Below, piece after piece: positions 1-64,000 of a DNA stretch of 64,000 nucleotides; within the stretch, counting starts at the first letter, position 1, and every line of letters begins with the position of its first letter. This DNA comes from a virus (taxonomy: Duplodnaviria; Caudoviricetes), in IMG/VR virus record IMGVR_UViG_3300028603_000022, positions 32,001-96,000 of that record. One strand, given 5' to 3'. The notes under the pieces were generated by a model. That model was not told the origin of the DNA and searched no databases. It saw only the letters and a list, made by a program, of their open reading frames with translations. The position numbers were made by a program, and so were the translations under genes.

Positions 1-1
1 G

Positions 2-169
2 ACTAAAATCATTACTAATCAAATTAACCAGCATCAATTTAAAGTAAATGAAATGGATCGCCGGTTTGAGGATTTGAATACCTATCAAAAGGAATTAAAC
101 CGTGATGTAAAGGGAATCCTTCGAGAGTTGAGAGGATTTTCTACCTCGCCCTATAGACCTACCAGATAG
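2..169 (+). CDS. 3' end of a hypothetical protein (partial, enters from window edge)
   Basis: Open frame TKIITNQ...SPYRPTR ending at TAG 167-169; not in the ORF track because no start lies in the window. Confidence 0.6.
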   Translation, partial: TKIITNQINQHQFKVNEMDRRFEDLNTYQKELNRDVKGILRELRGFSTSPYRPTR

Positions 170-286
170 ATATCCTATTGAAATCATTGAATTTTCTGGG
201 ATTCTACCATCTTAGCGACTGTTACCATACCGAATCCTACTAGGTGAATCATGTTCTAGGTGTTACTAGAAAATTTATGATTTTTG

Positions 287-315
287 TTGACATTCGATTC
301 TAGATAATCTAATTC
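287..315 (+). promoter_or_regulatory. Candidate promoter for the histone-like gene (TTGACA, 17 nt spacer, TAATTC)
   Basis: Perfect -35 hexamer at 287-292; recurrent TAATTC element at 310-315; strong RBS AGGAGA before ATG 396. Confidence 0.5.
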
Positions 316-395
316 TTTTATGTAAGGGGAAGGTCTTTACAGTTCCAGTGACTTAACCTCGAATATATTTAACCCTATCGATAGGAGATAATACA

Positions 396-929
396 ATGGA
401 ACATTTTGAACTGGTTTTTGAGACTGTCGAAGATATGAGCGAAGCTCGTAAGCCTGCTTCTGCTGCAGCTAAGACCCGCGCTAAGAAGGCGGCTACTGCG
501 AAGAAGAAGAAGCTAGCTAACGAAACTCCGGCTCAGTCCAAGAAGCGTCGCGCTGCTGCCGCTAAGAAGAAGCTCAAGACTGCCGCTGGGAAGAAGATTT
601 CCAAGGCTACTCGTAATAAGCCGAAGTCTGCTGCTCACAAGAAGAAGATTTCGACTGCGATGAAGAAGTATTGGGCTTCGAAGCGCGCTAAGCATCGTCG
701 TAAGACTGCGAAGAAGGCGACCGCGAAGAAGGCCCCGGCTAAGCGTGGACGTCCTGCTAAGAAGACTGCGGCGAAAAAGGCTCCTGCGAAGCGTGGTCGC
801 CCCGCAAAGAAGACCGCTGCTAAGAAGGCGCCGGCTAAGCGCGGTCGTCCGGCGAAGGCGAAGAAGCCTGCTGCGAAGAAGGCAGCTACTAAGAAGGCTG
901 CTCCTAAGCGTCGTCGTAAGTCTATGTAA
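396..929 (+). CDS. Histone H1/HMGA-like basic DNA-binding protein
   Basis: K/A/R/P-rich; three AKKAPAKRGRPAK repeats with AT-hook core RGRP; NUMOD3-like KSAAHKKKISTAMKKYW; acidic 17-aa leader; strongly biased codons (GCT/AAG/CGT). Confidence 0.85.
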   Translation: MEHFELVFETVEDMSEARKPASAAAKTRAKKAATAKKKKLANETPAQSKKRRAAAAKKKLKTAAGKKISKATRNKPKSAAHKKKISTAMKKYWASKRAKHRRKTAKKATAKKAPAKRGRPAKKTAAKKAPAKRGRPAKKTAAKKAPAKRGRPAKAKKPAAKKAATKKAAPKRRRKSM

Positions 930-938
930 TAACGGGTA

Positions 939-968
939 TTACAGTCTATCCTCCTCCCTAGACTGTAA
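939..968 (+). ncRNA. Cuckoo-like hairpin with CCUCCUCCC anti-SD loop (candidate 3'UTR-derived sRNA)
   Basis: Perfect 10-bp stem TTACAGTCTA/TAGACTGTAA around loop TCCTCCTCCC, directly followed by a terminator. Confidence 0.55.
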
Positions 969-972
969 CGTG

Positions 973-1014
973 AGGGCGGTGAATCCGAAAGGGTCCACCG
1001 CCCTTATTGTATTT
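973..1014 (+). terminator. Intrinsic terminator after the histone-like gene
   Basis: AGGGCGGTG/CACCGCCCT stem with GAAA-containing loop and T-rich tail. Confidence 0.75.
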
Positions 1015-1073
1015 CTAGAGTAATCCACCGTGTAATATCCTAATTCTTGACTATATAGTCTCTTGGAGTAACT

Positions 1074-2417
1074 TTGTTGGCTACTTGGTGGAAAAATCTT
1101 TCTTTGGATGAAAAGAAAGCTTATCTTAAAGAACACCCTAACTCGAAAAAGAAGATTTCTACGCCTAAAAAGGTTTCTTCCGGTGGGAATGCCCAACCTC
1201 GACGTAAACTTTCTGAATCTGAAAGAGAAAGAGCTTTAAAATATTTAAAAACTAATGGGTATACTGTTAAGCAAGCAGTTTCTGGTTCTTTAGATGAAAT
1301 GCAACGCAATTTTGAAACCAAAATTGAGCGTCTAGAAAATAAACAAGTCACTAATCTGTATAATAATACAGTTAAAGCCGTTAAACTAGATTCCAAACAC
1401 GCTATATCTAATACAAAGCAATTATTATCTGTATATGGATTTGTATTATTAGCTTCTGTAGCTCTATCTGTGGTAGTTGGGGCTGATGTATCTACCTCTG
1501 CTGCTCATATAGTTGGTGGATTCGGCGATGAAATTAAAAATCATACTCGCGATGTTATGCAAGAACTTAAAGCTCTAGACGAAGAAGAGGCTCAACAAGA
1601 ATTTCAAAATGACGCTGAGAGGGATAAATATAAAGCAGAAATGGCTGAACGCCGCCGTAGAGCTAAAATAGCTTACCTTAAGCGGGTTCATGAAGATATG
1701 ATGGCTAAGGCTAAAGAAAATCTAGATGATCCCGATAAAGTAACAGAATCCCTTAGAAAATCAGATAAGCCAGTTACTCCATCAGCTAATGTATCTACTG
1801 AAACAGCAAATACTTTTAGAAGCTCAAATATAAAGAACACTGTTATGAAAGAAAAGATTTCTATTACTTCCTCACATGAAACTGATCTTCTTAAAGCTCT
1901 AATAAAGCTAGAGAAGGCTGACATTGAAAGTAAAGAAGACGATTCTCATGAGAATCTTTTAGATCATATTGATTACCTAGAGAGCTGTATACCTACAGCA
2001 GCTACTATAATGGTGGCGTCTATAGGAAAGCCGTCTATTCTTACACGAGCTAAATACATGCTCAACAAGTGTAATGAAGAACTTGCTGCCTCCAAAATCT
2101 TACTTAATAAATCTGCTGAAAAGGCATCACTAAAAAAGTCTTCCTTGGATTTCTTTCTTAAAAAGAATCTTAAACCTAAAGAGTATAGATACGAACAGGC
2201 TTATGTTTTAGATAATGAAGAAATAAAAGCTTGTGAACACCACATACTTAATGGTGTTGAAACAGCTTCTTATACTCATAATAAAATAGAAATATATAGC
2301 TTTGTTGAGGGTAATACGATTAATCTATCTTTGGTAAAGGATTCAAACTTTATGCCCAAATCCTTTTCAAGTATTAAACCAAGAGAATTAGCTGCTTGGT
2401 TGAAAGAACATATCTAA
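1074..2417 (+). CDS. Hypothetical, probably virion-associated protein with one hydrophobic segment
   Basis: 447 aa; TTG start with GGAG RBS; N-terminal WWKNLS..EKKAYLKEHPNSK motif of a kind seen in large-phage proteins; hydrophobic LLSVYGFVLLASVALSVVVG; ETA sites. Confidence 0.7.
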   Translation: MLATWWKNLSLDEKKAYLKEHPNSKKKISTPKKVSSGGNAQPRRKLSESERERALKYLKTNGYTVKQAVSGSLDEMQRNFETKIERLENKQVTNLYNNTVKAVKLDSKHAISNTKQLLSVYGFVLLASVALSVVVGADVSTSAAHIVGGFGDEIKNHTRDVMQELKALDEEEAQQEFQNDAERDKYKAEMAERRRRAKIAYLKRVHEDMMAKAKENLDDPDKVTESLRKSDKPVTPSANVSTETANTFRSSNIKNTVMKEKISITSSHETDLLKALIKLEKADIESKEDDSHENLLDHIDYLESCIPTAATIMVASIGKPSILTRAKYMLNKCNEELAASKILLNKSAEKASLKKSSLDFFLKKNLKPKEYRYEQAYVLDNEEIKACEHHILNGVETASYTHNKIEIYSFVEGNTINLSLVKDSNFMPKSFSSIKPRELAAWLKEHI

Positions 2418-2429
2418 GGTAATTTCGCT

Positions 2430-3545
2430 ATGGAAATTAACAAAGGTAAGCAATATACAATCGGTACAAAGTTCTCCTATAAAGGAGCGCCGGCGGTGTT
2501 CAATCAACCGCCGCTATGGACTATATATACTGAAACAGACGATTCTCTGTTATCACAACCTGCTTTACAGGTAGGTAACAGATGGAATGCGGTATTCACC
2601 ATACCTACAAACTATATCGTACCAAACGGTAAAGAAGATTTAACCATACAATTTCATGGTACTGACAGCAAAGGACGTACCTACGTAGCGGATAAACTAT
2701 TAACTATTTTTGATAACACAGAGTTTTTTACACCTAATGGGGTGTTTTTTAACTACATAACTGATGAAAGTATAGAAGACTATTTAATAACCAATAGTGA
2801 TGAAGCAGATTTTGATATCCGAATATTTGATTCGTTTGGGGAACAGGTTCAGCATACCTCTCTAACTAATCAAACTGCGGTATCGGCTAACTCTAATGGT
2901 TATAAATATGATTTTAATCTACCACCTTTGGTAATAGATAAGAATGTCTGGCTAGACCCTTTTAATATTGTATATCGTATTACAACAGCTTCTGGAACAT
3001 ATACAGAAACTCATCCACTATTCATTCTAGACTTCAAAGTCATCAATGTAGTTAATGAACTACAAACTATGTTGGATAAATCCAAGCTAATAGAAGTCGA
3101 TCCTTCTCTACAATGGCATAATGTAGAGCTTATTCAAGCTGTTCTAGCAGGAGTAAAAAGGATTAATGCTTCTCCGCCGGAAGTTACTTTGTGGAAGCTT
3201 CACGATTTCCCTAGCGGACTAGACAGGTTTCTTACTATCGCCGCGGCTATTTATTCTCTTGAATCCAGATTCCTAGCAGAAGGTCTTAATGCTTTCGATT
3301 TCCAAGGATTAAACTCACAACTAAACTATAATAGAACTGAATATCTATCTCAATTGTTGGATAGGTATAACGCAGTTCTAGACCAATTACCGCTAGCTAA
3401 GAAATCCGCAATATTAACAAATGGTAAGGGTGAAATAGCTGGTAATGAAGTAGACAAAAGAGTACGTAATATCGGAACATTGGGTCTAGGTGTTAATACT
3501 CTTAATAACCGAATAGGGTATAATCGCTTTAGGCGGTTCTACTAA
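2430..3545 (+). CDS. Putative virion structural protein (head-tail connector-like)
   Basis: 371 aa; beta-rich N-terminus, helical C-terminus; lies in head gene region. Confidence 0.55.
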   Translation: MEINKGKQYTIGTKFSYKGAPAVFNQPPLWTIYTETDDSLLSQPALQVGNRWNAVFTIPTNYIVPNGKEDLTIQFHGTDSKGRTYVADKLLTIFDNTEFFTPNGVFFNYITDESIEDYLITNSDEADFDIRIFDSFGEQVQHTSLTNQTAVSANSNGYKYDFNLPPLVIDKNVWLDPFNIVYRITTASGTYTETHPLFILDFKVINVVNELQTMLDKSKLIEVDPSLQWHNVELIQAVLAGVKRINASPPEVTLWKLHDFPSGLDRFLTIAAAIYSLESRFLAEGLNAFDFQGLNSQLNYNRTEYLSQLLDRYNAVLDQLPLAKKSAILTNGKGEIAGNEVDKRVRNIGTLGLGVNTLNNRIGYNRFRRFY

Positions 3546-3569
3546 ATTCTCAACTTAGAGGTATATAAA

Positions 3570-4361
3570 ATGACTCGTTTAAATAGCAATGTTTATGAGA
3601 AGATTAACGCGCGTAGGGCTACTCGTAACAGTTTCCCTGTTGAGTTACAGAAGATTCGTATGATCGACGTGGCGTCTTCGCGAATCGTAGTTAAGATTGA
3701 TTCAGTCTTTCATGATCGTCTTAATGAGGAGACAGCTTCAGCGTCTATTTCTAGTCTAGGCGTTCGTTACTTACCTAATTCACTGCATAAAGTGTCTATG
3801 ACTGATCCTACTCTGTTTGGAGCTTTCGTAGCGCAGAATCGTGAAACTATGTCTATGGTCGATGCTAAGGAAATGGCATCAGCCGGTACTATGTCACAGG
3901 TTAGTGATACAGTATTTCAGGACACTAATGATAACATCTGGTCTGTAGTTAGTGATGGGGATACTGCCTACCTAGTTAAGCAGCAGGAAGAAGATATTGG
4001 TGCGCTTCTTAGTGCGCAGCATGCTAGGGCAATTGCTACAGCTTCACATTCTGTTAACATGTTTGAGGACTACGGGCCTGGTATTCCAGTTGTTTACTAT
4101 GATACTCGTAAGGAAGAACTTGCTTTCGGTATTGGTGTCTCTGGAACTAGTCTTTATAATCCAGAGTCTAACAAACTTGTAGAAGTAGCGTCTGACTATG
4201 TAGTCGGGGCCTGGGATGGTCGTACAGTAAACACTTCCGAAGTTGCAGCAGCCACTGTTTCAAAAGAAGAAATTCTTGCTTACTACAGCAAACTTTACGC
4301 GCATAACAAGGAATTTCTGGCAGAAATCAAAGACATTATTTATAATGGCGTCAATGTCTAA
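3570..4361 (+). CDS. Putative head/virion protein
   Basis: 263 aa; GAGG RBS; several ETAS/EVAS/EVAA sites; followed by terminator. Confidence 0.65.
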   Translation: MTRLNSNVYEKINARRATRNSFPVELQKIRMIDVASSRIVVKIDSVFHDRLNEETASASISSLGVRYLPNSLHKVSMTDPTLFGAFVAQNRETMSMVDAKEMASAGTMSQVSDTVFQDTNDNIWSVVSDGDTAYLVKQQEEDIGALLSAQHARAIATASHSVNMFEDYGPGIPVVYYDTRKEELAFGIGVSGTSLYNPESNKLVEVASDYVVGAWDGRTVNTSEVAAATVSKEEILAYYSKLYAHNKEFLAEIKDIIYNGVNV

Positions 4362-4365
4362 TAAA

Positions 4366-4397
4366 AAGAGGGTTGGTAATAACTACCAACCCCTTTC
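4366..4397 (+). terminator. Putative intrinsic terminator
   Basis: GGGTTGGTA/TACCAACCC stem, A-run before and TTT after. Confidence 0.6.
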
Positions 4398-4414
4398 CTG
4401 TCAGGAGAAGTCAT

Positions 4415-5968
4415 ATGTTTGATATAAAAAGACTTTTATCCTACGCTTATCCTGAAGCTTTAGTAGAAGTTTCCACAGCTATTAATGGATTAGACCAAAA
4501 TGTGTCTATCTCCAATATTGATAAGGATAATGCTAGGTATTTAACCTCTATTATGGAGGCGGCTGGGTACATTTATCAGGAGTCTGATAAAGAGGTAGCT
4601 AACCTTGGAGTTTATGAATTTACCAATGTAAGCCTTTATGAAGATTTAATCGAAGAAGCAACTATGGAGGATGGTAGTGAACACGAAACCGATTATATTG
4701 AGGATAATGGATCGGACTTTGCTGGGAGTGAGTTGTCTAATTCTGCTGTTACATCTATTGACGGAGATGGTAGGGCCTTCCGCGTATTAACTAACCCTGA
4801 AATGCACAAATTCGCCATGAAAGTTTATACCGGAATGCTCGGTAATAACGAAAACATGGCGAATTACGGTATTTTTGCATATGACCTAGATAATTTCTTG
4901 TCTATGCATCAGAATACTAATACATCTTTTGACGATGATGAAGAAGAAAGTGGCGAAGACGAAAGTATTTCCGTACCTGAATCCGCCTCTATTCTTACCG
5001 TAGCTGAATTAGCGGATACTCTATTTAACGCTAATGCTGATGAGTTTCTAACTGTATTCGGTAAACATATACCAGAAACTGCTAATAATAAGTTTATCGG
5101 TAAGATTATTCTAGGTATTCTAGTCAAGGTTGTAGGAGGAGCTGTAGGTAAAGCCCTTCTTAATGCTTGGGAACGTAGAAACAAGGGAGCTTTTGAGCGA
5201 ATACTGTTTAGTATAGTTTCTATTATAGTCAGAGATTGGTTCCCCGAAGAAGCTTATTCTTACAAGTCTGACGTGCAGAAGTATAAGGAATATGAATTTG
5301 ACGATGACTATAAGTACGACATTGATCTGGACGACTATACCGTAGAAAAGGCCGAAGCTTTACTAGAAAGTGAAGGCTTTGTAGAAGGTTCAGAAGTTGC
5401 TCTAAGCCCCGCTTCTATCGGTATTCTTAGACTTCTTATAGCAGTCTTTATTAAGATCATGGCTGGCGCTCTAGGTCGTATGCTTATTGATACTTGGATC
5501 AAGAGAGATAAGAAGCGATTTGAACGCACCTTAATGTACTTCATGTTAGAAGCTATCAAGTACGTTCCTTTCAAGAAGTACATGGAATCAGCTTCTGTAG
5601 AACTATACGATGATGGTCTTCTCTTAGATTACGCCAATTTTACTGATGAATCAGAAATTGAAGGTTCTGAAACGGCGCGTAAAAAGAAAGAAAAGACTGG
5701 TAGAGGGGCGTTACTTAGTGCTCTTATGCGAGCTATGTCTGGTGATACTGGAGATAGAGCAGCTAAAGCCTGGGATAATGGTGACATGGACGCCATGGTT
5801 GAAATCATGGGTAGTGTTACTGAAAAAGTCCTAGAATCTATGCCTTATGATGAAAGTAACGATGATTCTAGTGAAGAAGAGCCTGATTCATCGGAAGTTG
5901 AAACTACTGAAACTACTGAAACTACTGAAACTATTCCTGATACTACAAGTCAAATAGATGACGTGTAA
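4415..5968 (+). CDS. Acidic protein with repeated amphipathic modules (candidate processed polyprotein)
   Basis: ATG 4415 with AGGAG RBS preferred to TTG 4373; three GxxGx6Wx3[DN] repeats, each preceded by ETA/EVA. Confidence 0.8.
   Translation: MFDIKRLLSYAYPEALVEVSTAINGLDQNVSISNIDKDNARYLTSIMEAAGYIYQESDKEVANLGVYEFTNVSLYEDLIEEATMEDGSEHETDYIEDNGSDFAGSELSNSAVTSIDGDGRAFRVLTNPEMHKFAMKVYTGMLGNNENMANYGIFAYDLDNFLSMHQNTNTSFDDDEEESGEDESISVPESASILTVAELADTLFNANADEFLTVFGKHIPETANNKFIGKIILGILVKVVGGAVGKALLNAWERRNKGAFERILFSIVSIIVRDWFPEEAYSYKSDVQKYKEYEFDDDYKYDIDLDDYTVEKAEALLESEGFVEGSEVALSPASIGILRLLIAVFIKIMAGALGRMLIDTWIKRDKKRFERTLMYFMLEAIKYVPFKKYMESASVELYDDGLLLDYANFTDESEIEGSETARKKKEKTGRGALLSALMRAMSGDTGDRAAKAWDNGDMDAMVEIMGSVTEKVLESMPYDESNDDSSEEEPDSSEVETTETTETTETIPDTTSQIDDV
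5900..5932 (+). repeat. 9-bp tandem repeat GAAACTACT (ETT repeats)
   Basis: Three full copies plus a partial copy near the 3' end of the CDS. Confidence 0.85.
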
Positions 5969-5975
5969 TTAAACT

Positions 5976-6704
5976 ATGAAAAAGAATAAACAAAAATCAG
6001 GTTTTGCTGAAGGACGGTCTAAAAATAGACCGTCCATTTCTTCGCCTGATAAAAATATAAAACACGAAAAGAAAATTAACAAATTAAACAAAGCTAAAGA
6101 TGAATTAGCAGAAGTTCTAAAGGGCGCCGGATTGGTAGGCTCTGACGGAATTGAATCAGAAGTGTCTCGTTTCCAAAAAGAAATGAAGACAGTTCGTAAG
6201 ATAGTATCTAATAAGAATGATGATGACATTAATACCGAAGTATTGAACAAACTTATGCTTCGTTCTATGCTAGCCATGACTTTAGACGTACTTCCATTGG
6301 CTGAAAAAGCCTTCCGTTCGTCTATGAAAGAGAATGCAGCTTATGCTCTAATCGCCTTGATAAAAGAAGCTAAAGAAATATCTACTGAATTGAATATGAT
6401 AGGCAACGTAGAGAATCAATCCTCTTTTATAAAAGAATCTATTGTAACCCCCTTATTCAATGCTATGGCTCAGCATTTTCTTCAAGAAATGTTGTCTATG
6501 AAATCTAATATAGACACAGAATTAGCTAATAAACCTAAAACTGGACGTAGATTGAAACGTCAATTGGATGAAGTAATGAAAGCCATTGGTATGTTCATGA
6601 CTCAATCCAATGATAAGATAGCTGAAAATATACACTTATACCTATCTGGTCAAATGGCTGACATACTAGGACCGTCTACAAAGAAGCGTAAGAAAAAAGT
6701 TTGA
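5976..6704 (+). CDS. Hypothetical helical protein
   Basis: 242 aa; basic termini; abuts the HNH gene. Confidence 0.7.
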   Translation: MKKNKQKSGFAEGRSKNRPSISSPDKNIKHEKKINKLNKAKDELAEVLKGAGLVGSDGIESEVSRFQKEMKTVRKIVSNKNDDDINTEVLNKLMLRSMLAMTLDVLPLAEKAFRSSMKENAAYALIALIKEAKEISTELNMIGNVENQSSFIKESIVTPLFNAMAQHFLQEMLSMKSNIDTELANKPKTGRRLKRQLDEVMKAIGMFMTQSNDKIAENIHLYLSGQMADILGPSTKKRKKKV

Positions 6705-6705
6705 T

Positions 6706-7080
6706 ATGGCTAAAGTAGGTAGACCTAATTTCAGACCTAAGATAAAAACTGGTCGATCTTTTGCTAAATCTAGTAAGTCTAAGTTTCCCAATAAGGAATG
6801 GTACGGTGATGACTGGCAAACTCTATCTTCCTATGTTAAACAAAGGGATAACTATACGTGTAGAGCTAATCAGTTAGGATTGCCTACTTGTAATGTTAGG
6901 TATCCACCGCCTTTCTCCAATCTCTTGCATGCTCACCATATAGTACCATTACCTAAAGGCCCCAATCACCCAAAGAACATAATCACGTTATGCGTAAATT
7001 GCCATAATCGTATTCATGATCGTCAAATAGGTAAACCTATAACAAATAAACAGAAACAGGCTGCTAAACGGTTTTTATGA
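6706..7080 (+). CDS. HNH endonuclease
   Basis: RDNYTC...HAHHIVP...NIITLCVNCHNRIH. Confidence 0.9.
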   Translation: MAKVGRPNFRPKIKTGRSFAKSSKSKFPNKEWYGDDWQTLSSYVKQRDNYTCRANQLGLPTCNVRYPPPFSNLLHAHHIVPLPKGPNHPKNIITLCVNCHNRIHDRQIGKPITNKQKQAAKRFL

Positions 7081-7089
7081 GGATTCCAA

Positions 7090-7521
7090 ATGTCAACTTT
7101 ATACGATAAAATTTCCCTTCTACTTAAGTCCATTGAAAAAGCAACTCCAGAAGGTCCAGAAGAAGAAAACTTAGAATACTATCAGGACGTAATTGAGGGT
7201 GTAATCAATTATTATGAAGGTGTTCTAAATAGAGCCAACGATATAGTAGATCGTAATAAAAATAAAATATTCAGGGACGTTCTTGATTTAAACACCCGCG
7301 GGGAAATGGAACGCGCTATGCGTGCGTATACAAAATCTTACCTATTGTGTCTTCCTATATCTATTGAAGCTACATCTGAACTAGCTAAAGAGCTTATTCA
7401 AATGTGTAAAGTGTATAAAATAGATCCACCTAAAGACTGGGAAGATGTAGCTAAGTTCAATACAGATATAGGTAGAGTTAAAACTAAGCTTAAGTATATT
7501 AGAGAAACTATAGAGCTTTAG
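7090..7521 (+). CDS. Hypothetical protein
   Basis: 143 aa; GAGG RBS; leader ending IEKA. Confidence 0.7.
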   Translation: MSTLYDKISLLLKSIEKATPEGPEEENLEYYQDVIEGVINYYEGVLNRANDIVDRNKNKIFRDVLDLNTRGEMERAMRAYTKSYLLCLPISIEATSELAKELIQMCKVYKIDPPKDWEDVAKFNTDIGRVKTKLKYIRETIEL

Positions 7522-7597
7522 ATAGACAAATCGAGTTTTAGTGAATACATTACCATAACTACTTGAAACGTTTGAACTATTTTACAGCTAAACCACC

Positions 7598-7634
7598 TTG
7601 ACTTTACCTTTAATACCGTGTATATTACTAATTC
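7598..7634 (+). promoter_or_regulatory. sigma70-type promoter plus TAATTC element upstream of the SNF2 gene
   Basis: TTGACT (7598-7603), 17 nt spacer, TATATT (7621-7626), then TAATTC 7629-7634. Confidence 0.6.
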
Positions 7635-7693
7635 CTTTTGAGATAGTCTTGAAAGGCTACATACGGTTTATAAAACTTGCTAGAGGTTGACCA

Positions 7694-10600
7694 ATGGAAG
7701 CGATTAACGCTGAGCGTAGTGATTTTGAGACTGAATTTCAGCTACCTGAAACTGCTGCTCGCCGCCCCAATGTAGGAACTAAATTTACATCTCCTATGGA
7801 GATGGTTAAGAAGAATCTTTATGGTATAGTTTTGAACGCCAACGCCCTATTCCGTTTAGGAATTATGGGCTCGCTGCTCAATGACCAGATGAATGAGGAA
7901 TTTTCAACCATAGACATGTCAAATGTCATTGGTTTCGATCTAAGTCCTTATGCTCAACCTATTACAGCGGATCGTCTACGAGAAACCGCGATGGTTAAGC
8001 CTGGAAATGGTAAATCCAAGCCTATTTCCATCGAATTTACTGAATCGCTGTTCAACATCGGTGGGGAAATTGTAGAGCGTATTATGAAGCTCTATCCAGA
8101 AGGTATTGATAAGGGTATTACACTATCAGCCTTCTTCCAACATATATACAATATGAACATAAGCGGTACTGTAATGACCGCTTTAACACCTTCTCTAGAC
8201 ACTTTCAAAGACACTTACCTAGACCCGCTAGATGATTTTGTAGAGTTCAAAATCAAGATTGTTACCCCTGAATACAGCGAATCAACCCACACAGTTAATC
8301 TAGATTTTACGCTTTCTATTGAACTAGAAGCGGATATTTATCCAGAAGTAATCGATTCAGAAGAATTTTCTGCGTATCTTGTTTACCTTTGGGTTTACAA
8401 TTCCTTACGTCTTACAAAGAATCGCCTTAACAAAATCGTAGACCCTCGTAAGGTGTCTGCGCATAAAAACTCTATGCTAAAACTTGGACCTATCAGACCT
8501 AAAGTAAATAAGTCTGGTTTTGCTATCCATGGTTCCGGTAATCCTATTTTCATTCCCCCTACTAGGGATATAATGGAGCAGTTCATTAAAACTGCGAACT
8601 CATGTATTGATGAGGACGGTGTATTCCGTAGGGACTTTCTTGTAGATGAGCATAAACTAGGTGACGCAATCATCTACGTAGACTGGGTAAACGATATTCT
8701 AGCGTACACCACGTCAACAGGCATTCTTTCTACGTACAACCTAGGCGATGTTGCTCCCTTTGACCCTGTTACAGAATATAACTTCCTTTCTACCCCGCTT
8801 AAATCCAACTACCTCATGCCAATCACCACTATCCTGACAGAATCGTTTAAGGATATAGAAGGTGAGAACGCGGCGAAATTTACCACGAATGAGGAAGTAA
8901 AGCGTATTCTTCGTGATCTTCCAGCGGTTCGTATATATACTAATATAGTTAACGCTACCAACGCTTCTGACGCTATTGATGCGTGTTTGTACCATGTATG
9001 CGGCGGACAGCTAGACGAGCTAGAAGATACACCAGGCCTAATAGAACTGGTTATGGCGCTTAAGTGCTTAATCAAATATCTCAATGAACTAAGGAAGTCA
9101 GACAAGGAAGCGCTTAAGCTTCCTTCTAGTATGCGTTCACAAGGTATTATTCATCGTCTTATTGGTGTTGAGTACGTACTACGAGCTATTGATAAGTATG
9201 ACGACAAAGTTATTGAGACCTATCGTCAAGCTTGGAGAACAGAAACAGCTAAATTCAAATCTGACCCCTCTGTTAGAACCTTCGACATCCCCAATATCAA
9301 AGTTGGTAAGGGTGGGTTAACTGGTCTTCTTCCACACCAAGGCCGTATTCTATCTTCTGCGATTAAATCACCACAGCAATCTATTAAGTCGGTCAGCACT
9401 GGGGGAGGCAAGACCATCATTTCCATAGTTCAATCGATTTTTGGTATTGTGAATACCAAAACGATTCCTATGATTCTTACTAAGGCGAATCTTATTCGTG
9501 GAACTATCACAGAAATTAATCAAATTTGTAAGGGTGAAATCAATGCTATTCCGTTTACACCCATTACACTACGTCGTATGGCCAGAATTTCTGGTATTGA
9601 TACTTTTGCGAAGCTGTTAAAGTGGTATCAAACTCTACCTAAAAACACCATCTTGGTTGGTAGTTATTCATCACTGGCTTCTAGACGAAAGCTATACTCC
9701 GATCTTGATATCGTAGATGGTTTCTGTGAGTTCTCTGTACCTACTACGCAGTTTATGCTTATTATTAAGCTTCTTGGTATCAGGTTCGTATCTGGTGATG
9801 AAAGTCACATGATTAAGAACCCTGAATCAGCGCGTTCTAGAAACAGTTACGCTATCTTCTCCCACGCGGATAACCGCGATGTTATGTCAGGTACAATTGT
9901 TTCTAATACCGTTCCTGATCTTGTAGGGCAGTCTAGAGCTATATCACCCTATATCTTTGGTGACGATCCTGTAGCCTTTGCGGATAGGTACGGCCTTAGC
10001 GCTGGTTTGATTAAATCAGATGCTGACGCTAAGAAGATTAAGGATCGTCTTAAGGCTACGGTAGCCTACCATGAGGCTAACGAAGAAGACTGGGCCTACA
10101 TGCTACCAGCGATGGACGACGAGATCATGTTTGCTAATATGACTCCTCTCCAACATGAGTTCTATAACCTTCTTATGCAAGAAGCAGAACTTATGCTAAT
10201 TGAACTGGAAAAATCCAAGAAAAAGATTAAAGCAGAAGAAGATGACGACGAGGAAGATGAAGAAGACGATGATGAAGGTGACAACGCGGATGGTGATGAC
10301 GAAGAAGAAGCTCGAATTGTAGCAGCGGCAAAGGTTCATCTACAAAAAGTAGAAATGTTCCTTGTTGCGCCAGACTCCAATGAACAGTATATGCAATGGG
10401 AACGTAAGCCTTCTGGTGAAGACCTAGTTTCTCCCAAAGTTCGTGAAGCTGATAAACTTATCGAAGCCCACGTATTAAAACATCGTGATGACCTACCTAA
10501 TAATAAGGTAATCGTGTTCGGTTGGAACATAGTATCCGCTGAACACTTTATGCGTCATAGTAAGTTCGCTTCCAAGTCCCTTCATTACACAGCTGGTAAT

Positions 10601-12247
10601 GAAGAAGTGATAAGACAGTTTGAAACTAACCCAACTAATATTATTCTATGCGCAACGGAAGGCAGCGTTCGAGAAGGGCTAAACCTTCAGATGACTTCGC
10701 TCATCTGCCGTTTGCAGAGCGTTTGGTCGCCAGGGGAACATAAACAAGTACGCGCTCGTATGTATCGTCCTGATCCTCGTGGCAAGTACAACCGCGATTC
10801 AGTTCGTCATGTCTGGATCATGACTCGTCTACCTAACAACCAGCCTACACTAGACGGAGTTAAAATCGCTCGTCTAGTGTCTAAATACGTATCTAATGCT
10901 AGACTTACCTATGAAGGTAGGATGGAATGGCGTAGGGTTTCCGCTGAATTTGACGAATTGAAGATGTTGAAGATGAACCTTCAACTTATCTTCCATTCAA
11001 GAGATTACGATCTGGAACCTTATTTCCAAGCTTGGAAGACATATGTTAATTGGGAAAAAGACCTTAACAAGCAAGCTAAGCGTAGGATGGCTGAAAAGCT
11101 TGAACAGGAAAACGATGTAGACCTGTTAGACGATAAAGGTAATATTACGGACATTAACAAGTTCATTCAGCTTGCTATGTACGGTGTAGAGTCTACTTAT
11201 AAGATTCCAGGCTCTAAACGTGTCTACGTACCGTTTATTCGTAATGCGTTGCCAGCTGACCCTAATAACTATGGGTTTTCTGTTCTAGGTAATAACGATA
11301 TTCCAGTAGGGACCGTTATATACACTGAATTTGGACCGGCTGTAGTTAAAGCTTCTATGAAGAAGGCCGTGAAAGTTCAATTGTATAATGGCCGTACCGT
11401 GTCTTTGAAAAAAGGTACTGTTCACGTAGCAGCCCCTTCCAAGTACAAGGAGTTCGCTAAAGTAGTTAAAGACCCGGTTAAGTGGCGTAATGAGTCCTTC
11501 GATCCCCACGGTGTTAAGGGTCTAGCCAAGGTAGAAAAAACCAAGATTAAGGATGAAGAAGAAGTTATCGAGGCTCTAGAAGATAATCTAGAGTCCGAGG
11601 ACATGGATGAAGTTGAAATCTTCGCCGGTATGCTTAACAGTTGGCCAGCCCTTATTATCGATGAAGATATTAACGAATTGAAAAATCTAGAAGGCTGGAA
11701 TCGTATTGATCCGTTTACTTCTATCACTTTCCGTAGCTGGGCTGCGGCAGAAAAACTGATCGAACTCCTTGACAGTAAGATGCATATTTCTGATAAGGTA
11801 TATGATGCTCTTATGGAAGAAATGGAAGAAATCCGTGAAGGTAAGGCTATGAGACTTACCAAACAAATTAATCCTCAAAAGTTTAGAAACTTCTTCCTAG
11901 ATCAAAAGAAGCGTCTTGGTAGAACCAAAAATGGTAAGGTCATCGTCAATCCTTATTGGATAGTTAACGATGAAAAGGTTCTTCTAGCGTTCGACACAAA
12001 CAGTCACGATCCCAACTTTATTTCTTGGTTGAACCGCAACAGAGCTAAATTCCCCGGCGTTGTCAAGATTACTAAGAACGACGCTATGTGGATTAACATA
12101 TTCAAGTCTGTCCGTGAAGCTATGCAAGACCTCAAGAACCTTACCAAGATAAGGTCTATCGATGTTGAACAAATTAAACGTGATCTGGTAGATGTTAAGG
12201 ATGAAATTCTTAAATTGAAGCGCCCCCGTAGTCGTCCTAACATGTAA
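7694..12247 (+). CDS. Large SNF2-family (SF2) ATPase/helicase
   Basis: LLPHQ Q-motif, STGGGKT Walker A, DESH motif II, SGT motif III, GLNLQ motif V, WSP...QVRARMYR motif VI. Confidence 0.88.
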   Translation: MEAINAERSDFETEFQLPETAARRPNVGTKFTSPMEMVKKNLYGIVLNANALFRLGIMGSLLNDQMNEEFSTIDMSNVIGFDLSPYAQPITADRLRETAMVKPGNGKSKPISIEFTESLFNIGGEIVERIMKLYPEGIDKGITLSAFFQHIYNMNISGTVMTALTPSLDTFKDTYLDPLDDFVEFKIKIVTPEYSESTHTVNLDFTLSIELEADIYPEVIDSEEFSAYLVYLWVYNSLRLTKNRLNKIVDPRKVSAHKNSMLKLGPIRPKVNKSGFAIHGSGNPIFIPPTRDIMEQFIKTANSCIDEDGVFRRDFLVDEHKLGDAIIYVDWVNDILAYTTSTGILSTYNLGDVAPFDPVTEYNFLSTPLKSNYLMPITTILTESFKDIEGENAAKFTTNEEVKRILRDLPAVRIYTNIVNATNASDAIDACLYHVCGGQLDELEDTPGLIELVMALKCLIKYLNELRKSDKEALKLPSSMRSQGIIHRLIGVEYVLRAIDKYDDKVIETYRQAWRTETAKFKSDPSVRTFDIPNIKVGKGGLTGLLPHQGRILSSAIKSPQQSIKSVSTGGGKTIISIVQSIFGIVNTKTIPMILTKANLIRGTITEINQICKGEINAIPFTPITLRRMARISGIDTFAKLLKWYQTLPKNTILVGSYSSLASRRKLYSDLDIVDGFCEFSVPTTQFMLIIKLLGIRFVSGDESHMIKNPESARSRNSYAIFSHADNRDVMSGTIVSNTVPDLVGQSRAISPYIFGDDPVAFADRYGLSAGLIKSDADAKKIKDRLKATVAYHEANEEDWAYMLPAMDDEIMFANMTPLQHEFYNLLMQEAELMLIELEKSKKKIKAEEDDDEEDEEDDDEGDNADGDDEEEARIVAAAKVHLQKVEMFLVAPDSNEQYMQWERKPSGEDLVSPKVREADKLIEAHVLKHRDDLPNNKVIVFGWNIVSAEHFMRHSKFASKSLHYTAGNEEVIRQFETNPTNIILCATEGSVREGLNLQMTSLICRLQSVWSPGEHKQVRARMYRPDPRGKYNRDSVRHVWIMTRLPNNQPTLDGVKIARLVSKYVSNARLTYEGRMEWRRVSAEFDELKMLKMNLQLIFHSRDYDLEPYFQAWKTYVNWEKDLNKQAKRRMAEKLEQENDVDLLDDKGNITDINKFIQLAMYGVESTYKIPGSKRVYVPFIRNALPADPNNYGFSVLGNNDIPVGTVIYTEFGPAVVKASMKKAVKVQLYNGRTVSLKKGTVHVAAPSKYKEFAKVVKDPVKWRNESFDPHGVKGLAKVEKTKIKDEEEVIEALEDNLESEDMDEVEIFAGMLNSWPALIIDEDINELKNLEGWNRIDPFTSITFRSWAAAEKLIELLDSKMHISDKVYDALMEEMEEIREGKAMRLTKQINPQKFRNFFLDQKKRLGRTKNGKVIVNPYWIVNDEKVLLAFDTNSHDPNFISWLNRNRAKFPGVVKITKNDAMWINIFKSVREAMQDLKNLTKIRSIDVEQIKRDLVDVKDEILKLKRPRSRPNM

Positions 12248-12275
12248 TTTCTATTTTAGATATAAGAGCATTGAT

Positions 12276-14075
12276 ATGTCAAATTATAAAGATTTTGTAT
12301 CTAGACAACTTGAGAGTATGGAGGTAGCTAGTCTACCTCCTACTCAATATACTAAATTAGGAGCTTATCTTCTTGCTAAAGGATTGGTAGTTTTAGCTGG
12401 TAATGGGGAAGGTAAAACCTACGCGGAACGTAACGCCGTCATAATGAAGGATTTGTTGAATCCAAGGTTCACTAAGAAATACGCTATACCAGAGAATTTT
12501 CATAAGTTTGACCCCTCTGGACCTGCTCTTTTTGTTAAGCCTCTTAAAGAGGCTATAAAAATTATGGTGGAAGACCCTAAAGTATCCGCAGAAGAAGCTT
12601 CTCTTTTGAAATTCGCGGTCAACTTTATGGAGAACCCTTCTAAGACTCCTAACTATATAGAAAGAGCTAGAAAACACGCTGCTACTATAAGTGCTGCTTA
12701 TTATCGGAATTTTGAGAAAGTAGTTGGTAAAATTCAAGGTTCTACATCTGGTAATAAGTCAAATATCGTAGATTTACAGAGACAATTATCAGAGTTAGTA
12801 TCAGAAATTACAGGCAAGAAAGCTAAACCAGACGTTCTCAACGTACCTAATACTACAATTGTAGAAATGAGACGTTCAGGTGGGGACAACCTAGATAAGG
12901 CACGCCGATACGCTCAAATGCGTAGGGAGTTAGGAGCTTCTTATGATAAAGACCTAATAGGTTTTATCTCATCAAAGAATCCTAGTGTAGTAAAAATTCA
13001 AGACGCTTATACTTATATGGATAAGCTAGGGTATAAGATACATAAGATACCAAATGTAGCCAAAAGCATACCTCTTAAATTAGGTATGTCGCTAGGTAAA
13101 CCAAAGTTTTACACTGGTGATGACCGTCCTATAGCGCAGAATATTCCTTCTAATGCTAAAGATATCAAACTATCACCTAGATACGACCCTAAAACAGGGG
13201 CTGGAGGTTATCTAACCTATACTTCCGATGTAGCTGCAGGTATTACTAGGGTATACACAGAAGCCCATCAGAATCAATCAGCTTCTAAAATATCATCTGA
13301 CACCCAAGCTGTTACCACTAAGATGACTTCTGTGTTGTCTAGATGGAAAAAGGATTTAACATCTACTGATCCCATCAAGAAGATGGGCGCTACCGCCTCT
13401 GTCATGATTTACATGACAGCTATGCGAGTTGGAGCTAGACAGACTACAGCGGCAGCTCAATCTGGTGTAGCTACCTACGGAGCTATATCCCTTAGACCTC
13501 CTCATATAATTCTACGTAAGAATAGTATATTCCTTAAATATAAAGGAAAGGCAGCTAGTAAAACAGGACTGGAGCAGCAACATATTATTAAAGTTAATCC
13601 TGCTGATGGTCTTACTAAGCGAGTCTATCAGAATCTTGAAAAGCTTATGGCAGGGAAGAAGAAGACTGATCTTGTCTTCTCTGTCCCTAATAAGAACAAA
13701 AATAAGAAACCTGTTGTTTTAACGTATGCTGCCTATATTCAGTATCTAAAAGACTCCGGTTATCCCGCTGGACCGCATAAGATGCGTAGAGTTCGCGGTA
13801 CTAACCTAATGATCGATCTTCTAAAGAAAGAAAAGTTCAACCTTTCTGTTAAAGCTTCCGGTAATCTTTCTAGGTCGCAGAAGGAAGGTGAACAGTTTGT
13901 TATTGAAAAGATTCTAACTCCTATTGCCATCTTGTTAGGACATAAGTCCGGTACAGGAGCTACGTTGTGGCGTACTACCGTGAAAAGTTATGTCGAAGTT
14001 AAGCCTCTTATTGACTTCTTCCAGAAGCAGGGTCTTAGAGCACCGAAATGGCTTCCGAAGAAGGCGTCAGATTAA
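12276..14075 (+). CDS. DNA topoisomerase IB-like protein
   Basis: Catalytic residues in expected order: MRVG, YGAISLR, YKGK, HKMRR, LGH, VKSY. Confidence 0.8.
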   Translation: MSNYKDFVSRQLESMEVASLPPTQYTKLGAYLLAKGLVVLAGNGEGKTYAERNAVIMKDLLNPRFTKKYAIPENFHKFDPSGPALFVKPLKEAIKIMVEDPKVSAEEASLLKFAVNFMENPSKTPNYIERARKHAATISAAYYRNFEKVVGKIQGSTSGNKSNIVDLQRQLSELVSEITGKKAKPDVLNVPNTTIVEMRRSGGDNLDKARRYAQMRRELGASYDKDLIGFISSKNPSVVKIQDAYTYMDKLGYKIHKIPNVAKSIPLKLGMSLGKPKFYTGDDRPIAQNIPSNAKDIKLSPRYDPKTGAGGYLTYTSDVAAGITRVYTEAHQNQSASKISSDTQAVTTKMTSVLSRWKKDLTSTDPIKKMGATASVMIYMTAMRVGARQTTAAAQSGVATYGAISLRPPHIILRKNSIFLKYKGKAASKTGLEQQHIIKVNPADGLTKRVYQNLEKLMAGKKKTDLVFSVPNKNKNKKPVVLTYAAYIQYLKDSGYPAGPHKMRRVRGTNLMIDLLKKEKFNLSVKASGNLSRSQKEGEQFVIEKILTPIAILLGHKSGTGATLWRTTVKSYVEVKPLIDFFQKQGLRAPKWLPKKASD

Positions 14076-14124
14076 TTATATACCTAGAAGAATAGTACCA
14101 TTAATTAGAGGAACAAAACTAGTT

Positions 14125-14394
14125 ATGAACTATCTACGTTGGGTAAAAGAAACAGCCGCGAATGTAGTAGACATGAATGCTTTCAAGGCTAAAATTAAAC
14201 ATAAAAAACAGAAAGAAGTAGAGAAAGAGCTTAGAGAGTTAGGTATAACACTTACTCATTTGTCTAATACAGGTGAATATAGAGTTAATTACAAACACGG
14301 TAGGGAAGCTACCGCTTACTACACTGATGATCTACAGGACGCAGCCTTAACAGGTTTTGCGCTATCACAACATAATAACCCTTATCCATCGTAA
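14125..14394 (+). CDS. Small hypothetical protein with leader MNYLRWVKETA
   Basis: ATG 14125 with AGAGGA RBS preferred to 13990, which overlaps the topoisomerase. Confidence 0.7.
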   Translation: MNYLRWVKETAANVVDMNAFKAKIKHKKQKEVEKELRELGITLTHLSNTGEYRVNYKHGREATAYYTDDLQDAALTGFALSQHNNPYPS

Positions 14395-14403
14395 AGTAAT
14401 ACT

Positions 14404-14568
14404 ATGATAGAGATCGGGGCTAAAGTTCGTGTAAGACACATGGTATTACCACTACTTGTAGTGGATATAATATCGAATAAGTTAGTAGTTGTCGCTTGGA
14501 AAACTACTACAGGAAAGGTATATGAACTTGTAGTCTCAAAAAGGGTATTAGAGAAGATAGATGCCTAA
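14404..14568 (+). CDS. 54-aa YodC/DUF2158-like small beta protein (below ORF track cutoff)
   Basis: MIEIGAKVRVRHMVLPLLVVDIISNKLVVVAWKTTTGKVYELVVSKRVLEKIDA; fills the gap and overlaps the ligase start by 8 nt. Confidence 0.6.
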   Translation: MIEIGAKVRVRHMVLPLLVVDIISNKLVVVAWKTTTGKVYELVVSKRVLEKIDA

Positions 14569-16369
14569 AGACCTTGAAAAGATAAAGAAGTACGTATCTT
14601 GGTTGAAGAAGGCAGATGACGCCTATTTCAATACGGGAAAGCCTATAGCTTCGGATGATAAATACGATAAAGTAAAACAGTATGTGCAAGATAATGATCC
14701 TAACAACCCATATCTTAAAAAAGTAGGTCATAAACCAAAAACAGGTAAAAAGGTCAAACTACCTTATTACATGCCTTCTTTGGATAAAATCTATCCAGAT
14801 AGAGGCGCAGAAGCTTTCTTGAAATCGTCTTCGGGCGATTTTTCTGTGCTTTATAAGCTAGACGGCGTATCTGTTCTAGCTATCAATCAAAACGGTGAAA
14901 CAAAGCTTTATACTAGAGGTAATGGCTCTGTAGGGCAAGATATCACCAAACTGCTTCCTTATATCAAAGGTGTAGGTACACTAAAGAAGAAGGAAGCGGT
15001 AAGAGGGGAGTTGATGATAAAACTCTCTGATTTTAACGCTAAGTTCAGTAAAGACTTTGAGAACCCACGTAATACCGTATCAGGTGTAGCTAATTCTGAT
15101 AAAATCAAGACCAAAGTGGCTAAGTCTATAGATTTCGTAGCTCATGAATTTGTCTTCCCTGTTACTAAATGGAAAGAAGCTAGAGTTAAGCTGAAGTCCC
15201 GTGGTTTTTTAACTACTCCTACGAAACAATTTAATAATCCTACAATTATCCAGCTAGCTAAATATCTTAAAGAGCATAAGACTAAAATATATGATATAGA
15301 TGGTTTGGTTCTTATTGATAATAAGACAGGTTCTAGAATCTCTTTCAAGGTGAACGCTCCAGCAGTTGACGCCGTAGTTAAAACCGTAAATTGGCAGCTT
15401 TCAAAACACGGAATACTAAAACCTGTTATTATCCTTGAGAAACCTATTAAACTAAGTGGTGTTTCTATTACTCGTGTTACTGGTCACAACGCGCGCACTA
15501 TCCAAGACTTAGGTATAGGTAAGGGGGCTATAATCAAAGTAACTAGAGGCGGCGATGTTATTCCGCGGCTCGATGGAGTAGTCAGGAAAGCTAAAAAGGT
15601 AGAATTACCGGATAACTTCAAATGGAATAAGACCAACACAGAAGCGGTAGCTACCAACCTATCCAAGTCTGATAAATCTCACATTGAAGTAAAGAAACTT
15701 ACAGAAGCTTTCCGTATTCTCGGATTCGACGGTATTAGATCAGCTACAGCCAAGGTTCTTATAGAGAACGATTATGACTTAATAGATACACTATTAGGTG
15801 ATGAACAGGACTTCCTAGACATAGGTGTAGGTAATGCTAACTCTGCTAAGTTGTATTCTGGTATACAAAAAGCTAAGAAGAAAGCCTCACATGGTAAGTT
15901 AATGTGGGCTTCTCACATATGGCCTTCTGGGTTTACTGATACTAGGTTTGATAAAATCTTATCTATTGCTCCGTATAAGTTACTTGTACGGGTTACACCT
16001 AAAAAGTTAATTCAAAGAATAAGTAATATACATGGGTTTTCTCCGTTTACAGCTACTGAATTTGTCAAATACTTACCCGATTATAAAGAGTTTGTAGAAG
16101 ATTTAGGTTGGAAAATTAAAGATCAAGCTTTCACTACAGAGTCTTCTAAGTTAGCTGGTAAATCTTTTGTCTTTAGCGGTATTAGAGACAAGAACCTAGA
16201 AGAAGAAATAAAGAAGAATGGCGGTGTGATTTCAGGTTCTATATCTAAAACAACTACAGCCGTAATAGTGAAATCTGTTAAAGCTACATCCACCAAGATT
16301 CAAAAAGCTAAAGAACTAAATGTACCTGTTATAGGTATTAACGAAGTTAAGTCTAAATATGGAATTTAA
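14561..16369 (+). CDS. ligA: NAD+-dependent DNA ligase
   Basis: Domain Ia DDAYF...SDDKYD, YKLDG adenylation motif, TRGNG, RGE, DGLV, RGGDVIP, C-terminal BRCT. Confidence 0.93.
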   Translation: MPKDLEKIKKYVSWLKKADDAYFNTGKPIASDDKYDKVKQYVQDNDPNNPYLKKVGHKPKTGKKVKLPYYMPSLDKIYPDRGAEAFLKSSSGDFSVLYKLDGVSVLAINQNGETKLYTRGNGSVGQDITKLLPYIKGVGTLKKKEAVRGELMIKLSDFNAKFSKDFENPRNTVSGVANSDKIKTKVAKSIDFVAHEFVFPVTKWKEARVKLKSRGFLTTPTKQFNNPTIIQLAKYLKEHKTKIYDIDGLVLIDNKTGSRISFKVNAPAVDAVVKTVNWQLSKHGILKPVIILEKPIKLSGVSITRVTGHNARTIQDLGIGKGAIIKVTRGGDVIPRLDGVVRKAKKVELPDNFKWNKTNTEAVATNLSKSDKSHIEVKKLTEAFRILGFDGIRSATAKVLIENDYDLIDTLLGDEQDFLDIGVGNANSAKLYSGIQKAKKKASHGKLMWASHIWPSGFTDTRFDKILSIAPYKLLVRVTPKKLIQRISNIHGFSPFTATEFVKYLPDYKEFVEDLGWKIKDQAFTTESSKLAGKSFVFSGIRDKNLEEEIKKNGGVISGSISKTTTAVIVKSVKATSTKIQKAKELNVPVIGINEVKSKYGI

Positions 16370-16371
16370 TC

Positions 16372-16716
16372 ATGGGTTATTTCTCTAAAGTTTTAGAAGT
16401 AGCAGGTAGACCACCTAAAACAGATCTTGAAAAACATATTAACGCTATCAACGGTAGTGATCTTTTCGATCTATACTACTCCAGCAAACCTTATGGGTCT
16501 GATACTCATGTAGAAACTACTAGAGATAAAGCTAACAGGCTTATGGATTATTTGGAGAAAAAAGGTTACAAGTCCAATAGACTACCAGATTCTTATCTAG
16601 GCCGATATGAAGTTATTGAGTCTGTAGAGCTTAAAAAGCGGGGAATTAAGGGTAATATTAAAATTACCAGTGTACCCTACTACGATCATTTAGCTAAAAT
16701 TCTTATTGAAGTTTAA
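16372..16716 (+). CDS. Small hypothetical protein with leader MGYFSKVLEVA
   Basis: 114 aa ORF tightly packed between ligase and protease genes. Confidence 0.7.
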   Translation: MGYFSKVLEVAGRPPKTDLEKHINAINGSDLFDLYYSSKPYGSDTHVETTRDKANRLMDYLEKKGYKSNRLPDSYLGRYEVIESVELKKRGIKGNIKITSVPYYDHLAKILIEV

Positions 16717-16730
16717 TAAGGTAACACCGA

Positions 16731-17519
16731 ATGTCTGATCTTAAAGAGCTGATTTCCAGCATGATTAGTAGAAATACCAATGACAGCTTGAATAGAGATC
16801 GGGCAAAAGTTAGTCTGATTGAATCCGCGTCATTCGGTACTGAAACTCCTATTGACGCACATAAAACTCCAGAAATAGGTAAACATCTGGAAGTTCAATC
16901 ATGGCTACCTATGGCATCACAGGTCTACAACATATCCCCTAATATCAAGGACTACGTTGTAGTACCTGTGATTATTATGCCTAGCGACCTTCCGAACCGC
17001 AATTCAGTAAGTTTCCCCCATGAGACCTTAATAGGCTTTAATCCTATTCAGGGTCGTCTTAATTATAAGACGTGGGCTGGTAAACCCGCGTATTCTGAAC
17101 ATAACCATTTCAAGATGGAAGAAGCTAAAGGTATTGTTTTCGATACCTATATGTCTAAATTAAACCACGCTAAGGGTAACTTATTTAAAGTGACCGCACT
17201 ATGTGGATTTGATCGTACTAAGGACTATGGATTAGCTCAGGAAATCCTTACTGGTAGACGTAAATCTTATTCTATGGGTGCTTTCGTCTCTCAGTATGAA
17301 TGCTCTATCTGTGGTGATTTATCTAAACGAGGTAAACTTAATACAGAATGTGGCCACGTAATTAGAGGTAAGCCTAAATTCTACGAAACTAAATACGGTT
17401 ATCTTCCTAGTTATTTGTTAGCTCGTATTGGTATTGAAGGATTTGAAGTATCTTCCGTTACTGTTCCAGCTTGGTCTTCTGCTGTGAACTCCAATATTAT
17501 GGATTTAGCTAAGGTTTAA
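16731..17519 (+). CDS. Putative prohead protease (HK97/herpes-assemblin fold) with Zn-finger insert
   Basis: PNRN, EHNH (His), YSMG (Ser), EVSSVTVPA; CSIC...CGH insert; upstream of scaffold and capsid genes. Confidence 0.75.
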   Translation: MSDLKELISSMISRNTNDSLNRDRAKVSLIESASFGTETPIDAHKTPEIGKHLEVQSWLPMASQVYNISPNIKDYVVVPVIIMPSDLPNRNSVSFPHETLIGFNPIQGRLNYKTWAGKPAYSEHNHFKMEEAKGIVFDTYMSKLNHAKGNLFKVTALCGFDRTKDYGLAQEILTGRRKSYSMGAFVSQYECSICGDLSKRGKLNTECGHVIRGKPKFYETKYGYLPSYLLARIGIEGFEVSSVTVPAWSSAVNSNIMDLAKV

Positions 17520-17523
17520 GTTT

Positions 17524-17991
17524 ATGGGCTACTTAAAACATCTTGAAAAAGCTTTTATCAATATGGGTGACGGAGAAGATCTTCGAATTTCTTCTACCGA
17601 AGAACTAGCTAAGAGAGTTATAACCATAATTCGTAAAACCCTAACTAATAACGGTCTTTATTATTCCAATGCAAAACAAAGTGCTATGTATTGGATTAGA
17701 TTTTCAGAGAAACCTATTAAGACCAACAAAGATTTACATAATAATAAACTTATCTATTCAGTAGAAGGTTGGCACGGTACTGGTTCAGGTAACAGAAATT
17801 ATGGTTCAAGTTTTACCATTTTTGACATTACCAGTCATCAAAATAACAAAACCTTTACAGTATTAGACTCATTATCTGTAAATGCGGGATTAGCTAAGTT
17901 TAACAGTTATGCGGATAAACGGAGTTATATAACTAATCTTAATAAGCTCGAACAATTAGCAAAACAAAACAAACTAGATTCCCTATTTTAA
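17524..17991 (+). CDS. Hypothetical protein with leader MGYLKHLEKA
   Basis: 155 aa ORF followed by a terminator. Confidence 0.7.
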   Translation: MGYLKHLEKAFINMGDGEDLRISSTEELAKRVITIIRKTLTNNGLYYSNAKQSAMYWIRFSEKPIKTNKDLHNNKLIYSVEGWHGTGSGNRNYGSSFTIFDITSHQNNKTFTVLDSLSVNAGLAKFNSYADKRSYITNLNKLEQLAKQNKLDSLF

Positions 17992-18018
17992 CATAAATTT
18001 CTGGTAATACTAGCGATA

Positions 18019-18052
18019 ACCCCGGTAGATTAAGTTCTACCGGGGTATTTTT
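18019..18052 (+). terminator. Intrinsic terminator
   Basis: ACCCCGGTAGA/TCTACCGGGGT 11-bp stem then ATTTTT. Confidence 0.85.
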
Positions 18053-18209
18053 GTGCGTGATTTTGTATTTTGGGAACATTAGGGCTCACCCCAATTTCCT
18101 CTAAGTTGTTGTTTTGTATTGGTTTCTGTAATTCTATCACATGGTACACGATTAACCTTGTATATCATACGGAAATTTACGTTAACCCACTCATTTTGGA
18201 GGCAAATTT

Positions 18210-19640
18210 ATGCCAAAGAAATTTCCAAAACTGGCGGAGACGCTCAAGGATTGTGCGTTCCCCGTTATGATGTTTCTTTCTACGAGTGAGGTCGCGAGTC
18301 AGAAGACGATTCTTCGTGCGTTCTCTGATGGTAAGGGTTTGAATCTTGTGTCTAACATTGACAAGATTTACAATCCTGTTACTGGCGATCTTCTACCTTA
18401 CATTGAAAAGTCCCAGCAGGAATGTACAGGCGATGACTTCCAACAGCTAGATAATCTAGTGGCTATTCGTACCGATGACGATGTTGTTTTTGGTGTTGAT
18501 ATAGACCTAGCTTTTGATCTTGGTGGTGAAGAAGGTTACTGTCCTCTTACTGGTAAGGAAACTGCTTTTCACTACGCGGAGGCTGCCGATTCTGATACTG
18601 ACGATTCCGATAATGAAGACGAGTTTGAAAATATCGACGATTCTTTAAACTCGGATGAGGAATACTCGGACGATGAAGAAGCTGTTATTTTCAATGACGA
18701 CGAAGCTGACGAAAATAGCGACGAAGAAGAAGTCGTGGCGTCAAATGTTGACACTACTGATTCCGATGATTCGGAAACTGCTTCGGAAGAAGTAACTGCT
18801 GAAGTCCCTGTGGAAACTCCTACTGTCGAACAGGAACCTGTTCAGGAACAGGCTTCAGAAGAAGTAATTAACGATGGCACTGTTCAGGAAATTCCTGCGA
18901 TGGCTATCGCTGACGATGAAGCTAACCTTAAGCTGGTTACTCTTACCAACGATAACAGTGAAATTGCTGCCTTCGTTGGCGAAACCCATGTTGGTACACT
19001 TCGTTGTTCTAGGGCTTCTGAGAAGGCTGCCCCACTGTTCTCTGATGGTAGCCGCCTTGTTCAGGCGTTTAAGCCTGTCTTCAATATGAATCGTAGTAAT
19101 CTGAACTCCTCGGAACTGGCTGCCTACGGTTACACGCCTGTTACTTTCAAGGTCAAGGTTGGCGATTTGTTCAACAAGCGTCTTGAAAAAGAAATAGCTT
19201 CTATCAATACTCAGGCAGAAGAAAAAGTCAAGTCATCTATTAATGGCATGGCCCGCCTTATTGAACTATCCTTCGTTGGTATCAATAAAGGTCTGTTCGA
19301 GTGTGATAATGAACTAGCCAATGAATTAGCGTCTCTACTTTCACGTAATGGTGTAAAGAACGCTAATCGTGAAGTTCGTCGTACTCTTGCGAAGCATTCT
19401 CATGGGTATATTAAAGCAGGCGTGGAAAAGGCTAAGGAGCTTTCTTCCAAGTCAGAAGATTATATCCAAGGTATCGCTGAAACTGTTTCCAAGTCCGAGT
19501 TTATCGGCAGTATCGATGATGATCGTACCGAAACAGCTTCCTATGTTCCACCAGTGTCAACAGTAGAAACAGCGGAGTTTATCGGAAATCCTCAAACTAA
19601 GAAGCCTGTAGTTAACAAGTACGCTAGGCTCTTTCGTTAA
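18210..19640 (+). CDS. Putative prohead scaffold/core protein
   Basis: Very acidic middle, coiled-coil C-terminus, many ETAS/EVAS sites; between protease and capsid genes. Confidence 0.65.
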   Translation: MPKKFPKLAETLKDCAFPVMMFLSTSEVASQKTILRAFSDGKGLNLVSNIDKIYNPVTGDLLPYIEKSQQECTGDDFQQLDNLVAIRTDDDVVFGVDIDLAFDLGGEEGYCPLTGKETAFHYAEAADSDTDDSDNEDEFENIDDSLNSDEEYSDDEEAVIFNDDEADENSDEEEVVASNVDTTDSDDSETASEEVTAEVPVETPTVEQEPVQEQASEEVINDGTVQEIPAMAIADDEANLKLVTLTNDNSEIAAFVGETHVGTLRCSRASEKAAPLFSDGSRLVQAFKPVFNMNRSNLNSSELAAYGYTPVTFKVKVGDLFNKRLEKEIASINTQAEEKVKSSINGMARLIELSFVGINKGLFECDNELANELASLLSRNGVKNANREVRRTLAKHSHGYIKAGVEKAKELSSKSEDYIQGIAETVSKSEFIGSIDDDRTETASYVPPVSTVETAEFIGNPQTKKPVVNKYARLFR

Positions 19641-19668
19641 TACATTCCCTCTATAAAGGAAATATGAA

Positions 19669-20379
19669 ATGTTAGATATTAACAGGTCAAAGCTCGTTGA
19701 ACACTATGTTCACAGGACTCATTCTTCGGCTCCGATGATCGAGGAAGGTAGCGCTCTGGTATGGCAGCTTGATGGTGGCGAAGGTGGCCTTCGTCCGTCT
19801 GTCGGCGGTGGTAATGAAGCCTTCGCTGGTGTTGCGGTTGGTCGTGCAGCCACCCCTACCGTTGTTCCGTACTTCGAGACTCTCGTTGTTCGTGCGACTG
19901 CACCTTATACTGTTACTCTTAGTAAAACAGCGCAGGGCAGCAGCCTTCGAGTGGTTCATGTCGCTGCTGGTGGTGCTCGTACCGTTCTTACGTCAGGTAA
20001 TCCTACCAACGCCACTGAATACTCTGTCTCGAACGGCGTAATCACTGTCAATTCTACTCTTGCTAGTGAAGTGATTGAAGTTGGTTACAACTACGCGATC
20101 ACTTTTCAGGAAGCTATCATGAAGTATAACTTCCACCAGAATGGTTCACACAATGTTTCCGACATTGGAACCATCGGTGTTATGAATACTGGTATGGCCT
20201 TCACTACCATGTACGATATTGCTTCGAACTGGAATGCTTGGACTGGTGCCACTCCGGTCTATATTACCAGTGATGGCAAGTTTACTCTTACTTCCAGCTC
20301 AAACACTGCTACTGGCTGTAAGGTTATTAGTGTTCCATCTTCGGAAGATTCGTTCCTCGGCTTATACATCACCGAGTAA
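19669..20379 (+). CDS. Putative capsid decoration/structural protein
   Basis: 236 aa, beta-rich; biased codons; directly before the major capsid gene. Confidence 0.6.
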   Translation: MLDINRSKLVEHYVHRTHSSAPMIEEGSALVWQLDGGEGGLRPSVGGGNEAFAGVAVGRAATPTVVPYFETLVVRATAPYTVTLSKTAQGSSLRVVHVAAGGARTVLTSGNPTNATEYSVSNGVITVNSTLASEVIEVGYNYAITFQEAIMKYNFHQNGSHNVSDIGTIGVMNTGMAFTTMYDIASNWNAWTGATPVYITSDGKFTLTSSSNTATGCKVISVPSSEDSFLGLYITE

Positions 20380-20408
20380 TCTGACTCTTTAATAAAGGAT
20401 TTAACATA

Positions 20409-21479
20409 ATGCGTATTAACCACCACCCTACTCCGGTTATTGAGTCAAGGTTTCGTAACTCCAACGATATGATCGTTGGGCGTAACGGTGAAATCAATGC
20501 CGGTTCTAAACAGGAACTTATGCAGCGTCTGGTAGACATTGCCAGCATGATTCAGGACGGTGAAGTCTTTGATTCGGACGGTGTTCGTCAGGATCGTAAT
20601 ACAATCCGTGCAGAAAAGGCTGCGGCCATCCGTGAAGCTATCCATTCTCCTAAGGATTGGGCTGAACTAGGCTCTGCTATCGCGGCAGATATCGACGTTC
20701 GCCTCGAAAGAGACGGTTTCATGCGTTCGGTCTTCTTCCGTGGTGATGTTCAGGAAGGTTCCGTTCCTCGCGTTCGTATCAAGGAACGTCATGTTACCGC
20801 CGTTCGTTCACGCGGCGTTGGGATGATTTATCCGCAGTACGTCCGCGATACGTATCTCTTTGCGGAAGAGTTCTATGTTACTGCAACTCCCCGTGTTGAA
20901 CTTATCGAGATTCATCAGGGTAACAGCGACGTTCTTGAGGAAAAGTATTTCCAAGGTCTTGAACAGATTTTCGTTCAGGAAGACAAGCACGTTGTCAACA
21001 TGATGCGTACTGCTGACGGTATGTACAATGATATTACATACTTCAATGGTACTTGGTCGCAGACTAACCTCGTTGCGGTCAAGGAAAATGTTGACCGCTG
21101 GAGGATTCCGGCTACAACCTGTATAGCAGCCATTGACCTTATCAATGACGCCATCGGCGGTAGCAACTTCTCACAGTGGTTTGATCCGGTTACTAAGTGG
21201 GAAATCATCAAGTCTGGTCGTATCGGTAATCTTCTAGGTATGTCCATTCTTACCGATGGTTATCGTGATCGTAACCTGCAGGTTCTTGAGCGTGGTGAAT
21301 TTATCGTCTGTGGCGCTCCAGAGTTCCTTGGTGCATACACTGATCGTGGTCCGGTTAATGCTACTCCGATTGACGAGTATGAAAAGTTTGTTCCGGCTCG
21401 TGGTTGGTCTCTTAACGAGGTTATTTCGGCTACTCTTGGTAATGCCAAGGCCGTTGCTCGTGGTAAGCGTAATCAGTAA
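20409..21479 (+). CDS. Major capsid protein (putative)
   Basis: 356 aa; strong codon bias; protease-scaffold-decoration-MCP order; followed by strong terminator. Confidence 0.75.
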   Translation: MRINHHPTPVIESRFRNSNDMIVGRNGEINAGSKQELMQRLVDIASMIQDGEVFDSDGVRQDRNTIRAEKAAAIREAIHSPKDWAELGSAIAADIDVRLERDGFMRSVFFRGDVQEGSVPRVRIKERHVTAVRSRGVGMIYPQYVRDTYLFAEEFYVTATPRVELIEIHQGNSDVLEEKYFQGLEQIFVQEDKHVVNMMRTADGMYNDITYFNGTWSQTNLVAVKENVDRWRIPATTCIAAIDLINDAIGGSNFSQWFDPVTKWEIIKSGRIGNLLGMSILTDGYRDRNLQVLERGEFIVCGAPEFLGAYTDRGPVNATPIDEYEKFVPARGWSLNEVISATLGNAKAVARGKRNQ

Positions 21480-21491
21480 CCTTTAATGATA

Positions 21492-21529
21492 AGGGTGGTA
21501 GTGGCAACATTACCACCCTATTATATTTT
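21492..21529 (+). terminator. Intrinsic terminator after the capsid gene
   Basis: AGGGTGGTAGTG-GCAA-CATTACCACCCT then AT-rich tail. Confidence 0.8.
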
Positions 21530-21547
21530 GTGCTAGGGAACCGAAAT

Positions 21548-21913
21548 ATGATTTCTTCACTTGATAAAGTAAAGGCTATGTTAGTAGCAGCGTGTGATTC
21601 TTGTCATCAGAATAACCGCGATATAGCTATGAACATGATGGAAATAGCTTTGGATGAACTTCAAAGTATGAATCCACAGGACGTAGAAGATAGTATTCAA
21701 ATTGTTTCGGTTGTAGACGGTGATCCAGTCGATAGTATTATTGAATCTGCTTGCTTCAATGACGAGTTTGAGGACGAAGAAACTGTTAACATGGATACCC
21801 TGTTAGATAGTGAAACTGCGAATACAGTTGCTAGTAACGTTCAATCATTGACAGATGATGCGGCTAGACAAGTTTTCCGTGAGTCCATTATGAAAATGTT
21901 TGTTCAAGCCTAA
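21548..21913 (+). CDS. Acidic hypothetical head-associated protein
   Basis: ATG 21548 with AGGGA RBS; IESA and SETANTVAS sites. Confidence 0.65.
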   Translation: MISSLDKVKAMLVAACDSCHQNNRDIAMNMMEIALDELQSMNPQDVEDSIQIVSVVDGDPVDSIIESACFNDEFEDEETVNMDTLLDSETANTVASNVQSLTDDAARQVFRESIMKMFVQA

Positions 21914-22644
21914 TGTCTGATTTACGTAAGAAAAGTGGTATTCTCAATTTCTCTATCAAACAAGTATTAGCTTGGTTGAATAGAGAATGGTCTAAAGATA
22001 ACGAGAAACCACTGACAGGTAAAATGGTAGGTAATCGTAGATATCTTAGACAGTTAGAAGCTTCTTTAAATAGAGAAGCCTACGCTAATAATGCTACTAA
22101 AATTCAGTATCCTATACTAAATTCCGTTATCTTGGAAATGTCTCTAGATGATGAATTAGGTGCTTTGAAGAAGCATAGGGCTACTCAAGGGTATATTACT
22201 AATCGCGACGTAGAGAATGGTACTATTACCATGGAGAATCTACGTAGAGCTAGAGTAGGTTTAGGCTTTTATTTCAAATCCGATAGTCAGGAAGACGTGA
22301 TATCCCTAGCACATATATTACTTTATCACGTACCTAGAGTCGGCTTTGTAATGAAAAACGATAGTGGTTTTAGAGTAGAAACTTCTATTACCATCGATAA
22401 CTCAATAACTTTGGCCGAAACTACCGACGATTCTGGTGAATACTACGAGTACGAGTTTATAATTGTACTTAAAACTCATATAGGTTACGTAGAAGACCAT
22501 AGAATGATACGCAATGTGGTATTCAATACTACAGATGCTGATGATTCTGAAATCTTTTTCAAAGGTAGTCCTTACATGGATCTTTCTCAAACTATAAATT
22601 ACACTGATTATTTTAATAAAGACTCCCCTAGATTTAAGGGATAA
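21913..22644 (+). CDS. Putative tail completion/neck protein
   Basis: 243 aa between capsid and sheath genes; TAATG coupling to the previous gene. Confidence 0.5.
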   Translation: MSDLRKKSGILNFSIKQVLAWLNREWSKDNEKPLTGKMVGNRRYLRQLEASLNREAYANNATKIQYPILNSVILEMSLDDELGALKKHRATQGYITNRDVENGTITMENLRRARVGLGFYFKSDSQEDVISLAHILLYHVPRVGFVMKNDSGFRVETSITIDNSITLAETTDDSGEYYEYEFIIVLKTHIGYVEDHRMIRNVVFNTTDADDSEIFFKGSPYMDLSQTINYTDYFNKDSPRFKG

Positions 22645-22650
22645 CATTCT

Positions 22651-22995
22651 ATGGCCGCAATAGTCACTTCTTTAGTAACAACCTCTACTGATAAAAGAAG
22701 GAAGACCATTCTTATGGATTCTTCCTTTTCGCTAGCTGATATAGATTTGTACGCTCTGTCTAAAGTGTCGCTATTACCGGGGGATCCTCCTATTACTTTG
22801 ACTGTAGAGAAGCTATTCGTCTGTAGTGTAAGTCCTCAAATACTAATTCTGTTTAAGAACGATGCGGATGAAGAATTTGAGGTAGAAGTCAAGGAATCTT
22901 CGGTTGTTCTTCCTTTTTCGGGTGAAGTTACATTAACAAACCCCAATACTAACCCAATAACGCTGCCGGCGTCCGTTTCTTATTTAGTTGTGTAG
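22651..22995 (+). CDS. Hypothetical virion protein
   Basis: 114 aa beta-rich ORF in the structural operon. Confidence 0.65.
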   Translation: MAAIVTSLVTTSTDKRRKTILMDSSFSLADIDLYALSKVSLLPGDPPITLTVEKLFVCSVSPQILILFKNDADEEFEVEVKESSVVLPFSGEVTLTNPNTNPITLPASVSYLVV

Positions 22996-23016
22996 CACTC
23001 TAGGAGAACTCAACAA

Positions 23017-23328
23017 ATGACTCCGTTTGAATCCCTCGTTAAAGAATTTCCGATTTTCGTTGTTAAGAACAAGACAGCCATTACTAAAAATATCCCTATT
23101 AAGGATAATGAAGAGCTAGTTGTTCCTAGTCACGCTATAGTAAAGATTGACGCCAACCTGTTAGGCGGCATTCCTTCTTCTACATTTTTCAAGATGGTTT
23201 CCCCTTCTGTTAAAGACCTGATTAAGCACGGCCTTATTTCATCGAAAAAGGAAGATATACCTGCTCCTGTGGTAGCGAATGAAAAGGCTGTAGATAAGTC
23301 TTGGGACGATAAGAAGAAGAAGAAATAA
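23017..23328 (+). CDS. Hypothetical protein
   Basis: 103 aa, AGGAGA RBS, directly before the sheath gene. Confidence 0.7.
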   Translation: MTPFESLVKEFPIFVVKNKTAITKNIPIKDNEELVVPSHAIVKIDANLLGGIPSSTFFKMVSPSVKDLIKHGLISSKKEDIPAPVVANEKAVDKSWDDKKKKK

Positions 23329-23366
23329 TTTTATATTTTTACAAGATAACCTAGAGGTACACAATA

Positions 23367-25613
23367 ATGACTGGCTTACCTATTTTTCTTAGGCCATCAG
23401 TTAAAATTACTACTCTTGATCTTACTCAGCGGGTAACTCTTATTGAGAGTACCATTGGTGCTGTAGTTGGTGCCTTTGAGAGAGGTCCAGTTAAGCCTAC
23501 TTACCAAAGTGGTCTTGATGAGGATTTTCGTAATCTGTATGGTTCTGTAGCTAATCCTACGATTGGTTTTGCGCATGATACCTCTACGTCATTTATGACG
23601 CAGAGCAAACATCTTCTTGTCAACCGTGTTACGAAAGACGCTAAGTATTCTAAGCTGTCAGTTCTTAAAGACGCTGTTTCTAACAGTCTTATCTATGTTC
23701 AAAGCCCAGGAACAGAAGGTTCGTATGAGGATGAAGGTCTAGAATCTTATTATCTTCTTACAATTGATGCAGATATTATTACAGCTAACGTAATTAGTAT
23801 CAATATAACTGATGGTTCTACAGTTGAGACTGCCACCACTACGTATGCGTCTTCTCACGCAGCTACATGGGCTGCCTTCGCATCTTCTATTCAGGTTAAC
23901 CTAAATTCATTTGGTTTAGGTAACTCCGCTACGGTTATCAATGACCGTACTATCATTATCAGGGTTTCAAAGACTAATAGTCTTGAGTTTTCTGATTTTG
24001 AAATTACTTTGGGGGCTTCTCAAGCAGATGTGGAAATCGTAGAAACCGCGCATCTGTTTGACGTGTTCGCGGAAAATCCTGGTTCGTGGGCGAATAACTA
24101 CGGTGTTGTTGTAGATAATATTGACCCCGGTGTAAGGCAGCGTTTCCGTCTGGCTATTGCTGGTCCTCTTATTACGGGTAATACAATTTCTGTCGATGTT
24201 AATGGGGTAAATGTATCTACAGCCTACAGTAATAGTTCTGACGCTACTTTAGCGGCTTTTGCTACCGCTCTAGAACTTAACCCTGATATTGAATCGGCAG
24301 AAGTCGAATCTGTTCCCGGTTCCAACGATAATGATCGGTCTATTCTTATCATAGCTAAGAAGCCTGGTTCTAATACGGTTGTGTTCTCTAACCTAACTGT
24401 ATCTAGCGGTTCATCGCAGGTAGCGGCTGTAGTCAATTCGGTTATGTCGGGAGTTGATCCTGACCATTCCTTCCGTCTTAGGGTATTTGAGCGTAGTAAT
24501 CTTAATCTACCTGTTGAAACCTTTACTGTTTCTCTACGTAGACAGCTAAATTCTATGGGTTATCAACAGAATCTAGAGCACGTAGTTAATAGATCGTCAA
24601 CCCGCTCTCTTAATATTCGTGTTCTACAGACTGCTGAATCCTTCAATGACAGCCTGTATGACGAATTTGGTACTCCAGCCTCTACAAATTCAACTGTTTC
24701 TTACCTTAGTAATGGTGATGATGGTCTAGCCGTTACTTCTGCTGAAGTTCGTCAGGGTTGGCTGGCAATAGAAGATCGAGTTCAATACCCTGTAGACGTA
24801 CTTCTTAATGCTGGTTATACCGCTATTTCAGTACAGAAGGAAATGGTTGCGCTAGCAGAACGTCGTTCTGATTGTATCGCTATCTTAGATGCTCCTTCGG
24901 ATAGACAGCACCCCCAAGACCTACGTGATTATCGTATGTTTGAGTTGGATATTGACTCTACTTACGGAGCAATGTATACACCGGACATTGAAATCGAAGA
25001 TATTAATACTGCAGAACGTAGGTTTATTCCTCCGTCCGGTCCTGTTGGTGCTACTTATGCTTATTCTGATCGTCTAACACAGAATATTGGAGCTCCCGCT
25101 GGTCTTAACAGAGGTAAAGTAACGCTTGCTGTTGGGCTTCGTCATATTTACACTGATCCACAGGAAGAACTACTATTCCCTGTCGGTATTAATGTAATCA
25201 AGGATCGTCCTAAAATCGGTCCAGTTGTTATGGGTGAAGAAACTCTGCAAAGTAAGAAGACAGTTCTTTCTTCTGTTCATGCTAGACGTATTCTTAACAG
25301 GATTAAGGTTGGACTTAGCGACGCACTGGACTGGACGATTTTCGACCCCAATACAGAATGGACTCGTATTCAAGCTACCGAACTAGGACATACGCTTCTT
25401 CGTCCTATGACTCGTGGCGACGGTATGGGTGGTCTTTATGACTATCGTATTGTCTGCGATGCTCGCAATAATACTCCTGATGTAATTGATGCCGAACAGC
25501 TTGCTTATGATGTTTACCTAAAGATTACACAGGTTATCAAAGGTATCCATGTTAGGGCTATTCTTACTAGAACGGGGGCCTCGTTCGAGGAACTCATAGA
25601 TATGGGTGTATAG
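23367..25613 (+). CDS. Tail sheath protein
   Basis: RPSVKITTLD, GAFERGPV, AENPGSWAN, AILDAP, PPSG, APAGLNRG, VHARR sheath signatures. Confidence 0.92.
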   Translation: MTGLPIFLRPSVKITTLDLTQRVTLIESTIGAVVGAFERGPVKPTYQSGLDEDFRNLYGSVANPTIGFAHDTSTSFMTQSKHLLVNRVTKDAKYSKLSVLKDAVSNSLIYVQSPGTEGSYEDEGLESYYLLTIDADIITANVISINITDGSTVETATTTYASSHAATWAAFASSIQVNLNSFGLGNSATVINDRTIIIRVSKTNSLEFSDFEITLGASQADVEIVETAHLFDVFAENPGSWANNYGVVVDNIDPGVRQRFRLAIAGPLITGNTISVDVNGVNVSTAYSNSSDATLAAFATALELNPDIESAEVESVPGSNDNDRSILIIAKKPGSNTVVFSNLTVSSGSSQVAAVVNSVMSGVDPDHSFRLRVFERSNLNLPVETFTVSLRRQLNSMGYQQNLEHVVNRSSTRSLNIRVLQTAESFNDSLYDEFGTPASTNSTVSYLSNGDDGLAVTSAEVRQGWLAIEDRVQYPVDVLLNAGYTAISVQKEMVALAERRSDCIAILDAPSDRQHPQDLRDYRMFELDIDSTYGAMYTPDIEIEDINTAERRFIPPSGPVGATYAYSDRLTQNIGAPAGLNRGKVTLAVGLRHIYTDPQEELLFPVGINVIKDRPKIGPVVMGEETLQSKKTVLSSVHARRILNRIKVGLSDALDWTIFDPNTEWTRIQATELGHTLLRPMTRGDGMGGLYDYRIVCDARNNTPDVIDAEQLAYDVYLKITQVIKGIHVRAILTRTGASFEELIDMGV

Positions 25614-25662
25614 TTGATCCTATTGAAGAAATCTAGGATTACATAAAATAGGACTATAGATA

Positions 25663-26187
25663 ATGGCAAGAGTTTCATTTACTCAATTAAACAACCTTTC
25701 GGATACTATTAGTGCCGAAGCGTATGAACTTATCATCCCCAATATCCCTCTAGGTGGTTCCACTCAAGAACTTACTCTACGTTGCCAGCAGGCAATGATT
25801 CCGGGATACAGCAACGAAGCATTTGAATCCCTTCTTCATGGACACGTTCTTAAATTCCGTGGCCGTAAGATGTATCCTCGCCAGCTATCTGTTAGCTACG
25901 TTGAAGGTTCGTTCCTTGAAGCTTGGACTATTCTCAAGGCGTGGGACGAATTTATTGTCGGTACTGACTCCGGTAATTCCAGTGCTTATAAAGACACTTA
26001 TTCAACTACTGCCTCACTAGTTATCTATAATACGACTGGAGCAGTGGCTGGAACTATGCGTCTGGAAAACTTCTTCATTCAGGAAATTTCAGATGTAACT
26101 CTGGATGGTACTAGTTCAACTCCTATGCTTATTCCCGCTATGTTCTCATATGATAGGCTTATACCATCCACTGTCGGTATTCGTTAA
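25663..26187 (+). CDS. Tail tube protein
   Basis: 174 aa after the sheath; T4 gp19-like KFRGRKMY...W...FSYD; biased codons. Confidence 0.8.
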   Translation: MARVSFTQLNNLSDTISAEAYELIIPNIPLGGSTQELTLRCQQAMIPGYSNEAFESLLHGHVLKFRGRKMYPRQLSVSYVEGSFLEAWTILKAWDEFIVGTDSGNSSAYKDTYSTTASLVIYNTTGAVAGTMRLENFFIQEISDVTLDGTSSTPMLIPAMFSYDRLIPSTVGIR

Positions 26188-26250
26188 TACTTATTTACAT
26201 AGCTAAGCAATAATCTATTTATACTAAAATAGATTTTTAGATAAAATCAG

Positions 26251-26300
26251 ACCCGTGGAAGTTAATTCTCTTATAAGGATTACTTCCACGGGTTTTTATT
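26251..26300 (+). terminator. Intrinsic terminator with TAATTC embedded in the stem
   Basis: ACCCGTGGAAG/CTTCCACGGGT stem then TTTTATTT. Confidence 0.8.
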
Positions 26301-26306
26301 TGTGTC

Positions 26307-26858
26307 ATGGCTGTTTCATTTCAAGAATTAAATGCTTTACCAGATATATTAGGAGGAGGCCGACACGAGCTGTATTTTCCTAGTATAGCTGCTATCAATG
26401 TTAAGCAGTTAATGCTGACTAACACGCAAGTTACCATACCTAACATTGGTGTAGGGCATATTAAAGCTAAATTACTAGGACATTCACTAGGTTTTAGAGG
26501 CGGGTTATCTTTTGATAACACGCTTAATTGTTCTTTTTATGAACTTTCTGATGGTTCAAACGTAAAATCGCTTTTTTCGTGGTATAAACTAGTTAGAAAT
26601 CTAGACGATGGTACTTCTCTATTGAAATCCCAATACGCAGCAAATGGTAGATTTAAGTATATAAATACTCTTGGAGAACCTGCTATTGAAGCAGATTTAT
26701 ATAATATGTTTCCAGTTGTTATAACACTACCAGAAGCTTCATCAGAAAACAGTAACGCTGTAGAATTTCAAGTTACTTTCAATGTAGACAAGGTTGATAT
26801 AGATGGAACTTCGGCCTCTATTGAAGATCTATACGAAGCTATGAGAGGTGCTGGTTGA
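26307..26858 (+). CDS. Tail tube paralogue
   Basis: Similar to 25663 (VSFQELNALPD vs VSFTQLNNLSD; LLGHSLGFRG vs LHGHVLKFRG). Confidence 0.75.
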   Translation: MAVSFQELNALPDILGGGRHELYFPSIAAINVKQLMLTNTQVTIPNIGVGHIKAKLLGHSLGFRGGLSFDNTLNCSFYELSDGSNVKSLFSWYKLVRNLDDGTSLLKSQYAANGRFKYINTLGEPAIEADLYNMFPVVITLPEASSENSNAVEFQVTFNVDKVDIDGTSASIEDLYEAMRGAG

Positions 26859-27346
26859 TGCTTAATTTCACTAGCGCTTTAACTATTAAAGACCCCGCTC
26901 TAGTTAGCAGATGGTTTCTATCTGTTCCAGATGTATCTCATCCGTATGAATGTATAGCTGAAACCGTAGAACTACCTTTTGATAAAAACCCACCTAAAGG
27001 TAGACATTTTCAAGGTACGCAGCGGTTTTATCCTGATTTCCGTGATATAGACGGCGTTACAGTAGTATTTTGGGAAACCCACGATTTTCAAGTAGCTAGG
27101 TGGTTAGAGAGATGGCGTAAACAAGTGTATAGAACCAATGGTTCCTACGGATTACCAGTAGACTATAAAAAATCCATGTACGCTTATATGTATAGTCTAA
27201 CGTCGAACTCTCCTATTCTAACTTATCATTTGGAAGGCTGCTGGCCTACTGATAAAATACCGTATAATCTAACTCATGAAGACGAAGAAGGTAGGATTCA
27301 AACTGCCTGCTTGTTTAGTGTAGATAGAGTTGATCCACAAGAATAA
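26858..27346 (+). CDS. Tube-like protein (tube initiator/baseplate junction)
   Basis: gp19-fold pattern W..W...YKK...GCWP...FSVD; TGATG coupling. Confidence 0.65.
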   Translation: MLNFTSALTIKDPALVSRWFLSVPDVSHPYECIAETVELPFDKNPPKGRHFQGTQRFYPDFRDIDGVTVVFWETHDFQVARWLERWRKQVYRTNGSYGLPVDYKKSMYAYMYSLTSNSPILTYHLEGCWPTDKIPYNLTHEDEEGRIQTACLFSVDRVDPQE

Positions 27347-27374
27347 ATAAAAATAGAACACAAAGGAAAATGAC

Positions 27375-28505
27375 ATGAAGCGTGTAGCTGTAGACGATGA
27401 TGATTTCAAGTTGGATACCCCCGCTAAACCTGTTGTTAATAGACCTGAACCAGATACACCTAAAAACCCCTTTAGTGAAGAAGTAACAAAGAAATACACT
27501 AGTCCTTTAGCTGCTCAAGAGGAAGAAGAACTAGAGGAAGTATACGTTATTCAACCTAAAGCTCTGGAAGAAAGTGAGATTCCAGCAGCTAAAGTTACAT
27601 CTTCTTTAGGGGACGAGTGGATTAGACAGGAACTGCCTTCACATTGCATACCTTACGATTTTAAAGAAGTGTTCCTTAGACCGCTGAAATTCACTATGTT
27701 AGGTAAAATTCATGCGGCAAATGTGAATAAATCCTATACCATGTTATTGGATGCCCTTAACGCATGTATTTCTGTGGATATACGCGATCTTACTCCAGCT
27801 GACCTCACTTTTGCTATGTATTGGATAAGGGATAATAGCTATCCTAAGTCTCCTTTGAAATTTAAGCATACTTCCAGATATGGGAATATTGTAGACATTA
27901 CAGTACGTAAATCCGATTTGGAGATAAAAGAGCTGGAAATGACAGCCACAGAATACAAAAAGTGGCAGGAAAAAGGGTTTACCTTCCCGCGTGTTAGGGA
28001 TATGGAACTACTTTTCGGGGATTCCGTATCAGAAGACGTAAGATATCTATTAGAATACGCACAATACGTACATCTTTCTAAAGAAGAATCAGAGGATTAC
28101 GAAGATTACGCTCAAAAGAAAATAGATAAGATCGAAAATGAGCTAGGCCTTGAAGCTATTGATGAGATTGAAGCGTTCTCTGAGCTAATTACTCATGGTG
28201 TGATTGAAACTGTTAAATTTAAAGATCCTAGATTTAAGCCAGAAGCGGCAGTAAAATTCTTCAAGGAAAGAGCTAAAGAGATACGAGAACGCATCGTTAA
28301 TATACCTACTGTTACTCATACTTCCGAGTTTGATGAACAAGTATTAGCTTTCCTTAGACTAGCAGAAGAATTGGAAAAAGAAGCGGAAGAAATCCAACTT
28401 AAGCTGGAAAAAGGTGAAAAAATAGAGGCTAAAGAGGAGGTCGTTGAGGTTTCTATTACTTCGACGGATTTCTTTCCCCCTGTACGATCCAATATTTCTT
28501 CTTGA
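27375..28505 (+). CDS. Putative tail assembly chaperone / baseplate hub assembly protein
   Basis: ELPS...RPL pattern reminiscent of T4 gp26; lies before the tape measure gene. Confidence 0.6.
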   Translation: MKRVAVDDDDFKLDTPAKPVVNRPEPDTPKNPFSEEVTKKYTSPLAAQEEEELEEVYVIQPKALEESEIPAAKVTSSLGDEWIRQELPSHCIPYDFKEVFLRPLKFTMLGKIHAANVNKSYTMLLDALNACISVDIRDLTPADLTFAMYWIRDNSYPKSPLKFKHTSRYGNIVDITVRKSDLEIKELEMTATEYKKWQEKGFTFPRVRDMELLFGDSVSEDVRYLLEYAQYVHLSKEESEDYEDYAQKKIDKIENELGLEAIDEIEAFSELITHGVIETVKFKDPRFKPEAAVKFFKERAKEIRERIVNIPTVTHTSEFDEQVLAFLRLAEELEKEAEEIQLKLEKGEKIEAKEEVVEVSITSTDFFPPVRSNISS

Positions 28506-28734
28506 TATTTGCTATGACTTAGCAAAATATAGAGGAATACACATATTGGAGACTGACCCAGCTATTAAATTCTTCCATCATTACCAAAAATTAGTAACAG
28601 ACAGTAGAAATTCAGATACCTTAGACCCTTATCCAGTTAAACACATCGGTAATTTAAAAGTTATTGTAGACGCCATAGCTCAAATGATGAAACAACAGGC
28701 TCAGGCGTTGAACGCTATATTGAAAAGGCGTTAG
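28477..28734 (+). CDS. Frameshift extension of the tail assembly chaperone (GT-like)
   Basis: Overlapping +1 frame entered at TTTCCCCCT; no convincing own start; ends 3 nt before the tape measure gene. Confidence 0.6.
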   Translation, partial: PLYDPIFLLDICYDLAKYRGIHILETDPAIKFFHHYQKLVTDSRNSDTLDPYPVKHIGNLKVIVDAIAQMMKQQAQALNAILKRR

Positions 28735-28737
28735 AAT

Positions 28738-31700
28738 ATGGCTACAGCAAGCGGATTATATAGTGATAGAGTAAAAAATATAATGAATGATCGTTCTTCT
28801 ACAGACGATCGCGCCGCTGCTTATAAAGAATCTGTTGAAATCAAACAACAGAAGAATAAACTGGATAAATTGGATGAAACTACTAGGGTATTTCAGGCGC
28901 AGCTACTGAAATCCACTCTAAATTCAGAAGAACACCTTAAGCACATAGCCAAACATACTAAAATTATGGCTAAAGAGACCATGCTTAGTCAGATACTTAC
29001 TCTGGCTAAGTATACATGGTTTGCCTATAAACTATTAAAGGTGTTTAAGCCACAAATTCTTACGAATACTATAGATAGATTTGAAAGGTTTCTTAATAGA
29101 GCTGGATTTGGTGCTAAGGGTATGCAGCAACAGTGTTGCTGTGATAGCCGAGGTATGGCTGGAAGAATGTCTAGACGTGGTAGACGCATGGATAGACGGA
29201 CTTCATCTTCTGGTGGAAGGTACGAGGCTTCTCAACGCTCTGCTGAAAGAATGGAACGCTCACGTAGAGCTACCATGGATAGGTCTGAGCGTATTAGACG
29301 TAACGCAGATGAGTTAAGACAGCGTAAAGCTTCCCAAATCCAAGCTAAACAGACTCAAGAAGCTATTAATAAGTCTATGAAAAGATGGAACCATTCAGCT
29401 AGAGGTTCTATTAAAGGTATTTTTGATAGTAGTGGTGTAGGCTTACGTAATAGTTCTAAAGCTATTAGTAGAGCTGCTGCTTCAAGTTCTTCCAACTTAG
29501 TTAAGATGGGATTAGCGAGCGTAGCTGGTGTCGCGGCAGCTATGTCAGGTATTTTTTCAACAGTCCTTGGTATTGCTAGTAGGGGTGTTGGTATGCTGGC
29601 TAAGGCCGGTATGTACGCAGGCAGAGGAGTATATGGAGCTGGGGCAGCTACTGCTAGAATCGCTATGTCCAAGACGGGTATTAGCGCTCTAAGTAGAATA
29701 GGTGGTCCCGCTGTTATAGGTTTAGGGGCCTATAATATGGCTACTATGGATGTTGGTCAGCAGCTAAAAACAGGTAAAGACACAGGGTTAGGTAATAGAT
29801 ACGTATCAGGTATAGGCTCAAATCTTAATTCACTTCTCTTTGGGTTGCCTGATAAATTTATAGCTAGTCAAAATTTAGGACCAGGTAGCGCAACAAATTT
29901 ATCGCAATTGTTAGAGGATATAGATCATAGTGCTGGCTCTGGTATTGACTGGTTAACCGGATTACTTGGGTATGATACTAAAATAGGACGTAAGGGTATT
30001 ATAGGAGCTATAGGTAATCAGTTTCAAAACGAAGCTGTTACTATGTATAACAGAGCTAGAACTTTTTTTAACCCTGTAACAAAAGCTTTAGAAGACCAGA
30101 CAGAAGCTTTAACTGGTAGTTTAGACACTAATTTCAAAAATATGGAATTAGACCATAGAGAAGCTAGAAAAATAGAATATGACCGACTTAAAGGGTTATT
30201 GCCTGGTATGGGGGATGGTTTAGGTGAAGCTGGTTTTGCTACATCTCCTGTACTTCGTAGACCGGGCGGATATAAAGCCGATGCGGATTCTTCTTCTACT
30301 GGATATGTCGCTTCTCCCCCAGCAGGTAGATCTACAGATGATAGAGGCCGTAGAAGTCTATTTAGTGGAGATTTGTCTATAAGACCGGGGGATAGTAAGT
30401 TTTCCCAAGGTTGGTCTCAACACGATGCCACAGGATTTAGTACTAGAACTCCAGAGGGATTTTCTGGAGAAGCTGGGCCTTACGCCCAAAGATTATCTAT
30501 GAGAACGGTAGATCCTACGGGGTCTTCAGCTAGATTAGGATCTATATCTGCTAAATATGAAGGTAAGGTAGACACCGTAGGCGGTGACGGTGGTAGAGCT
30601 TATGGAAAATACCAATTTGACTATAAAGCAGGTGGTTTACAAACTTTCTTTAGGGATAACCCAGAATACGCTGCTAAATTTGAAGGATTATCCCCCGGTA
30701 CGAAAGCTTTTAATGATAGGTGGAAGCAGGTTGCTAGAGAAAACCCAATTGCTTTTGAAGCCGCACAAGATAGATCCGCTAAAAATATTTGGTATGAACC
30801 TGCTAGAAAACATGCCGAATCTTTAGGATTCAAAACATCGGATAGGGGTATACAAGAAGCTCTATTTAGTGGCTCTATTCAACATGGTGGTATCAAAAAG
30901 ATTCTAGATAGAACCGCAGCCTTAGAAGGTTTTGCGGATATGACAGAACAACAGCAAATACAAGCTTTTTATGACCAGCGTGCTAAATATATTGATACAG
31001 ATACTAGATTAACAGGTGACAGACGTTCTGGTGTATTAAATAGATATAAGAACGAAGTTAAAGATGCCCTAGCTTTATCTGGGCAAAGTGGTCCAACAGC
31101 CTTTCCTACGATCGCTTCTACTGCCCCTAATATAGGGTTAGCTGCTGCTTTACCAGAAGTAACGGGTGGATCGGCGGCTCAAATCGCTATTGATATGAAT
31201 AACAGGGGTGTTAGAAATCAAGATATAACTTCTGATATGAAGAATATTATACAATATGCAGGGGGTCAGGCTGGAATTAGCCGTATTTCTGTTACTTCTG
31301 GTGGACAAGACCCAGCGAGTAAGAAAAATGCTAGACGTACAGGTAGATCTAAGAACCATGACCACGGTAACGCGGCTGACTTTGACATGTTCGTTACTAA
31401 CCCCGATGGTACAGAAAGACAGCTTAGATACAGTAATCTTGAAGATCGTAAGATTATAGAAAATTTTGTAGAACATGCATTTAAAGCTGGTGCTACCAAT
31501 GTTGGCGTTGGACCGGGTTATATGGCTGACGGCCGTATACATCTAGGTAATACTGGGGCTGATGGTCGTGTTTGGGGTAAAACCATGGAATACGGCTCCA
31601 GAGAACGTAATATAGAAGCTGCGATGGAACGTGGTAGAAGTCAAAGAGCTGGATTTGACTTAGCCTCGGCTCTTAGTCCTTCATCTGGAATGGCGCCAAT

Positions 31701-32184
31701 CCCTGTAGAAATAGCTTCTATTAGCCCCAAAACTCATGAAGAAGCTGTAGCTCACTATTCTCAAAGTAGCGGTTTAGGGTCTATATTTGGTATAAATAAA
31801 GCTGCAGCTTCTGAATTACCGGATCATTTAAAAGGTTCTCAAAGTTCAGCTAAGGGTAACAGACTAGGTAGTGGTTTATATGCTAATTCAGCGTCTGGCG
31901 CTATCGTAGAAGATCGAATTAATCAGGCTCATCAGGCTACTACAGCCCATGTAGCAGCTGAAAAAATACGACCAAATGTTAATCCTGAAGCTTCGATAGC
32001 CAATGCTTCTACAGGTATAACTATCCCATCATCAGTAGATTTTTCTCAAAATGTACCTACAGTTAACACTCAACCACCTGAAAACCCAATGGGGGGTAAT
32101 TCAGGAGCTAGTTTATCAAATATACCTCATTACGCTGATCCTGAATTGATGTATCCGCTACTTTATCATCATATGAATAATTGA
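28738..32184 (+). CDS. Tape measure-like protein with C-terminal peptidoglycan hydrolase domains
   Basis: Helical A/G-rich N-half; SAKYE...AYGKYQF lysozyme-like domain; TSGGQ...HDHGNAADFD M15-like motif. Confidence 0.75.
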   Translation: MATASGLYSDRVKNIMNDRSSTDDRAAAYKESVEIKQQKNKLDKLDETTRVFQAQLLKSTLNSEEHLKHIAKHTKIMAKETMLSQILTLAKYTWFAYKLLKVFKPQILTNTIDRFERFLNRAGFGAKGMQQQCCCDSRGMAGRMSRRGRRMDRRTSSSGGRYEASQRSAERMERSRRATMDRSERIRRNADELRQRKASQIQAKQTQEAINKSMKRWNHSARGSIKGIFDSSGVGLRNSSKAISRAAASSSSNLVKMGLASVAGVAAAMSGIFSTVLGIASRGVGMLAKAGMYAGRGVYGAGAATARIAMSKTGISALSRIGGPAVIGLGAYNMATMDVGQQLKTGKDTGLGNRYVSGIGSNLNSLLFGLPDKFIASQNLGPGSATNLSQLLEDIDHSAGSGIDWLTGLLGYDTKIGRKGIIGAIGNQFQNEAVTMYNRARTFFNPVTKALEDQTEALTGSLDTNFKNMELDHREARKIEYDRLKGLLPGMGDGLGEAGFATSPVLRRPGGYKADADSSSTGYVASPPAGRSTDDRGRRSLFSGDLSIRPGDSKFSQGWSQHDATGFSTRTPEGFSGEAGPYAQRLSMRTVDPTGSSARLGSISAKYEGKVDTVGGDGGRAYGKYQFDYKAGGLQTFFRDNPEYAAKFEGLSPGTKAFNDRWKQVARENPIAFEAAQDRSAKNIWYEPARKHAESLGFKTSDRGIQEALFSGSIQHGGIKKILDRTAALEGFADMTEQQQIQAFYDQRAKYIDTDTRLTGDRRSGVLNRYKNEVKDALALSGQSGPTAFPTIASTAPNIGLAAALPEVTGGSAAQIAIDMNNRGVRNQDITSDMKNIIQYAGGQAGISRISVTSGGQDPASKKNARRTGRSKNHDHGNAADFDMFVTNPDGTERQLRYSNLEDRKIIENFVEHAFKAGATNVGVGPGYMADGRIHLGNTGADGRVWGKTMEYGSRERNIEAAMERGRSQRAGFDLASALSPSSGMAPIPVEIASISPKTHEEAVAHYSQSSGLGSIFGINKAAASELPDHLKGSQSSAKGNRLGSGLYANSASGAIVEDRINQAHQATTAHVAAEKIRPNVNPEASIANASTGITIPSSVDFSQNVPTVNTQPPENPMGGNSGASLSNIPHYADPELMYPLLYHHMNN

Positions 32185-32191
32185 GATTACT

Positions 32192-32881
32192 ATGCCGTTT
32201 AACTCTAGTATTTCAGATGTTACAGACAATTATAGAGTAGCTAAAACTACTAACCCGCTATATTTGGTGGATATATGGTGCCCCGGACATGGTTTCGGTG
32301 TTCAAGTAGACATGCCAGAACAACTAGCCTTGGCTGTATCCTCTGAGTGGGAAAGTCGTCTACCGTCCACTATTGCTCAAGCTTGGTCTTCTATATCACC
32401 TTTAGGAGGGGGGGCTGGTCAAGGAGCTTCAAATATTTTTGGCTGGGATGCTATTCACCAAGGTATGAGTTTTCAAATGTGGGTAGGTACAACCCCAATT
32501 GAAATACCTTTAACAGTTCTATTCGACGCGGAAGATAGTGGATTAAAGGATGTATATGCGCCTATAGCTAAACTACAAAGTATAGCTTTACCTAGAAACG
32601 ACCGAACAATGGGAAATAATTTCTTAGTTCCGCCCGGCCCTAATGTTGGTATTGAATGGGGTGGTTCTGGTTATGGTGTATACATAAAAATAGGAAGAAT
32701 GATGATGTTCGTTGATTGTATTCTAGTATCAGTCAACGCTGTATTTGACGCTAGATTAGACAATAGGGGTTATCCTATTAGCGGTCAAATAGATATGGTC
32801 ATACGAACTTCTGTTACATATGGTAGAAGTGATTGGCTTAGAGCTATGGGGTTAGGTGGGGGTCCAAATGAATACTACTAA
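32192..32881 (+). CDS. Putative baseplate/tube-initiator protein
   Basis: 229 aa after the tape measure gene. Confidence 0.55.
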   Translation: MPFNSSISDVTDNYRVAKTTNPLYLVDIWCPGHGFGVQVDMPEQLALAVSSEWESRLPSTIAQAWSSISPLGGGAGQGASNIFGWDAIHQGMSFQMWVGTTPIEIPLTVLFDAEDSGLKDVYAPIAKLQSIALPRNDRTMGNNFLVPPGPNVGIEWGGSGYGVYIKIGRMMMFVDCILVSVNAVFDARLDNRGYPISGQIDMVIRTSVTYGRSDWLRAMGLGGGPNEYY

Positions 32882-33254
32882 TGTTACAGAAAAAGAAGCT
32901 AGACAAGAAACTTTTGTTACTTTTTTATCATCAGGAACGTCGAAGCAATTAAGATTATCTACGGTATTAGAAATAAACAACGACTGGATAAATCCGTGCA
33001 GTCCAAAATTTATAAAATTACTTAAATTGCCAAGAGTAATATCTGTTACCTACAGAAATACCCCTATAACTTCTATGAGTCAAAGGATATATGGTACTAC
33101 TTCACTATGGTATTTGATTGTAGCTTGCTCTGGGTATCTTCACCAACATGAAATACCAAATGGAGAAAACATATTGTTACCCGATCCAATTTCTGTAGCT
33201 ACAGCTTTAAAAGAAACCGCTGAAAGCAACGTTGGCAAAACTATTATAATATAG
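32868..33254 (+). CDS. Baseplate wedge protein (gp53/LysM-like)
   Basis: SQRIYGTTSLWYLI...IPNGENILLP pattern. Confidence 0.7.
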   Translation: MNTTNVTEKEARQETFVTFLSSGTSKQLRLSTVLEINNDWINPCSPKFIKLLKLPRVISVTYRNTPITSMSQRIYGTTSLWYLIVACSGYLHQHEIPNGENILLPDPISVATALKETAESNVGKTIII

Positions 33255-33263
33255 GAATTTGTT

Positions 33264-34373
33264 ATGCAGGGCGTTGAAGGTAAATGGGCTCTTGAAGTAA
33301 AAGTCGATGGAAAAGATTTACATCTTAATCCGTCTAATGTGACTGCTATAAACGTTGTATCGAATGTGCAGCAAGCTTTACCTTCTTTTAATATAAGTTT
33401 TAAAGATGATACTGGTTCTATTTTAGATAATTTAATGAGTGATGGGTCTAAAGTCACTGTATCCATAGGTAATCCTTCACACCATATATATAATGGTTTA
33501 AACTTCCTTGTATCAGGAAATGTAAAAGTTACTCCTAGACCTAAATCTACACATATCGAATTTAATGCTATTCTTGATAATATTGGCTGGCTTAGAAAGA
33601 TGGTGGACAAACCGTATAAGGGTACAGCCGCCAAAGTTATAGAGCAGCTAGCTGGAGAAGTAGGTTTATCCACCGACATAGATGACTCTATGGATGACAT
33701 GACATGGCTACCTAATAGACTTCCATTTGTAGGTTACGCTAATCACTTATTACAAAGATCTTTTGCGGGTGAGGGTGACGCTTTAGTTATGGCTATCACA
33801 GATATGGGTAAACTTAAACTGAAAAAATTAAGTAATCTTATAGCCGGTAGTGGTAGTGGTATAACCTTATCTCAAAATGAATCTTTTGGACATACAATTT
33901 TAGATTGGATAACAGTACCTAAGGCTAATTCCCCTAATGCTAGTCACGGGTATGGATCTACCTCAATAGGTATGAATCAAGACGGCAGTATATTTGAAGG
34001 GAATGATGTAGCTGTTAAGTTAATGTCTAATGCTACGTCTATTATGTCGGGTATTAAAGACACTATTGGTCAATTAGGTATGAGAATTAATGCCTTGGCT
34101 CCTCTAGCGGGTAATACCCATGAAAAATGGTATGAAGGAATACACCAAAACCCTAGAGTGCTTTCTACATATTCTTTTGATATAGAAGTTCTTACTGATA
34201 TTCCTACTAAATTAGAGCTACTAGACACCGTTAACTTTAGGCCTATAAACCCTGGAACTGCCAATGAAGCTACTAAATTATCAGGTAAATATATAGTCAC
34301 AGCCATAAATAAGACTATAATGAATGGAAGATTCTTTGAAAAACTGGTAATAACAACACAAGGCGGTAATTAA
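33264..34373 (+). CDS. Baseplate hub protein (gp27-like)
   Basis: 369 aa before the spike gene; C-terminal LSGKYIVTAI. Confidence 0.65.
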   Translation: MQGVEGKWALEVKVDGKDLHLNPSNVTAINVVSNVQQALPSFNISFKDDTGSILDNLMSDGSKVTVSIGNPSHHIYNGLNFLVSGNVKVTPRPKSTHIEFNAILDNIGWLRKMVDKPYKGTAAKVIEQLAGEVGLSTDIDDSMDDMTWLPNRLPFVGYANHLLQRSFAGEGDALVMAITDMGKLKLKKLSNLIAGSGSGITLSQNESFGHTILDWITVPKANSPNASHGYGSTSIGMNQDGSIFEGNDVAVKLMSNATSIMSGIKDTIGQLGMRINALAPLAGNTHEKWYEGIHQNPRVLSTYSFDIEVLTDIPTKLELLDTVNFRPINPGTANEATKLSGKYIVTAINKTIMNGRFFEKLVITTQGGN

Positions 34374-35029
34374 TGCCTAGTTTGCTTCCTATAGGTCAAA
34401 ATATTAGACCTAAACTAGCTAAAAATGATTTAGTAGGGTATGTTATTGATAATAATGACCCTGAAAAGCGTCAAAGAGTCAAAATAAGATGCGCTCAATT
34501 ACATCGCAACGTAGAAGACGCAGACCTTCCTTGGACAATTCCTGATACCACACAGGGTAGGGCTAATGCGGGGGCTGGGGCTGGTTCTGTAAATGTACCT
34601 GTTTTATATTCAAAAGTATATTTCAGATTAGATGATAATGATCCCCATAATCCTAGGTATTCGGGTTCACCTACTACTGACGATGTTAATAAAGATAACG
34701 AACTTCTAAAAGATGAAGAAAACTATCCTCATAGCAGAGGTAGCATAGATGATGCGGGTAATCGTTATAATGTAAATTCTGAAAAAGAAACCATAGATCA
34801 CACGCATAGATCAGGTACTACAGAACATACCGCCGCGGATGGTGCTAAATCTATATTCTCTGCTTCTGATATGTATTTTACTGCTCAAGGTGATTTGTAT
34901 TTTACCGCTAAAGGCAAAATATATATTAATGGCGTAGAAGTACATTTGAACAATGGTGGAGAAGCAGGAGGGGTTTCTCCTAGAGAACGTCCACAAATTG
35001 AAGATAAAAGCAATCAAACCTCATATTGA
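34373..35029 (+). CDS. Central spike protein (gp5/gpV OB-fold)
   Basis: GYVIDNNDPEKRQRVKIR...LPW, HRSGT, beta-helix repeats, VHLN. Confidence 0.85.
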   Translation: MPSLLPIGQNIRPKLAKNDLVGYVIDNNDPEKRQRVKIRCAQLHRNVEDADLPWTIPDTTQGRANAGAGAGSVNVPVLYSKVYFRLDDNDPHNPRYSGSPTTDDVNKDNELLKDEENYPHSRGSIDDAGNRYNVNSEKETIDHTHRSGTTEHTAADGAKSIFSASDMYFTAQGDLYFTAKGKIYINGVEVHLNNGGEAGGVSPRERPQIEDKSNQTSY

Positions 35030-35070
35030 GGTTCTGTAAACTTCTTACTAGAAGTTCTGTAAACCTCATA
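35017..35070. repeat. Tandem small palindromes linked by CTGTA
   Basis: AACCTCA-tat-TGAGGTT ctgta AACTTCT-tact-AGAAGTT ctgta AACCTCATA. Confidence 0.65.
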
Positions 35071-35088
35071 TAGTTATAAGAGATTATC

Positions 35089-35529
35089 ATGGCTGAATGG
35101 TTGTTACATAGTCAAAGACCAAATGTTAAAGCAGCAATTCAGCCTGCTAAACTACGGTTTAGTGATGTAGACTGCGATTATGGTATTTCAAGAAAGCATT
35201 CTGATTTACTAGTTGATAACAATTTGGCTATCACTAATCATATAAAGAATCTTCTATCCACGCCTATAGGTACAGAAGATTTTGAGCCTGGTTATGGATC
35301 AAATCTTCCTTACCGAATAATGGACCCAGTAAATATATATTCCGCTTTTAATATTGAAACAGATACTATCGTAGCGTTAATGACATGGATGAGTGATAGA
35401 ATATTCGTTATCCTAAGTGATACTTTTGTAACTCCGTTAGATTCAGGTGATGGATACCTAATTCAAATTACATACGTAAATATAATAGATAACGCTACAG
35501 GATTGTTTAGGCAAGAAGTTGTTAGGTAA
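35089..35529 (+). CDS. Baseplate wedge gp25-like protein
   Basis: IKNLLSTPIG...FEPGYGSNL. Confidence 0.88.
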   Translation: MAEWLLHSQRPNVKAAIQPAKLRFSDVDCDYGISRKHSDLLVDNNLAITNHIKNLLSTPIGTEDFEPGYGSNLPYRIMDPVNIYSAFNIETDTIVALMTWMSDRIFVILSDTFVTPLDSGDGYLIQITYVNIIDNATGLFRQEVVR

Positions 35530-35534
35530 ATAAT

Positions 35535-37190
35535 ATGACTGTTGTGAACGCCTTAATAGACGCAGCCTTAGATTATATCCAACTAAATAATCCCGTGTTT
35601 TTTAATTCGGTTAACAGGCAAGATTTATCAGCTTCTTTACAGGAATCTTTAGAGCAAGCTTTACCTCATGAGTTTAGACTTCAAACTACTAAACCAGATT
35701 TTGAAGATATTTTGTATGCCTTTGTTCAAGAACTTCAAACTGATAAGGCTTGGAAAGACATTGTTCATACAGGTACTGGTCAAACCCTGTTAAGAAACTA
35801 CTCTGCGGGTATTTCTTATCTTCATTTCGCTATTGTACGCGCAGTTCAGAACTCATTTGTATTGCCTGGGTCTTCAAAAGACACTGTTTATCAAGGAATG
35901 AATTTCCTTGGTGTTAAAATTCGTCGCAGAATCCCTAATAGAATAAGAGTTAGACTGACTATTCCAGATCATACTTCTATTTTTGTCATTCCTAGATTTA
36001 CTCAAATAATAATAGGTGGGGAATTATTTTTTAATAGAGAAGAAATTACGTATTCTGTATTCGATTTAGTTAAAGAAGTAATACTTTATCAAGGTACAGT
36101 ATTCTCTAGACAGGGGCCGGCTGAAGGTTTGCCTTTTGAAACCTTGCAAATAGGTTATGAGAATTACGCTATATCAGAAGAAGACGTGTATGTATCTGTT
36201 AATGGTTCACAATGGGTAAGTAACGCTAAACTTAGACCTTGGATGGCTGAAAGAGAACAAGAAATAGTTTTTGTTAAAACTCTGGAAACCGGCAATATTG
36301 AAATAATGTTTGGTAATGATCTCTATGCTAAAAAGCTAGAGGCAAATGACCAATTACACATAGTATGGGCAGAGACTAAAGGTTCGGAATCTTCTTTAAT
36401 TCCAGCAGAAACAAACTTTGTAATAGATTCTCTTAATTTAACTGTTAGCGGCCTTACGCTTTCTTCCTCTTTTGGTGGCGATAACGAAGTTCCTTTAGAG
36501 GTATACTCTCAAATCGGTCCTCATTTGATGGCTTCATCCGGTGTTGGCATTCGTAGAGCAGATTTTAAAGCTATAGCTCTGGAATACCCTAATATCCGTG
36601 ATGCCTTATTCAGAGGACAAGCTGAATATGCTCCGGGGTTGAGAACATTCCAAAACGTAGTAATGACTACGCTGTTAACAAATAGTCCTTCAAACCTTAT
36701 GACCGCTGACGAATGGGGGGAGTTTGTTGAATACCTATCTAATAGGTCTACTTTTTCATTAAGATTTGAACGATCAGATCCGATAATTATACCAATTAAA
36801 GTTACCGCAACAGTACATTGTAACACTAAGGCAGGATTAGACGAAATTAATTCTGTATTAACCAGTAAATTAAAAGAATTTACTGAGCCTAAGCCAGGAA
36901 TACTAGGGTATTCTATATATGATTCGGATATTATTTCTATATTAGAGGGTAATTTTGAAAGTGACTTTAATTACGCCAATGTGATTGAGTATATTTCAAA
37001 TTTTGAATTTAACTATCCTAATCAAGAAATTGATCCAGAAGACGAATTAGATTACGGTATTACGGCAGATGGGGGCGCTATCATAGCAGGTTATTCTAAC
37101 TATATTCGTATAGAAGAAGTAGACCTAACTCTCGAATATACTCCTAGAAGAACATATCTAGGAAGAACCGATTTATCAAGCGCGGAGTAA
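35535..37190 (+). CDS. Baseplate wedge protein (gp6/J-like)
   Basis: IMFGND, ETKG, GGDNEV, RRADFKA motifs. Confidence 0.82.
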   Translation: MTVVNALIDAALDYIQLNNPVFFNSVNRQDLSASLQESLEQALPHEFRLQTTKPDFEDILYAFVQELQTDKAWKDIVHTGTGQTLLRNYSAGISYLHFAIVRAVQNSFVLPGSSKDTVYQGMNFLGVKIRRRIPNRIRVRLTIPDHTSIFVIPRFTQIIIGGELFFNREEITYSVFDLVKEVILYQGTVFSRQGPAEGLPFETLQIGYENYAISEEDVYVSVNGSQWVSNAKLRPWMAEREQEIVFVKTLETGNIEIMFGNDLYAKKLEANDQLHIVWAETKGSESSLIPAETNFVIDSLNLTVSGLTLSSSFGGDNEVPLEVYSQIGPHLMASSGVGIRRADFKAIALEYPNIRDALFRGQAEYAPGLRTFQNVVMTTLLTNSPSNLMTADEWGEFVEYLSNRSTFSLRFERSDPIIIPIKVTATVHCNTKAGLDEINSVLTSKLKEFTEPKPGILGYSIYDSDIISILEGNFESDFNYANVIEYISNFEFNYPNQEIDPEDELDYGITADGGAIIAGYSNYIRIEEVDLTLEYTPRRTYLGRTDLSSAE

Positions 37191-37199
37191 CCCATTACT

Positions 37200-38162
37200 A
37201 TGCGCAATAAAAATAAACCAGATTTTGTAAAACTTCTTAACTATAATCTTAGTTATAACCCTATATTTGAAAATTTATATAAAACCACGACTAAAATTCT
37301 GGATGAGCAGATAGGAGAGCCTATTGCTCAGTTATCTAGAATAAGAAGCTCACAGCATATTAAACGTGGTGATTACCTAGACGTAGAAACTAATAGAGGT
37401 ATTGAGCGTAGTAGAGTAGCTGACGTAAAAATAATTGAGGAAAATGGTTCTCATTACGCTAAAATTACTCTCGGGTTAGGTAATGGGACAGCCATACAAG
37501 TATATAAAGAAGTACTGCAAGATAGAAAAACTCTTATAAACCAAGCGGCTTTTGCAGGTGTTGACTATTATTCTGATTATATTTCAGACGTAGAATACGC
37601 TAGATTAGTAGACTACGCTGGCTGTTATTGGAAATATCAGAACTCTGGTGAAAGAGATTTCATAAATTTCATCGGGTTTATAAAAGGAATGCGACTATCT
37701 CTTGTTCAATTATGGACAAGAGACCGAGGAGACTACGCAAACGATCATAGCCCAGGATTTGACTTCTATGAATACCTTAAACCAGAAGAAGAAATTACTA
37801 ACCCTATGCGGTTGGAAAATGGGGCTACCATAGGTAGTGAGTATTTAACATCACATGTTGACATGACCTATGATGTTTTAGCCTCACCCAATGTACAATT
37901 TAACGATTTAATTAACCTATTTTATTATTTTGCACCAATTGAACTGGTATTAAACCGCATAATAAGCTCAATTGAGGTAAACATTGGAACTTATAGCGAT
38001 ATAGCTCCTCAAATAGACAGTAATTTATTAGCTAGATACGATTGGAAGACTCATTCTATAGTTAACTTAGGTTATACAGAACCGATACCTCAAATTGATT
38101 TGAATTTAAATGGCTATTTGTTTCTAAATAATGATTTAGAAGAAATTGACCCGTTCTACTAG
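37200..38162 (+). CDS. Baseplate wedge protein (gp7/I-like)
   Basis: Follows the gp6-like gene; ends at a TAG followed by an in-frame open extension. Confidence 0.65.
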   Translation: MRNKNKPDFVKLLNYNLSYNPIFENLYKTTTKILDEQIGEPIAQLSRIRSSQHIKRGDYLDVETNRGIERSRVADVKIIEENGSHYAKITLGLGNGTAIQVYKEVLQDRKTLINQAAFAGVDYYSDYISDVEYARLVDYAGCYWKYQNSGERDFINFIGFIKGMRLSLVQLWTRDRGDYANDHSPGFDFYEYLKPEEEITNPMRLENGATIGSEYLTSHVDMTYDVLASPNVQFNDLINLFYYFAPIELVLNRIISSIEVNIGTYSDIAPQIDSNLLARYDWKTHSIVNLGYTEPIPQIDLNLNGYLFLNNDLEEIDPFY

Positions 38163-38585
38163 GTATACACGCCAGATTATGCTATATATCCTAGAGTAGT
38201 TAACAGGTATGCGGTATTTTCAGCAGATACTGATTCAAAAATTAATACAATACAGTTTAAAAGCCAATTATATAAAGGTATTACTAGTTATATCGCTCTT
38301 CCGGGTAATCAATTTACGCAGTCTATAACTAACGCTGTTTCAAGCTATAGCGCGCATCCTTGGCTAGAGTTACAAAAATCTGTTAACTTTACCGCTGTAA
38401 GTAATTTTAATACTTCAGGTGACTTTATAACTCCGTCTTCTGTTAATTTTGAGGTTGTTAGCACTTATTCATCTAATTCTACTATAACAATAAGTAGATC
38501 TATTAGCTATGAAGGTGTAACCAGCCATTCAACCTCTTATGGTGTTGGATTTGATGATGAAGCCTTTGATGATGGATTCATGTAA
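38163..38585 (+). CDS. Start-less in-frame extension of 37200 (candidate amber readthrough domain, 140 aa)
   Basis: VYTPDYAIYPRVVNRYAVFS...GVGFDDEAFDDGFM then TAA; only in-frame ATG is the last sense codon, no GTG/TTG. Confidence 0.65.
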   Translation, partial: VYTPDYAIYPRVVNRYAVFSADTDSKINTIQFKSQLYKGITSYIALPGNQFTQSITNAVSSYSAHPWLELQKSVNFTAVSNFNTSGDFITPSSVNFEVVSTYSSNSTITISRSISYEGVTSHSTSYGVGFDDEAFDDGFM

Positions 38586-38609
38586 AAATTCGCACAAGGA
38601 ATAGGTACA

Positions 38610-39593
38610 ATGAGTGCAGAATTAGACAATCTAATCGCTACTAATCTTCCTGATAATGTAACTAGACAAATTAAACCAAATAAATTACGAGAAGTTTTTG
38701 AACAGGTATCTGGTGAATTGGATGCTAAAGTAGAAGGTTTTTCTGATTTAGCTGGAGCTTTAGGAAATAGCCAGTTATCTGGGACGTATTCTAATGCTTC
38801 GCTTGTAACTGATGGTAATAATGCTATTTATGGAGTTCCTACTGCTGGAGCTTTGGATACTGATACCGTTCATGTAATTAGTCCAGCTTCTTTTACATCT
38901 ACTATAGCAAACACAGTTGGTGCGATTGTATTGAATTTTCCAGATAACGGTATTATGTCTGGGTTTTTCATGCTAGAGGTGGATATATACACATATACAA
39001 CTAATCATGCTAGAGGGAAGCATTTAATATATGGGCATTTTAATACTACAGCTAATTTCGGTGTAGTTCAGAAGACAACTCTTGGTATTTCTGTACCTAT
39101 TCAATGCGCTGTTAATAATAATAGAAATGGTAGAGTGTGTATTGTATTAGGAAATGTTGGAACTTCTTGGAATCGACCAAAAATTAACATATCTTCTGCT
39201 ATAATACGGGCAACCGACCCAGCTTCATTTACTACTGGTTGGTATTCAGAAATAGTTACAAGTTTAGATGGTTTCTCTAGTCTAACAGGTGATTTACCAG
39301 AATTAATGCCTCTACCTATACAGAACGCTTTGGATGGTAAGGCTAATACTTCTCATACTCATACACTAGCTGATATATCTGATGCGGGTAGTTTAGCCGG
39401 TAAATCGACTATTAACAACGCTGACTGGTCAGGTACAGCTTTGGGTGTAGCTAATGGTGGAACAGCAGCGACTACTATCGCTGGAATACGCACCAATATA
39501 GGTGTAAAATCTATGGCGTTAAGAGACGTAACAATTTCCACAAGCGCACCTTCTGGTGGTGTTAATGGTGATGTTTGGTTGCAGGTAGATTAG
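38610..39593 (+). CDS. Tail fibre-like protein
   Basis: ALDGKANTSHTHTLADISD, VANGGT, APSGGVNGDVW fibre motifs. Confidence 0.75.
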   Translation: MSAELDNLIATNLPDNVTRQIKPNKLREVFEQVSGELDAKVEGFSDLAGALGNSQLSGTYSNASLVTDGNNAIYGVPTAGALDTDTVHVISPASFTSTIANTVGAIVLNFPDNGIMSGFFMLEVDIYTYTTNHARGKHLIYGHFNTTANFGVVQKTTLGISVPIQCAVNNNRNGRVCIVLGNVGTSWNRPKINISSAIIRATDPASFTTGWYSEIVTSLDGFSSLTGDLPELMPLPIQNALDGKANTSHTHTLADISDAGSLAGKSTINNADWSGTALGVANGGTAATTIAGIRTNIGVKSMALRDVTISTSAPSGGVNGDVWLQVD

Positions 39594-39597
39594 ATAA

Positions 39598-40635
39598 ATG
39601 CCTATACATACTAGAGATTCCGGTAGTTGGAAGCAAGTAAAAAGTCTATTTGTAAGGGATGGCGCAGTTTGGAAGCCAGTTAAAGAAGGGTTTGTCAGAG
39701 ATGCCGGGGTATGGAAATCTTTTTACACTTCCGAATTGGTAGTTGTAGCTCCAACTAACCCAAATCTAGCGGGTATAGGAATACTGTTTAACAATGTTCA
39801 AGCTGGTTCGTACTTTGCGGATATAGATAAACGCCTAATTGTAAATTCGTCAAGGGGTCCAATACAAATAGGGGCAGCTCCAGGCGGTAAATTAACCATT
39901 GAAATCACCAGCACTGGCATTGTTTCTGGTGTAGGAGGTGCTGGAGGTACCGCTGGATCACCTGTAGGTGGTAACGGTGGGCATGCTTTTAATATAACTG
40001 GTGGTTCTAATATTGTTTTCATAAATAATGGTGTAGTACGTGGTGGTGGTGGTGGCGGTGGTATGGGAGGACAGGGAGGTCAAGGATATGAAACACAGCT
40101 AATTAGGGAACCAGCTGTTGGTGAAATGTATGAAAACCCTGGTAGCTCACCACCATATGCTTGGTTTTATCATTCTCAAATAAATCAAACTACAGTTCAA
40201 TGGAATAACGTACAAGTATATAATACAGGGCATGATCAAAATCCATTATCCGTTGTAGGTAGTGATGGATGGACTTATCATAGAGGTTCTAATCAAACTT
40301 CTTACTATTGGGCGGTATACCGTACTAAGGATGAATCCGTTTTAGTTAACGGCGGTGTAGGAGGTAATGGCGGAAATGGAACAGGTTCGCAACAATCTAG
40401 CTCGATTGGATCAATAGGTATGCCTGGGCCTGGTACTTCTGGTTCTGGCGGACATGGCGGCCCAGGCGGTGGTTACGGTACAGCCGGTGTTCAAGGTGAC
40501 TCCGGAACAGCGGGTGAAGCTGGAGCGGGAAATCCCGGTTCAGCAGGAGGCGCAGCAGGTTCCTCCATACACGGTTACAATCGCGTTATATATAGTGGTA
40601 CTGGTACGCTAATAGGATCAACCACTAATTCTTAG
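39598..40635 (+). CDS. Glycine-rich fibre tip/adhesin-like protein
   Basis: N-terminal triple Trp repeat (GSWKQV/AVWKPV/GVWKSF) and poly-Gly blocks, as in T-even gp38-type adhesins. Confidence 0.7.
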   Translation: MPIHTRDSGSWKQVKSLFVRDGAVWKPVKEGFVRDAGVWKSFYTSELVVVAPTNPNLAGIGILFNNVQAGSYFADIDKRLIVNSSRGPIQIGAAPGGKLTIEITSTGIVSGVGGAGGTAGSPVGGNGGHAFNITGGSNIVFINNGVVRGGGGGGGMGGQGGQGYETQLIREPAVGEMYENPGSSPPYAWFYHSQINQTTVQWNNVQVYNTGHDQNPLSVVGSDGWTYHRGSNQTSYYWAVYRTKDESVLVNGGVGGNGGNGTGSQQSSSIGSIGMPGPGTSGSGGHGGPGGGYGTAGVQGDSGTAGEAGAGNPGSAGGAAGSSIHGYNRVIYSGTGTLIGSTTNS

Positions 40636-40651
40636 AAATAGGAGAAATTAA

Positions 40652-41035
40652 ATGTCAGGTTTTACAAACTACCTAGAAAATGCTGTAATGAACCATGTAT
40701 TTGGTGGTTCTCCATATACCGCACCCTCAAATGTTTACTTAGCCCTATTCACAGTTACTCCTTCTGATGCTGGAGGTGGTACGGAAGTTTCCAGCGGTGG
40801 TTATTCTAGAGAAGTAGTGTCTTTGGGTTCTGTTATAGACGGGGCTATTTCCAATTCTTCCATTATATCTTTTACAGCTACAGGTGGGGATTTCGGCACT
40901 ATTGTGGCTACAGGTTTATATGACGCTTCTACCTTTGGTAATCTTTTGACATGGGCTCCAATTACACCAGCTACAATTAATGACGGTGACACGCTTTCTT
41001 TCGCTATTGGTAGTGTCGCTGTATCCTTGGATTAA
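40652..41035 (+). CDS. Small tail/fibre-associated structural protein
   Basis: YLENAVMNH...YLALFT...EVSSGGYSR...GLYDASTFGNLL pattern common in phage tail regions. Confidence 0.75.
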   Translation: MSGFTNYLENAVMNHVFGGSPYTAPSNVYLALFTVTPSDAGGGTEVSSGGYSREVVSLGSVIDGAISNSSIISFTATGGDFGTIVATGLYDASTFGNLLTWAPITPATINDGDTLSFAIGSVAVSLD

Positions 41036-41046
41036 GGATAACTTTT

Positions 41047-42285
41047 ATGAAAACCTTTCTTCTCAATTCTGGTTTAGCGCTATTACAAGATCAAAGTAAT
41101 AACCTTATTGATAAGCTAGAATTGACTGGCTTTGAGATTGGTTCAGGTATAGGAGAAATAGTAGACAGGGATATAACAGATCCTGTAGACCAATTATTAC
41201 ATGTTGGTACTATAGATGATATGTTTATCACACCAATTCACACGGAAGAAGTTCTTATTTCCTGTGAAATAAACAAAAATGTATTAGAGTTCAGACCTGG
41301 CAATATACTATTAAGAGCTAATAATGGTATAGCATTTTTAATTTCTATATCAGAACACTCTATGTTTAAGTTTCAGACTTCTTTAACTACAGTCGGAACT
41401 AAACTAATATTCAACATAATTATAAATCTGCCTGGATTACTAGATAGGTTTGATTTCTCGAATCTATCTCAAAAGGTAGCAACTTTCAAAACTTTCGCTA
41501 CCGATTTAGATGTTACTCGGTGGGCTTGGGAAGAACCGATTAATCAAATATTCGTGGATAACGATACTAGAACAAACACACCAGCTTTTGTAATTAGCTC
41601 TGGTAGAAACTTCTGGAGTAACCCATTAATAAAAAACTATGAAGATTTTTATGAAACGTGGGGTACAAAGTATCCATGGTTAAACGCTTCACCGGATGGA
41701 TTATTACCTGTAAGACAGGCTTATTGGGCTGGAAGCCTATTCTGGACAGGATGGGATAGTCCGATTGTATCCGATTATAATGAGTATTTAACTAAAGTGA
41801 ATGGTTATGAAACCCCTAATAACCACATAGTTTACAATGTACAATGTCAATGCGGTACGATTGTTATTCAAGGTACTATAGCGGATACAAACACATTCAG
41901 TACCGAAATTTTATGGCAAATGGACGATGGAACAGAAAGTAATTGCATAAAAATCATTCGTGATCCAGATGACGGTTTTATAAAATATTTAATAACGCTA
42001 GAAGACGTAATTGTAGAAGAAATTATTTTAGGTTTTGTCCCATTGTCAGCGATGTTTAAATTAGCCGTATCATGGTTTGAAGGTGTTATAAGAGGAAGTC
42101 TAAACGGTGGCTCTGTAACTGAGTTACTTGGCGCTCCTTTTACTGTCTTTACTTTTGAAAGGGAAGGCTCTGATTCTAACGACGCTAATGAATGGTTAGG
42201 CAGTACAATGTCGTTTGGTAGGTTTTCAGAAGAATTACACCCTAATATTCTTCGTCGAATGAGCTTAATAGGTGAAAATAATTAG
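41047..42285 (+). CDS. Fibre attachment protein, N-half paralogous to 42339
   Basis: Shares FEIG/FQIG, GNIL and NDTRT motifs with the next gene. Confidence 0.65.
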   Translation: MKTFLLNSGLALLQDQSNNLIDKLELTGFEIGSGIGEIVDRDITDPVDQLLHVGTIDDMFITPIHTEEVLISCEINKNVLEFRPGNILLRANNGIAFLISISEHSMFKFQTSLTTVGTKLIFNIIINLPGLLDRFDFSNLSQKVATFKTFATDLDVTRWAWEEPINQIFVDNDTRTNTPAFVISSGRNFWSNPLIKNYEDFYETWGTKYPWLNASPDGLLPVRQAYWAGSLFWTGWDSPIVSDYNEYLTKVNGYETPNNHIVYNVQCQCGTIVIQGTIADTNTFSTEILWQMDDGTESNCIKIIRDPDDGFIKYLITLEDVIVEEIILGFVPLSAMFKLAVSWFEGVIRGSLNGGSVTELLGAPFTVFTFEREGSDSNDANEWLGSTMSFGRFSEELHPNILRRMSLIGENN

Positions 42286-42338
42286 TGAAACCGAGGTACT
42301 TCTTTGTTAATTCTGTTATAACAGAATGAGATACGGAT

Positions 42339-43163
42339 ATGTCAGATATTAAAGCTAAATTTTTGAATAAAGGTAAAAGACTAATTACTGGAGCCTTGAC
42401 TGGTTTTAGTGTTATGTCTATTCACAGCTTTCAAATAGGTACAGAATTTGGATTCGATCCTTCCGAAGAAGATGAAGTAGCAAGAGGCGATATTGTTTTT
42501 ACAGGATACGCTGGACTTACACAAAGTAAAGCTCTTGCAGATGATACAGTAAGGCACACTATTCTTCTTCCAGAGAATATTGGTCCTTTCACTATTGGAA
42601 ATATCCTAGTTAATGGTACGCATCTTGACGGTACTGTTATTCCTTTCTTATCTATTAGCATGCCTTTTGCTGTTCAAAAGATTAGAAGTGATCCTAATCT
42701 GAATGAGCCTTTGTCTTCCCCTGTTCCCGGAAGCAGGTTTGTTATTCATGTAGACATTAAGCACTCTATTTTTGGTCCTGTTCCTAGCGTTACAGTAGTA
42801 ACTGCTGAATATGCTAATTTAGCGTTCTTTGATTCAGAAAGTTCTGTACCTACTCCTTCATTAAATCCTTATTCTCAATTTGTAGTTAACAATGATACCC
42901 GTACTAAAGCCCCAGCTATGGTTTCTAAGCGTAGTGATGGAACATATTGGGGTATTTCAATGTTTCAGAACTACCGTGATCCTAAATTCGGCATCCTAGA
43001 TGGCGGGGTTTTAGGTGATAAGTATACGCCTTCTCAATATGGCTTTATATCCGGGTATTTCTATAATACCCCTGAAACAGAATATTCTTCTACCGTAGGT
43101 GGCGCCGATTATATAGACGGTGTTAGTAATACAGGCGAAATAATTGGTGGGATCACCTACTAA
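42339..43163 (+). CDS. Baseplate/fibre attachment protein
   Basis: LPENIGPFTIGNI resembles the P2 gpH-type N-terminal pattern; TAATTC upstream. Confidence 0.65.
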   Translation: MSDIKAKFLNKGKRLITGALTGFSVMSIHSFQIGTEFGFDPSEEDEVARGDIVFTGYAGLTQSKALADDTVRHTILLPENIGPFTIGNILVNGTHLDGTVIPFLSISMPFAVQKIRSDPNLNEPLSSPVPGSRFVIHVDIKHSIFGPVPSVTVVTAEYANLAFFDSESSVPTPSLNPYSQFVVNNDTRTKAPAMVSKRSDGTYWGISMFQNYRDPKFGILDGGVLGDKYTPSQYGFISGYFYNTPETEYSSTVGGADYIDGVSNTGEIIGGITY

Positions 43164-43176
43164 TGGAGTTTTTTAG

Positions 43177-44361
43177 ATGATACGGGTTCAAGCAAGGCGT
43201 GCTGGTTATGTTGACGAGAATGAACTCGTTTACATTGGTGAAATTTTTTATGATGACGCTGAAAAGCGTTTTGGCGTTTTTACAAATGAAAATTCAACTA
43301 CAATAAGATGGTTGCCTCGTTGGGTAAACGAGAATCTTGCGCTTAATATAAATCAAAAACTGACTGGTATCGTAGAGACAGGCGATATTAACAATATTGT
43401 CCTTGATTTTACTAATCAAGATTCAGTTAAGTTTGTTAATGCGTTAACAGGTGAGATCTACATGAATTTAACCCCTAACGGGGCTGTTTTTCTTAGATCT
43501 AATGATAATATATCAGAAATAGCTGGTTCTTCTAACATCGCTATTAACGGTAATCTTCTTATTCCTCGTACAGTAGGAGCTGAATCTACTTTTACCACGT
43601 CTATAGACGGTAATAGTTTTATGTTCGCTCCTAACTGGTATGTTTATTCCTATCCGTCTAGCTCTGGTATGCTAATGGTGTCTTATGAAGACACAGAGTT
43701 AGCTACACCCGATACTATATTACATAGAGCTTTGAGAGTATCTTCTTCTGGTAACGTATCTAACAATGGGTTAAGGTCATTCTTTTTCGATTATCCTTTT
43801 GTAGAAAATCGTTATGTAACTATTACTTTCCGAGTTAAGGGACCAGAAGGCGTTACGGCAACTTCTAGAGTTCTATCCGAAACAGATTCACTTCTAGCAA
43901 GTGCTGAAATAACAGGTACTGGAGAGTATCAAGTAGTTTCTTATCCGTGTTACCTACCACCGTCGTCTTCTAAATGGTGGGCGGTCGATACCCTATTTGA
44001 GCCAGGTAAAGATTCATCTTTTTCGTCAGAATGGCTTGTAGGTGGGCTACAGGTTAACATTGGTACAGTTCCAGCTATATTGGAAAGGCGTACAACCGCT
44101 ATTGAACAGAATCTTGTGGATACGTTATACCAAGAAGGGCGCCTTCTTATAGGTAGCGATACCGTAAAATATCCTGTTTCTACACCTTCTTTAATTCAAC
44201 CTCCAGATAGGGTTTTAATAGTTAACCCCGAAGATGGAAATTCAGTAGTTTCAGATGTGGATTCCACAGGGTTCAACATCGCTATTCATACAACTAGTAG
44301 TTCAAATTTTATTGTTAAATATGCAGCTTTTCTAGCTCCGCTACCTACACCAGATTTCTAA
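43177..44361 (+). CDS. Tail fibre-associated protein with carbohydrate-binding-like domain
   Basis: GEIFYD N-terminal motif; GLQVNIGTVPAILERR motif. Confidence 0.65.
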   Translation: MIRVQARRAGYVDENELVYIGEIFYDDAEKRFGVFTNENSTTIRWLPRWVNENLALNINQKLTGIVETGDINNIVLDFTNQDSVKFVNALTGEIYMNLTPNGAVFLRSNDNISEIAGSSNIAINGNLLIPRTVGAESTFTTSIDGNSFMFAPNWYVYSYPSSSGMLMVSYEDTELATPDTILHRALRVSSSGNVSNNGLRSFFFDYPFVENRYVTITFRVKGPEGVTATSRVLSETDSLLASAEITGTGEYQVVSYPCYLPPSSSKWWAVDTLFEPGKDSSFSSEWLVGGLQVNIGTVPAILERRTTAIEQNLVDTLYQEGRLLIGSDTVKYPVSTPSLIQPPDRVLIVNPEDGNSVVSDVDSTGFNIAIHTTSSSNFIVKYAAFLAPLPTPDF

Positions 44362-44382
44362 TACTGAAAAGAGATTAAAAAC

Positions 44383-47300
44383 ATGTCCTCATTACTCGCT
44401 GGATATAAATTTCATGTTTTGGCTAGGTATGGTTTAGCTAGTCAGGTTCCTGCTGCTAAAGTAGCAGAAATGCTTTGGGATATGGACACGAAAACCTTTC
44501 GTGTTGGTGACGATACACCAAATCCTCCTCGAATTATGTCTGAAAAGTCTACTGGCATATTCAATTACTCTGATATTGAGTACGCCATGTTTTCTAACCT
44601 TCTTCTTAAAGAAGGCGGAACAATAGATGGTATCAAACCGGCTGATCTTAACAAGAATCGGGGTTTTGTCCATAGAGACAACCCCGGCGAATTTAATAAC
44701 GTAGATTTAGGGTCTAATACTAACAGCATTTATGTTAGCCCGGTAATGCCTAACCCGGAGTTGCCGGGTACTTACAGGGTATCTCTTGATCTGCATCCTG
44801 ATCTTCTTAACCTAATTTCTGATGGATTTGACCTTCGTAATATTCCTTTTGTAGAGAATCTTCCTGCCTCTCTGGAAGCCCCTTTATACAGGTATCAAGA
44901 TACTATTTATTGCTGGAACAACCTAGAACAAAAATATGAAGCTATAGGTGTTCCAGTTATTAGAGATTACGCTAGACTTCCTAATATTCCTGGCCCGTAT
45001 GTCTATATAGATGCTACCAATATAGACGATTTCCGGGTTATGGCTTGGTCTGGTACTCAATATGTATACATTGGTAGTGAAGCCAATGTTATTACCGGAC
45101 CAGAACCTGATGATCCTCTGCCAGGTATGTATTGGTATTACAACAATGTTCTAAAAATCTTTATTAATGGAACATGGATTACTATTGCCTTTGATTCTGA
45201 AACCAGTGAGTTGAACCTTGCAAAAAGAGGACTTCTTCTTCATTGGAGATATGATGATGAGGGTTATGCTTGGGAATTTTGGGTAGACAACCGCAATTTC
45301 AATATGCGGCAGCTAGGTACTACACAAGCTGTTACTACCACTGCTTTCGATGATACGATTGTTGTAGAAAATGCCTATGCGTTCACTCCCGGTAAGTCCT
45401 ACGTTATTTTCGATGAAACTGGATCTAGAGCGGTAATTACCGTTTTTAGTGTTGTTTCTGATACTACAATTCGAGCAGTAGATACTCTCAATATTACTCT
45501 AAATTCAGAAGCTGGTGCCCGTATCGGTTCTTCTTCTTTCTCTATCAATGATAACGGTACTGCTACTGTATTTGGAGATCAAGAATACTTTTCCAGACCT
45601 ATTCGTACTCTACACGCCTGGCCGGGCGGTTCTTTTATTATTCAGAGAAGCAGTATTGATAGCTCAGGTCTCTATACAGTTAGATATAGAGAAGAAGGTA
45701 CAGATATTTGGCAAGAAGCTGAACTTCTACGTACATACGGTGTAGAATTTACGCAATACACAGAAGAAGAATACCGTATACCAATAGGTAACGCTTCAAT
45801 AGAATTTTGGGTATCGTATAAGGGCAATCCTTCTCATAGTGAGATTGTAAACCATTTTGCTCTCATAACTCAATATCAGAATTTCGATTCTGATCGTATT
45901 GAGAAACCTACAAATATAACTCCTGCTCATCAGGCTACTAATATCTCCGTTACTCCTACATTGGAAGGTTCCACCTATAGATCGCTTTATGGGTTATCTC
46001 AAATAGGTGCGCATTTCCAGATTAGTAGAGATAGCTCTTTCTATGACTTAGTGTTAAATACATCAAGCGATACGCTAGTTTCATGGGTAGGTGTAACTGG
46101 TTACACTGGTGTATATAATGATGTAGCTATAATTGAAGGCAGAGAAGCTATTGCTGTAGGTAATGCCGGCGTTTGTATATATACTGATGATGGAGGTAAA
46201 ACGTGGGACGATATTAAGGGATCAAATAATAACGCTCTCAATGGTGTAGCATGGAATAACTCTGATACCATCATAGCCGTAGGCGCATCCGGTACTGTTA
46301 TTTATACCAATGATTACGGTAATACTTGGGTTTCTGCGGCTAGTGTTGATGGATTTTCTGGAGCTATAAATTCTGTAGCTGCTCACGATTCCAATGCAGT
46401 TGCTGTAGGAGCCAATGGTAAAATTCTAGCTTCTATTAACAAAGGAGCTATCTGGTCATCTTCTACTCAGGCTGGAGGATTCTCCGGCATGTTCTTCGAT
46501 GTTGCGATGACTACTACGGGTCGTTGTATAGTTGTAGGGGCTGCTGGTACTATTCAAACTTCCGCTAATTATGGTATTGATTGGGTTCCTCGTACTCCGG
46601 CAGCCGCCTTTAGTGGGCAATTTAGGGCTGTTACTCTTACAGAAGATGGGTTTGCTATAGCTGTAGGCGCGAACGGAACTATCCAGACTTCTTCTGATTA
46701 TGGGTCAACTTGGCAGAGCAGAACCGCGGCTAATGGTTACGGTGGTACTTTCCAAAGCGTTCATATGGTCGGTATGAAGGCTGTAGTCGTAGGCGATACT
46801 GGTGAAATTCAGACTTCTTATAACCGCGGACAAACATGGGTAAAACGCCCCGCAGGTTCTGGTAATACCAATGCTTTCAATGGTATTGCTATGAATGATG
46901 AACCTTACGCTATTCTTGTAGGCGCTGCCAATACTATTCAGCATACCTATGTTCTTGAAGGTCAGGGAACAACCTTTACCGTACCTTCCGGTGCGGACCT
47001 TCTAGCAATCAATAATTTGTATTGGTGGCGTTGTAGATATCAGGATTCCGTAGGTAAATGGTCATCATGGTCAGATGGAACAGCTTTTGCTACACAATCT
47101 AGCTTCAGTTTCGTGGGACAACCTACAAACATTGCTCCCGCTTCGGACGCTACGAGTGTTTCTAATACCCCATCATTACAATCTAGTAACTTCACCTATG
47201 GTGGTTCTATACCAGATACTCATGGTTCTTCCAGATGGCAAATAGCAACTTCTGCGGATTTTGTAGCTCCTATCTATGATTCTGGTGATACTAGTGATCT

Positions 47301-48831
47301 TCTACAACACGCTGTTCCCGGTTCTGCTGGTCTTTCAAACTTCACTACATACTGGTGGAGAGTTAGACACAGTGGAGCAACGATTGGAGCAGGTCCATGG
47401 TCTATTCCTACTAAATTCAGGATCAGGGCTGTACCCAATACACCTACGATTATTAGTCCGGTAACTGGTTCAATAGGAGTTACTCTTACACCTACTATAA
47501 TGACTAGCCAATTCAGGTCTCAAGATCCAGCAGCTATACATGTTTCTTCTAGATACCAATTTGCTACAACATCCAATTTTAGTAATATAGACCATATATC
47601 CGGAGATATTCCGGGTACGTCTTACACCATACCATCAGGTATTCTTAATGCTGCTACTAAATATTGGATCAGAGCGAGACATTTAACTACAAATGAAGTT
47701 ACGTCCGGTTGGTCTCCAGCCATCGATATTACTACTCTGGTAGTTAATATTACTACTCCGGCTGTTACAGTATCCAACGTGACTGGTACAACAGCTCTAT
47801 TAAGAACTACTCCGTTTAGTGTTACTTCGGGAGCTAATGATTCTCATCTGAACACCGATTGGGAAATTAGAACTACAAATGACGGGGCTGGGACTCTTAT
47901 TTGGAGTTCTATGGCTAACTCTACTAATAAGCTACAAATTACAGGTACAGGCTTACCGCCTGGAACTACACTTTTTGCAAGAGCTAGACATAGAGGAACT
48001 CAATACGGCAACAGTAATTGGTCTCCATTTATTTCTTTTGAAACTCCTACTATTACAGGTCAACAGGTTTATACTGTGCCTGGAACCTATAATTTCACAG
48101 TTCCGGCTGGAGTATTTTCTATCAGTGGAGCGGTATGTGTAGGCGGTGGTGGTAACGGTTACGCCGGTTCTGGAGCTGCTGCGGGGGCTTGGGGTTCTAA
48201 CGGTACAGGTGGAGCTGGTGCTGGCCTACGCTGGAGGAATAACATTCCAGTAACGCCCGGTACTAACCTAGTTATTGTAGTTGGTGGTCCCGGACAGGCT
48301 TCCTCTATTCAGAATCTATTGATGGCTGACGGAGGCCAACACGGTGTTCTTAACGGTAGCGCTGTAGGTGGTGGAGGTAGCTTGTATGGTGGAACTGGTG
48401 GTGGCGGTAACGGCGGTGGTTCTCACTTAGCCGATTCTCGTAGAACCTCTGGTGGTGGTGGAGCAGGTGGTTACATGGGTAATGGCGGTACTGCTAGTTA
48501 TGGTGGTCCTGTAGCTACTCCCGGTGGCGGTGGTGGAGCAGGTGGTAATCATGGTCTCCATTCTCCTTCTAGCTGGTTGTCTAGTGGTGGTGGGGGAGTA
48601 GGCTTAATTAAACTAGGTGTAACTGGTAGTAACCCAAACAGAGGAGCTACAGGTGGATCAGGTGGTGAAGACGGTGTTGCCCCAATGCATGACCCAACCC
48701 CTCGTCCGAATGGCGGCCGTTGCGGAGGCGGCGGCGGATCTAGAAACGGTTCAACTTTCGGACTTGGTGGAAACGGTGGCGTTAGACTTATATGGGGTCC
48801 AAACCGCTCCTACCCGAATGATTCTGATTAA
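44383..48831 (+). CDS. Large tail fibre/adhesin (beta-propeller, FN3/Ig-like and Gly-rich domains)
   Basis: About seven AVGxxGxIxxSxxxGxxW repeats, four PTxxxP...YWWR-type repeats, C-terminal GGGG blocks. Confidence 0.8.
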   Translation: MSSLLAGYKFHVLARYGLASQVPAAKVAEMLWDMDTKTFRVGDDTPNPPRIMSEKSTGIFNYSDIEYAMFSNLLLKEGGTIDGIKPADLNKNRGFVHRDNPGEFNNVDLGSNTNSIYVSPVMPNPELPGTYRVSLDLHPDLLNLISDGFDLRNIPFVENLPASLEAPLYRYQDTIYCWNNLEQKYEAIGVPVIRDYARLPNIPGPYVYIDATNIDDFRVMAWSGTQYVYIGSEANVITGPEPDDPLPGMYWYYNNVLKIFINGTWITIAFDSETSELNLAKRGLLLHWRYDDEGYAWEFWVDNRNFNMRQLGTTQAVTTTAFDDTIVVENAYAFTPGKSYVIFDETGSRAVITVFSVVSDTTIRAVDTLNITLNSEAGARIGSSSFSINDNGTATVFGDQEYFSRPIRTLHAWPGGSFIIQRSSIDSSGLYTVRYREEGTDIWQEAELLRTYGVEFTQYTEEEYRIPIGNASIEFWVSYKGNPSHSEIVNHFALITQYQNFDSDRIEKPTNITPAHQATNISVTPTLEGSTYRSLYGLSQIGAHFQISRDSSFYDLVLNTSSDTLVSWVGVTGYTGVYNDVAIIEGREAIAVGNAGVCIYTDDGGKTWDDIKGSNNNALNGVAWNNSDTIIAVGASGTVIYTNDYGNTWVSAASVDGFSGAINSVAAHDSNAVAVGANGKILASINKGAIWSSSTQAGGFSGMFFDVAMTTTGRCIVVGAAGTIQTSANYGIDWVPRTPAAAFSGQFRAVTLTEDGFAIAVGANGTIQTSSDYGSTWQSRTAANGYGGTFQSVHMVGMKAVVVGDTGEIQTSYNRGQTWVKRPAGSGNTNAFNGIAMNDEPYAILVGAANTIQHTYVLEGQGTTFTVPSGADLLAINNLYWWRCRYQDSVGKWSSWSDGTAFATQSSFSFVGQPTNIAPASDATSVSNTPSLQSSNFTYGGSIPDTHGSSRWQIATSADFVAPIYDSGDTSDLLQHAVPGSAGLSNFTTYWWRVRHSGATIGAGPWSIPTKFRIRAVPNTPTIISPVTGSIGVTLTPTIMTSQFRSQDPAAIHVSSRYQFATTSNFSNIDHISGDIPGTSYTIPSGILNAATKYWIRARHLTTNEVTSGWSPAIDITTLVVNITTPAVTVSNVTGTTALLRTTPFSVTSGANDSHLNTDWEIRTTNDGAGTLIWSSMANSTNKLQITGTGLPPGTTLFARARHRGTQYGNSNWSPFISFETPTITGQQVYTVPGTYNFTVPAGVFSISGAVCVGGGGNGYAGSGAAAGAWGSNGTGGAGAGLRWRNNIPVTPGTNLVIVVGGPGQASSIQNLLMADGGQHGVLNGSAVGGGGSLYGGTGGGGNGGGSHLADSRRTSGGGGAGGYMGNGGTASYGGPVATPGGGGGAGGNHGLHSPSSWLSSGGGGVGLIKLGVTGSNPNRGATGGSGGEDGVAPMHDPTPRPNGGRCGGGGGSRNGSTFGLGGNGGVRLIWGPNRSYPNDSD

Positions 48832-49036
48832 TCCATTCAAGAAAACTATTTGGGGAGTCCATTTGCGGCTCCCCAATAGTATAATGGAAATGGTTGTTAA
48901 GGCTATAGGGATATCAGGGGCTATAGAAGAAGCTCTAGATTATTATAAAACAGTCTGTTTGGGTGAAGAAATACCCGTAGTTTCAGCCGTAATTAATTAT
49001 GCCACTAATGAAAAAGTTTGGTGGATTAAGGAGTAG
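48818..49036 (+). CDS. Possible small hypothetical protein
   Basis: ATG 48818 overlaps the previous stop and the ORF ends 2 nt before the next gene; contains a GC hairpin, so coding status is uncertain. Confidence 0.4.
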   Translation: MILINPFKKTIWGVHLRLPNSIMEMVVKAIGISGAIEEALDYYKTVCLGEEIPVVSAVINYATNEKVWWIKE

Positions 49037-49038
49037 AA

Positions 49039-49611
49039 ATGTCTTGGGTTGGTTTTTATAATGGAAAGCCTCAAGAAATAGTACATATTCAGCCGGAAGG
49101 GGAAACTTCTGAAAATTTTGAATGGTTGGAAGTTTCAAATGATTTGGTCCCTTATGTTAATTCTGAATATGTAGCGGAAAATGGTAAGGTTATTCCACCG
49201 TCCAAAGAATATTTTATTAGTCAATTGAAAGCTGATTTAGCTTCTATCCGGTGGAACGCCCAAAATTACTTTGTTGAGTACGATGGGAAGCAAGTTAGAA
49301 CGGATGATGCCACTTTGGCGGCTCTAACTAGTAAGATTATGGATGTTCAACTATCTGATAAGAAAGCTAAAGAGTTCTCTTGGAATTTCAAAGGTCTTTC
49401 GGAATTTTTCACTATAAACTATGACGACGCTGTTAAAATTCGGGAACTTATTAGCGGACACCAGCAAAAGTGTTTTGATAGAGCTTCTGAAATAGAGAAA
49501 GTTCTAGATGGTCAAGGCAAAAAAGCTAAAATACTAGATATTCTAGCGGTATTTCTTGAAGAAGTGTCTAAAGGATGGCCGTTACCGGATAAAGCCGAAG
49601 GCACATACTAA
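49039..49611 (+). CDS. Fibre assembly chaperone (DUF4376-like)
   Basis: LASIRW...VRTDD...WNFK...HQQKCFDR. Confidence 0.7.
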   Translation: MSWVGFYNGKPQEIVHIQPEGETSENFEWLEVSNDLVPYVNSEYVAENGKVIPPSKEYFISQLKADLASIRWNAQNYFVEYDGKQVRTDDATLAALTSKIMDVQLSDKKAKEFSWNFKGLSEFFTINYDDAVKIRELISGHQQKCFDRASEIEKVLDGQGKKAKILDILAVFLEEVSKGWPLPDKAEGTY

Positions 49612-49623
49612 GAGGTTTTAACA

Positions 49624-51105
49624 ATGACCGCTAGTCGCGTAGTATCCAGAATAGGTTTAGAATCTCAAATACCCCCACTACGCCATGGCGAAATGGGTTA
49701 TGACACTGATACCAAGAATTTTCGTGTTGGTGATGACACCGCTCAAGCTCCTAAGATACTTACTAATAAGACAGAAGCTTTTGACTTATCTAACCTTAAA
49801 GACCTTACTCTTAGCGTAGAAGTTCTTGATTTAATAGCTAAAAGAGGTATTGACGGTTGGACACCTGTTTTAGGTACTCAAACTAGCGGAGATAGAGAAC
49901 TCCTAGTAATTAGAGACTGGTCTGGGGGAGAAGGAGTAAAACCAGAATACCCACTATATGTTACTGCTACAGGGTTATCTACTGATATAAATTTAGCTAC
50001 CAATATTAAAGGTAGTAAAGGACAAAACGGCAGCGCCCCAGTTATATCGTTTTCTATTGAAAACGGTGTACTAAAGATGGCTGTTATGAACCCCGATAAT
50101 ACGATGGGGCCGGTGTCTAGCACCATTGATGAAGACGGTCATCTTATTCTAGAATATTCAACTGTTGAAGGCACATCGGTAACTACTGATCTAGGCAAGG
50201 TTCTTATACGTTATATAGGTAATTATGATCCAGATCAAGTATATGAACCTCTAGATGAAGTTACTGTAGATAATAAACTCTACAGGGTAAGATTTGATTC
50301 AGAATCTGTTCAAGGCGTTTACGTAACTAATACTAACCATTGGTCTCTGGTATTTGACTATCTGTTAGATGTAGGCACAGAATTATGGGCTGTTCAAGTA
50401 GATAACCTAGACGATAGGGACGCCTACGATAATGAAGACGTAGGTACGTCTGTTTTAGTAAGCGATGTAGGCAATGGTAAGGCTGCTGTATTTTCTAGAA
50501 TAGGTGCCGCCGGTAATTGGACTAATCCGGCGTATTTAACAGGTCCAGAAGGTAATACCTATGATTCCTATGGAGTTTCTGTTTATAAACCGGGTGGGGT
50601 AGATTTAGGTGGATATTACGCGGAGCGTAATGCCAGTTCTAATAGTATTCAAACTAGGTTGTTTGCGGAAATTCTAAGTGGGTCGCCGGGTTCTTCGGTT
50701 GTATTCTATATAGACGTAGGCGGAGTTGCCTATGGTCAATACGAAATAGTATATGGATATCCAGTTAACCTTACAGATTTGAACATTCCAGTTAGTATAG
50801 GTGACTCTGTTACTTTCTTTGTAACCTATATTAACAATGTAGATGAGTTATTTATTAAGTTAGGTGGTAAGATTGTCAACGGTTCTGGATCAGGTGATTT
50901 CCAGACAGCGGTTAAAAGATTTACTGGCAATAATAGCGCTACTGTTTTTGATACTGAAATTGTTGAAGCTACTACTAATTTGACTTCTGTTTATATAAAT
51001 GGTGTGTATCAACAGAAAGATTCTTACACGTTGGTTAACGGGGTTATTACTTTTTCAGAAGCTCCATCGTCTTCTCATTCCATTGAAGCTGTTATTATTT
51101 ATTAG
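49624..51105 (+). CDS. Tail fibre/structural protein
   Basis: GEMGYDTDTKNFRVGD N-terminus; C-terminal VYINGVYQ...ITFSEAP. Confidence 0.7.
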   Translation: MTASRVVSRIGLESQIPPLRHGEMGYDTDTKNFRVGDDTAQAPKILTNKTEAFDLSNLKDLTLSVEVLDLIAKRGIDGWTPVLGTQTSGDRELLVIRDWSGGEGVKPEYPLYVTATGLSTDINLATNIKGSKGQNGSAPVISFSIENGVLKMAVMNPDNTMGPVSSTIDEDGHLILEYSTVEGTSVTTDLGKVLIRYIGNYDPDQVYEPLDEVTVDNKLYRVRFDSESVQGVYVTNTNHWSLVFDYLLDVGTELWAVQVDNLDDRDAYDNEDVGTSVLVSDVGNGKAAVFSRIGAAGNWTNPAYLTGPEGNTYDSYGVSVYKPGGVDLGGYYAERNASSNSIQTRLFAEILSGSPGSSVVFYIDVGGVAYGQYEIVYGYPVNLTDLNIPVSIGDSVTFFVTYINNVDELFIKLGGKIVNGSGSGDFQTAVKRFTGNNSATVFDTEIVEATTNLTSVYINGVYQQKDSYTLVNGVITFSEAPSSSHSIEAVIIY

Positions 51106-51115
51106 GACGATTTAG

Positions 51116-52438
51116 ATGAATATCATACCATTTATTGATAGAGCAGCACCTTTAAATAATAATTCAGCAGTTTCTACGCTAGGTAATGAACGAAAGGGGG
51201 TTGTTTTTGATTTTCTTAATATGCAAGCTTATATAACTAACCCTGATAACCCAGAGCACTTTTATGCCGGCCACCCTTCTGGCGTTTTATCTTATACAGC
51301 ACCTTCTCCTAAGTATGTACACAACGCTTCTGGTAAATTAGAATCCAGTGTATCATTAAGGTGTGACCACGATCCTTACACTAAAGAACCGTTAGGGGCG
51401 TTAATAGAACCTCAAAGTACCAATTTAAGTACGTATTCTGAAAGTTTTGACAATTGGACACTTACCAATGCTACTTTTAGTAATAGTAGTATTCCTTCTC
51501 CTATATCCGGAGTAAATTATAAAAGATTAGACGCTTTAGGAGGAGTTACCTCCAATATCAGGCAACAGTTATCAGGAGTAGGCGTTGCGGGAGGTATGAC
51601 ACTCTCAGCATATGTTAAAAAAGGTTCTGGAGCTACGCATTTAGGACAGTTTGCTATCCGCGATCATACTAACAGCGACACACTTATTATTTATAATTTT
51701 AATTTTGATAATGGCTCTTATACCACAATAGGCGGTACTCAAACAGCTAATTCTACCTTGAAAGCCCAAAGAATCAGTATAGACGAATGGAGAGTATCCG
51801 TTACCTGTACAGCCGGAATAAGTAACGGTAGCCAAATGTGGATATATGTTGGTAACGCTGGTTTAACTACACCTTCCGCTCAACATATGTATATGACTGG
51901 AGTTCAATTTGAACCCTTACCATATTCTACATCGTACATAAAAACAGAAGCTTCTTCTGTAACTAGAGCAGCGGATAATATAACAATGCCACTCACACGT
52001 ATTCCATTCAATACGCAAGAAGGTTCCGTTATTTCAGAACATTTGGTAAGACTATACGGTGTAACACCCACATACCCCGCAGTTTGGGCATTTTTAGGTT
52101 TAGGCAATAATGTTATACACTTGTATAACCAAACTGTTAGTGGAGCTGTAAGAATTTTTATAAACGATAATATTGGAGTGTTAACCGACTTTGGTACAGG
52201 TTTTTTTACAACAGGTGATAAGGTAAAAGTAGCTGTAAAATTTGCAGAAGAAGAAGTAGCAACTTCTGTAAATAATAGTACACCTGTGATTACCTCTCTC
52301 ATTAGAGCATTACCGGATTTAACACTATTATCTATAGGAAGGTCAAGCTCCACAACTTTGAGTAGCCATGTTAAATCATTTGTATACCTACCACGTCTTT
52401 TATCTAATACAGAACTTCAAGAATGGAGTACATTATGA
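51116..52438 (+). CDS. Fibre/spike protein with lectin-like domains (cassette 1)
   Basis: GALIEPQSTNL, TSYIKT...TRAAD, C-terminal LPRLLSNTELQEWSTL. Confidence 0.75.
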   Translation: MNIIPFIDRAAPLNNNSAVSTLGNERKGVVFDFLNMQAYITNPDNPEHFYAGHPSGVLSYTAPSPKYVHNASGKLESSVSLRCDHDPYTKEPLGALIEPQSTNLSTYSESFDNWTLTNATFSNSSIPSPISGVNYKRLDALGGVTSNIRQQLSGVGVAGGMTLSAYVKKGSGATHLGQFAIRDHTNSDTLIIYNFNFDNGSYTTIGGTQTANSTLKAQRISIDEWRVSVTCTAGISNGSQMWIYVGNAGLTTPSAQHMYMTGVQFEPLPYSTSYIKTEASSVTRAADNITMPLTRIPFNTQEGSVISEHLVRLYGVTPTYPAVWAFLGLGNNVIHLYNQTVSGAVRIFINDNIGVLTDFGTGFFTTGDKVKVAVKFAEEEVATSVNNSTPVITSLIRALPDLTLLSIGRSSSTTLSSHVKSFVYLPRLLSNTELQEWSTL

Positions 52439-52797
52439 ACGATGGATTAGAATATTTTTCTTGGTCTCCTACTCGTGAGATTTTTGTTCAAACAATGACA
52501 GATCTAGTTAATCCTGTTACTGGACAGCCTCTTGCTAGCGTAGAAGACGATGTGTTAATACCTTCTGAACATGTAAGGATCGACGAAATCGGTCCGATAG
52601 TTAAAACTCCAGCTACTTATGACGAAGAAGGTAATGAATTAACTGCTGCAATTATGGTAGAAGGACACCACGTTAATTTATGGGCTGTAGGAGAGTTGGC
52701 GGACCTTCTTAGAGTCCGTAATAATAACGTTGATTATGCTACAATAAATTCCGCCTTACCTAAAGAAAATAAAAAAAAGATTTCGTATGGCAATTAG
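52435..52797 (+). CDS. Fibre partner/chaperone (cassette 1) with apparently chimeric C-terminus
   Basis: ATGA overlap; PATYDEEGN...GHHVNL; last ~25 aa resemble fibre-domain sequence. Confidence 0.65.
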   Translation: MNDGLEYFSWSPTREIFVQTMTDLVNPVTGQPLASVEDDVLIPSEHVRIDEIGPIVKTPATYDEEGNELTAAIMVEGHHVNLWAVGELADLLRVRNNNVDYATINSALPKENKKKISYGN

Positions 52798-54457
52798 AGC
52801 ACAAGCAGATAATTCAGCAGTTAGCGTTAACGGTGAAACTACAGTCGTTTCTAGTGAAATTGTACCTCCTACCAACGTCTTGGCACTATACGTATCACCT
52901 ACAAGCTGGGGTAGCAACAGTTTTGATTATTATCACGTTAGACAAATAATTGTATTACCAAGAGCCCTTTCTAATGTAGAACTACAAAACAGTAGTTTAA
53001 TTACAAATCAACTTGAAATTAATACACATCTGGTAGACACAGATAACCCGCATAATGTAACTAAAGCTCAGGTCGGGCTTGGTGATGTGGACAACACCGC
53101 CGATGTGGACAAGCCGGTCTCGACGGCGCAGCTGGCGAAGATCTATGCAGCGGTGACGCAGGGCACGATGGCCGCGCCGCTGATCGAGGGGGAGCAGCGT
53201 GCAGCCGCCTTCGATTTCGAGCGATGGGCGGTCATGTTCAGGGATATCACCAATCCGGCGCTCAACTTCGTCGGCCGTCCCGACGACATCATCACCATGA
53301 CGCGCGCCAGCGACGCTACGTACTTCGATGAAAACGGCGTCATGCAGGTCGCGGGGCCGAACACGATGCGCCGCAGCCGTGTACCGGAAACCGGGCGCAT
53401 GGGGTTCCTGTCGGAGTGGTCGTCGACGAACCTATGGGCTAACACTGTGCCTACAGGAGGTACTGTAGGTGTGATTGGTTCGGGAGGGTCGTTACCTGCG
53501 GGATGGTCAAACGCCAATAAAGCCGGGTTGACTGTCGAAATACTGGCAATAGAGCCGGGGGGTATCGAGGATGGAGTGCCGGGCATTGCAGTGCGTATAT
53601 CCGGGACCGGGAATGGAACCGTCTTTAGACTGAGCATGTCTTCACCATCCTATGTCACGCAAGATTTGTGGTACACAACATCAGGCTACGTAAGAGCGGT
53701 TGCGGGCTCCTTAGTGGGTATGTCAAACATACATATCAACTGCGTCAACGGTGGCCCCAGCGTCGCTTTCCCAAACCCGTTTGCCGCAACACGCATGGCA
53801 GATGCGCGAAGTTCCTATTCATCCCCAATGTCAAGCTCCAATCCGGGGGGTGGTAGGTTTCCCGAACTACGTTTCACCGCTGCATCGGGCGAGGTCATCG
53901 ACATTACCTTTCTTGTAGGCGCGGCACAGTTTGAGCAACGAGAATTTCTGTCGAGCTACATCCCAACCACGACAGTAGCTGCCACTCGCTCGGCTGACAA
54001 TGCGAGGATCAACCTGTCGGCGCTACCGTGGTCATCCGAGCACTTCTGCATCATCGCGGATTTCGACAGCCGTACGTTTCATTCCGCGGATGGCCATTAT
54101 CGCTCGCCGTTCGGATTGGTAGACGGTGGAGGAACCAACGGATTAGTACAGCAGAGATTAAATTCTACGAGTAATCGCTTCGGCATAACCTCTAGCAACG
54201 CGGCGCTGACCAACGGCGTTTTAGGCCGCAACCGCGTCGCGGCTGCGTTTTCGTCGGATGGCAATGCGCGTATCAGCGCGAACGGCGGGACGGTTGCATC
54301 CCGCGAGTTAGCGCTCGATCCGTCGATTCTGACGCGGTTCAATATTGGACATCATAGAAATGGTCAGGGCACACTCGCCGGCCACCTGCACTCGCTGGTT
54401 GTCCTGCCGCGCAATCCTACCGACCTCGAAATGCAGGGATGGAGCACATTACCATGA
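52787..54457 (+). CDS. Mosaic fibre/spike protein (cassette 2), GC-rich from about 53070
   Basis: NPHNVTKAQVGLGDVDNTAD linker; TRASDATYFD, SSYIPT...TRSAD; paralogous to 51116. Confidence 0.8.
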   Translation: MAIRAQADNSAVSVNGETTVVSSEIVPPTNVLALYVSPTSWGSNSFDYYHVRQIIVLPRALSNVELQNSSLITNQLEINTHLVDTDNPHNVTKAQVGLGDVDNTADVDKPVSTAQLAKIYAAVTQGTMAAPLIEGEQRAAAFDFERWAVMFRDITNPALNFVGRPDDIITMTRASDATYFDENGVMQVAGPNTMRRSRVPETGRMGFLSEWSSTNLWANTVPTGGTVGVIGSGGSLPAGWSNANKAGLTVEILAIEPGGIEDGVPGIAVRISGTGNGTVFRLSMSSPSYVTQDLWYTTSGYVRAVAGSLVGMSNIHINCVNGGPSVAFPNPFAATRMADARSSYSSPMSSSNPGGGRFPELRFTAASGEVIDITFLVGAAQFEQREFLSSYIPTTTVAATRSADNARINLSALPWSSEHFCIIADFDSRTFHSADGHYRSPFGLVDGGGTNGLVQQRLNSTSNRFGITSSNAALTNGVLGRNRVAAAFSSDGNARISANGGTVASRELALDPSILTRFNIGHHRNGQGTLAGHLHSLVVLPRNPTDLEMQGWSTLP

Positions 54458-54849
54458 AGGTCATCGATCATCTGATCCGCTGCGGCTCGGCCGAGGAAGC
54501 GCAGGAACTGGAAGACCGCTACGGGCCTTCGGCCGCCTACCAGCCGCGTGTAATCCTGCAAGACGCGGTTTGGGACGAAACCGACCCGGAAAACCCGGTG
54601 CAGACAACGCCCGAGATCGTGGCTTCCGGGTGGCATGTGTGGATCGCCCTCGACCATCTGGCCGAGGATCTGCGCGACCTTCCGGGCGATGCTTGTCGAT
54701 TGATCGCAGACAGGTCTCTGTGCTTGCCCGAGGCGACGTTTCGCGACGTGCTGCTCTATCACGCGGCCGACATCGACGAGATCGTGCTGGCGACGGCAAG
54801 GATTGAGCCCGTGCCGGCAGGGAGCGATTATCCGTGGAGGCGTTACTAA
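54454..54849 (+). CDS. Fibre partner/chaperone (cassette 2), GC-rich
   Basis: ATGA overlap; DAVWDETDPEN...GWHVWI parallels the cassette 1 partner. Confidence 0.7.
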   Translation: MKVIDHLIRCGSAEEAQELEDRYGPSAAYQPRVILQDAVWDETDPENPVQTTPEIVASGWHVWIALDHLAEDLRDLPGDACRLIADRSLCLPEATFRDVLLYHAADIDEIVLATARIEPVPAGSDYPWRRY

Positions 54850-54864
54850 ATTATAACTAAATAA

Positions 54865-54893
54865 TTTACATTATATTTTACATTATATTTTAC
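54865..54893. repeat. 12-bp tandem repeat TTTACATTATAT at the right edge of the GC-rich cassette
   Basis: Two full copies plus TTTAC, followed by TAATTC. Confidence 0.75.
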
Positions 54894-54938
54894 CTTAATT
54901 CTTATGTAACCATATCGTTTTCAAATTGAGAATATAAT

Positions 54939-56951
54939 ATGACAATTATTACACAAAATTTAGGTAAAATCGTTCCAAATCATAGAGGAGGTTTTCGTCC
55001 AGACTGGCAATACCGAGTTCTGGATGAAACCTTTTACTTTGGTGCTTCTTACCGTGTTATAAAAGAGCCTCCATTAGGTACTTACCCTACTGATGAAGAA
55101 TACTGGGTAATAGTATCAGAATCCTCTGCAAAGCTTGTAAATGTTGAAATTATAGACACTAATGAAATTACAGGTACTATTACTATCAGGTTTTCTTACG
55201 AAGACCTGACTTTTTATGACATAGTTACTGGCCCTCTAATACCGGAAATTACTAAACCAGATTGGAACGCACCATCTGGTCCTGCCGAAATACTAAATAA
55301 ACCTAATTTAGGGGACGCGGCGTATCTAGGGTTAGGAACCACAGCTAACAGTGTAGCAGCTGGTAATCATGGACATTCAACTGCTACAACATCTTCTAAT
55401 GGATTTATGTCTTCTGGAGATAAGTCTAAATTAGATGGAATTGCTTCTGGTGCTACCAATAACAACACGAACGAACACCTGTTAGCTAGAGCAAACCATA
55501 CAGGTGTTCAAGCTATTTCTACAGTCTCTGGACTAACAGTCGCGTTAAATTCAAAAGTAAACACAGCCTCTTTGTCAACTCCAAACGGAGTTGCGACTCT
55601 AGACACTCAAGGCAGATTACCTCAATCTCAAGGTGGTGGTCAGCCTGTCCTAACCCCTACCTATACCCCAATTACCGAACAAAGTCCTTCTACTTTTAGC
55701 TCTTCCTATAACCATGTAGGTTTTTTTAGATTAGCCTCTAATACTAGTAGCCCTATAGATTTTCCTGTTAGTTGGGCTTCGTCTACGGGGATAACTTCCG
55801 GTGTTGTAGAAGGGTATATATCGCCTAGTGGTAATTATGCTTTCTCTTATCAAATTATTACAGGTTCTATTGGTAATAGATTTATGCGTAGGGCTTTAAA
55901 CTCTACAACTTGGGGAGATTGGGAAGAAATTGCTTCTTCCGGTGTCGCTACTATTTCCGCTAATGGTTTAATGTCTTCAACAGACAAAATAAAGCTTAAC
56001 GGTATAGCAACTGGAGCGACAGCTAACCAGACTAATTCTTACCTTTTAAACAGGTCTAATCATACTGGTAGCCAACCTCAAAGTACAATTGATGGGTTAG
56101 GAGCAGCCCTCAACGATAAATTATCTCTTACTGGGGGTAATGTAGTAGGTAAAGTAGTATATTCTAATTGGACTCCTTATACTGCTGAAGCTAGAATACA
56201 TTTCGGGTTGAACGCCGAAGACGTAGGTAAAGCTATCCAAATAGGGGGCGCTGGTCTATCAGGTACAGCTAATCAATCCCATAATCATGGTGTAGCTATA
56301 GGGTTAGCCAATAACAACATTAACGGAACCAACAGTAGTCTATTTATTATAAATTCAATCTCGGGGATTGGAGTTACTTTTAATAGCCAAACTATATCTG
56401 GTTACAACTATAATTTTAGGGTTGAACAAGCGTTAACTATAGGTAGTTATGGGTTTCGTACAACTGGCGAAGCAAAAATTGGTGGTTCAGTAGTTAACCC
56501 AGATATATCGGCGGTTCTTGAATTAGACAGCACGTCTAAAGGGTTTTTACCTCCTAGAATGACCGCTGCTCAAATAAGCACCAACATCAACCTTTCTGCA
56601 AATCCAGAAGGTTGTATAGCTTATGATAGAACTAATCATATTCTTAAGCTATATAATGGTTCACAATGGATAGATATTGGGGCTACAATAGGAGTAGAGC
56701 AAACTTGGCAGAACGTAACCGCTAGTCGTCTGCGTAATACCACATACCAGAATACAACAGGTAAACCTATACAACTATCTATTTTAACAGACTACCACTC
56801 TAACTTATTGCAATGCTCAATTGATGGTAGTGATTGGGTAACTATTGGACGTTCTGACTATTATGTTATGCATAATGCTATTATACCTATAAATAATTAT
56901 TATAGACTAACAGGTAATGGACCTATAGTTTCGTGGAGCGAATTAAGGTAA
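54939..56951 (+). CDS. Tail fibre protein
   Basis: Duplicated GxMSSxDKxKLxGIAxGAT and RxNHTGxQ motifs; STSKGFLPPRMT; QTWQNVT...YQNTTGKPI...WSELR C-terminus. Confidence 0.85.
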   Translation: MTIITQNLGKIVPNHRGGFRPDWQYRVLDETFYFGASYRVIKEPPLGTYPTDEEYWVIVSESSAKLVNVEIIDTNEITGTITIRFSYEDLTFYDIVTGPLIPEITKPDWNAPSGPAEILNKPNLGDAAYLGLGTTANSVAAGNHGHSTATTSSNGFMSSGDKSKLDGIASGATNNNTNEHLLARANHTGVQAISTVSGLTVALNSKVNTASLSTPNGVATLDTQGRLPQSQGGGQPVLTPTYTPITEQSPSTFSSSYNHVGFFRLASNTSSPIDFPVSWASSTGITSGVVEGYISPSGNYAFSYQIITGSIGNRFMRRALNSTTWGDWEEIASSGVATISANGLMSSTDKIKLNGIATGATANQTNSYLLNRSNHTGSQPQSTIDGLGAALNDKLSLTGGNVVGKVVYSNWTPYTAEARIHFGLNAEDVGKAIQIGGAGLSGTANQSHNHGVAIGLANNNINGTNSSLFIINSISGIGVTFNSQTISGYNYNFRVEQALTIGSYGFRTTGEAKIGGSVVNPDISAVLELDSTSKGFLPPRMTAAQISTNINLSANPEGCIAYDRTNHILKLYNGSQWIDIGATIGVEQTWQNVTASRLRNTTYQNTTGKPIQLSILTDYHSNLLQCSIDGSDWVTIGRSDYYVMHNAIIPINNYYRLTGNGPIVSWSELR

Positions 56952-56957
56952 TTTGAC

Positions 56958-57602
56958 ATGGATATTGGTTTTTATCATCCTTCTATGGGTTATTGGCAAG
57001 GTATAGACGTAAGCACAGAACCGTACACCATTATAGAAGAACCCGCTATAATGGATTTAGATGAAGAAGGCAACGAAATAGAGGTTGTTCCTGCTGTAAC
57101 TAGAGAAACTTCTCAACTAGAAGAACTTTTATCTTCGTATCCACAAGGTACGATTCAAGTTCCATTAAAACCCAGCGCCAATCATGAATGGGTTAACGGT
57201 GAATGGGTTTTACAACCTATTGATACAGAAGCAGAAAGAACAAGATTACAAGCTCTAATCGACCTAGAACGAGACCGTAGAATTGCTAATGGTTTCATGT
57301 TTAATGATAAACTTTACCAATCTAGACCAGAAGATAGGGAAAATATTACAGGAGCCTCTATCGCTGCTCTAGCCGCTATAGGTATGGGAGCTGAGGTAGG
57401 AGATCTGCGTTGGCATGGTGGAGATTCAGATTTTGAATGGATAGCCGCAGATAATAGTTTAACGGCTATGGATGCTCATACAGTATTTCTGTTTGGTCAA
57501 ACCGCCATGGCTCATAAACAAACCCTTATTTTTGCCGCTAGGTATTTAAAGGACGCCGAGGATATTCCTCTAGATTATGAAGACGATGTTTGGTGGCCTT
57601 GA
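56958..57602 (+). CDS. Tail fibre assembly protein (DUF4376-like)
   Basis: IDLERDRRI...YQSR...WIAADNS...WWP. Confidence 0.75.
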   Translation: MDIGFYHPSMGYWQGIDVSTEPYTIIEEPAIMDLDEEGNEIEVVPAVTRETSQLEELLSSYPQGTIQVPLKPSANHEWVNGEWVLQPIDTEAERTRLQALIDLERDRRIANGFMFNDKLYQSRPEDRENITGASIAALAAIGMGAEVGDLRWHGGDSDFEWIAADNSLTAMDAHTVFLFGQTAMAHKQTLIFAARYLKDAEDIPLDYEDDVWWP

Positions 57603-57619
57603 ACACTAGGAGAACACGA

Positions 57620-58873
57620 ATGTCTAAATATATTATAAGCCCAGCACATATAGATGCTATAGCTATGGGTAAGTCTAACCCAACTATTGCTAATCAATTA
57701 GCCGCTTTTCTCAATGAACATGGTGAAAAATACCGTATTACTACCTCTTTTGAAGAAGTTACGCAGTTTCTAGGTCAAACAGCTCTAGAATCTGCCGGGT
57801 TTACCACTCTAAAAGAGAACCTTAACTATTCTGCCAAGAGGCTTACAGTAGTATGGCCTAATCGTTATAAAACTATAGCGGCGGCTACTCCATATGCTAA
57901 TAACCCACAGAAACTAGCCAATCATACATACGGCAGGCGTTTAGGTAATACCGGACCCAATGATGGCTGGTTATACATTGGTAGAGGTATTAAACAAGTA
58001 ACTGGTAAATATAATTACAGTGAATTTACCGCATGGATGAGGACAATCATTCCTAATTGTCCTGATTTTGTTAAAAACCCAGAGCTGCTTGAACAAAATC
58101 CGTGGTGTTATTGGTCTGCGGTATGGTATTGGTATACCAAGAAGGTGTATCTAAAGGCTAATGATACTAGAGCGGCTACTAAAGCTATTAACGGTGGGTA
58201 CAACGGTGTAAATGATCGCGTTATCTACGTTAATCGTGCTAAGAAAGTTCTAGGAACAGCTCAACCAGCCCCCTCTACGAAGAAACCACCAGCTCAACCT
58301 GATAGTACCCTAAAAATCTATCAGGAAAAGCTTAACAAGATTTCTGAATATCGTAATAACACCGCGTTCAATGTAGGTGAAGCAGACGGATGGAACGGTC
58401 CTAAAACGATTAAGGCTGTAAAAGCTTTCCAGAAATCCACTGGTTTTCTAGTTGTCGATGGTGTTATTGGTAAGGAAACCAGAGAAGCTATTGACAACGT
58501 ATTGGATCAAATTGAAAATGTTATCAATGTTCCAGTAGAAGAAATTCTTGAACCTAAGACTCCAGAAGTAATTGAGGAAGTAATTGTTCAGGAAGTTCCC
58601 GAAGTTCTGGAAGAAATCGCTGAAACTCCAATTGCTAAAACAAAGACTCTTTGGACAGCCATTGTAGGATTTATTACTTCAGCAATGGCGTTTCTACAGT
58701 CCGGTATTGAAGCCTTCACACAACTTGATCCTATGGTTCAAATAGGTGTAATTATTCTTCTGTTCATCGTAATTGTTATGGTTATCTCCTATATAAGAGA
58801 GCATAAGAGAACTAAACAAGGTGTTGATGAACTAAAGTCTAAAGCTGAAGAACTAATCAAGCTGGTTAGATAA
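57620..58873 (+). CDS. Endolysin: GH19 catalytic domain, PG-binding domain and C-terminal membrane helices
   Basis: FLGQTALES, ENLNYS, YIGRGIKQVTGKYNY, INGGYNG; DGWNGPKT..AVKAFQ...VDGVIG; ATG 57620 with AGGAG. Confidence 0.9.
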   Translation: MSKYIISPAHIDAIAMGKSNPTIANQLAAFLNEHGEKYRITTSFEEVTQFLGQTALESAGFTTLKENLNYSAKRLTVVWPNRYKTIAAATPYANNPQKLANHTYGRRLGNTGPNDGWLYIGRGIKQVTGKYNYSEFTAWMRTIIPNCPDFVKNPELLEQNPWCYWSAVWYWYTKKVYLKANDTRAATKAINGGYNGVNDRVIYVNRAKKVLGTAQPAPSTKKPPAQPDSTLKIYQEKLNKISEYRNNTAFNVGEADGWNGPKTIKAVKAFQKSTGFLVVDGVIGKETREAIDNVLDQIENVINVPVEEILEPKTPEVIEEVIVQEVPEVLEEIAETPIAKTKTLWTAIVGFITSAMAFLQSGIEAFTQLDPMVQIGVIILLFIVIVMVISYIREHKRTKQGVDELKSKAEELIKLVR

Positions 58874-58892
58874 CAATAGAGAGGGTAGAAAG

Positions 58893-59315
58893 GTGTATAC
58901 TCATCTAATTATACTGGGTAAGGGGCTTCTTTCTACCCTTTCAACTACAATAAAAATCCCTATCATTCTTATTTTAGCCGCTATACTAGGTGGAATTTAT
59001 ATAAAAAATACAGCTGTAGGCGAAGCTATACGTCAAACAATTGTAGAAATTACCGCGAAAGCAGAGATTCAAGCTCTAGAAACCATTATTCGTAATAAAG
59101 ATAAACTTCTTGAAGAACAAGAAAAATTAATAGATGAACAACGAATAATGATGGAATTGAATGCTCGTCTGTTAAGAGATTTAGAAGAACAAGTAGAGAA
59201 AGACGAACAAGAACTTAAAGAAGCACTGGATAAACTAGATGAACTCGCTGATCTACCTCCCCCCGAAGCTTGTGTTGTTGACAACGCTATTCTTGACAGG
59301 CTGCGAAACCAATAG
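58893..59315 (+). CDS. Inner-membrane spanin (Rz-like)
   Basis: N-terminal TM helix, long coiled coil, C-terminal Cys; follows the endolysin. Confidence 0.75.
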   Translation: MYTHLIILGKGLLSTLSTTIKIPIILILAAILGGIYIKNTAVGEAIRQTIVEITAKAEIQALETIIRNKDKLLEEQEKLIDEQRIMMELNARLLRDLEEQVEKDEQELKEALDKLDELADLPPPEACVVDNAILDRLRNQ

Positions 59316-59607
59316 GGCTATAGACTCTTTAGCTGGAGCTAGAGTTGTAGAAGAAGCGGAGTCTCAGCTAGATCAACAGATAGAAATAGCGGACGAGAGA
59401 GTAAAAGAGGCTTTAAAATTACCTCCTTACCCTAGTTCTTGTACAAGAATCTCTAATTCTAATGTAAGAGTAGGTGATAGGCTAGATCATGCTGTAGATA
59501 AAGTAGATATAGCCCTGTTAGCTGCTAATAACACAATACGAAGGTGTGCTGCCTATTACAATAATCTTCGTAACGAAAGAAATAGCTTAATTGAAGGATC
59601 AAACTAA
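59239..59607 (+). CDS. Outer-membrane spanin lipoprotein (Rz1-like)
   Basis: Lipobox LFLTGC; overlaps the i-spanin 3' end; LPPYP and two further Cys. Confidence 0.75.
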   Translation: MNSLIYLPPKLVLLTTLFLTGCETNRAIDSLAGARVVEEAESQLDQQIEIADERVKEALKLPPYPSSCTRISNSNVRVGDRLDHAVDKVDIALLAANNTIRRCAAYYNNLRNERNSLIEGSN

Positions 59608-59882
59608 TGAGCTTGGAAAATCTAGTTAAGAAAGTAATGGAACCAATCGAATCTGCGGCAGTTAAAACTGCTTCAGAAACACCTATTTCCAATAATACCG
59701 CTAGATCCAAGAAACCTTGCGATCTGAATGAACAGTTTGTAGAGAAAGCTGTTCATGCTATCAAAGAATCAGCTAAGACGGATTATAAGAACCTGTCAGC
59801 ATCTTTCAAAGCGTATGTTAATTACAATAATCTTCCTGCGGATAAACGCCATCTTATCTATGTAGCTCTATTTGGTGCTTAA
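59607..59882 (+). CDS. Small hypothetical protein with IESAAVKTAS sites
   Basis: 91 aa; TAATG coupling. Confidence 0.65.
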   Translation: MSLENLVKKVMEPIESAAVKTASETPISNNTARSKKPCDLNEQFVEKAVHAIKESAKTDYKNLSASFKAYVNYNNLPADKRHLIYVALFGA

Positions 59883-59884
59883 TT

Positions 59885-60163
59885 ATGCCTAAATGTCATA
59901 GAATAGGTGATTCTAATGACGCCGGAGGACTAGTATCGGCTTCTTTACAATCTAGTGTTTATGTTAACAACATATTAGTATCTGTAGATGGAAGTCCTGT
60001 AACCCCGCATCTTCCTTTTGTTCCTCCACATGTAGGGACTATTACTGCTAATGGTTCTCCTACTGTTTTTGCGGAAAATATACCAATAAACAGGTTAGGT
60101 GACGCTGATTCTTGTGGTCATATAAGAATAGACGGTTCACCAAATGTATTTGTAGGGCCGTAA
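59885..60163 (+). CDS. PAAR-family spike tip protein
   Basis: RIGD...H...H...GSPTVF...RLGD..SCGH...GSPNVFVG. Confidence 0.9.
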   Translation: MPKCHRIGDSNDAGGLVSASLQSSVYVNNILVSVDGSPVTPHLPFVPPHVGTITANGSPTVFAENIPINRLGDADSCGHIRIDGSPNVFVGP

Positions 60164-60164
60164 T

Positions 60165-60770
60165 ATGGATGTATTTCCTTTAAGCGTAAAGAAGGCTTTT
60201 GTTAAACTTGGGGATGACCAACGCGGAACCCCTGAAAAATGTATGCTAGATGTGCAATTCATGATGGGTGGTGGGGTTTTAAATCCTGTAGTTGAGCATG
60301 TTGGTGATATTACCCATAGAATGACCCATTTGGTACAATACACCCCTACTGATAGGCTACCTACTAGTGGTGAACTTGGCTTTCATATGGTAGATGACAA
60401 AGTTCATAAAACATATAAATGGCTTAACAGTTCCTACGGTTTTGAGCGGGAATTTGAACAAAACATAATTAATAATTTTGAATACTATAAAGAAAAAGGT
60501 AAATTTAAAAATCAAACCGTTAAAGACTATAGGAATAAGATAGCTTATCTACTTAAAAAGTATGCAGAAGCGCATGAAAGGCTAGTAGTGTATAACCATG
60601 CTCAATGGAAAGCTAGACAAGCGGCTGTAGCGGTTGGGTATATGGCTTGGGATAGTGCTTCTAGTTATTTAGCTTCTTTAAAGCTTATATGTAAAGATGA
60701 AGAAACCTATATAAAAGAATGCTCTAGCTTTAGACTTAATCCTTCTGGTAATCCTATTCCGTATAAATAA
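60165..60770 (+). CDS. Hypothetical protein
   Basis: 201 aa ORF, tightly packed. Confidence 0.7.
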   Translation: MDVFPLSVKKAFVKLGDDQRGTPEKCMLDVQFMMGGGVLNPVVEHVGDITHRMTHLVQYTPTDRLPTSGELGFHMVDDKVHKTYKWLNSSYGFEREFEQNIINNFEYYKEKGKFKNQTVKDYRNKIAYLLKKYAEAHERLVVYNHAQWKARQAAVAVGYMAWDSASSYLASLKLICKDEETYIKECSSFRLNPSGNPIPYK

Positions 60771-60787
60771 TAAAAAGTGTTAACAAC

Positions 60788-61054
60788 ATGGAAGTTTTTG
60801 GCGAAATAAAAGGTAGAACACAACATAAGGAAGTTACTAAATCCCCTGTTGTGTCTACCTTAGAAAAAGTCCAGATAGAACTTTTGCATAACGATGTACC
60901 TGTTTATGTATTTTATAAATCAGGTAACACACCTTGGAAGTCTATTCTTATTAACAATGTATTTTCTAGTGAAGCTATACCGCGTTATAGCGATATTTAC
61001 CTGTCTTGCACATTAAGTTCAGAAGAAAAAGTTCAATACTCAATTAAATATTAG
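60788..61054 (+). CDS. Hypothetical protein (last + strand gene)
   Basis: 88 aa; stop overlaps the convergent gene. Confidence 0.55.
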   Translation: MEVFGEIKGRTQHKEVTKSPVVSTLEKVQIELLHNDVPVYVFYKSGNTPWKSILINNVFSSEAIPRYSDIYLSCTLSSEEKVQYSIKY

Positions 61055-61646
61055 ATATTCTATATACGCTTTCTGCGTATGATTCTATATCTCCTACCTC
61101 TAAACCGTAGTCACTAACCATACTTTCAACTAAGCATTGGTTACATAGATTACGAATATTTTCATTAGGTCTAGCTTCTATAGCCTCGTAAGGTATGTCT
61201 TTGTTGATGGGAACATAGACAGACTTTATATTTAGATCTGGAAAATCCAACTTAATTTCAGCCTCAAACATTCTAGCAGAGCATAACTGGTAATCAACCC
61301 AGGCGGTATAATCATGCCATTTCCACATTTGACTGAACGCATAAGAGTATCCTACTACGTCCAGAAGACCCCTTTCAAATATGTAATTATCACTATGTAT
61401 AGAATTGGAAATATATTCTAACTTATTTCTAATACTACGTTTGAAATAAGCAAAAACAAACTCTTGATGCTTCATACCAAGAGTTGCTAATCCTTCTATT
61501 TCTGAAAAATTAGGGTTATTTAGCATACCTCTAGGGGTTCTGGCAGATAACTGTACCACTCTAAATGGATACTTACTTCGTAAAGCCTCACAAATAGAGG
61601 ATTTACCTACACCAGAGCTTCCATTTAGAAATATAACCGTTTTCAT
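61044..61646 (-). CDS. P-loop nucleoside/nucleotide kinase-like protein
   Basis: GSSGVGKS Walker A; IFERGLLDVVGY. Confidence 0.75.
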   Translation of the reverse strand: MKTVIFLNGSSGVGKSSICEALRSKYPFRVVQLSARTPRGMLNNPNFSEIEGLATLGMKHQEFVFAYFKRSIRNKLEYISNSIHSDNYIFERGLLDVVGYSYAFSQMWKWHDYTAWVDYQLCSARMFEAEIKLDFPDLNIKSVYVPINKDIPYEAIEARPNENIRNLCNQCLVESMVSDYGLEVGDIESYAESVYRISNI

Positions 61647-61672
61647 GTTGTTTCCTTTTATACGTAAGTACC

Positions 61673-62110
61673 TTATACGTAGGACAGCACTTTATTGACT
61701 AGTGCCTTTAGTCCACTCATTGACGCTTTTTCAGCTTCTCTTTTTAGCTTTTTATAATAGAATTTCGTAGGTTTATGTAAATTGTTAGGGAAATCCTCCC
61801 AAGATACCCATCTATACTTTGAACTTTCTTTATTAATTTTTACAACGGGTTTCTTATCAAATTCTACTATGTAGAAATACAGAATACGCTTACTCTTTTC
61901 TTCTCTATGATCGAACATAAGATCGGATTCTTTGATTCTTATGCCAGATTCTTCCCAAACTTCTCTAACGGCAGAAGTTTTTATAGCTTCATTATCTTCT
62001 ACACCCCCGCCAGGGAAATTCCATAAATTAGGATTGTTAGCTTTTGGCCCTCTTTTAAGTAATAGAACTTCATCACCTACGGTAAGAATTACCCAAACAG
62101 ATTTATACAT
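61673..62110 (-). CDS. Nudix hydrolase
   Basis: PGGGVEDNEAIKTSAVREVWEESG Nudix box. Confidence 0.93.
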   Translation of the reverse strand: MYKSVWVILTVGDEVLLLKRGPKANNPNLWNFPGGGVEDNEAIKTSAVREVWEESGIRIKESDLMFDHREEKSKRILYFYIVEFDKKPVVKINKESSKYRWVSWEDFPNNLHKPTKFYYKKLKREAEKASMSGLKALVNKVLSYV

Positions 62111-62229
62111 TTGTTAAACCAATCCAATAGAACTATAAGAAGAGCTTCGAGATTACCAGAATCGTAGGCTAACATAAACACTGTTAGTATCAAGGCTATT
62201 ATAATTAATAGCACTTTTATTCCTGTCAT
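62089..62229 (-). CDS. 46-aa membrane peptide (below ORF track cutoff)
   Basis: MTGIKVLLIIIALILTVFMLAYDSGNLEALLIVLLDWFNKCINLFG; fills the gap; TAATTC upstream on the same strand. Confidence 0.5.
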   Translation of the reverse strand: MTGIKVLLIIIALILTVFMLAYDSGNLEALLIVLLDWFNKCINLFG

Positions 62230-62279
62230 GATAAACACCGTTGTGCGTTACTCTCTTATAGGAATTAAGGATATGGAAT

Positions 62280-62501
62280 TTAGATTACATCTAGATTGGA
62301 AAAATTCTGAATACGTAGTAGAGCATAATCACGTAAGGCTTCTTTATCGTGATCGAAACCAGTTAATAACCATTGTTCTTCTGGATACCAAGCTGTCGAT
62401 CCAAACCATACCTTTATAGGAGTAATTATTCTAATACCAGTTAATTCCTTATAGTTTGTATAAGTTATTTGTATTCGCTTGGATACATCTGAATGAGGCA
62501 T
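62280..62501 (-). CDS. Stand-alone WYL-domain-like protein
   Basis: ITYTNYK...RIITP...QWLLTGFDHDKEALRDYALLRI. Confidence 0.75.
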   Translation of the reverse strand: MPHSDVSKRIQITYTNYKELTGIRIITPIKVWFGSTAWYPEEQWLLTGFDHDKEALRDYALLRIQNFSNLDVI

Positions 62502-62504
62502 AAT

Positions 62505-62711
62505 TCAATCCTCTGCTTCATCTGATAGAATCTTTTCAGATAGTTTATCTACATCTTTCTTTAGTCTGTTAAATAATTTCTTTCTTACTTCTCTTTCGTC
62601 GTCTTCTTTACCTAATTCCGCTTCAATGAACATCTCTGTTCTAACAGGATTGTATTGTCTAGGATTAACTGTCCTAGCAAAAGAAACACTAACCTTTGTT
62701 ATACGCATCAA
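62505..62711 (-). CDS. Hypothetical protein
   Basis: 68 aa, coupled to the upstream gene. Confidence 0.65.
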   Translation of the reverse strand: MMRITKVSVSFARTVNPRQYNPVRTEMFIEAELGKEDDEREVRKKLFNRLKKDVDKLSEKILSDEAED

Positions 62712-62986
62712 GTTTCTCCTGTTTTAATATTGGAACCCTCGCTAATAGTATACATAGGAGGATTCCAATTGTTATTCCAATTGTATGACGAAAAAACAGG
62801 TTCAAAGTCAGGGGCGGACCCATCTACAACTTCGATATTACGCCATTCTCTATAAACCGTATAGGCGTTGGTATGAGAATCTCGCCTATCTACTTCAATA
62901 CATTCTTGAACTATTCCATTCTTCATCCTTAAATTACCAGTACGCTTCTCTGAAATCACCATGCTCGGTGAATATTCAACAATCAT
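62708..62986 (-). CDS. Hypothetical protein
   Basis: 92 aa, 4-nt overlaps on both sides. Confidence 0.65.
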   Translation of the reverse strand: MIVEYSPSMVISEKRTGNLRMKNGIVQECIEVDRRDSHTNAYTVYREWRNIEVVDGSAPDFEPVFSSYNWNNNWNPPMYTISEGSNIKTGET

Positions 62987-63525
62987 CGGTATATCCTCAC
63001 AATTTCGTCAAACCGATCAAACAAATCCGGTAGTGTACCATTGTTTTCTATAAGCATATCTGGAGTTATTTGTTCAACAGCCCTACTTGAGTGTGTACCT
63101 ATTTTAGCTTCTTTTCTTGTTAAACGCACAATTAAACTGTTTTCATACGATCTTACCACTTCTTCCTCGTAAACCAAGGATTCTATGACAATATCACAGG
63201 CTCCAGAAAACCGGCGTGAAACTCTCTCAATTTCAGACCCTAGAGTCCAGCCTAGACCCAATGTAGGCAGGTATTTACCCAGCTCTTCCATGAAATACCT
63301 AGAAGACTGGTTATAGGGTAAGTCTTCCATGGGTACATCTTTTAGGTCTCCATTTACCATTCTTTCAGCGGTTTCTTCATCAAATCCATGATATACGTAG
63401 TAGGCTTTACACATAGCTTTACCGCCATCGAAAGGATGAACTTTAACAAAGCCATGTCTTTCAACTAGATACCTAGTTACTTCACTTTTTCCTACACACC
63501 GATCACCTGTCATAGCTATAATCAT
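62983..63525 (-). CDS. Deoxynucleoside monophosphate kinase-like protein
   Basis: MIIAMTGDRCVGKS, SRYFMEELG, HSS, IENNGTLPDL (T4 gp1-like pattern). Confidence 0.75.
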   Translation of the reverse strand: MIIAMTGDRCVGKSEVTRYLVERHGFVKVHPFDGGKAMCKAYYVYHGFDEETAERMVNGDLKDVPMEDLPYNQSSRYFMEELGKYLPTLGLGWTLGSEIERVSRRFSGACDIVIESLVYEEEVVRSYENSLIVRLTRKEAKIGTHSSRAVEQITPDMLIENNGTLPDLFDRFDEIVRIYR

Positions 63526-63680
63526 GACTTGTAATCCTTCATGTTATTAGTTAGTTCTGATTTTATCATACCAGAATTAATAGAATCAGCTAACTTTCCA
63601 AGCCGTAGTGAGACCTTGTACAGAGTAAGACTTACTGTCAACATAATCAGAGCGAGAAAACCTTTTAAGGTCAAAAACAT
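63522..63680 (-). CDS. Small membrane protein
   Basis: ATG 63680 with AAGGA RBS; N-terminal hydrophobic helix; overlaps the tail of the upstream gene. Confidence 0.5.
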   Translation of the reverse strand: MFLTLKGFLALIMLTVSLTLYKVSLRLGKLADSINSGMIKSELTNNMKDYKS

Positions 63681-63999
63681 GTCTATATCCTTTGTCGTAA
63701 GCTTTTTGTAAAGAAGCAAACCCTGGCTTCAAGTTAGCTTCCAAACAATACACTCCCCTATTAGTTACAGCTATGTCCCAGCCTATTAAAGAGGTTTCCA
63801 AGTTAAGTCTATTATGTAATGTGCTAACCCATCTGTAAATTTCTTCGTCGAACCCTTCTCCTACAGGTATTTTACTACCATAAATATCATGGCCATTCAA
63901 AGATGAATAAGACTTAGAGTTTAACCCGTCATTAGTTTGAGCATGAATAAGAGACCAATCGTGTGTATCCACAGATACAAGGTAATTGCCTGGGTTAGA
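63586..63999 (-). CDS. ATP-grasp-like protein, C-terminal part (open to window edge)
   Basis: IGWDIAVTNRGVYCLEANLKPG ATP-grasp motif; frame stays open beyond 63972. Confidence 0.65.
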   Translation of the reverse strand, partial: SNPGNYLVSVDTHDWSLIHAQTNDGLNSKSYSSLNGHDIYGSKIPVGEGFDEEIYRWVSTLHNRLNLETSLIGWDIAVTNRGVYCLEANLKPGFASLQKAYDKGYRHVFDLKRFSRSDYVDSKSYSVQGLTTAWKVS

Positions 64000-64000
64000 C

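Follow-up and report, generated by a model that had tools for sequence, protein, structure and literature searches.

A Hairpin Displaying a CCUCCUCCC Loop in the 3'UTR of a Phage AT-Hook Gene, a Possible Young Anti-Shine–Dalgarno Element

The stretch of DNA that was analyzed, here called the window, is 64,000 nucleotides long and corresponds to bases 32001–96000 of the 173,848-bp IMG/VR virus record of an uncultured phage. The record is 96% complete by CheckV, the phage genome (G000) has a G+C content of 38%, and a crude gene map places 210 called genes on it. The genome of the closest relative is referred to as G001. The features of the window on which the analysis centers are the following, with the basis of each assignment in parentheses.

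309–316, + strand: CTAATTCT promoter-like motif with GTA 5 nt later, the likely transcription start region (recurrence in about 10 intergenic regions and conservation)
384–388, + strand: AGGAG, Shine–Dalgarno sequence 7 nt 5' of the ATG of the histone-like gene (read from the sequence; complementary to CUCCU in the loop)
396–929, + strand: gene for a 177-residue Lys/Ala/Arg-rich AT-hook protein, histone H1/HMGA-like (open reading frame and Pfam AT_hook)
939–948, + strand: 5' arm of the hairpin, TTACAGTCTA (sequence, RNA fold and partition-function fold)
949–958, + strand: loop UCCUCCUCCC, or TCCTCCTCCC in DNA letters (unpaired in the partition-function fold)
950–958, + strand: loop core CCUCCUCCC (invariant in four haplotypes)
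959–968, + strand: 3' arm of the hairpin, TAGACTGTAA (sequence and fold)
970–1007, + strand: terminator hairpin with a G+C-rich outer stem, an inner 4-bp stem and a GAAA apex (RNA fold; outer stems invariant)
1005–1016, + strand: interrupted U tract TTATTGTATTT(C), its first bases overlapping the base of the terminator stem (sequence and terminator scan)
1040–1047, + strand: second CTAATTCT motif, presumed promoter of the next gene (conservation)

The CTAATTCT motif, often with GTA(G/A) 5 nt later, lies just upstream of genes in about 10 intergenic regions of the phage, and it is conserved 5' of the K/A-rich orthologue in each relative examined, among them Rhizobium phage RHph_N28_1, whose protein is 30% identical. 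This pattern suggests that CTAATTCT is likely the phage's own promoter element and is used clade-wide. The second copy, which is followed by the TTG start of the next gene at 1074, presumably shows where the histone-like transcription unit ends. The unit would thus appear to be monocistronic, consisting of promoter, a leader of ∼75 nt carrying the AGGAG sequence, the gene, the hairpin, and the terminator. The gene ends with a TAA at 927–929 and a second TAA at 930–932. The terminator hairpin begins one base after the motif hairpin, and the segment 970–1016 has the makeup of an intrinsic (Rho-independent) terminator, with a G+C-rich stem-loop followed by a U-rich tail, TTATTGTATTT; a terminator scan flags it only partly. 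The first-pass annotation had described a separate terminator hairpin downstream of the motif hairpin, which agrees with what is seen at these positions, and the same architecture is common to all relatives examined. No σ70-like or other internal promoter-like site was flagged in 800–940, and a separate small RNA from this region would therefore need to be made by processing.

The AT-hook protein contains three AKRGRPAKK repeats and scores 22.1 bits against the Pfam AT_hook model (cut-off 17.4). A protein search with the histone-like protein itself gave no matches because the sequence is of low complexity; syntenic K/A-rich genes are present in all relatives examined. The N-terminus of the protein (window 396–446) is an acidic leader of ∼17 residues that ends in E-A and is followed by R-K, and this E-A-R-K is unchanged in every orthologue, over identities of 30% to 100%. 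It fits a prohead-protease cleavage site and, by extension, a DNA-binding protein that is packaged in the head. The 3' part of the gene is repetitive, and six independent metagenome assemblies (L012, L013, L015, L018, L139, and L140) break inside or just after it. Few of the relatives include the full AT-hook gene and its UTR, since the repeats evidently defeat short-read assembly.

Within the 3'UTR, positions 939–968 form 10 perfect base pairs with the whole motif inside the loop. These are the perfect 10-bp stem, the motif lying wholly in its loop, and the location in the 3'UTR of a histone-like gene that the first-pass annotation had reported, and all three hold; its placement of the stem 10 nt after the stop is off by no more than one base, as nine bases separate the first stop codon (gene end at 929) from the stem (start at 939). 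The folded segment 925–1020, which contains both hairpins, has a minimum free energy of −38.1 kcal/mol, compared with −22.4 ± 3.0 kcal/mol for shuffled sequences (z = −5.3), and none of 200 shuffles folds as well. When the whole predicted mRNA (325–1016) is folded with a partition function, each base of the loop is unpaired with a probability of ≥0.98, and the pairs of the hairpin stem form with probabilities of 0.90–0.98, the outermost pair being at 0.60. The hairpin is real, its loop is accessible, and, as described below, it is locally conserved.

The element is present once. Both strands of the genome were searched for loops that contain CCUCC and are closed by ≥6 bp, and the matches were compared with the crude gene map; on this basis the hairpin is the sole intergenic sense-strand one in the 173,848 bp that combines a stem of at least 8 bp with a CCUCC loop, and further copies of the hairpin element were found neither in G000 nor in G001. 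The 8-mer CCTCCTCC by itself is not over-represented in count, with 2 occurrences found and 1.3 expected. Two other readings of the loop were considered and rejected. On the minus strand the loop would read GGGAGGAGGA, a potential ribosome site or CsrA-type site; this was discarded because no start codon lies 4–13 nt downstream of GGGAGGAGGA, the neighboring genes are all on the plus strand, and the terminator has no minus-strand U tract. Antiterminator-type pairing of the loop with the 5' arm of the terminator was also set aside, as only ∼4 bp are possible by inspection.

No nucleotide match to this phage was found among cultured phages. Its head–tail connector-like protein (2430–3545) is ∼30% identical to those of Rhizobium phages and ∼23% identical to those of Erwinia and Dickeya jumbo phages. 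In IMG/VR there is one close relative, L002, with a connector 87% identical; its source is a municipal landfill leachate well in Southern Ontario (metagenome 3300015214; PMC10076291). Scans of IMG/VR with a pattern of the 3' arm and the terminator arm, and with connector-protein patterns, likewise returned L002 only. When the arm pattern was scanned metagenome-wide, the 80 loci listed, of at least 119 stretches, were chance matches in unrelated G+C-rich DNA. A search of 5.8 billion proteins, with look-ups of the contigs that it pointed to, yielded further relatives. One of these lineages, that of P0005, has 78% connector identity, and its contig L019 ends before the UTR is reached. The structure at the same place in each is given here by connector identity.

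Window and L141, 100%: 10-bp stem, loop UCCUCCUCCC
L012, L013, L015, and L139, 86%: loop as in the window, 8-bp stem
L018, 85%: loop CCCUCCUCCC, closing pair G-C, one U·G pair
L002, 87%: loop ACCUCCUCCUCCC, closing pair G-C, one U·G pair
L005 and L006, 64%: 8-bp stem, loop AAAC
L008 and L009, 60–61%: no hairpin 5' of the terminator
L010 (TARA), 45%: weak 5-bp stem, loop AAACAAC
L004 (Rhizobium phage RHph_N28_1), 30%: stem arms UCUGGU and ACCAGA around loop UUUCUU

All of these relatives retain the K/A-rich gene and the terminator. The motif loop is present at connector identities of ≥85% and absent at ≤64%, so that the refuting condition named at the outset, a loop not conserved in relatives, applies to the more distant ones and not to the nearest. 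In the 193-kb genome of RHph_N28_1 there is no CCTCCTCC anywhere, though the same gene and terminator are present. The motif is thus young and dispensable, because the loop is AAAC at 64%, the hairpin is missing at 60–61%, and the loop is UUUCUU in the Rhizobium phage. The relatives also bear on neighboring genes. An Acb1-family protein (PF23474, anti-CBASS type) is encoded in relatives and, immediately before the window, in the phage analyzed here, and a BubE-domain protein (PF20137) occurs in some relatives, lying in L005 and L006 between the AT-hook terminator and the next gene. The coordinates of the Acb1 and BubE matches are L005 1–430, L006 43–504, L010 186–659, and L141 964–1416, and also L005 4206–4556, L006 3489–3830, and L010 10309–10644.

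The motif-bearing sequences, with connectors 85–100% identical, fall into four haplotypes: the window and L141; L012, L013, L015, and L139; L018; and L002. In the alignment of these four, the loop core is invariant in 9/9 columns, as are the 5' and 3' sides of the terminator outer stem (9/9 each), and the promoter motif is invariant in 12/13. The hairpin stem arms are invariant in 7/8 and 6/8 columns, the terminator apex in 8/14, the last 30 nt of the coding sequence in 16/30, and the spacer after the terminator in 6/20. At the background invariance of ∼47% seen in the unconstrained neighboring segments, nine invariant sites in the loop core would arise by chance with a probability of ∼0.001, in a comparison that comprises ∼3 independent lineages, all at ≥85% protein identity. 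Among the closest relatives, the nine-base core therefore looks constrained. Substitutions in the hairpin stem preserve pairing, with the closing A-U pair replaced by G-C in two haplotypes (L018 and L002) and a U-A pair replaced by U·G. Covariation, the second check proposed at the outset, is in this way seen at one stem pair changed on both sides, and a formal test with n = 4 sequences is without power.

The main alternative is that the hairpin is purely structural, shielding what would be a very abundant late mRNA from 3' exonucleases together with the terminator or aiding termination, with the loop an incidental product of (CCT)n slippage. Hairpins with unrelated loops occupy the same place in L005 and L006 (AAAC), L004 (UUUCUU) and, weakly, L010 (AAACAAC), as this explanation would have it. 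The L002 loop differs from that of the window by one extra CCT unit, and a (CCT)n tract can change or grow by slippage while retaining the motif. The single copy of the element and the lack of a specific target in the phage, described below, also agree with it, and some chance CCUCCUCCC loops are expected across the ∼250,000 windows scanned. Against this, a loop of 10–13 nt brings no gain to a stabilizing hairpin, and L008 and L009 manage without such a hairpin. In addition, the loop core matches the terminator stems and the promoter motif in invariance, whereas roughly half of the sites in the apex and spacer vary; a structural-only hairpin is not expected to fix a 10–13 nt loop while the terminator apex drifts. 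The loop remains 10–13 nt and all-pyrimidine throughout the four haplotypes, whereas tetraloops are found in the terminator and in the L005 hairpin. Keeping a large all-pyrimidine loop fits display rather than stability. Taking both sides together, we consider a purely structural role somewhat doubtful, though it is a substantial contender.

The motif itself suggests a comparison with the cuckoo RNAs. This family is defined by 2–4 adjacent hairpins of 24–50 nt with CCUCCUCCC in each loop of 9–27 nt, and it is found in Rhizobiales and Rhodobacterales (PMC4615179). The CcsR RNAs, each with two motif loops, are released by RNase E from a DUF1127-gene 3'UTR, and a small basic protein whose gene lies upstream binds them (PMC8034643). 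NfeR1 carries three CCUCCUCCC motifs with redundant function, which pair with ∼8 nt in regions of translation initiation (PMC10746234); a single module is therefore mechanistically plausible. The phage hairpin shares with αr14/NfeR1 (Rfam RF02344) and CcsR1–4 (RSs0680a–d) an identical anti-Shine–Dalgarno motif in a hairpin loop, and its dimensions (hairpin of 30 nt; loop of 10 nt, or 13 nt in L002) lie within the published module limits. Like the CcsR RNAs, it sits in the 3'UTR of the mRNA of a small basic protein, upstream of the terminator (PMC8034643). The differences are equally clear. The phage has one module rather than 2–4, and its terminator loop (GAAA) lacks the motif; the element is single copy and absent from relatives ≤64% identical, including the Rhizobium phage; and, unlike at a CcsR-type locus (CIN1), the upstream gene encodes an AT-hook protein and not a CcaF1-like DUF1127 protein.

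The search with cuckoo, αr14, and CcsR covariance models that the first-pass annotation had called for gave no match at threshold in either the window or the genome, and no Rfam family reaches its gathering threshold in the window. Applied with the laxest filters to a 111-nt stretch containing the element, the αr14 model gives 16.5 bits (threshold 58.8), with the terminator, which lacks the motif, aligned to the second motif-bearing hairpin of the model; the CcsR model gives no match to the same stretch at E ≤ 10. Across the whole phage genome, neither the cuckoo models nor DUF1127 (PF06568) give a match at E ≤ 1. No other hairpin with a CCUCC loop was found in an intergenic region of the phage genome or of its closest relative. 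As a positive control, an IMG/VR pattern scan for two motifs 15–45 nt apart recovered >120 loci, at least 30 of which form two or three strong motif-bearing hairpins on contigs that are nearly all 53–64% G+C. The αr14 model scores 81 bits on the viral contigs L237 and L241, two of seven control loci tested, while the two-hairpin loci tested (L242, L251, L284, and L335) fall below the Rfam αr14 threshold. These six contigs, and others, are viral or prophage contigs that carry two or three CCUCCUCCC hairpins of 9–14 bp. Real cuckoo loci can thus be detected on viral or prophage contigs, and the phage element is not among them. By analogy, the phage hairpin resembles one cuckoo/NfeR1 module in form and possibly in action.

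The description of the hairpin as cuckoo-type is therefore not sustained where family membership is meant, given the single module, the αr14 score, and the lack of a CcsR match or a DUF1127 gene. A true member of the αr14/NfeR1/CcsR family, captured from or mimicking a host sRNA, would imply a host in the Rhizobiales or Rhodobacterales. The identical 9-nt motif, the fitting module geometry (PMC4615179), and the sub-threshold αr14 alignment could be read in favor of this, as could two hints on the host, namely that the nearest cultured relatives infect Rhizobium and that a transposase in the phage has its best relative in a MAG labeled Microvirga. These are outweighed by the lone motif hairpin with its GAAA-looped terminator neighbor, by an αr14 score far below that which the same model gives to L237 and L241, by the absence of a CcsR match and of a DUF1127 neighbor, by the lack of the motif in the Rhizobium phage relative, and by the G+C content of the phage, 38% compared with 53–64% for viral contigs with real multi-module loci. 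The Microvirga hint suffers from a match of only 64% identity on a contig of 48% G+C. We regard true cuckoo membership as largely refuted and very improbable.

The host deserves separate comment, as the motif had been taken to point to an alphaproteobacterium. This is unsupported by the 38% G+C content, by the landfill leachate source of the closest relative, and by the Rhizobium phage without the motif. The CCUCCUCCC loop carries no taxonomic information because it is complementary to any bacterial Shine–Dalgarno sequence, and RHph_N28_1, the one relative known to infect an alphaproteobacterium, has UUUCUU in the loop at the same place. The phage does contain a foreign insertion sequence ∼18 kb before the window, with a DDE transposase (PF01609, 109 bits; G000:C1:13849–14655) in a region of 52% G+C flanked by phage DNA of 37–40% G+C. 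The best relative of the transposase is 64% identical, in the MAG labeled Microvirga, on a contig with 48% G+C, a value atypical for Microvirga. Naming the host through the insertion sequence was dropped, as the 64% match and the 48% G+C contig are too weak for that purpose. An alphaproteobacterial host is possible, with the insertion sequence and the distant Rhizobium-phage kinship keeping the option, and it is far from indicated by the 38% G+C and the landfill source.

Similar seeds occur well beyond the cuckoo family. S. aureus RNAIII (UCCC loops), RsaE/RoxS, and actinobacterial 6C RNA use C-rich loops against G-rich Shine–Dalgarno regions (PMC4615179), and the phage hairpin has in common with them an unpaired C-rich hairpin loop that could serve as such a seed. 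These RNAs are independent host genes with several loops, whereas the phage element is a single loop in an mRNA tail and has no sequence or structure homology to them; 6C (Rfam RF01066) gives the top sub-threshold Rfam score, at 19.5 bits (threshold 47). In enterobacteria, 3'UTR-derived sRNAs of the processed type (type II), e.g., CpxQ and SroC, are known. A candidate RNA from the phage 3'UTR would, in the manner of that type, share the terminator of its parent mRNA (970–1016) and have its seed just upstream, where the core is invariant at 9/9 positions within the narrow clade. It would differ in that the phage seed is in a closed hairpin loop rather than in a single-stranded stretch, and in that the U tract is interrupted.

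We then consider what the loop might pair with. Sites with at least 7 nt of complementarity to the loop are few in the phage and almost never lie before a start codon, and no class of phage genes matches the loop over 7 nt or more at its ribosome site. For the 210 crudely called genes, the longest upstream match to the loop is 6 nt and most are 3–5 nt, on which basis a private ribosome-site tag complementary to the loop was rejected for this phage. Within its own mRNA, the loop CUCCU is predicted to pair with the AGGAG of the gene (384–388) at −7.3 kcal/mol, and the best internal complement of the loop is the purine-rich start of the leader (319–334), at −8.7 kcal/mol. In L002 the homologous leader site (2835–2850) is the best internal complement as well, at −11.1 kcal/mol. 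As modeled, none of these pairings is better than an ordinary Shine–Dalgarno interaction, and energies within that range are only suggestive. The loop-to-leader pairing in both phages could reflect an interaction between the 5' and 3' ends of the mRNA or could be a mere consequence of a purine-rich initial transcribed sequence.

On balance, we tentatively favor the reading that the hairpin is a young, lineage-specific pairing loop of the anti-Shine–Dalgarno type in the 3'UTR of a presumably abundant late mRNA, while recognizing that the case falls short of even confidence. The hairpin would be the first of two 3'UTR structures in a self-contained transcription unit, with its stem holding the all-pyrimidine loop open and its core, CCUCCUCCC, kept while non-structural neighbors drift. 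The loop would pair with a G-rich, GGAGG-like sequence and thereby lower ribosome access. This could occur in trans, through the abundant mRNA or through a 3' fragment of ∼75–80 nt that comprises hairpin and terminator and would be cut off in the AU-rich region of the stop codons. It could also occur in cis, within its own mRNA, where the loop would pair with the AGGAG site or with the purine-rich leader at the 5' end. Transcription, processing, the pairing partner, and the effect on translation are all inferred. A bolder version, which we think unlikely, is that a late and very abundant mRNA of a low-GC phage with a non-alphaproteobacterial host has converged independently on the cuckoo motif, and that its one-module anti-Shine–Dalgarno tail titrates strong GGAGG sites, shutting off host or early-phage translation, or loops its own mRNA through the 5' leader.

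An exposed and constrained loop would fit a protein partner as well as an RNA partner. The hairpin might be a binding site for a protein that recognizes C-rich single-stranded RNA displayed on a stem, either a host protein of the KH or cold-shock type or a phage protein, and might in this way control the stability or localization of the mRNA. The binding of the CcsR RNAs by the small basic protein encoded upstream of them (PMC8034643) offers a precedent. No candidate protein was identified, though, the genome has no DUF1127 gene, and the upstream AT-hook protein is by its Pfam assignment a binder of the DNA minor-groove type, leaving a protein site quite improbable.

If the loop does pair with ribosome-binding sites, as the favored reading of a young anti-Shine–Dalgarno loop would have it, the phage carries a minimal, single-hairpin version of the principle used by anti-Shine–Dalgarno sRNAs; with a hairpin of purely structural role, the finding would be an ordinary one. 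The practical lesson is that CCUCCUCCC in a phage hairpin identifies neither an alphaproteobacterial host nor a member of the cuckoo family. Were the pairing true, the CCUCCUCCC loop would be a convergent solution and not a taxonomic marker, and it would have arisen in this phage lineage within the last ∼15–35% of protein divergence, on the tail of the mRNA of a structural gene. It would then show with what ease a regulator can be born from a terminator-proximal hairpin.

What the first reader, a model, noticed from the sequence alone, without database searches (positions are those of the whole stretch)
4415..5968. Acidic polyprotein apparently cut into repeated amphipathic, membrane-active-looking peptides
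Seen: three homologous ~45-55 aa modules share GxxGx6Wx3[DN]. They are KIILGILVKVVGGAVGKALLNAWERRNKGAFERIL, RLLIAVFIKIMAGALGRMLIDTWIKRDKKRFERTL and GALLSALMRAMSGDTGDRAAKAWDNGDMDAMVEIM. Each begins a few residues after an ETA/EVA site (5075, 5393, 5669), and D/E-rich spacers separate them. Further ESA sites and possibly two degenerate copies lie upstream. The first two modules are cationic and hydrophobic, like helical bacteriocins or antimicrobial peptides. Established: acidic pro-spacers neutralise such peptides in processed precursors. Inference: the prohead protease releases several peptides inside the head for membrane penetration at ejection, or as core components.
Basis: partly seen in the sequence, partly recalled or inferred. 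Interest (0 to 1): 0.8.

Follow-up and report, generated by a model that had tools for sequence, protein, structure and literature searches.

The report
Protease-cut phage head polyprotein, hydrophobic modules
An uncultured 174-kb contractile-tailed phage encodes an acidic head-module protein that its capsid-maturation protease probably cuts into pieces; two of the pieces are greasy, positively charged helical units that might act on membranes, but neither the cutting nor any membrane effect has been shown.

Summary
ORF 4415-5968 (517 aa; 105 D+E, 46 K+R) contains three repeats of a ~55-aa three-helix module. M1 and M2 are clearly homologous (z=14; hhalign E=1.7e-11). M1 and M3 are moderately related. 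No further copies lie upstream.

Each module follows a Glu-x-Ala site and precedes an acidic tail. These sites are enriched ([LIVMPS]ExA 9 observed, 1.7 expected), conserved in relatives, and match the N-terminal leaders of 7 of 8 consecutive head-block genes, including the head-maturation protease (16731-17519).

A profile search found an unannotated family of 68 cluster representatives in phages related to RSL1, PaBG and Y3.
- Most members have only the N-terminal domain plus hydrophilic M3.
- Glu-x-Ala directly precedes M3 in about 40 of 43 long members.
- At least 11 carry a C-terminal anti-CBASS Acb1 domain; in the 8 checked it follows another Glu-x-Ala.

The protein therefore looks like a protease-processed head-internal carrier/polyprotein. 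M1 and M2 are a clade-specific hydrophobic, cationic insertion. Their first helices look more transmembrane-like than melittin-like. Membrane activity, retention in the capsid and the exact scissile bond are all untested. This scan noted the same stretch twice, and similar "x-x-Ala" protease codes on other phage DNA.

The parts
4370..4392 (+). Stem-loop between the upstream 263-aa gene and this ORF
   Evidence: Terminator-like scan, 9-11 pairs; sequence read
4403..4408 (+). Shine-Dalgarno AGGAGA, 6 nt before ATG 4415
   Evidence: Sequence read directly
4415..5968 (+). ORF of the 517-aa acidic head-module protein (P0001)
   Evidence: Six homologues at 45-69% identity; 68 family representatives
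4415..4594 (+). N-terminal alpha/beta domain (aa 1-60), ending at the family-invariant E60-x-A62 (nt 4592-4600)
   Evidence: AF2 pLDDT 62-71. E60 and A62 are invariant in the 18-sequence alignment A2
4760..4909 (+). Most conserved segment (aa 116-165, two helices), shared by the whole family
   Evidence: 92% identity among close homologues. D116, A134, Y151 and D159 are invariant
4979..4987 (+). E189-S-A191 candidate protease site
   Evidence: conserved only in the closest homologues
5075..5083 (+). E221-T-A223 candidate protease site before module 1
   Evidence: E221 and A223 are invariant in A1; present in P0010 and P0011
5084..5245 (+). Module 1 (aa 224-277): hydrophobic, cationic three-helix unit, module charge about +6
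   Evidence: Kyte-Doolittle 19-residue peak 2.09
5246..5353 (+). Acidic tail of module 1 with the conserved IDLDDYT motif, ending at E311-K-A313
5393..5401 (+). E327-V-A329 candidate protease site before module 2
   Evidence: E327 and A329 are invariant in A1; an E-x-A is present there in P0010 and P0011
5402..5584 (+). Module 2 (aa 330-390): hydrophobic, cationic three-helix unit. The predicted 64-aa fragment has net charge +7
   Evidence: 72.5% identity among close homologues against 48% for the following spacer
5585..5593 (+). E391-S-A393 candidate protease site after module 2
   Evidence: E391, A393 and S394 are invariant in A1; ENA and EKA in P0010 and P0011
5594..5668 (+). Acidic spacer (charge about -9)
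5669..5677 (+). E419-T-A421 candidate protease site directly before the basic stretch of module 3
   Evidence: E-x-A occupies this position in about 40 of 43 long family members
5678..5848 (+). Module 3 (aa 422-478): ancestral, hydrophilic three-helix domain with a poly-Lys/Arg N-terminus
   Evidence: AF2 with a 55-sequence alignment gives pLDDT 85.6. It is the only module present in most of the family
5849..5968 (+). Acidic, Thr/Glu-rich C-terminal tail and stop codon
16731..17519 (+). Head-maturation protease (262 aa), the presumed processing enzyme, with its own leader ending in IESA
   Evidence: phrog_18299 E=8.6e-68. Homologues are annotated as protease in RSL1, PaBG, Y3 and Dickeya phages

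Best explanation
P0001 is a component of the prohead interior, belonging to an uncharacterised family found in large myoviruses related to RSL1, PaBG, Y3 and Rhizobium phage RHph_N28_1. It is built as a polyprotein.

Layout: an N-terminal targeting or assembly part (aa 1-221), then three units. Each unit is a Glu-x-Ala site, a ~55-aa three-helix module and an acidic tail.

Inferred steps:
1. During head maturation the phage's own protease (16731-17519) cuts at the conserved Glu-x-Ala sites at E60, E221, E311, E327, E391 and E419, and possibly at E189 and E198. The cut is probably after the Ala.
2. The acidic pieces are lost or degraded.
3. Module-bearing pieces are freed. M3 (basic N-terminus, soluble) is the ancestral unit.
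4. M1 and M2 are clade-specific duplicates in which surface residues have become bulky hydrophobic and basic. Once freed from their neutralising acidic tails, the M2 piece (64 aa, +7) and perhaps M1 stay with the DNA in the capsid. They leave through the tail at infection and act on the host inner membrane.

Graded confidence:
- Head-internal protein processed at Glu-x-Ala: about 0.65.
- M1 and M2 are cargo rather than assembly parts: about 0.4.
- Their target is the membrane: about 0.25-0.3.
For: Context:
- The gene lies in a co-oriented head block: portal, Acb1, connector-like 371-aa protein, 263-aa protein, P0001..., protease, 476-aa protein, 236-aa virion protein, major capsid protein.
- The same gene order is found in a 67%-identical relative and in Rhizobium phage RHph_N28_1. 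There the positional counterpart, EVB87_143 (325 aa), has one module.

The Glu-x-Ala motif:
- [LIVMPS]ExA occurs 9 times against 1.66 expected (p<5e-5). Its density is 17 per 1000 residues against about 2 per 1000 elsewhere.
- The same motif lies within the first 35 residues of 7 of 8 consecutive head-block genes (binomial 2e-7, a post hoc run).
- E60 and A62 are invariant across an 18-sequence alignment with 27% mean column identity.
- ExA sits immediately before M3 in about 40 of 43 long homologues.

Carrier-cargo logic:
- At least 11 family representatives carry a C-terminal Acb1 domain, PF23474, E down to 4e-31.
- All 8 examined have an ExA between M3 and Acb1.
- This phage's stand-alone Acb1 starts with the leader MLELA.

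The modules:
- Their homology is supported.
- M3 folds confidently as a three-helix unit.
- M1 and M2 occur only in P0001-6, P0010 and P0011. They are better conserved than the spacers.
- Helix 1 shows Kyte-Doolittle peaks of 2.09 and 1.99 and Eisenberg <H> of 0.6-0.67, with a narrow Gly/Lys polar stripe. The M2 fragment has charge +7.

Precedent: multi-site cleavage of head and ejection proteins by a prohead protease is documented for SPN3US (PMC10052503).
Against: - There are no proteomic, structural or functional data for this phage or any family member. The PaBG virion study identified only 14 abundant proteins and does not mention gp159.
- The scissile bond is unknown. Known relatives of this type of enzyme (T4, phiKZ, SPN3US) cut after Glu.
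- The major capsid protein has no ExA in its N-terminus.
- The protease could not be linked to T4 gp21 by profile comparison (E=0.32).
- The M1 fragment is net acidic unless there are further cuts.
- The full-length AlphaFold model is poor (pLDDT 40). M1 and M2 could therefore pack into a soluble bundle in the intact protein.
- Most family members manage with no hydrophobic modules, so nothing forces a role in membrane penetration.
- A contractile-tailed phage has no known need for capsid-borne pore formers.
Confidence: 0.4

Rival explanations
1. The protein is a scaffold-like prohead core protein that is used only during assembly. The hydrophobic M1 and M2 helices drive self-association of the core, or bind the inner shell or portal. 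The protease then chops the protein at many Glu-x-Ala sites and all pieces are expelled before or during DNA packaging, as with T4 gp22. None of the pieces has a function of its own.
For: - The protein is strongly acidic and helical, carries many motif copies and lies in the head block.
- M1 and M2 derive from M3, whose family-wide conservation suggests an assembly or targeting role.
- The neighbouring 476-aa protein shows the same motif density, 7 copies.
- Propeptides of giant-phage head proteins are cut into several pieces and mostly cleared (PMC10052503).
Against: - M1 and M2 are an add-on restricted to one small clade, while the conserved assembly parts are elsewhere.
- The same family repeatedly carries an enzyme, Acb1, that can only act in the next host.
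- Each cationic module is charge-matched by its own acidic tail and bracketed by sites. That looks like release rather than mere disposal.
Confidence: 0.3
2. M1 and M2 are a cleavable membrane tether. They hold the nascent prohead or initiation complex at the cytoplasmic face of the inner membrane, and protease cuts at the flanking Glu-x-Ala sites release the prohead.
For: - Helix 1 of M1 and M2 reaches transmembrane-like hydrophobicity and is followed by a strongly basic loop.
- T4 proheads assemble on the inner membrane. [quoted passage not shown]
Against: - The segments contain 2-3 Lys/Arg each and have borderline insertion energy: +1.2 and +3.4 kcal/mol by a scale recalled from memory.
- True insertion would require moving a 220-aa acidic domain or an acidic spacer across the membrane.
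- Most relatives lack the modules.
Confidence: 0.12
3. The cationic fragments serve mainly as DNA counter-ions or condensing peptides inside the capsid, like basic internal proteins, and have no membrane role.
For: - The M2 fragment has charge +7, and M3 starts with a poly-Lys/Arg stretch.
- The phage also encodes an AT-hook, H1-like protein with a cleavable-looking leader in the same block.
Against: DNA-binding peptides do not need 25-residue hydrophobic helices. The M1 and M3 fragments, with their tails, are net acidic.
Confidence: 0.08
4. The protein is not processed at all. Glu-x-Ala is a structural or compositional feature, and the protein acts intact, in the virion or elsewhere.
For: No direct cleavage data exist. 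The motif is short, and Glu and Ala are common in helical acidic proteins.
Against: - Composition-preserving shuffles give 1.66 copies against 9 observed.
- The motif shows a positional bias to N-terminal leaders of head-block genes.
- It is conserved at domain boundaries across about 27% mean column identity.
Confidence: 0.08

Closest known systems
Phage T4 prohead core and internal proteins processed by gp21: IPI-III and Alt with the capsid-targeting sequence; gp22, gp67 and gp68 cut into small 'internal peptides' (own knowledge; review PMC9026906 listed)
   Same: - Encoded among head genes.
- A short motif is shared by N-terminal leaders and internal sites.
- Acidic helical precursor with many predicted cuts.
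- Some products are expected to stay in the head and be injected.
   Different: - No sequence relationship: Pfam, PHROGs and PDB give nothing.
- The motif is Glu-x-Ala rather than (L/I)-x-Glu.
- The protease is not detectably related to gp21 by hhalign.
- T4 has no repeated hydrophobic, cationic modules.
Ejection (E) and inner-body proteins of giant phages phiKZ, 201phi2-1 and SPN3US, cut at several (S/A/G)-x-Glu or A-x-Glu sites by gp175 or gp245 (PMC10052503, PMC5694885)
   Same: - Large myovirus.
- Many head-internal proteins with long propeptides cut at multiple sites.
- Enzymes are packaged for delivery.
   Different: - A different phage lineage (major capsid protein and protease related to RSL1, PaBG, Y3 and Rhizobium phages).
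- A different motif.
- Here the released units are small three-helix modules, two of them hydrophobic.
Uncharacterised M3-domain proteins of cultured phages: PaBG gp159 (147 aa), Erwinia phage Y3_220 (218 aa), Rhizobium phage RHph_N28_1 EVB87_143 (325 aa), and Dickeya JA29 and Erwinia Yoloswag proteins
   Same: - True homologues of module 3: profile hits E=1e-8 to 7e-5 and Foldseek BFVD top hits with TM 0.65-0.68.
- The M3 match lies next to the connector-like gene (Rhizobium phage) or next to a similarly sized gene whose homology to it was not tested (Y3, PaBG).
- A short leader or long propeptide ends directly before the basic stretch.
   Different: - They have a single hydrophilic module and no M1 or M2.
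- In Y3-type and stand-alone forms the residues before the basic stretch are I/T-S-L, and in PaBG A-L-A, rather than Glu-x-Ala.
Podovirus ejection proteins (T7 gp14/15/16; P22 gp7, gp16, gp20) that leave the capsid and build a trans-envelope channel (PMC8954989, listed; own knowledge)
   Same: Works-like candidate: capsid-stored, partly hydrophobic proteins that would act on the host envelope at DNA entry.
   Different: - No homology.
- Those are full-size proteins of short-tailed phages, not protease-released 64-106-aa units of a contractile-tailed phage.
Membrane-lytic peptides of non-enveloped eukaryotic viruses made by maturation cleavage: adenovirus pVI cut by the adenoviral protease, nodavirus gamma peptide, picornavirus VP4 (own knowledge, not checked here)
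   Same: Concept only: a hydrophobic or amphipathic peptide kept harmless within a precursor, freed by maturation cleavage, stored inside the capsid and released at entry.
   Different: No sequence or structural link, a different host domain, and no evidence here for lytic activity.

Membership tests
Prohead-protease-processed internal head proteins (T4 IP/Alt and phiKZ/SPN3US E-protein type) | Gene lies in the head-morphogenesis module of a tailed phage that encodes a prohead protease | tested here: met
   Portal, connector-like protein, protease (phrog_18299, E=8.6e-68) and major capsid protein (phrog_2522, E=6.7e-61) are on the same strand around it
Prohead-protease-processed internal head proteins (T4 IP/Alt and phiKZ/SPN3US E-protein type) | Carries the phage's protease recognition motif, shared with other head proteins and with the protease's own propeptide | tested here: met
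   [LIVMPS]ExA 9 observed against 1.66 expected. The same motif is in the leaders of 7 of 8 consecutive head-block genes, including the protease. That the motif is the protease's recognition site is itself inferred, not measured
Prohead-protease-processed internal head proteins (T4 IP/Alt and phiKZ/SPN3US E-protein type) | Cleavage products, or the protein itself, demonstrated in proheads or virions | not testable with these tools
   Uncultured phage. The only relevant proteome read (PaBG, 14 proteins) does not mention the homologue
Prohead-protease-processed internal head proteins (T4 IP/Alt and phiKZ/SPN3US E-protein type) | Sequence homology to T4 or phiKZ-group internal or core proteins | tested here: not met
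   No Pfam, PHROG or PDB hit for P0001 or its profile; no tblastn hit in 50,697 phage records
Linear cationic amphipathic membrane-active peptides (melittin- or magainin-like antimicrobial peptides, leaderless helical bacteriocins) | Net positive charge of the released peptide | tested here: inconclusive
   M2 fragment +7. M1 fragment -3 or -2 with its tail. M3 fragment -15
Linear cationic amphipathic membrane-active peptides (melittin- or magainin-like antimicrobial peptides, leaderless helical bacteriocins) | Helix with a high hydrophobic moment at moderate hydrophobicity (surface-seeking) | tested here: inconclusive
   Helix 1: <H> 0.6-0.67, muH 0.22-0.33 (transmembrane-like). Helix 3: muH 0.5-0.58
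Linear cationic amphipathic membrane-active peptides (melittin- or magainin-like antimicrobial peptides, leaderless helical bacteriocins) | Short single-helix peptide (about 12-50 aa), or membership of a described peptide family | tested here: not met
   Predicted fragments are 64-106 aa three-helix units. No family hit
Linear cationic amphipathic membrane-active peptides (melittin- or magainin-like antimicrobial peptides, leaderless helical bacteriocins) | Demonstrated membrane permeabilisation | not testable with these tools
   Needs liposome or cell assays
M3-domain head-protein family (unnamed; PaBG gp159, Y3_220, RHph_N28_1 EVB87_143, phrog_31583 in part) | Basic stretch followed by the conserved motif R-S-x-x-L-S-A-L-M-K-x-x-S-G-x-x-G...A-W-D-x-G-D, forming a three-helix unit | tested here: met
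   R430, L434, M438, S442, G446 and D457 are invariant. 68 hits. AF2 pLDDT 85.6. BFVD hits to the cultured-phage members
M3-domain head-protein family (unnamed; PaBG gp159, Y3_220, RHph_N28_1 EVB87_143, phrog_31583 in part) | N-terminal domain with E-x-A near residue 60 and the conserved central helical segment | tested here: met
   Alignment A2: E60, A62, D116, A134, Y151 and D159 are invariant

The most novel reading that the evidence does not exclude
A contractile-tailed phage stores membrane-active peptides inside its capsid. They are made from an acidic, self-neutralising polyprotein by the head-maturation protease and fired through the tail to open or depolarise the inner membrane for DNA entry, or to disarm membrane-bound defences. 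This would be a bacterial-virus counterpart of adenovirus pVI or the nodavirus gamma peptide. The same carrier family would also deliver pre-packaged Acb1 anti-CBASS enzyme in related phages.
Probability: 0.2. Interest if true: 0.85.

Novelty: new variant of a known kind. Interest (0 to 1): 0.6.

Why it matters
If the reading holds, it has four consequences.
1. It defines a widespread, unannotated head-protein family in large environmental myoviruses and in cultured relatives (PaBG, Y3, Dickeya and Rhizobium phages).
2. It points to a non-canonical protease code, Glu-x-Ala, probably cut after Ala. That code would let capsid cargo be predicted from sequence.
3. It shows that the family is used as a carrier for cargo, repeatedly for the anti-CBASS nuclease Acb1. 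This would mean some phages inject a ready-made counter-defence enzyme.
4. It offers a concrete candidate for how DNA crosses the inner membrane in myoviruses, which is still an open question.

All four points can be tested with routine virion mass spectrometry and peptide biophysics.

Tried and rejected
Searches on P0001 that found nothing useful:
- Pfam, PHROGs and PADLOC: nothing apart from a noise-level JetA hit, E=0.009.
- tblastn against 50,697 phage records: no hit.
- PDB sequence profile search: no hit.
- ESM Atlas, whole protein and aa 222-391: no feature hits; structural rows all TM<0.5.

Structure work:
- Full-length AlphaFold: pLDDT 40, so unusable for deciding whether the modules pack together.
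- M3 model against PDB: Foldseek best E=1.5; VIA-align best Z=5.8. Both are generic helical background.

Other tests:
- Upstream degenerate module copies: rejected.
- TTG 4373 as the start codon: rejected, because it lies inside a hairpin and there is no SD there.
- The 263-aa (3570-4361) and 236-aa (19669-20379) neighbours as the protease: rejected in favour of 16731-17519.
- Linking that protease to T4 gp21: hhalign E=0.32, not significant. Only an NRN..[FY]P / ..H stretch aligns.
- No profile hit to the family in RSL1 or Vibrio phage GR11A.

Tools and corrections:
- One look-up of earlier findings failed on a word limit.
- The correct count is 7 of 8.
Full report
WHAT IS THERE

The window is bases 32001-96000 of a 173,848-bp IMG/VR virus record that is about 96% complete. 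The target is a single ORF at 4415-5968 on the + strand. It has a strong Shine-Dalgarno sequence (AGGAGA, 4403-4408). A stem-loop at 4370-4392 separates it from the upstream gene. The 517-aa product (P0001) has 105 Asp+Glu and 46 Lys+Arg.

THE REPEATS

M1 (aa 222-283) and M2 (328-391) are unambiguously homologous: local score 85 against 22.5 +/- 4.4 for shuffles (z=14), and profile-profile E=1.7e-11. M1 and M3 (420-480) are related at z=6.2 and E=4.6e-4. M2 and M3 match only weakly (z=2.4) but in the same register. Nothing in residues 1-221 resembles a module, so the suggested extra degenerate copies are not supported.

AlphaFold on the whole protein is poor (pLDDT 40). It still gives the same helix-kink-helix-loop-helix pattern for each module, and a moderately confident alpha/beta domain at residues 1-72. 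With a 55-sequence alignment, M3 alone folds confidently (pLDDT 85.6; 96-98 in the core) as a compact three-helix unit. That unit has no informative match in the PDB. In BFVD it matches only uncharacterised proteins of related phages.

PHYSICAL CHARACTER OF THE MODULES

Helix 1 of M1 and M2 has Kyte-Doolittle 19-residue peaks of 2.09 and 1.99. Its Eisenberg mean hydrophobicity is 0.6-0.67, with a modest moment of 0.22-0.33. This places it in the transmembrane-like region, not the surface-seeking, melittin-like region. Helix 3 is the truly amphipathic one (moment 0.5-0.58).

Read directly from the sequence, one face of helix 1 is a narrow stripe of alternating small and basic residues at i, i+4, i+8, i+12: G-K-G-K in M1, A-K-G-R in M2 and S-R-G-D in M3. 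The rest of the M1 and M2 helices is Ile/Leu/Val. Compared with M3, positions that are Ala, Asp, Thr or Arg in M3 are Ile, Val, Leu or Lys in M1 and M2. I infer that M1 and M2 would expose a large hydrophobic surface if they kept the M3 fold.

With cuts at the conserved sites, the predicted pieces and their net charges are:
- 1-189: -31
- 190-221: -4
- 222-311, M1 plus its tail: -3
- 312-327: -4
- 328-391, M2: +7
- 392-419: -9
- 420-517, M3 plus its tail: -15

Only M2 would be released as a cationic peptide, unless further cuts occur.

THE GLU-X-ALA SIGNATURE

P0001 has 11 E-x-A against 4.8 expected from its own composition (p=0.004). It has 9 [LIVMPS]-E-x-A against 1.66 expected (p<5e-5). That is 17 per 1000 residues, against about 2 per 1000 in the rest of the genome.

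The head-maturation protease is at 16731-17519 (phrog_18299, E=8.6e-68). Homologues in RSL1, PaBG, Y3 and the Dickeya phages are annotated in the same way.

The same signature lies in the first 35 residues of 7 of 8 consecutive head-block genes: the 143-aa protein, SNF2 helicase, topoisomerase IB, the 114-aa protein, the protease itself, the 155-aa protein and the 476-aa protein. Only the ligase lacks it. It is also found in the Acb1-like gene and in a 91-aa gene. Given the background rate of 13 in 156, the binomial probability is 2e-7 for this admittedly post hoc run.

A small logo from 17 sites gives Val, Ser, Thr, Lys or Leu at x, and Ser most often after the Ala.

Within P0001, the pairs E221/A223, E327/A329, E391/A393 and E419/A421 are invariant in the five close homologues. 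They are also present in P0010 and P0011 at 39-40% identity.

THE FAMILY

A profile search of 1.84 billion cluster representatives found 68 proteins. None has a name in any source.
- Most are 270-380 aa. They match only the N-terminal half and M3. In other words, one hydrophilic module is the ancestral state.
- M1 and M2 occur only in P0001-6, P0010 and P0011.
- E60 and A62 are invariant in an 18-sequence alignment with 27% mean column identity.
- E-x-A directly precedes the Lys/Arg-rich start of M3 in about 40 of 43 long members.
- Short stand-alone M3 proteins (64-98 aa) begin with a 7-9-residue leader ending I-S-L at the equivalent position.
- Erwinia phage Y3_220 has both such a leader and T-S-L before its M3. 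PaBG gp159 has a 16-residue leader ending A-L-A.

The only element common to these boundaries is a small or aliphatic residue right before the basic stretch. From this I infer, weakly, that the cut is after Ala, giving a basic N-terminus, and not after Glu as in T4, phiKZ and SPN3US (PMC10052503).

The positional counterpart in Rhizobium phage RHph_N28_1 (EVB87_143, 325 aa) has one module. Its neighbours also carry E-x-A leaders.

CARGO LOGIC

At least 11 family representatives of 445-530 aa carry a C-terminal Acb1 anti-CBASS domain (PF23474, E from 3.5e-16 to 3.8e-31). In all eight I inspected, an E-x-A lies in the short linker between M3 and Acb1. This phage has a separate 150-aa Acb1-like gene (PF23474, E=4.4e-16) that begins MLELA.

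An enzyme that degrades host immune signals can only be useful in the next cell. Its recurrent attachment behind a protease site argues that this family is carried in the capsid interior, and that units separated by E-x-A are released as independent products. By the same logic, M1 and M2 look like cargo rather than core assembly parts. They are clade-specific, bracketed by sites, charge-neutralised in the precursor, and better conserved than the spacers (M2 72.5% against 48%). This is inference.

MECHANISM AND RIVALS

Best-supported chain:
1. The precursor is incorporated into the prohead through its conserved N-terminal and central parts. Synteny and family conservation are shown; the incorporation itself is inferred.
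2. The 262-aa protease cuts at Glu-x-Ala. This is inferred from motif statistics, leader bias and conservation.
3. The acidic pieces leave.
4. The M2, M1 and M3 pieces stay, and M2 and M1 act on the host inner membrane at ejection. This step is speculative and rests only on physico-chemistry.

Rivals:
- A T4 gp22-like, assembly-only core protein whose hydrophobic helices drive self-association (0.3).
- A cleavable membrane tether for the nascent prohead (0.12).
- DNA counter-ion peptides (0.08).
- No processing at all (0.08).

The data exclude none of the first three. The full-length model is too poor to tell whether M1 and M2 pack into a soluble bundle.

COMPARISON WITH WHAT IS KNOWN

The arrangement works like the T4 internal and core proteins and like the phiKZ and SPN3US E proteins. 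These also have leaders plus internal protease sites and multi-site cleavage, and they package enzymes. P0001 is not a sequence member of any of those families. Its protease could not be tied to T4 gp21.

It is a member of an unnamed M3-domain family with cultured representatives (PaBG gp159, Y3_220, EVB87_143). It fails the tests for short amphipathic antimicrobial peptides on size and family, and is inconclusive on charge and hydrophobic moment. The conceptual parallel with maturation-released lytic peptides of adenovirus, nodaviruses and picornaviruses comes from my own knowledge and was not tested.

EARLIER NOTES OF THIS SCAN

The same stretch was noted twice by first readers. Other notes on this genome flagged the E-x-A leaders on SNF2 and topoisomerase IB and the Acb1 leader, and I re-checked both. 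Follow-ups on other ~177-kb phages proposed Lys-x-Ala protease codes cut after Ala. That is compatible with the code proposed here, but it is not independent evidence.

VERDICT

The 'polyprotein processed by the prohead protease' part is well supported by comparative sequence evidence. The 'membrane-active peptides' part remains a reasonable but untested minority reading. The finding is a new variant of a known kind, and its interest is moderate to high.

Noticed in passing
window 7090-19640 (+), and genome 30067-30519 (1.5 kb before the window start): Seven of eight consecutive head-block genes start with a short leader ending in [hydrophobic]-E-x-A. They are a 143-aa protein, the 1517-aa SNF2 helicase, topoisomerase IB, a 114-aa protein, the protease, a 155-aa protein and a 476-aa protein. 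The Acb1-like gene has one too. This suggests a large set of capsid-packaged enzymes.
   Followed up: partly
relatives P0030, P0034, P0036, P0038, P0039, P0041, P0043, P0044, P0048, P0051, P0053 (metagenomic proteins): At least 11 cluster representatives fuse this head-protein family to a C-terminal Acb1 anti-CBASS domain. In the 8 checked, an E-x-A site lies in the linker. This hints that Acb1 is delivered pre-made from the capsid in some phages.
   Followed up: partly
window 18210-19640 (+): The 476-aa protein directly after the protease gene cluster and before the 236-aa virion protein and the major capsid protein has 7 [LIVMPS]ExA motifs (14.7 per 1000 residues). It is probably the main scaffold or core protein. 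Databases label its relatives 'ATPase' or 'Nop14-like', which looks doubtful.
   Followed up: no
window 16731-17519 (+): The head-protease family (this phage, RSL1, PaBG, Y3, GR11A) has invariant C191, C194, C207 and H209, a possible zinc site. It also has invariant H124 and S181, which are candidate catalytic residues. It has no Pfam model, and hhalign to T4 gp21 is not significant.
   Followed up: partly
L014:4789-5445 (Erwinia phage Y3_220), L015:5210-5653 (PaBG gp159), stand-alone proteins P0060-P0074: Single-module M3 proteins in other lineages begin with leaders such as M-R-V-[LM]-I-S-L or ...V-A-L-A, directly before the basic stretch. This suggests lineage-specific protease codes that co-vary with the boundary of this domain.
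   Followed up: partly
window 1-169 and the 244 nt before it (genome 31756-32169), and L002:1266-1691: A 137-141-aa head-block protein has a hydrophobic segment (LTVVFGMLWVVGKPF) and weak coiled-coil or DUF948-like hits. The L002 copy carries a SIEVA leader. It may be another membrane-related head-module protein.
   Followed up: no
window 6706-7080 (+): An HNH endonuclease gene sits inside the head module, at the same position as in Rhizobium phage RHph_N28_1 (EVB87_141). It is therefore a conserved resident and not a recent homing insertion.
   Followed up: no
window 5976-6704 (+): The 242-aa protein downstream of P0001 has very basic N- and C-termini, a helical middle and no ExA motif. It is conserved in the Rhizobium phage (EVB87_142). 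It may be a DNA-binding internal protein or scaffold partner.
   Followed up: no
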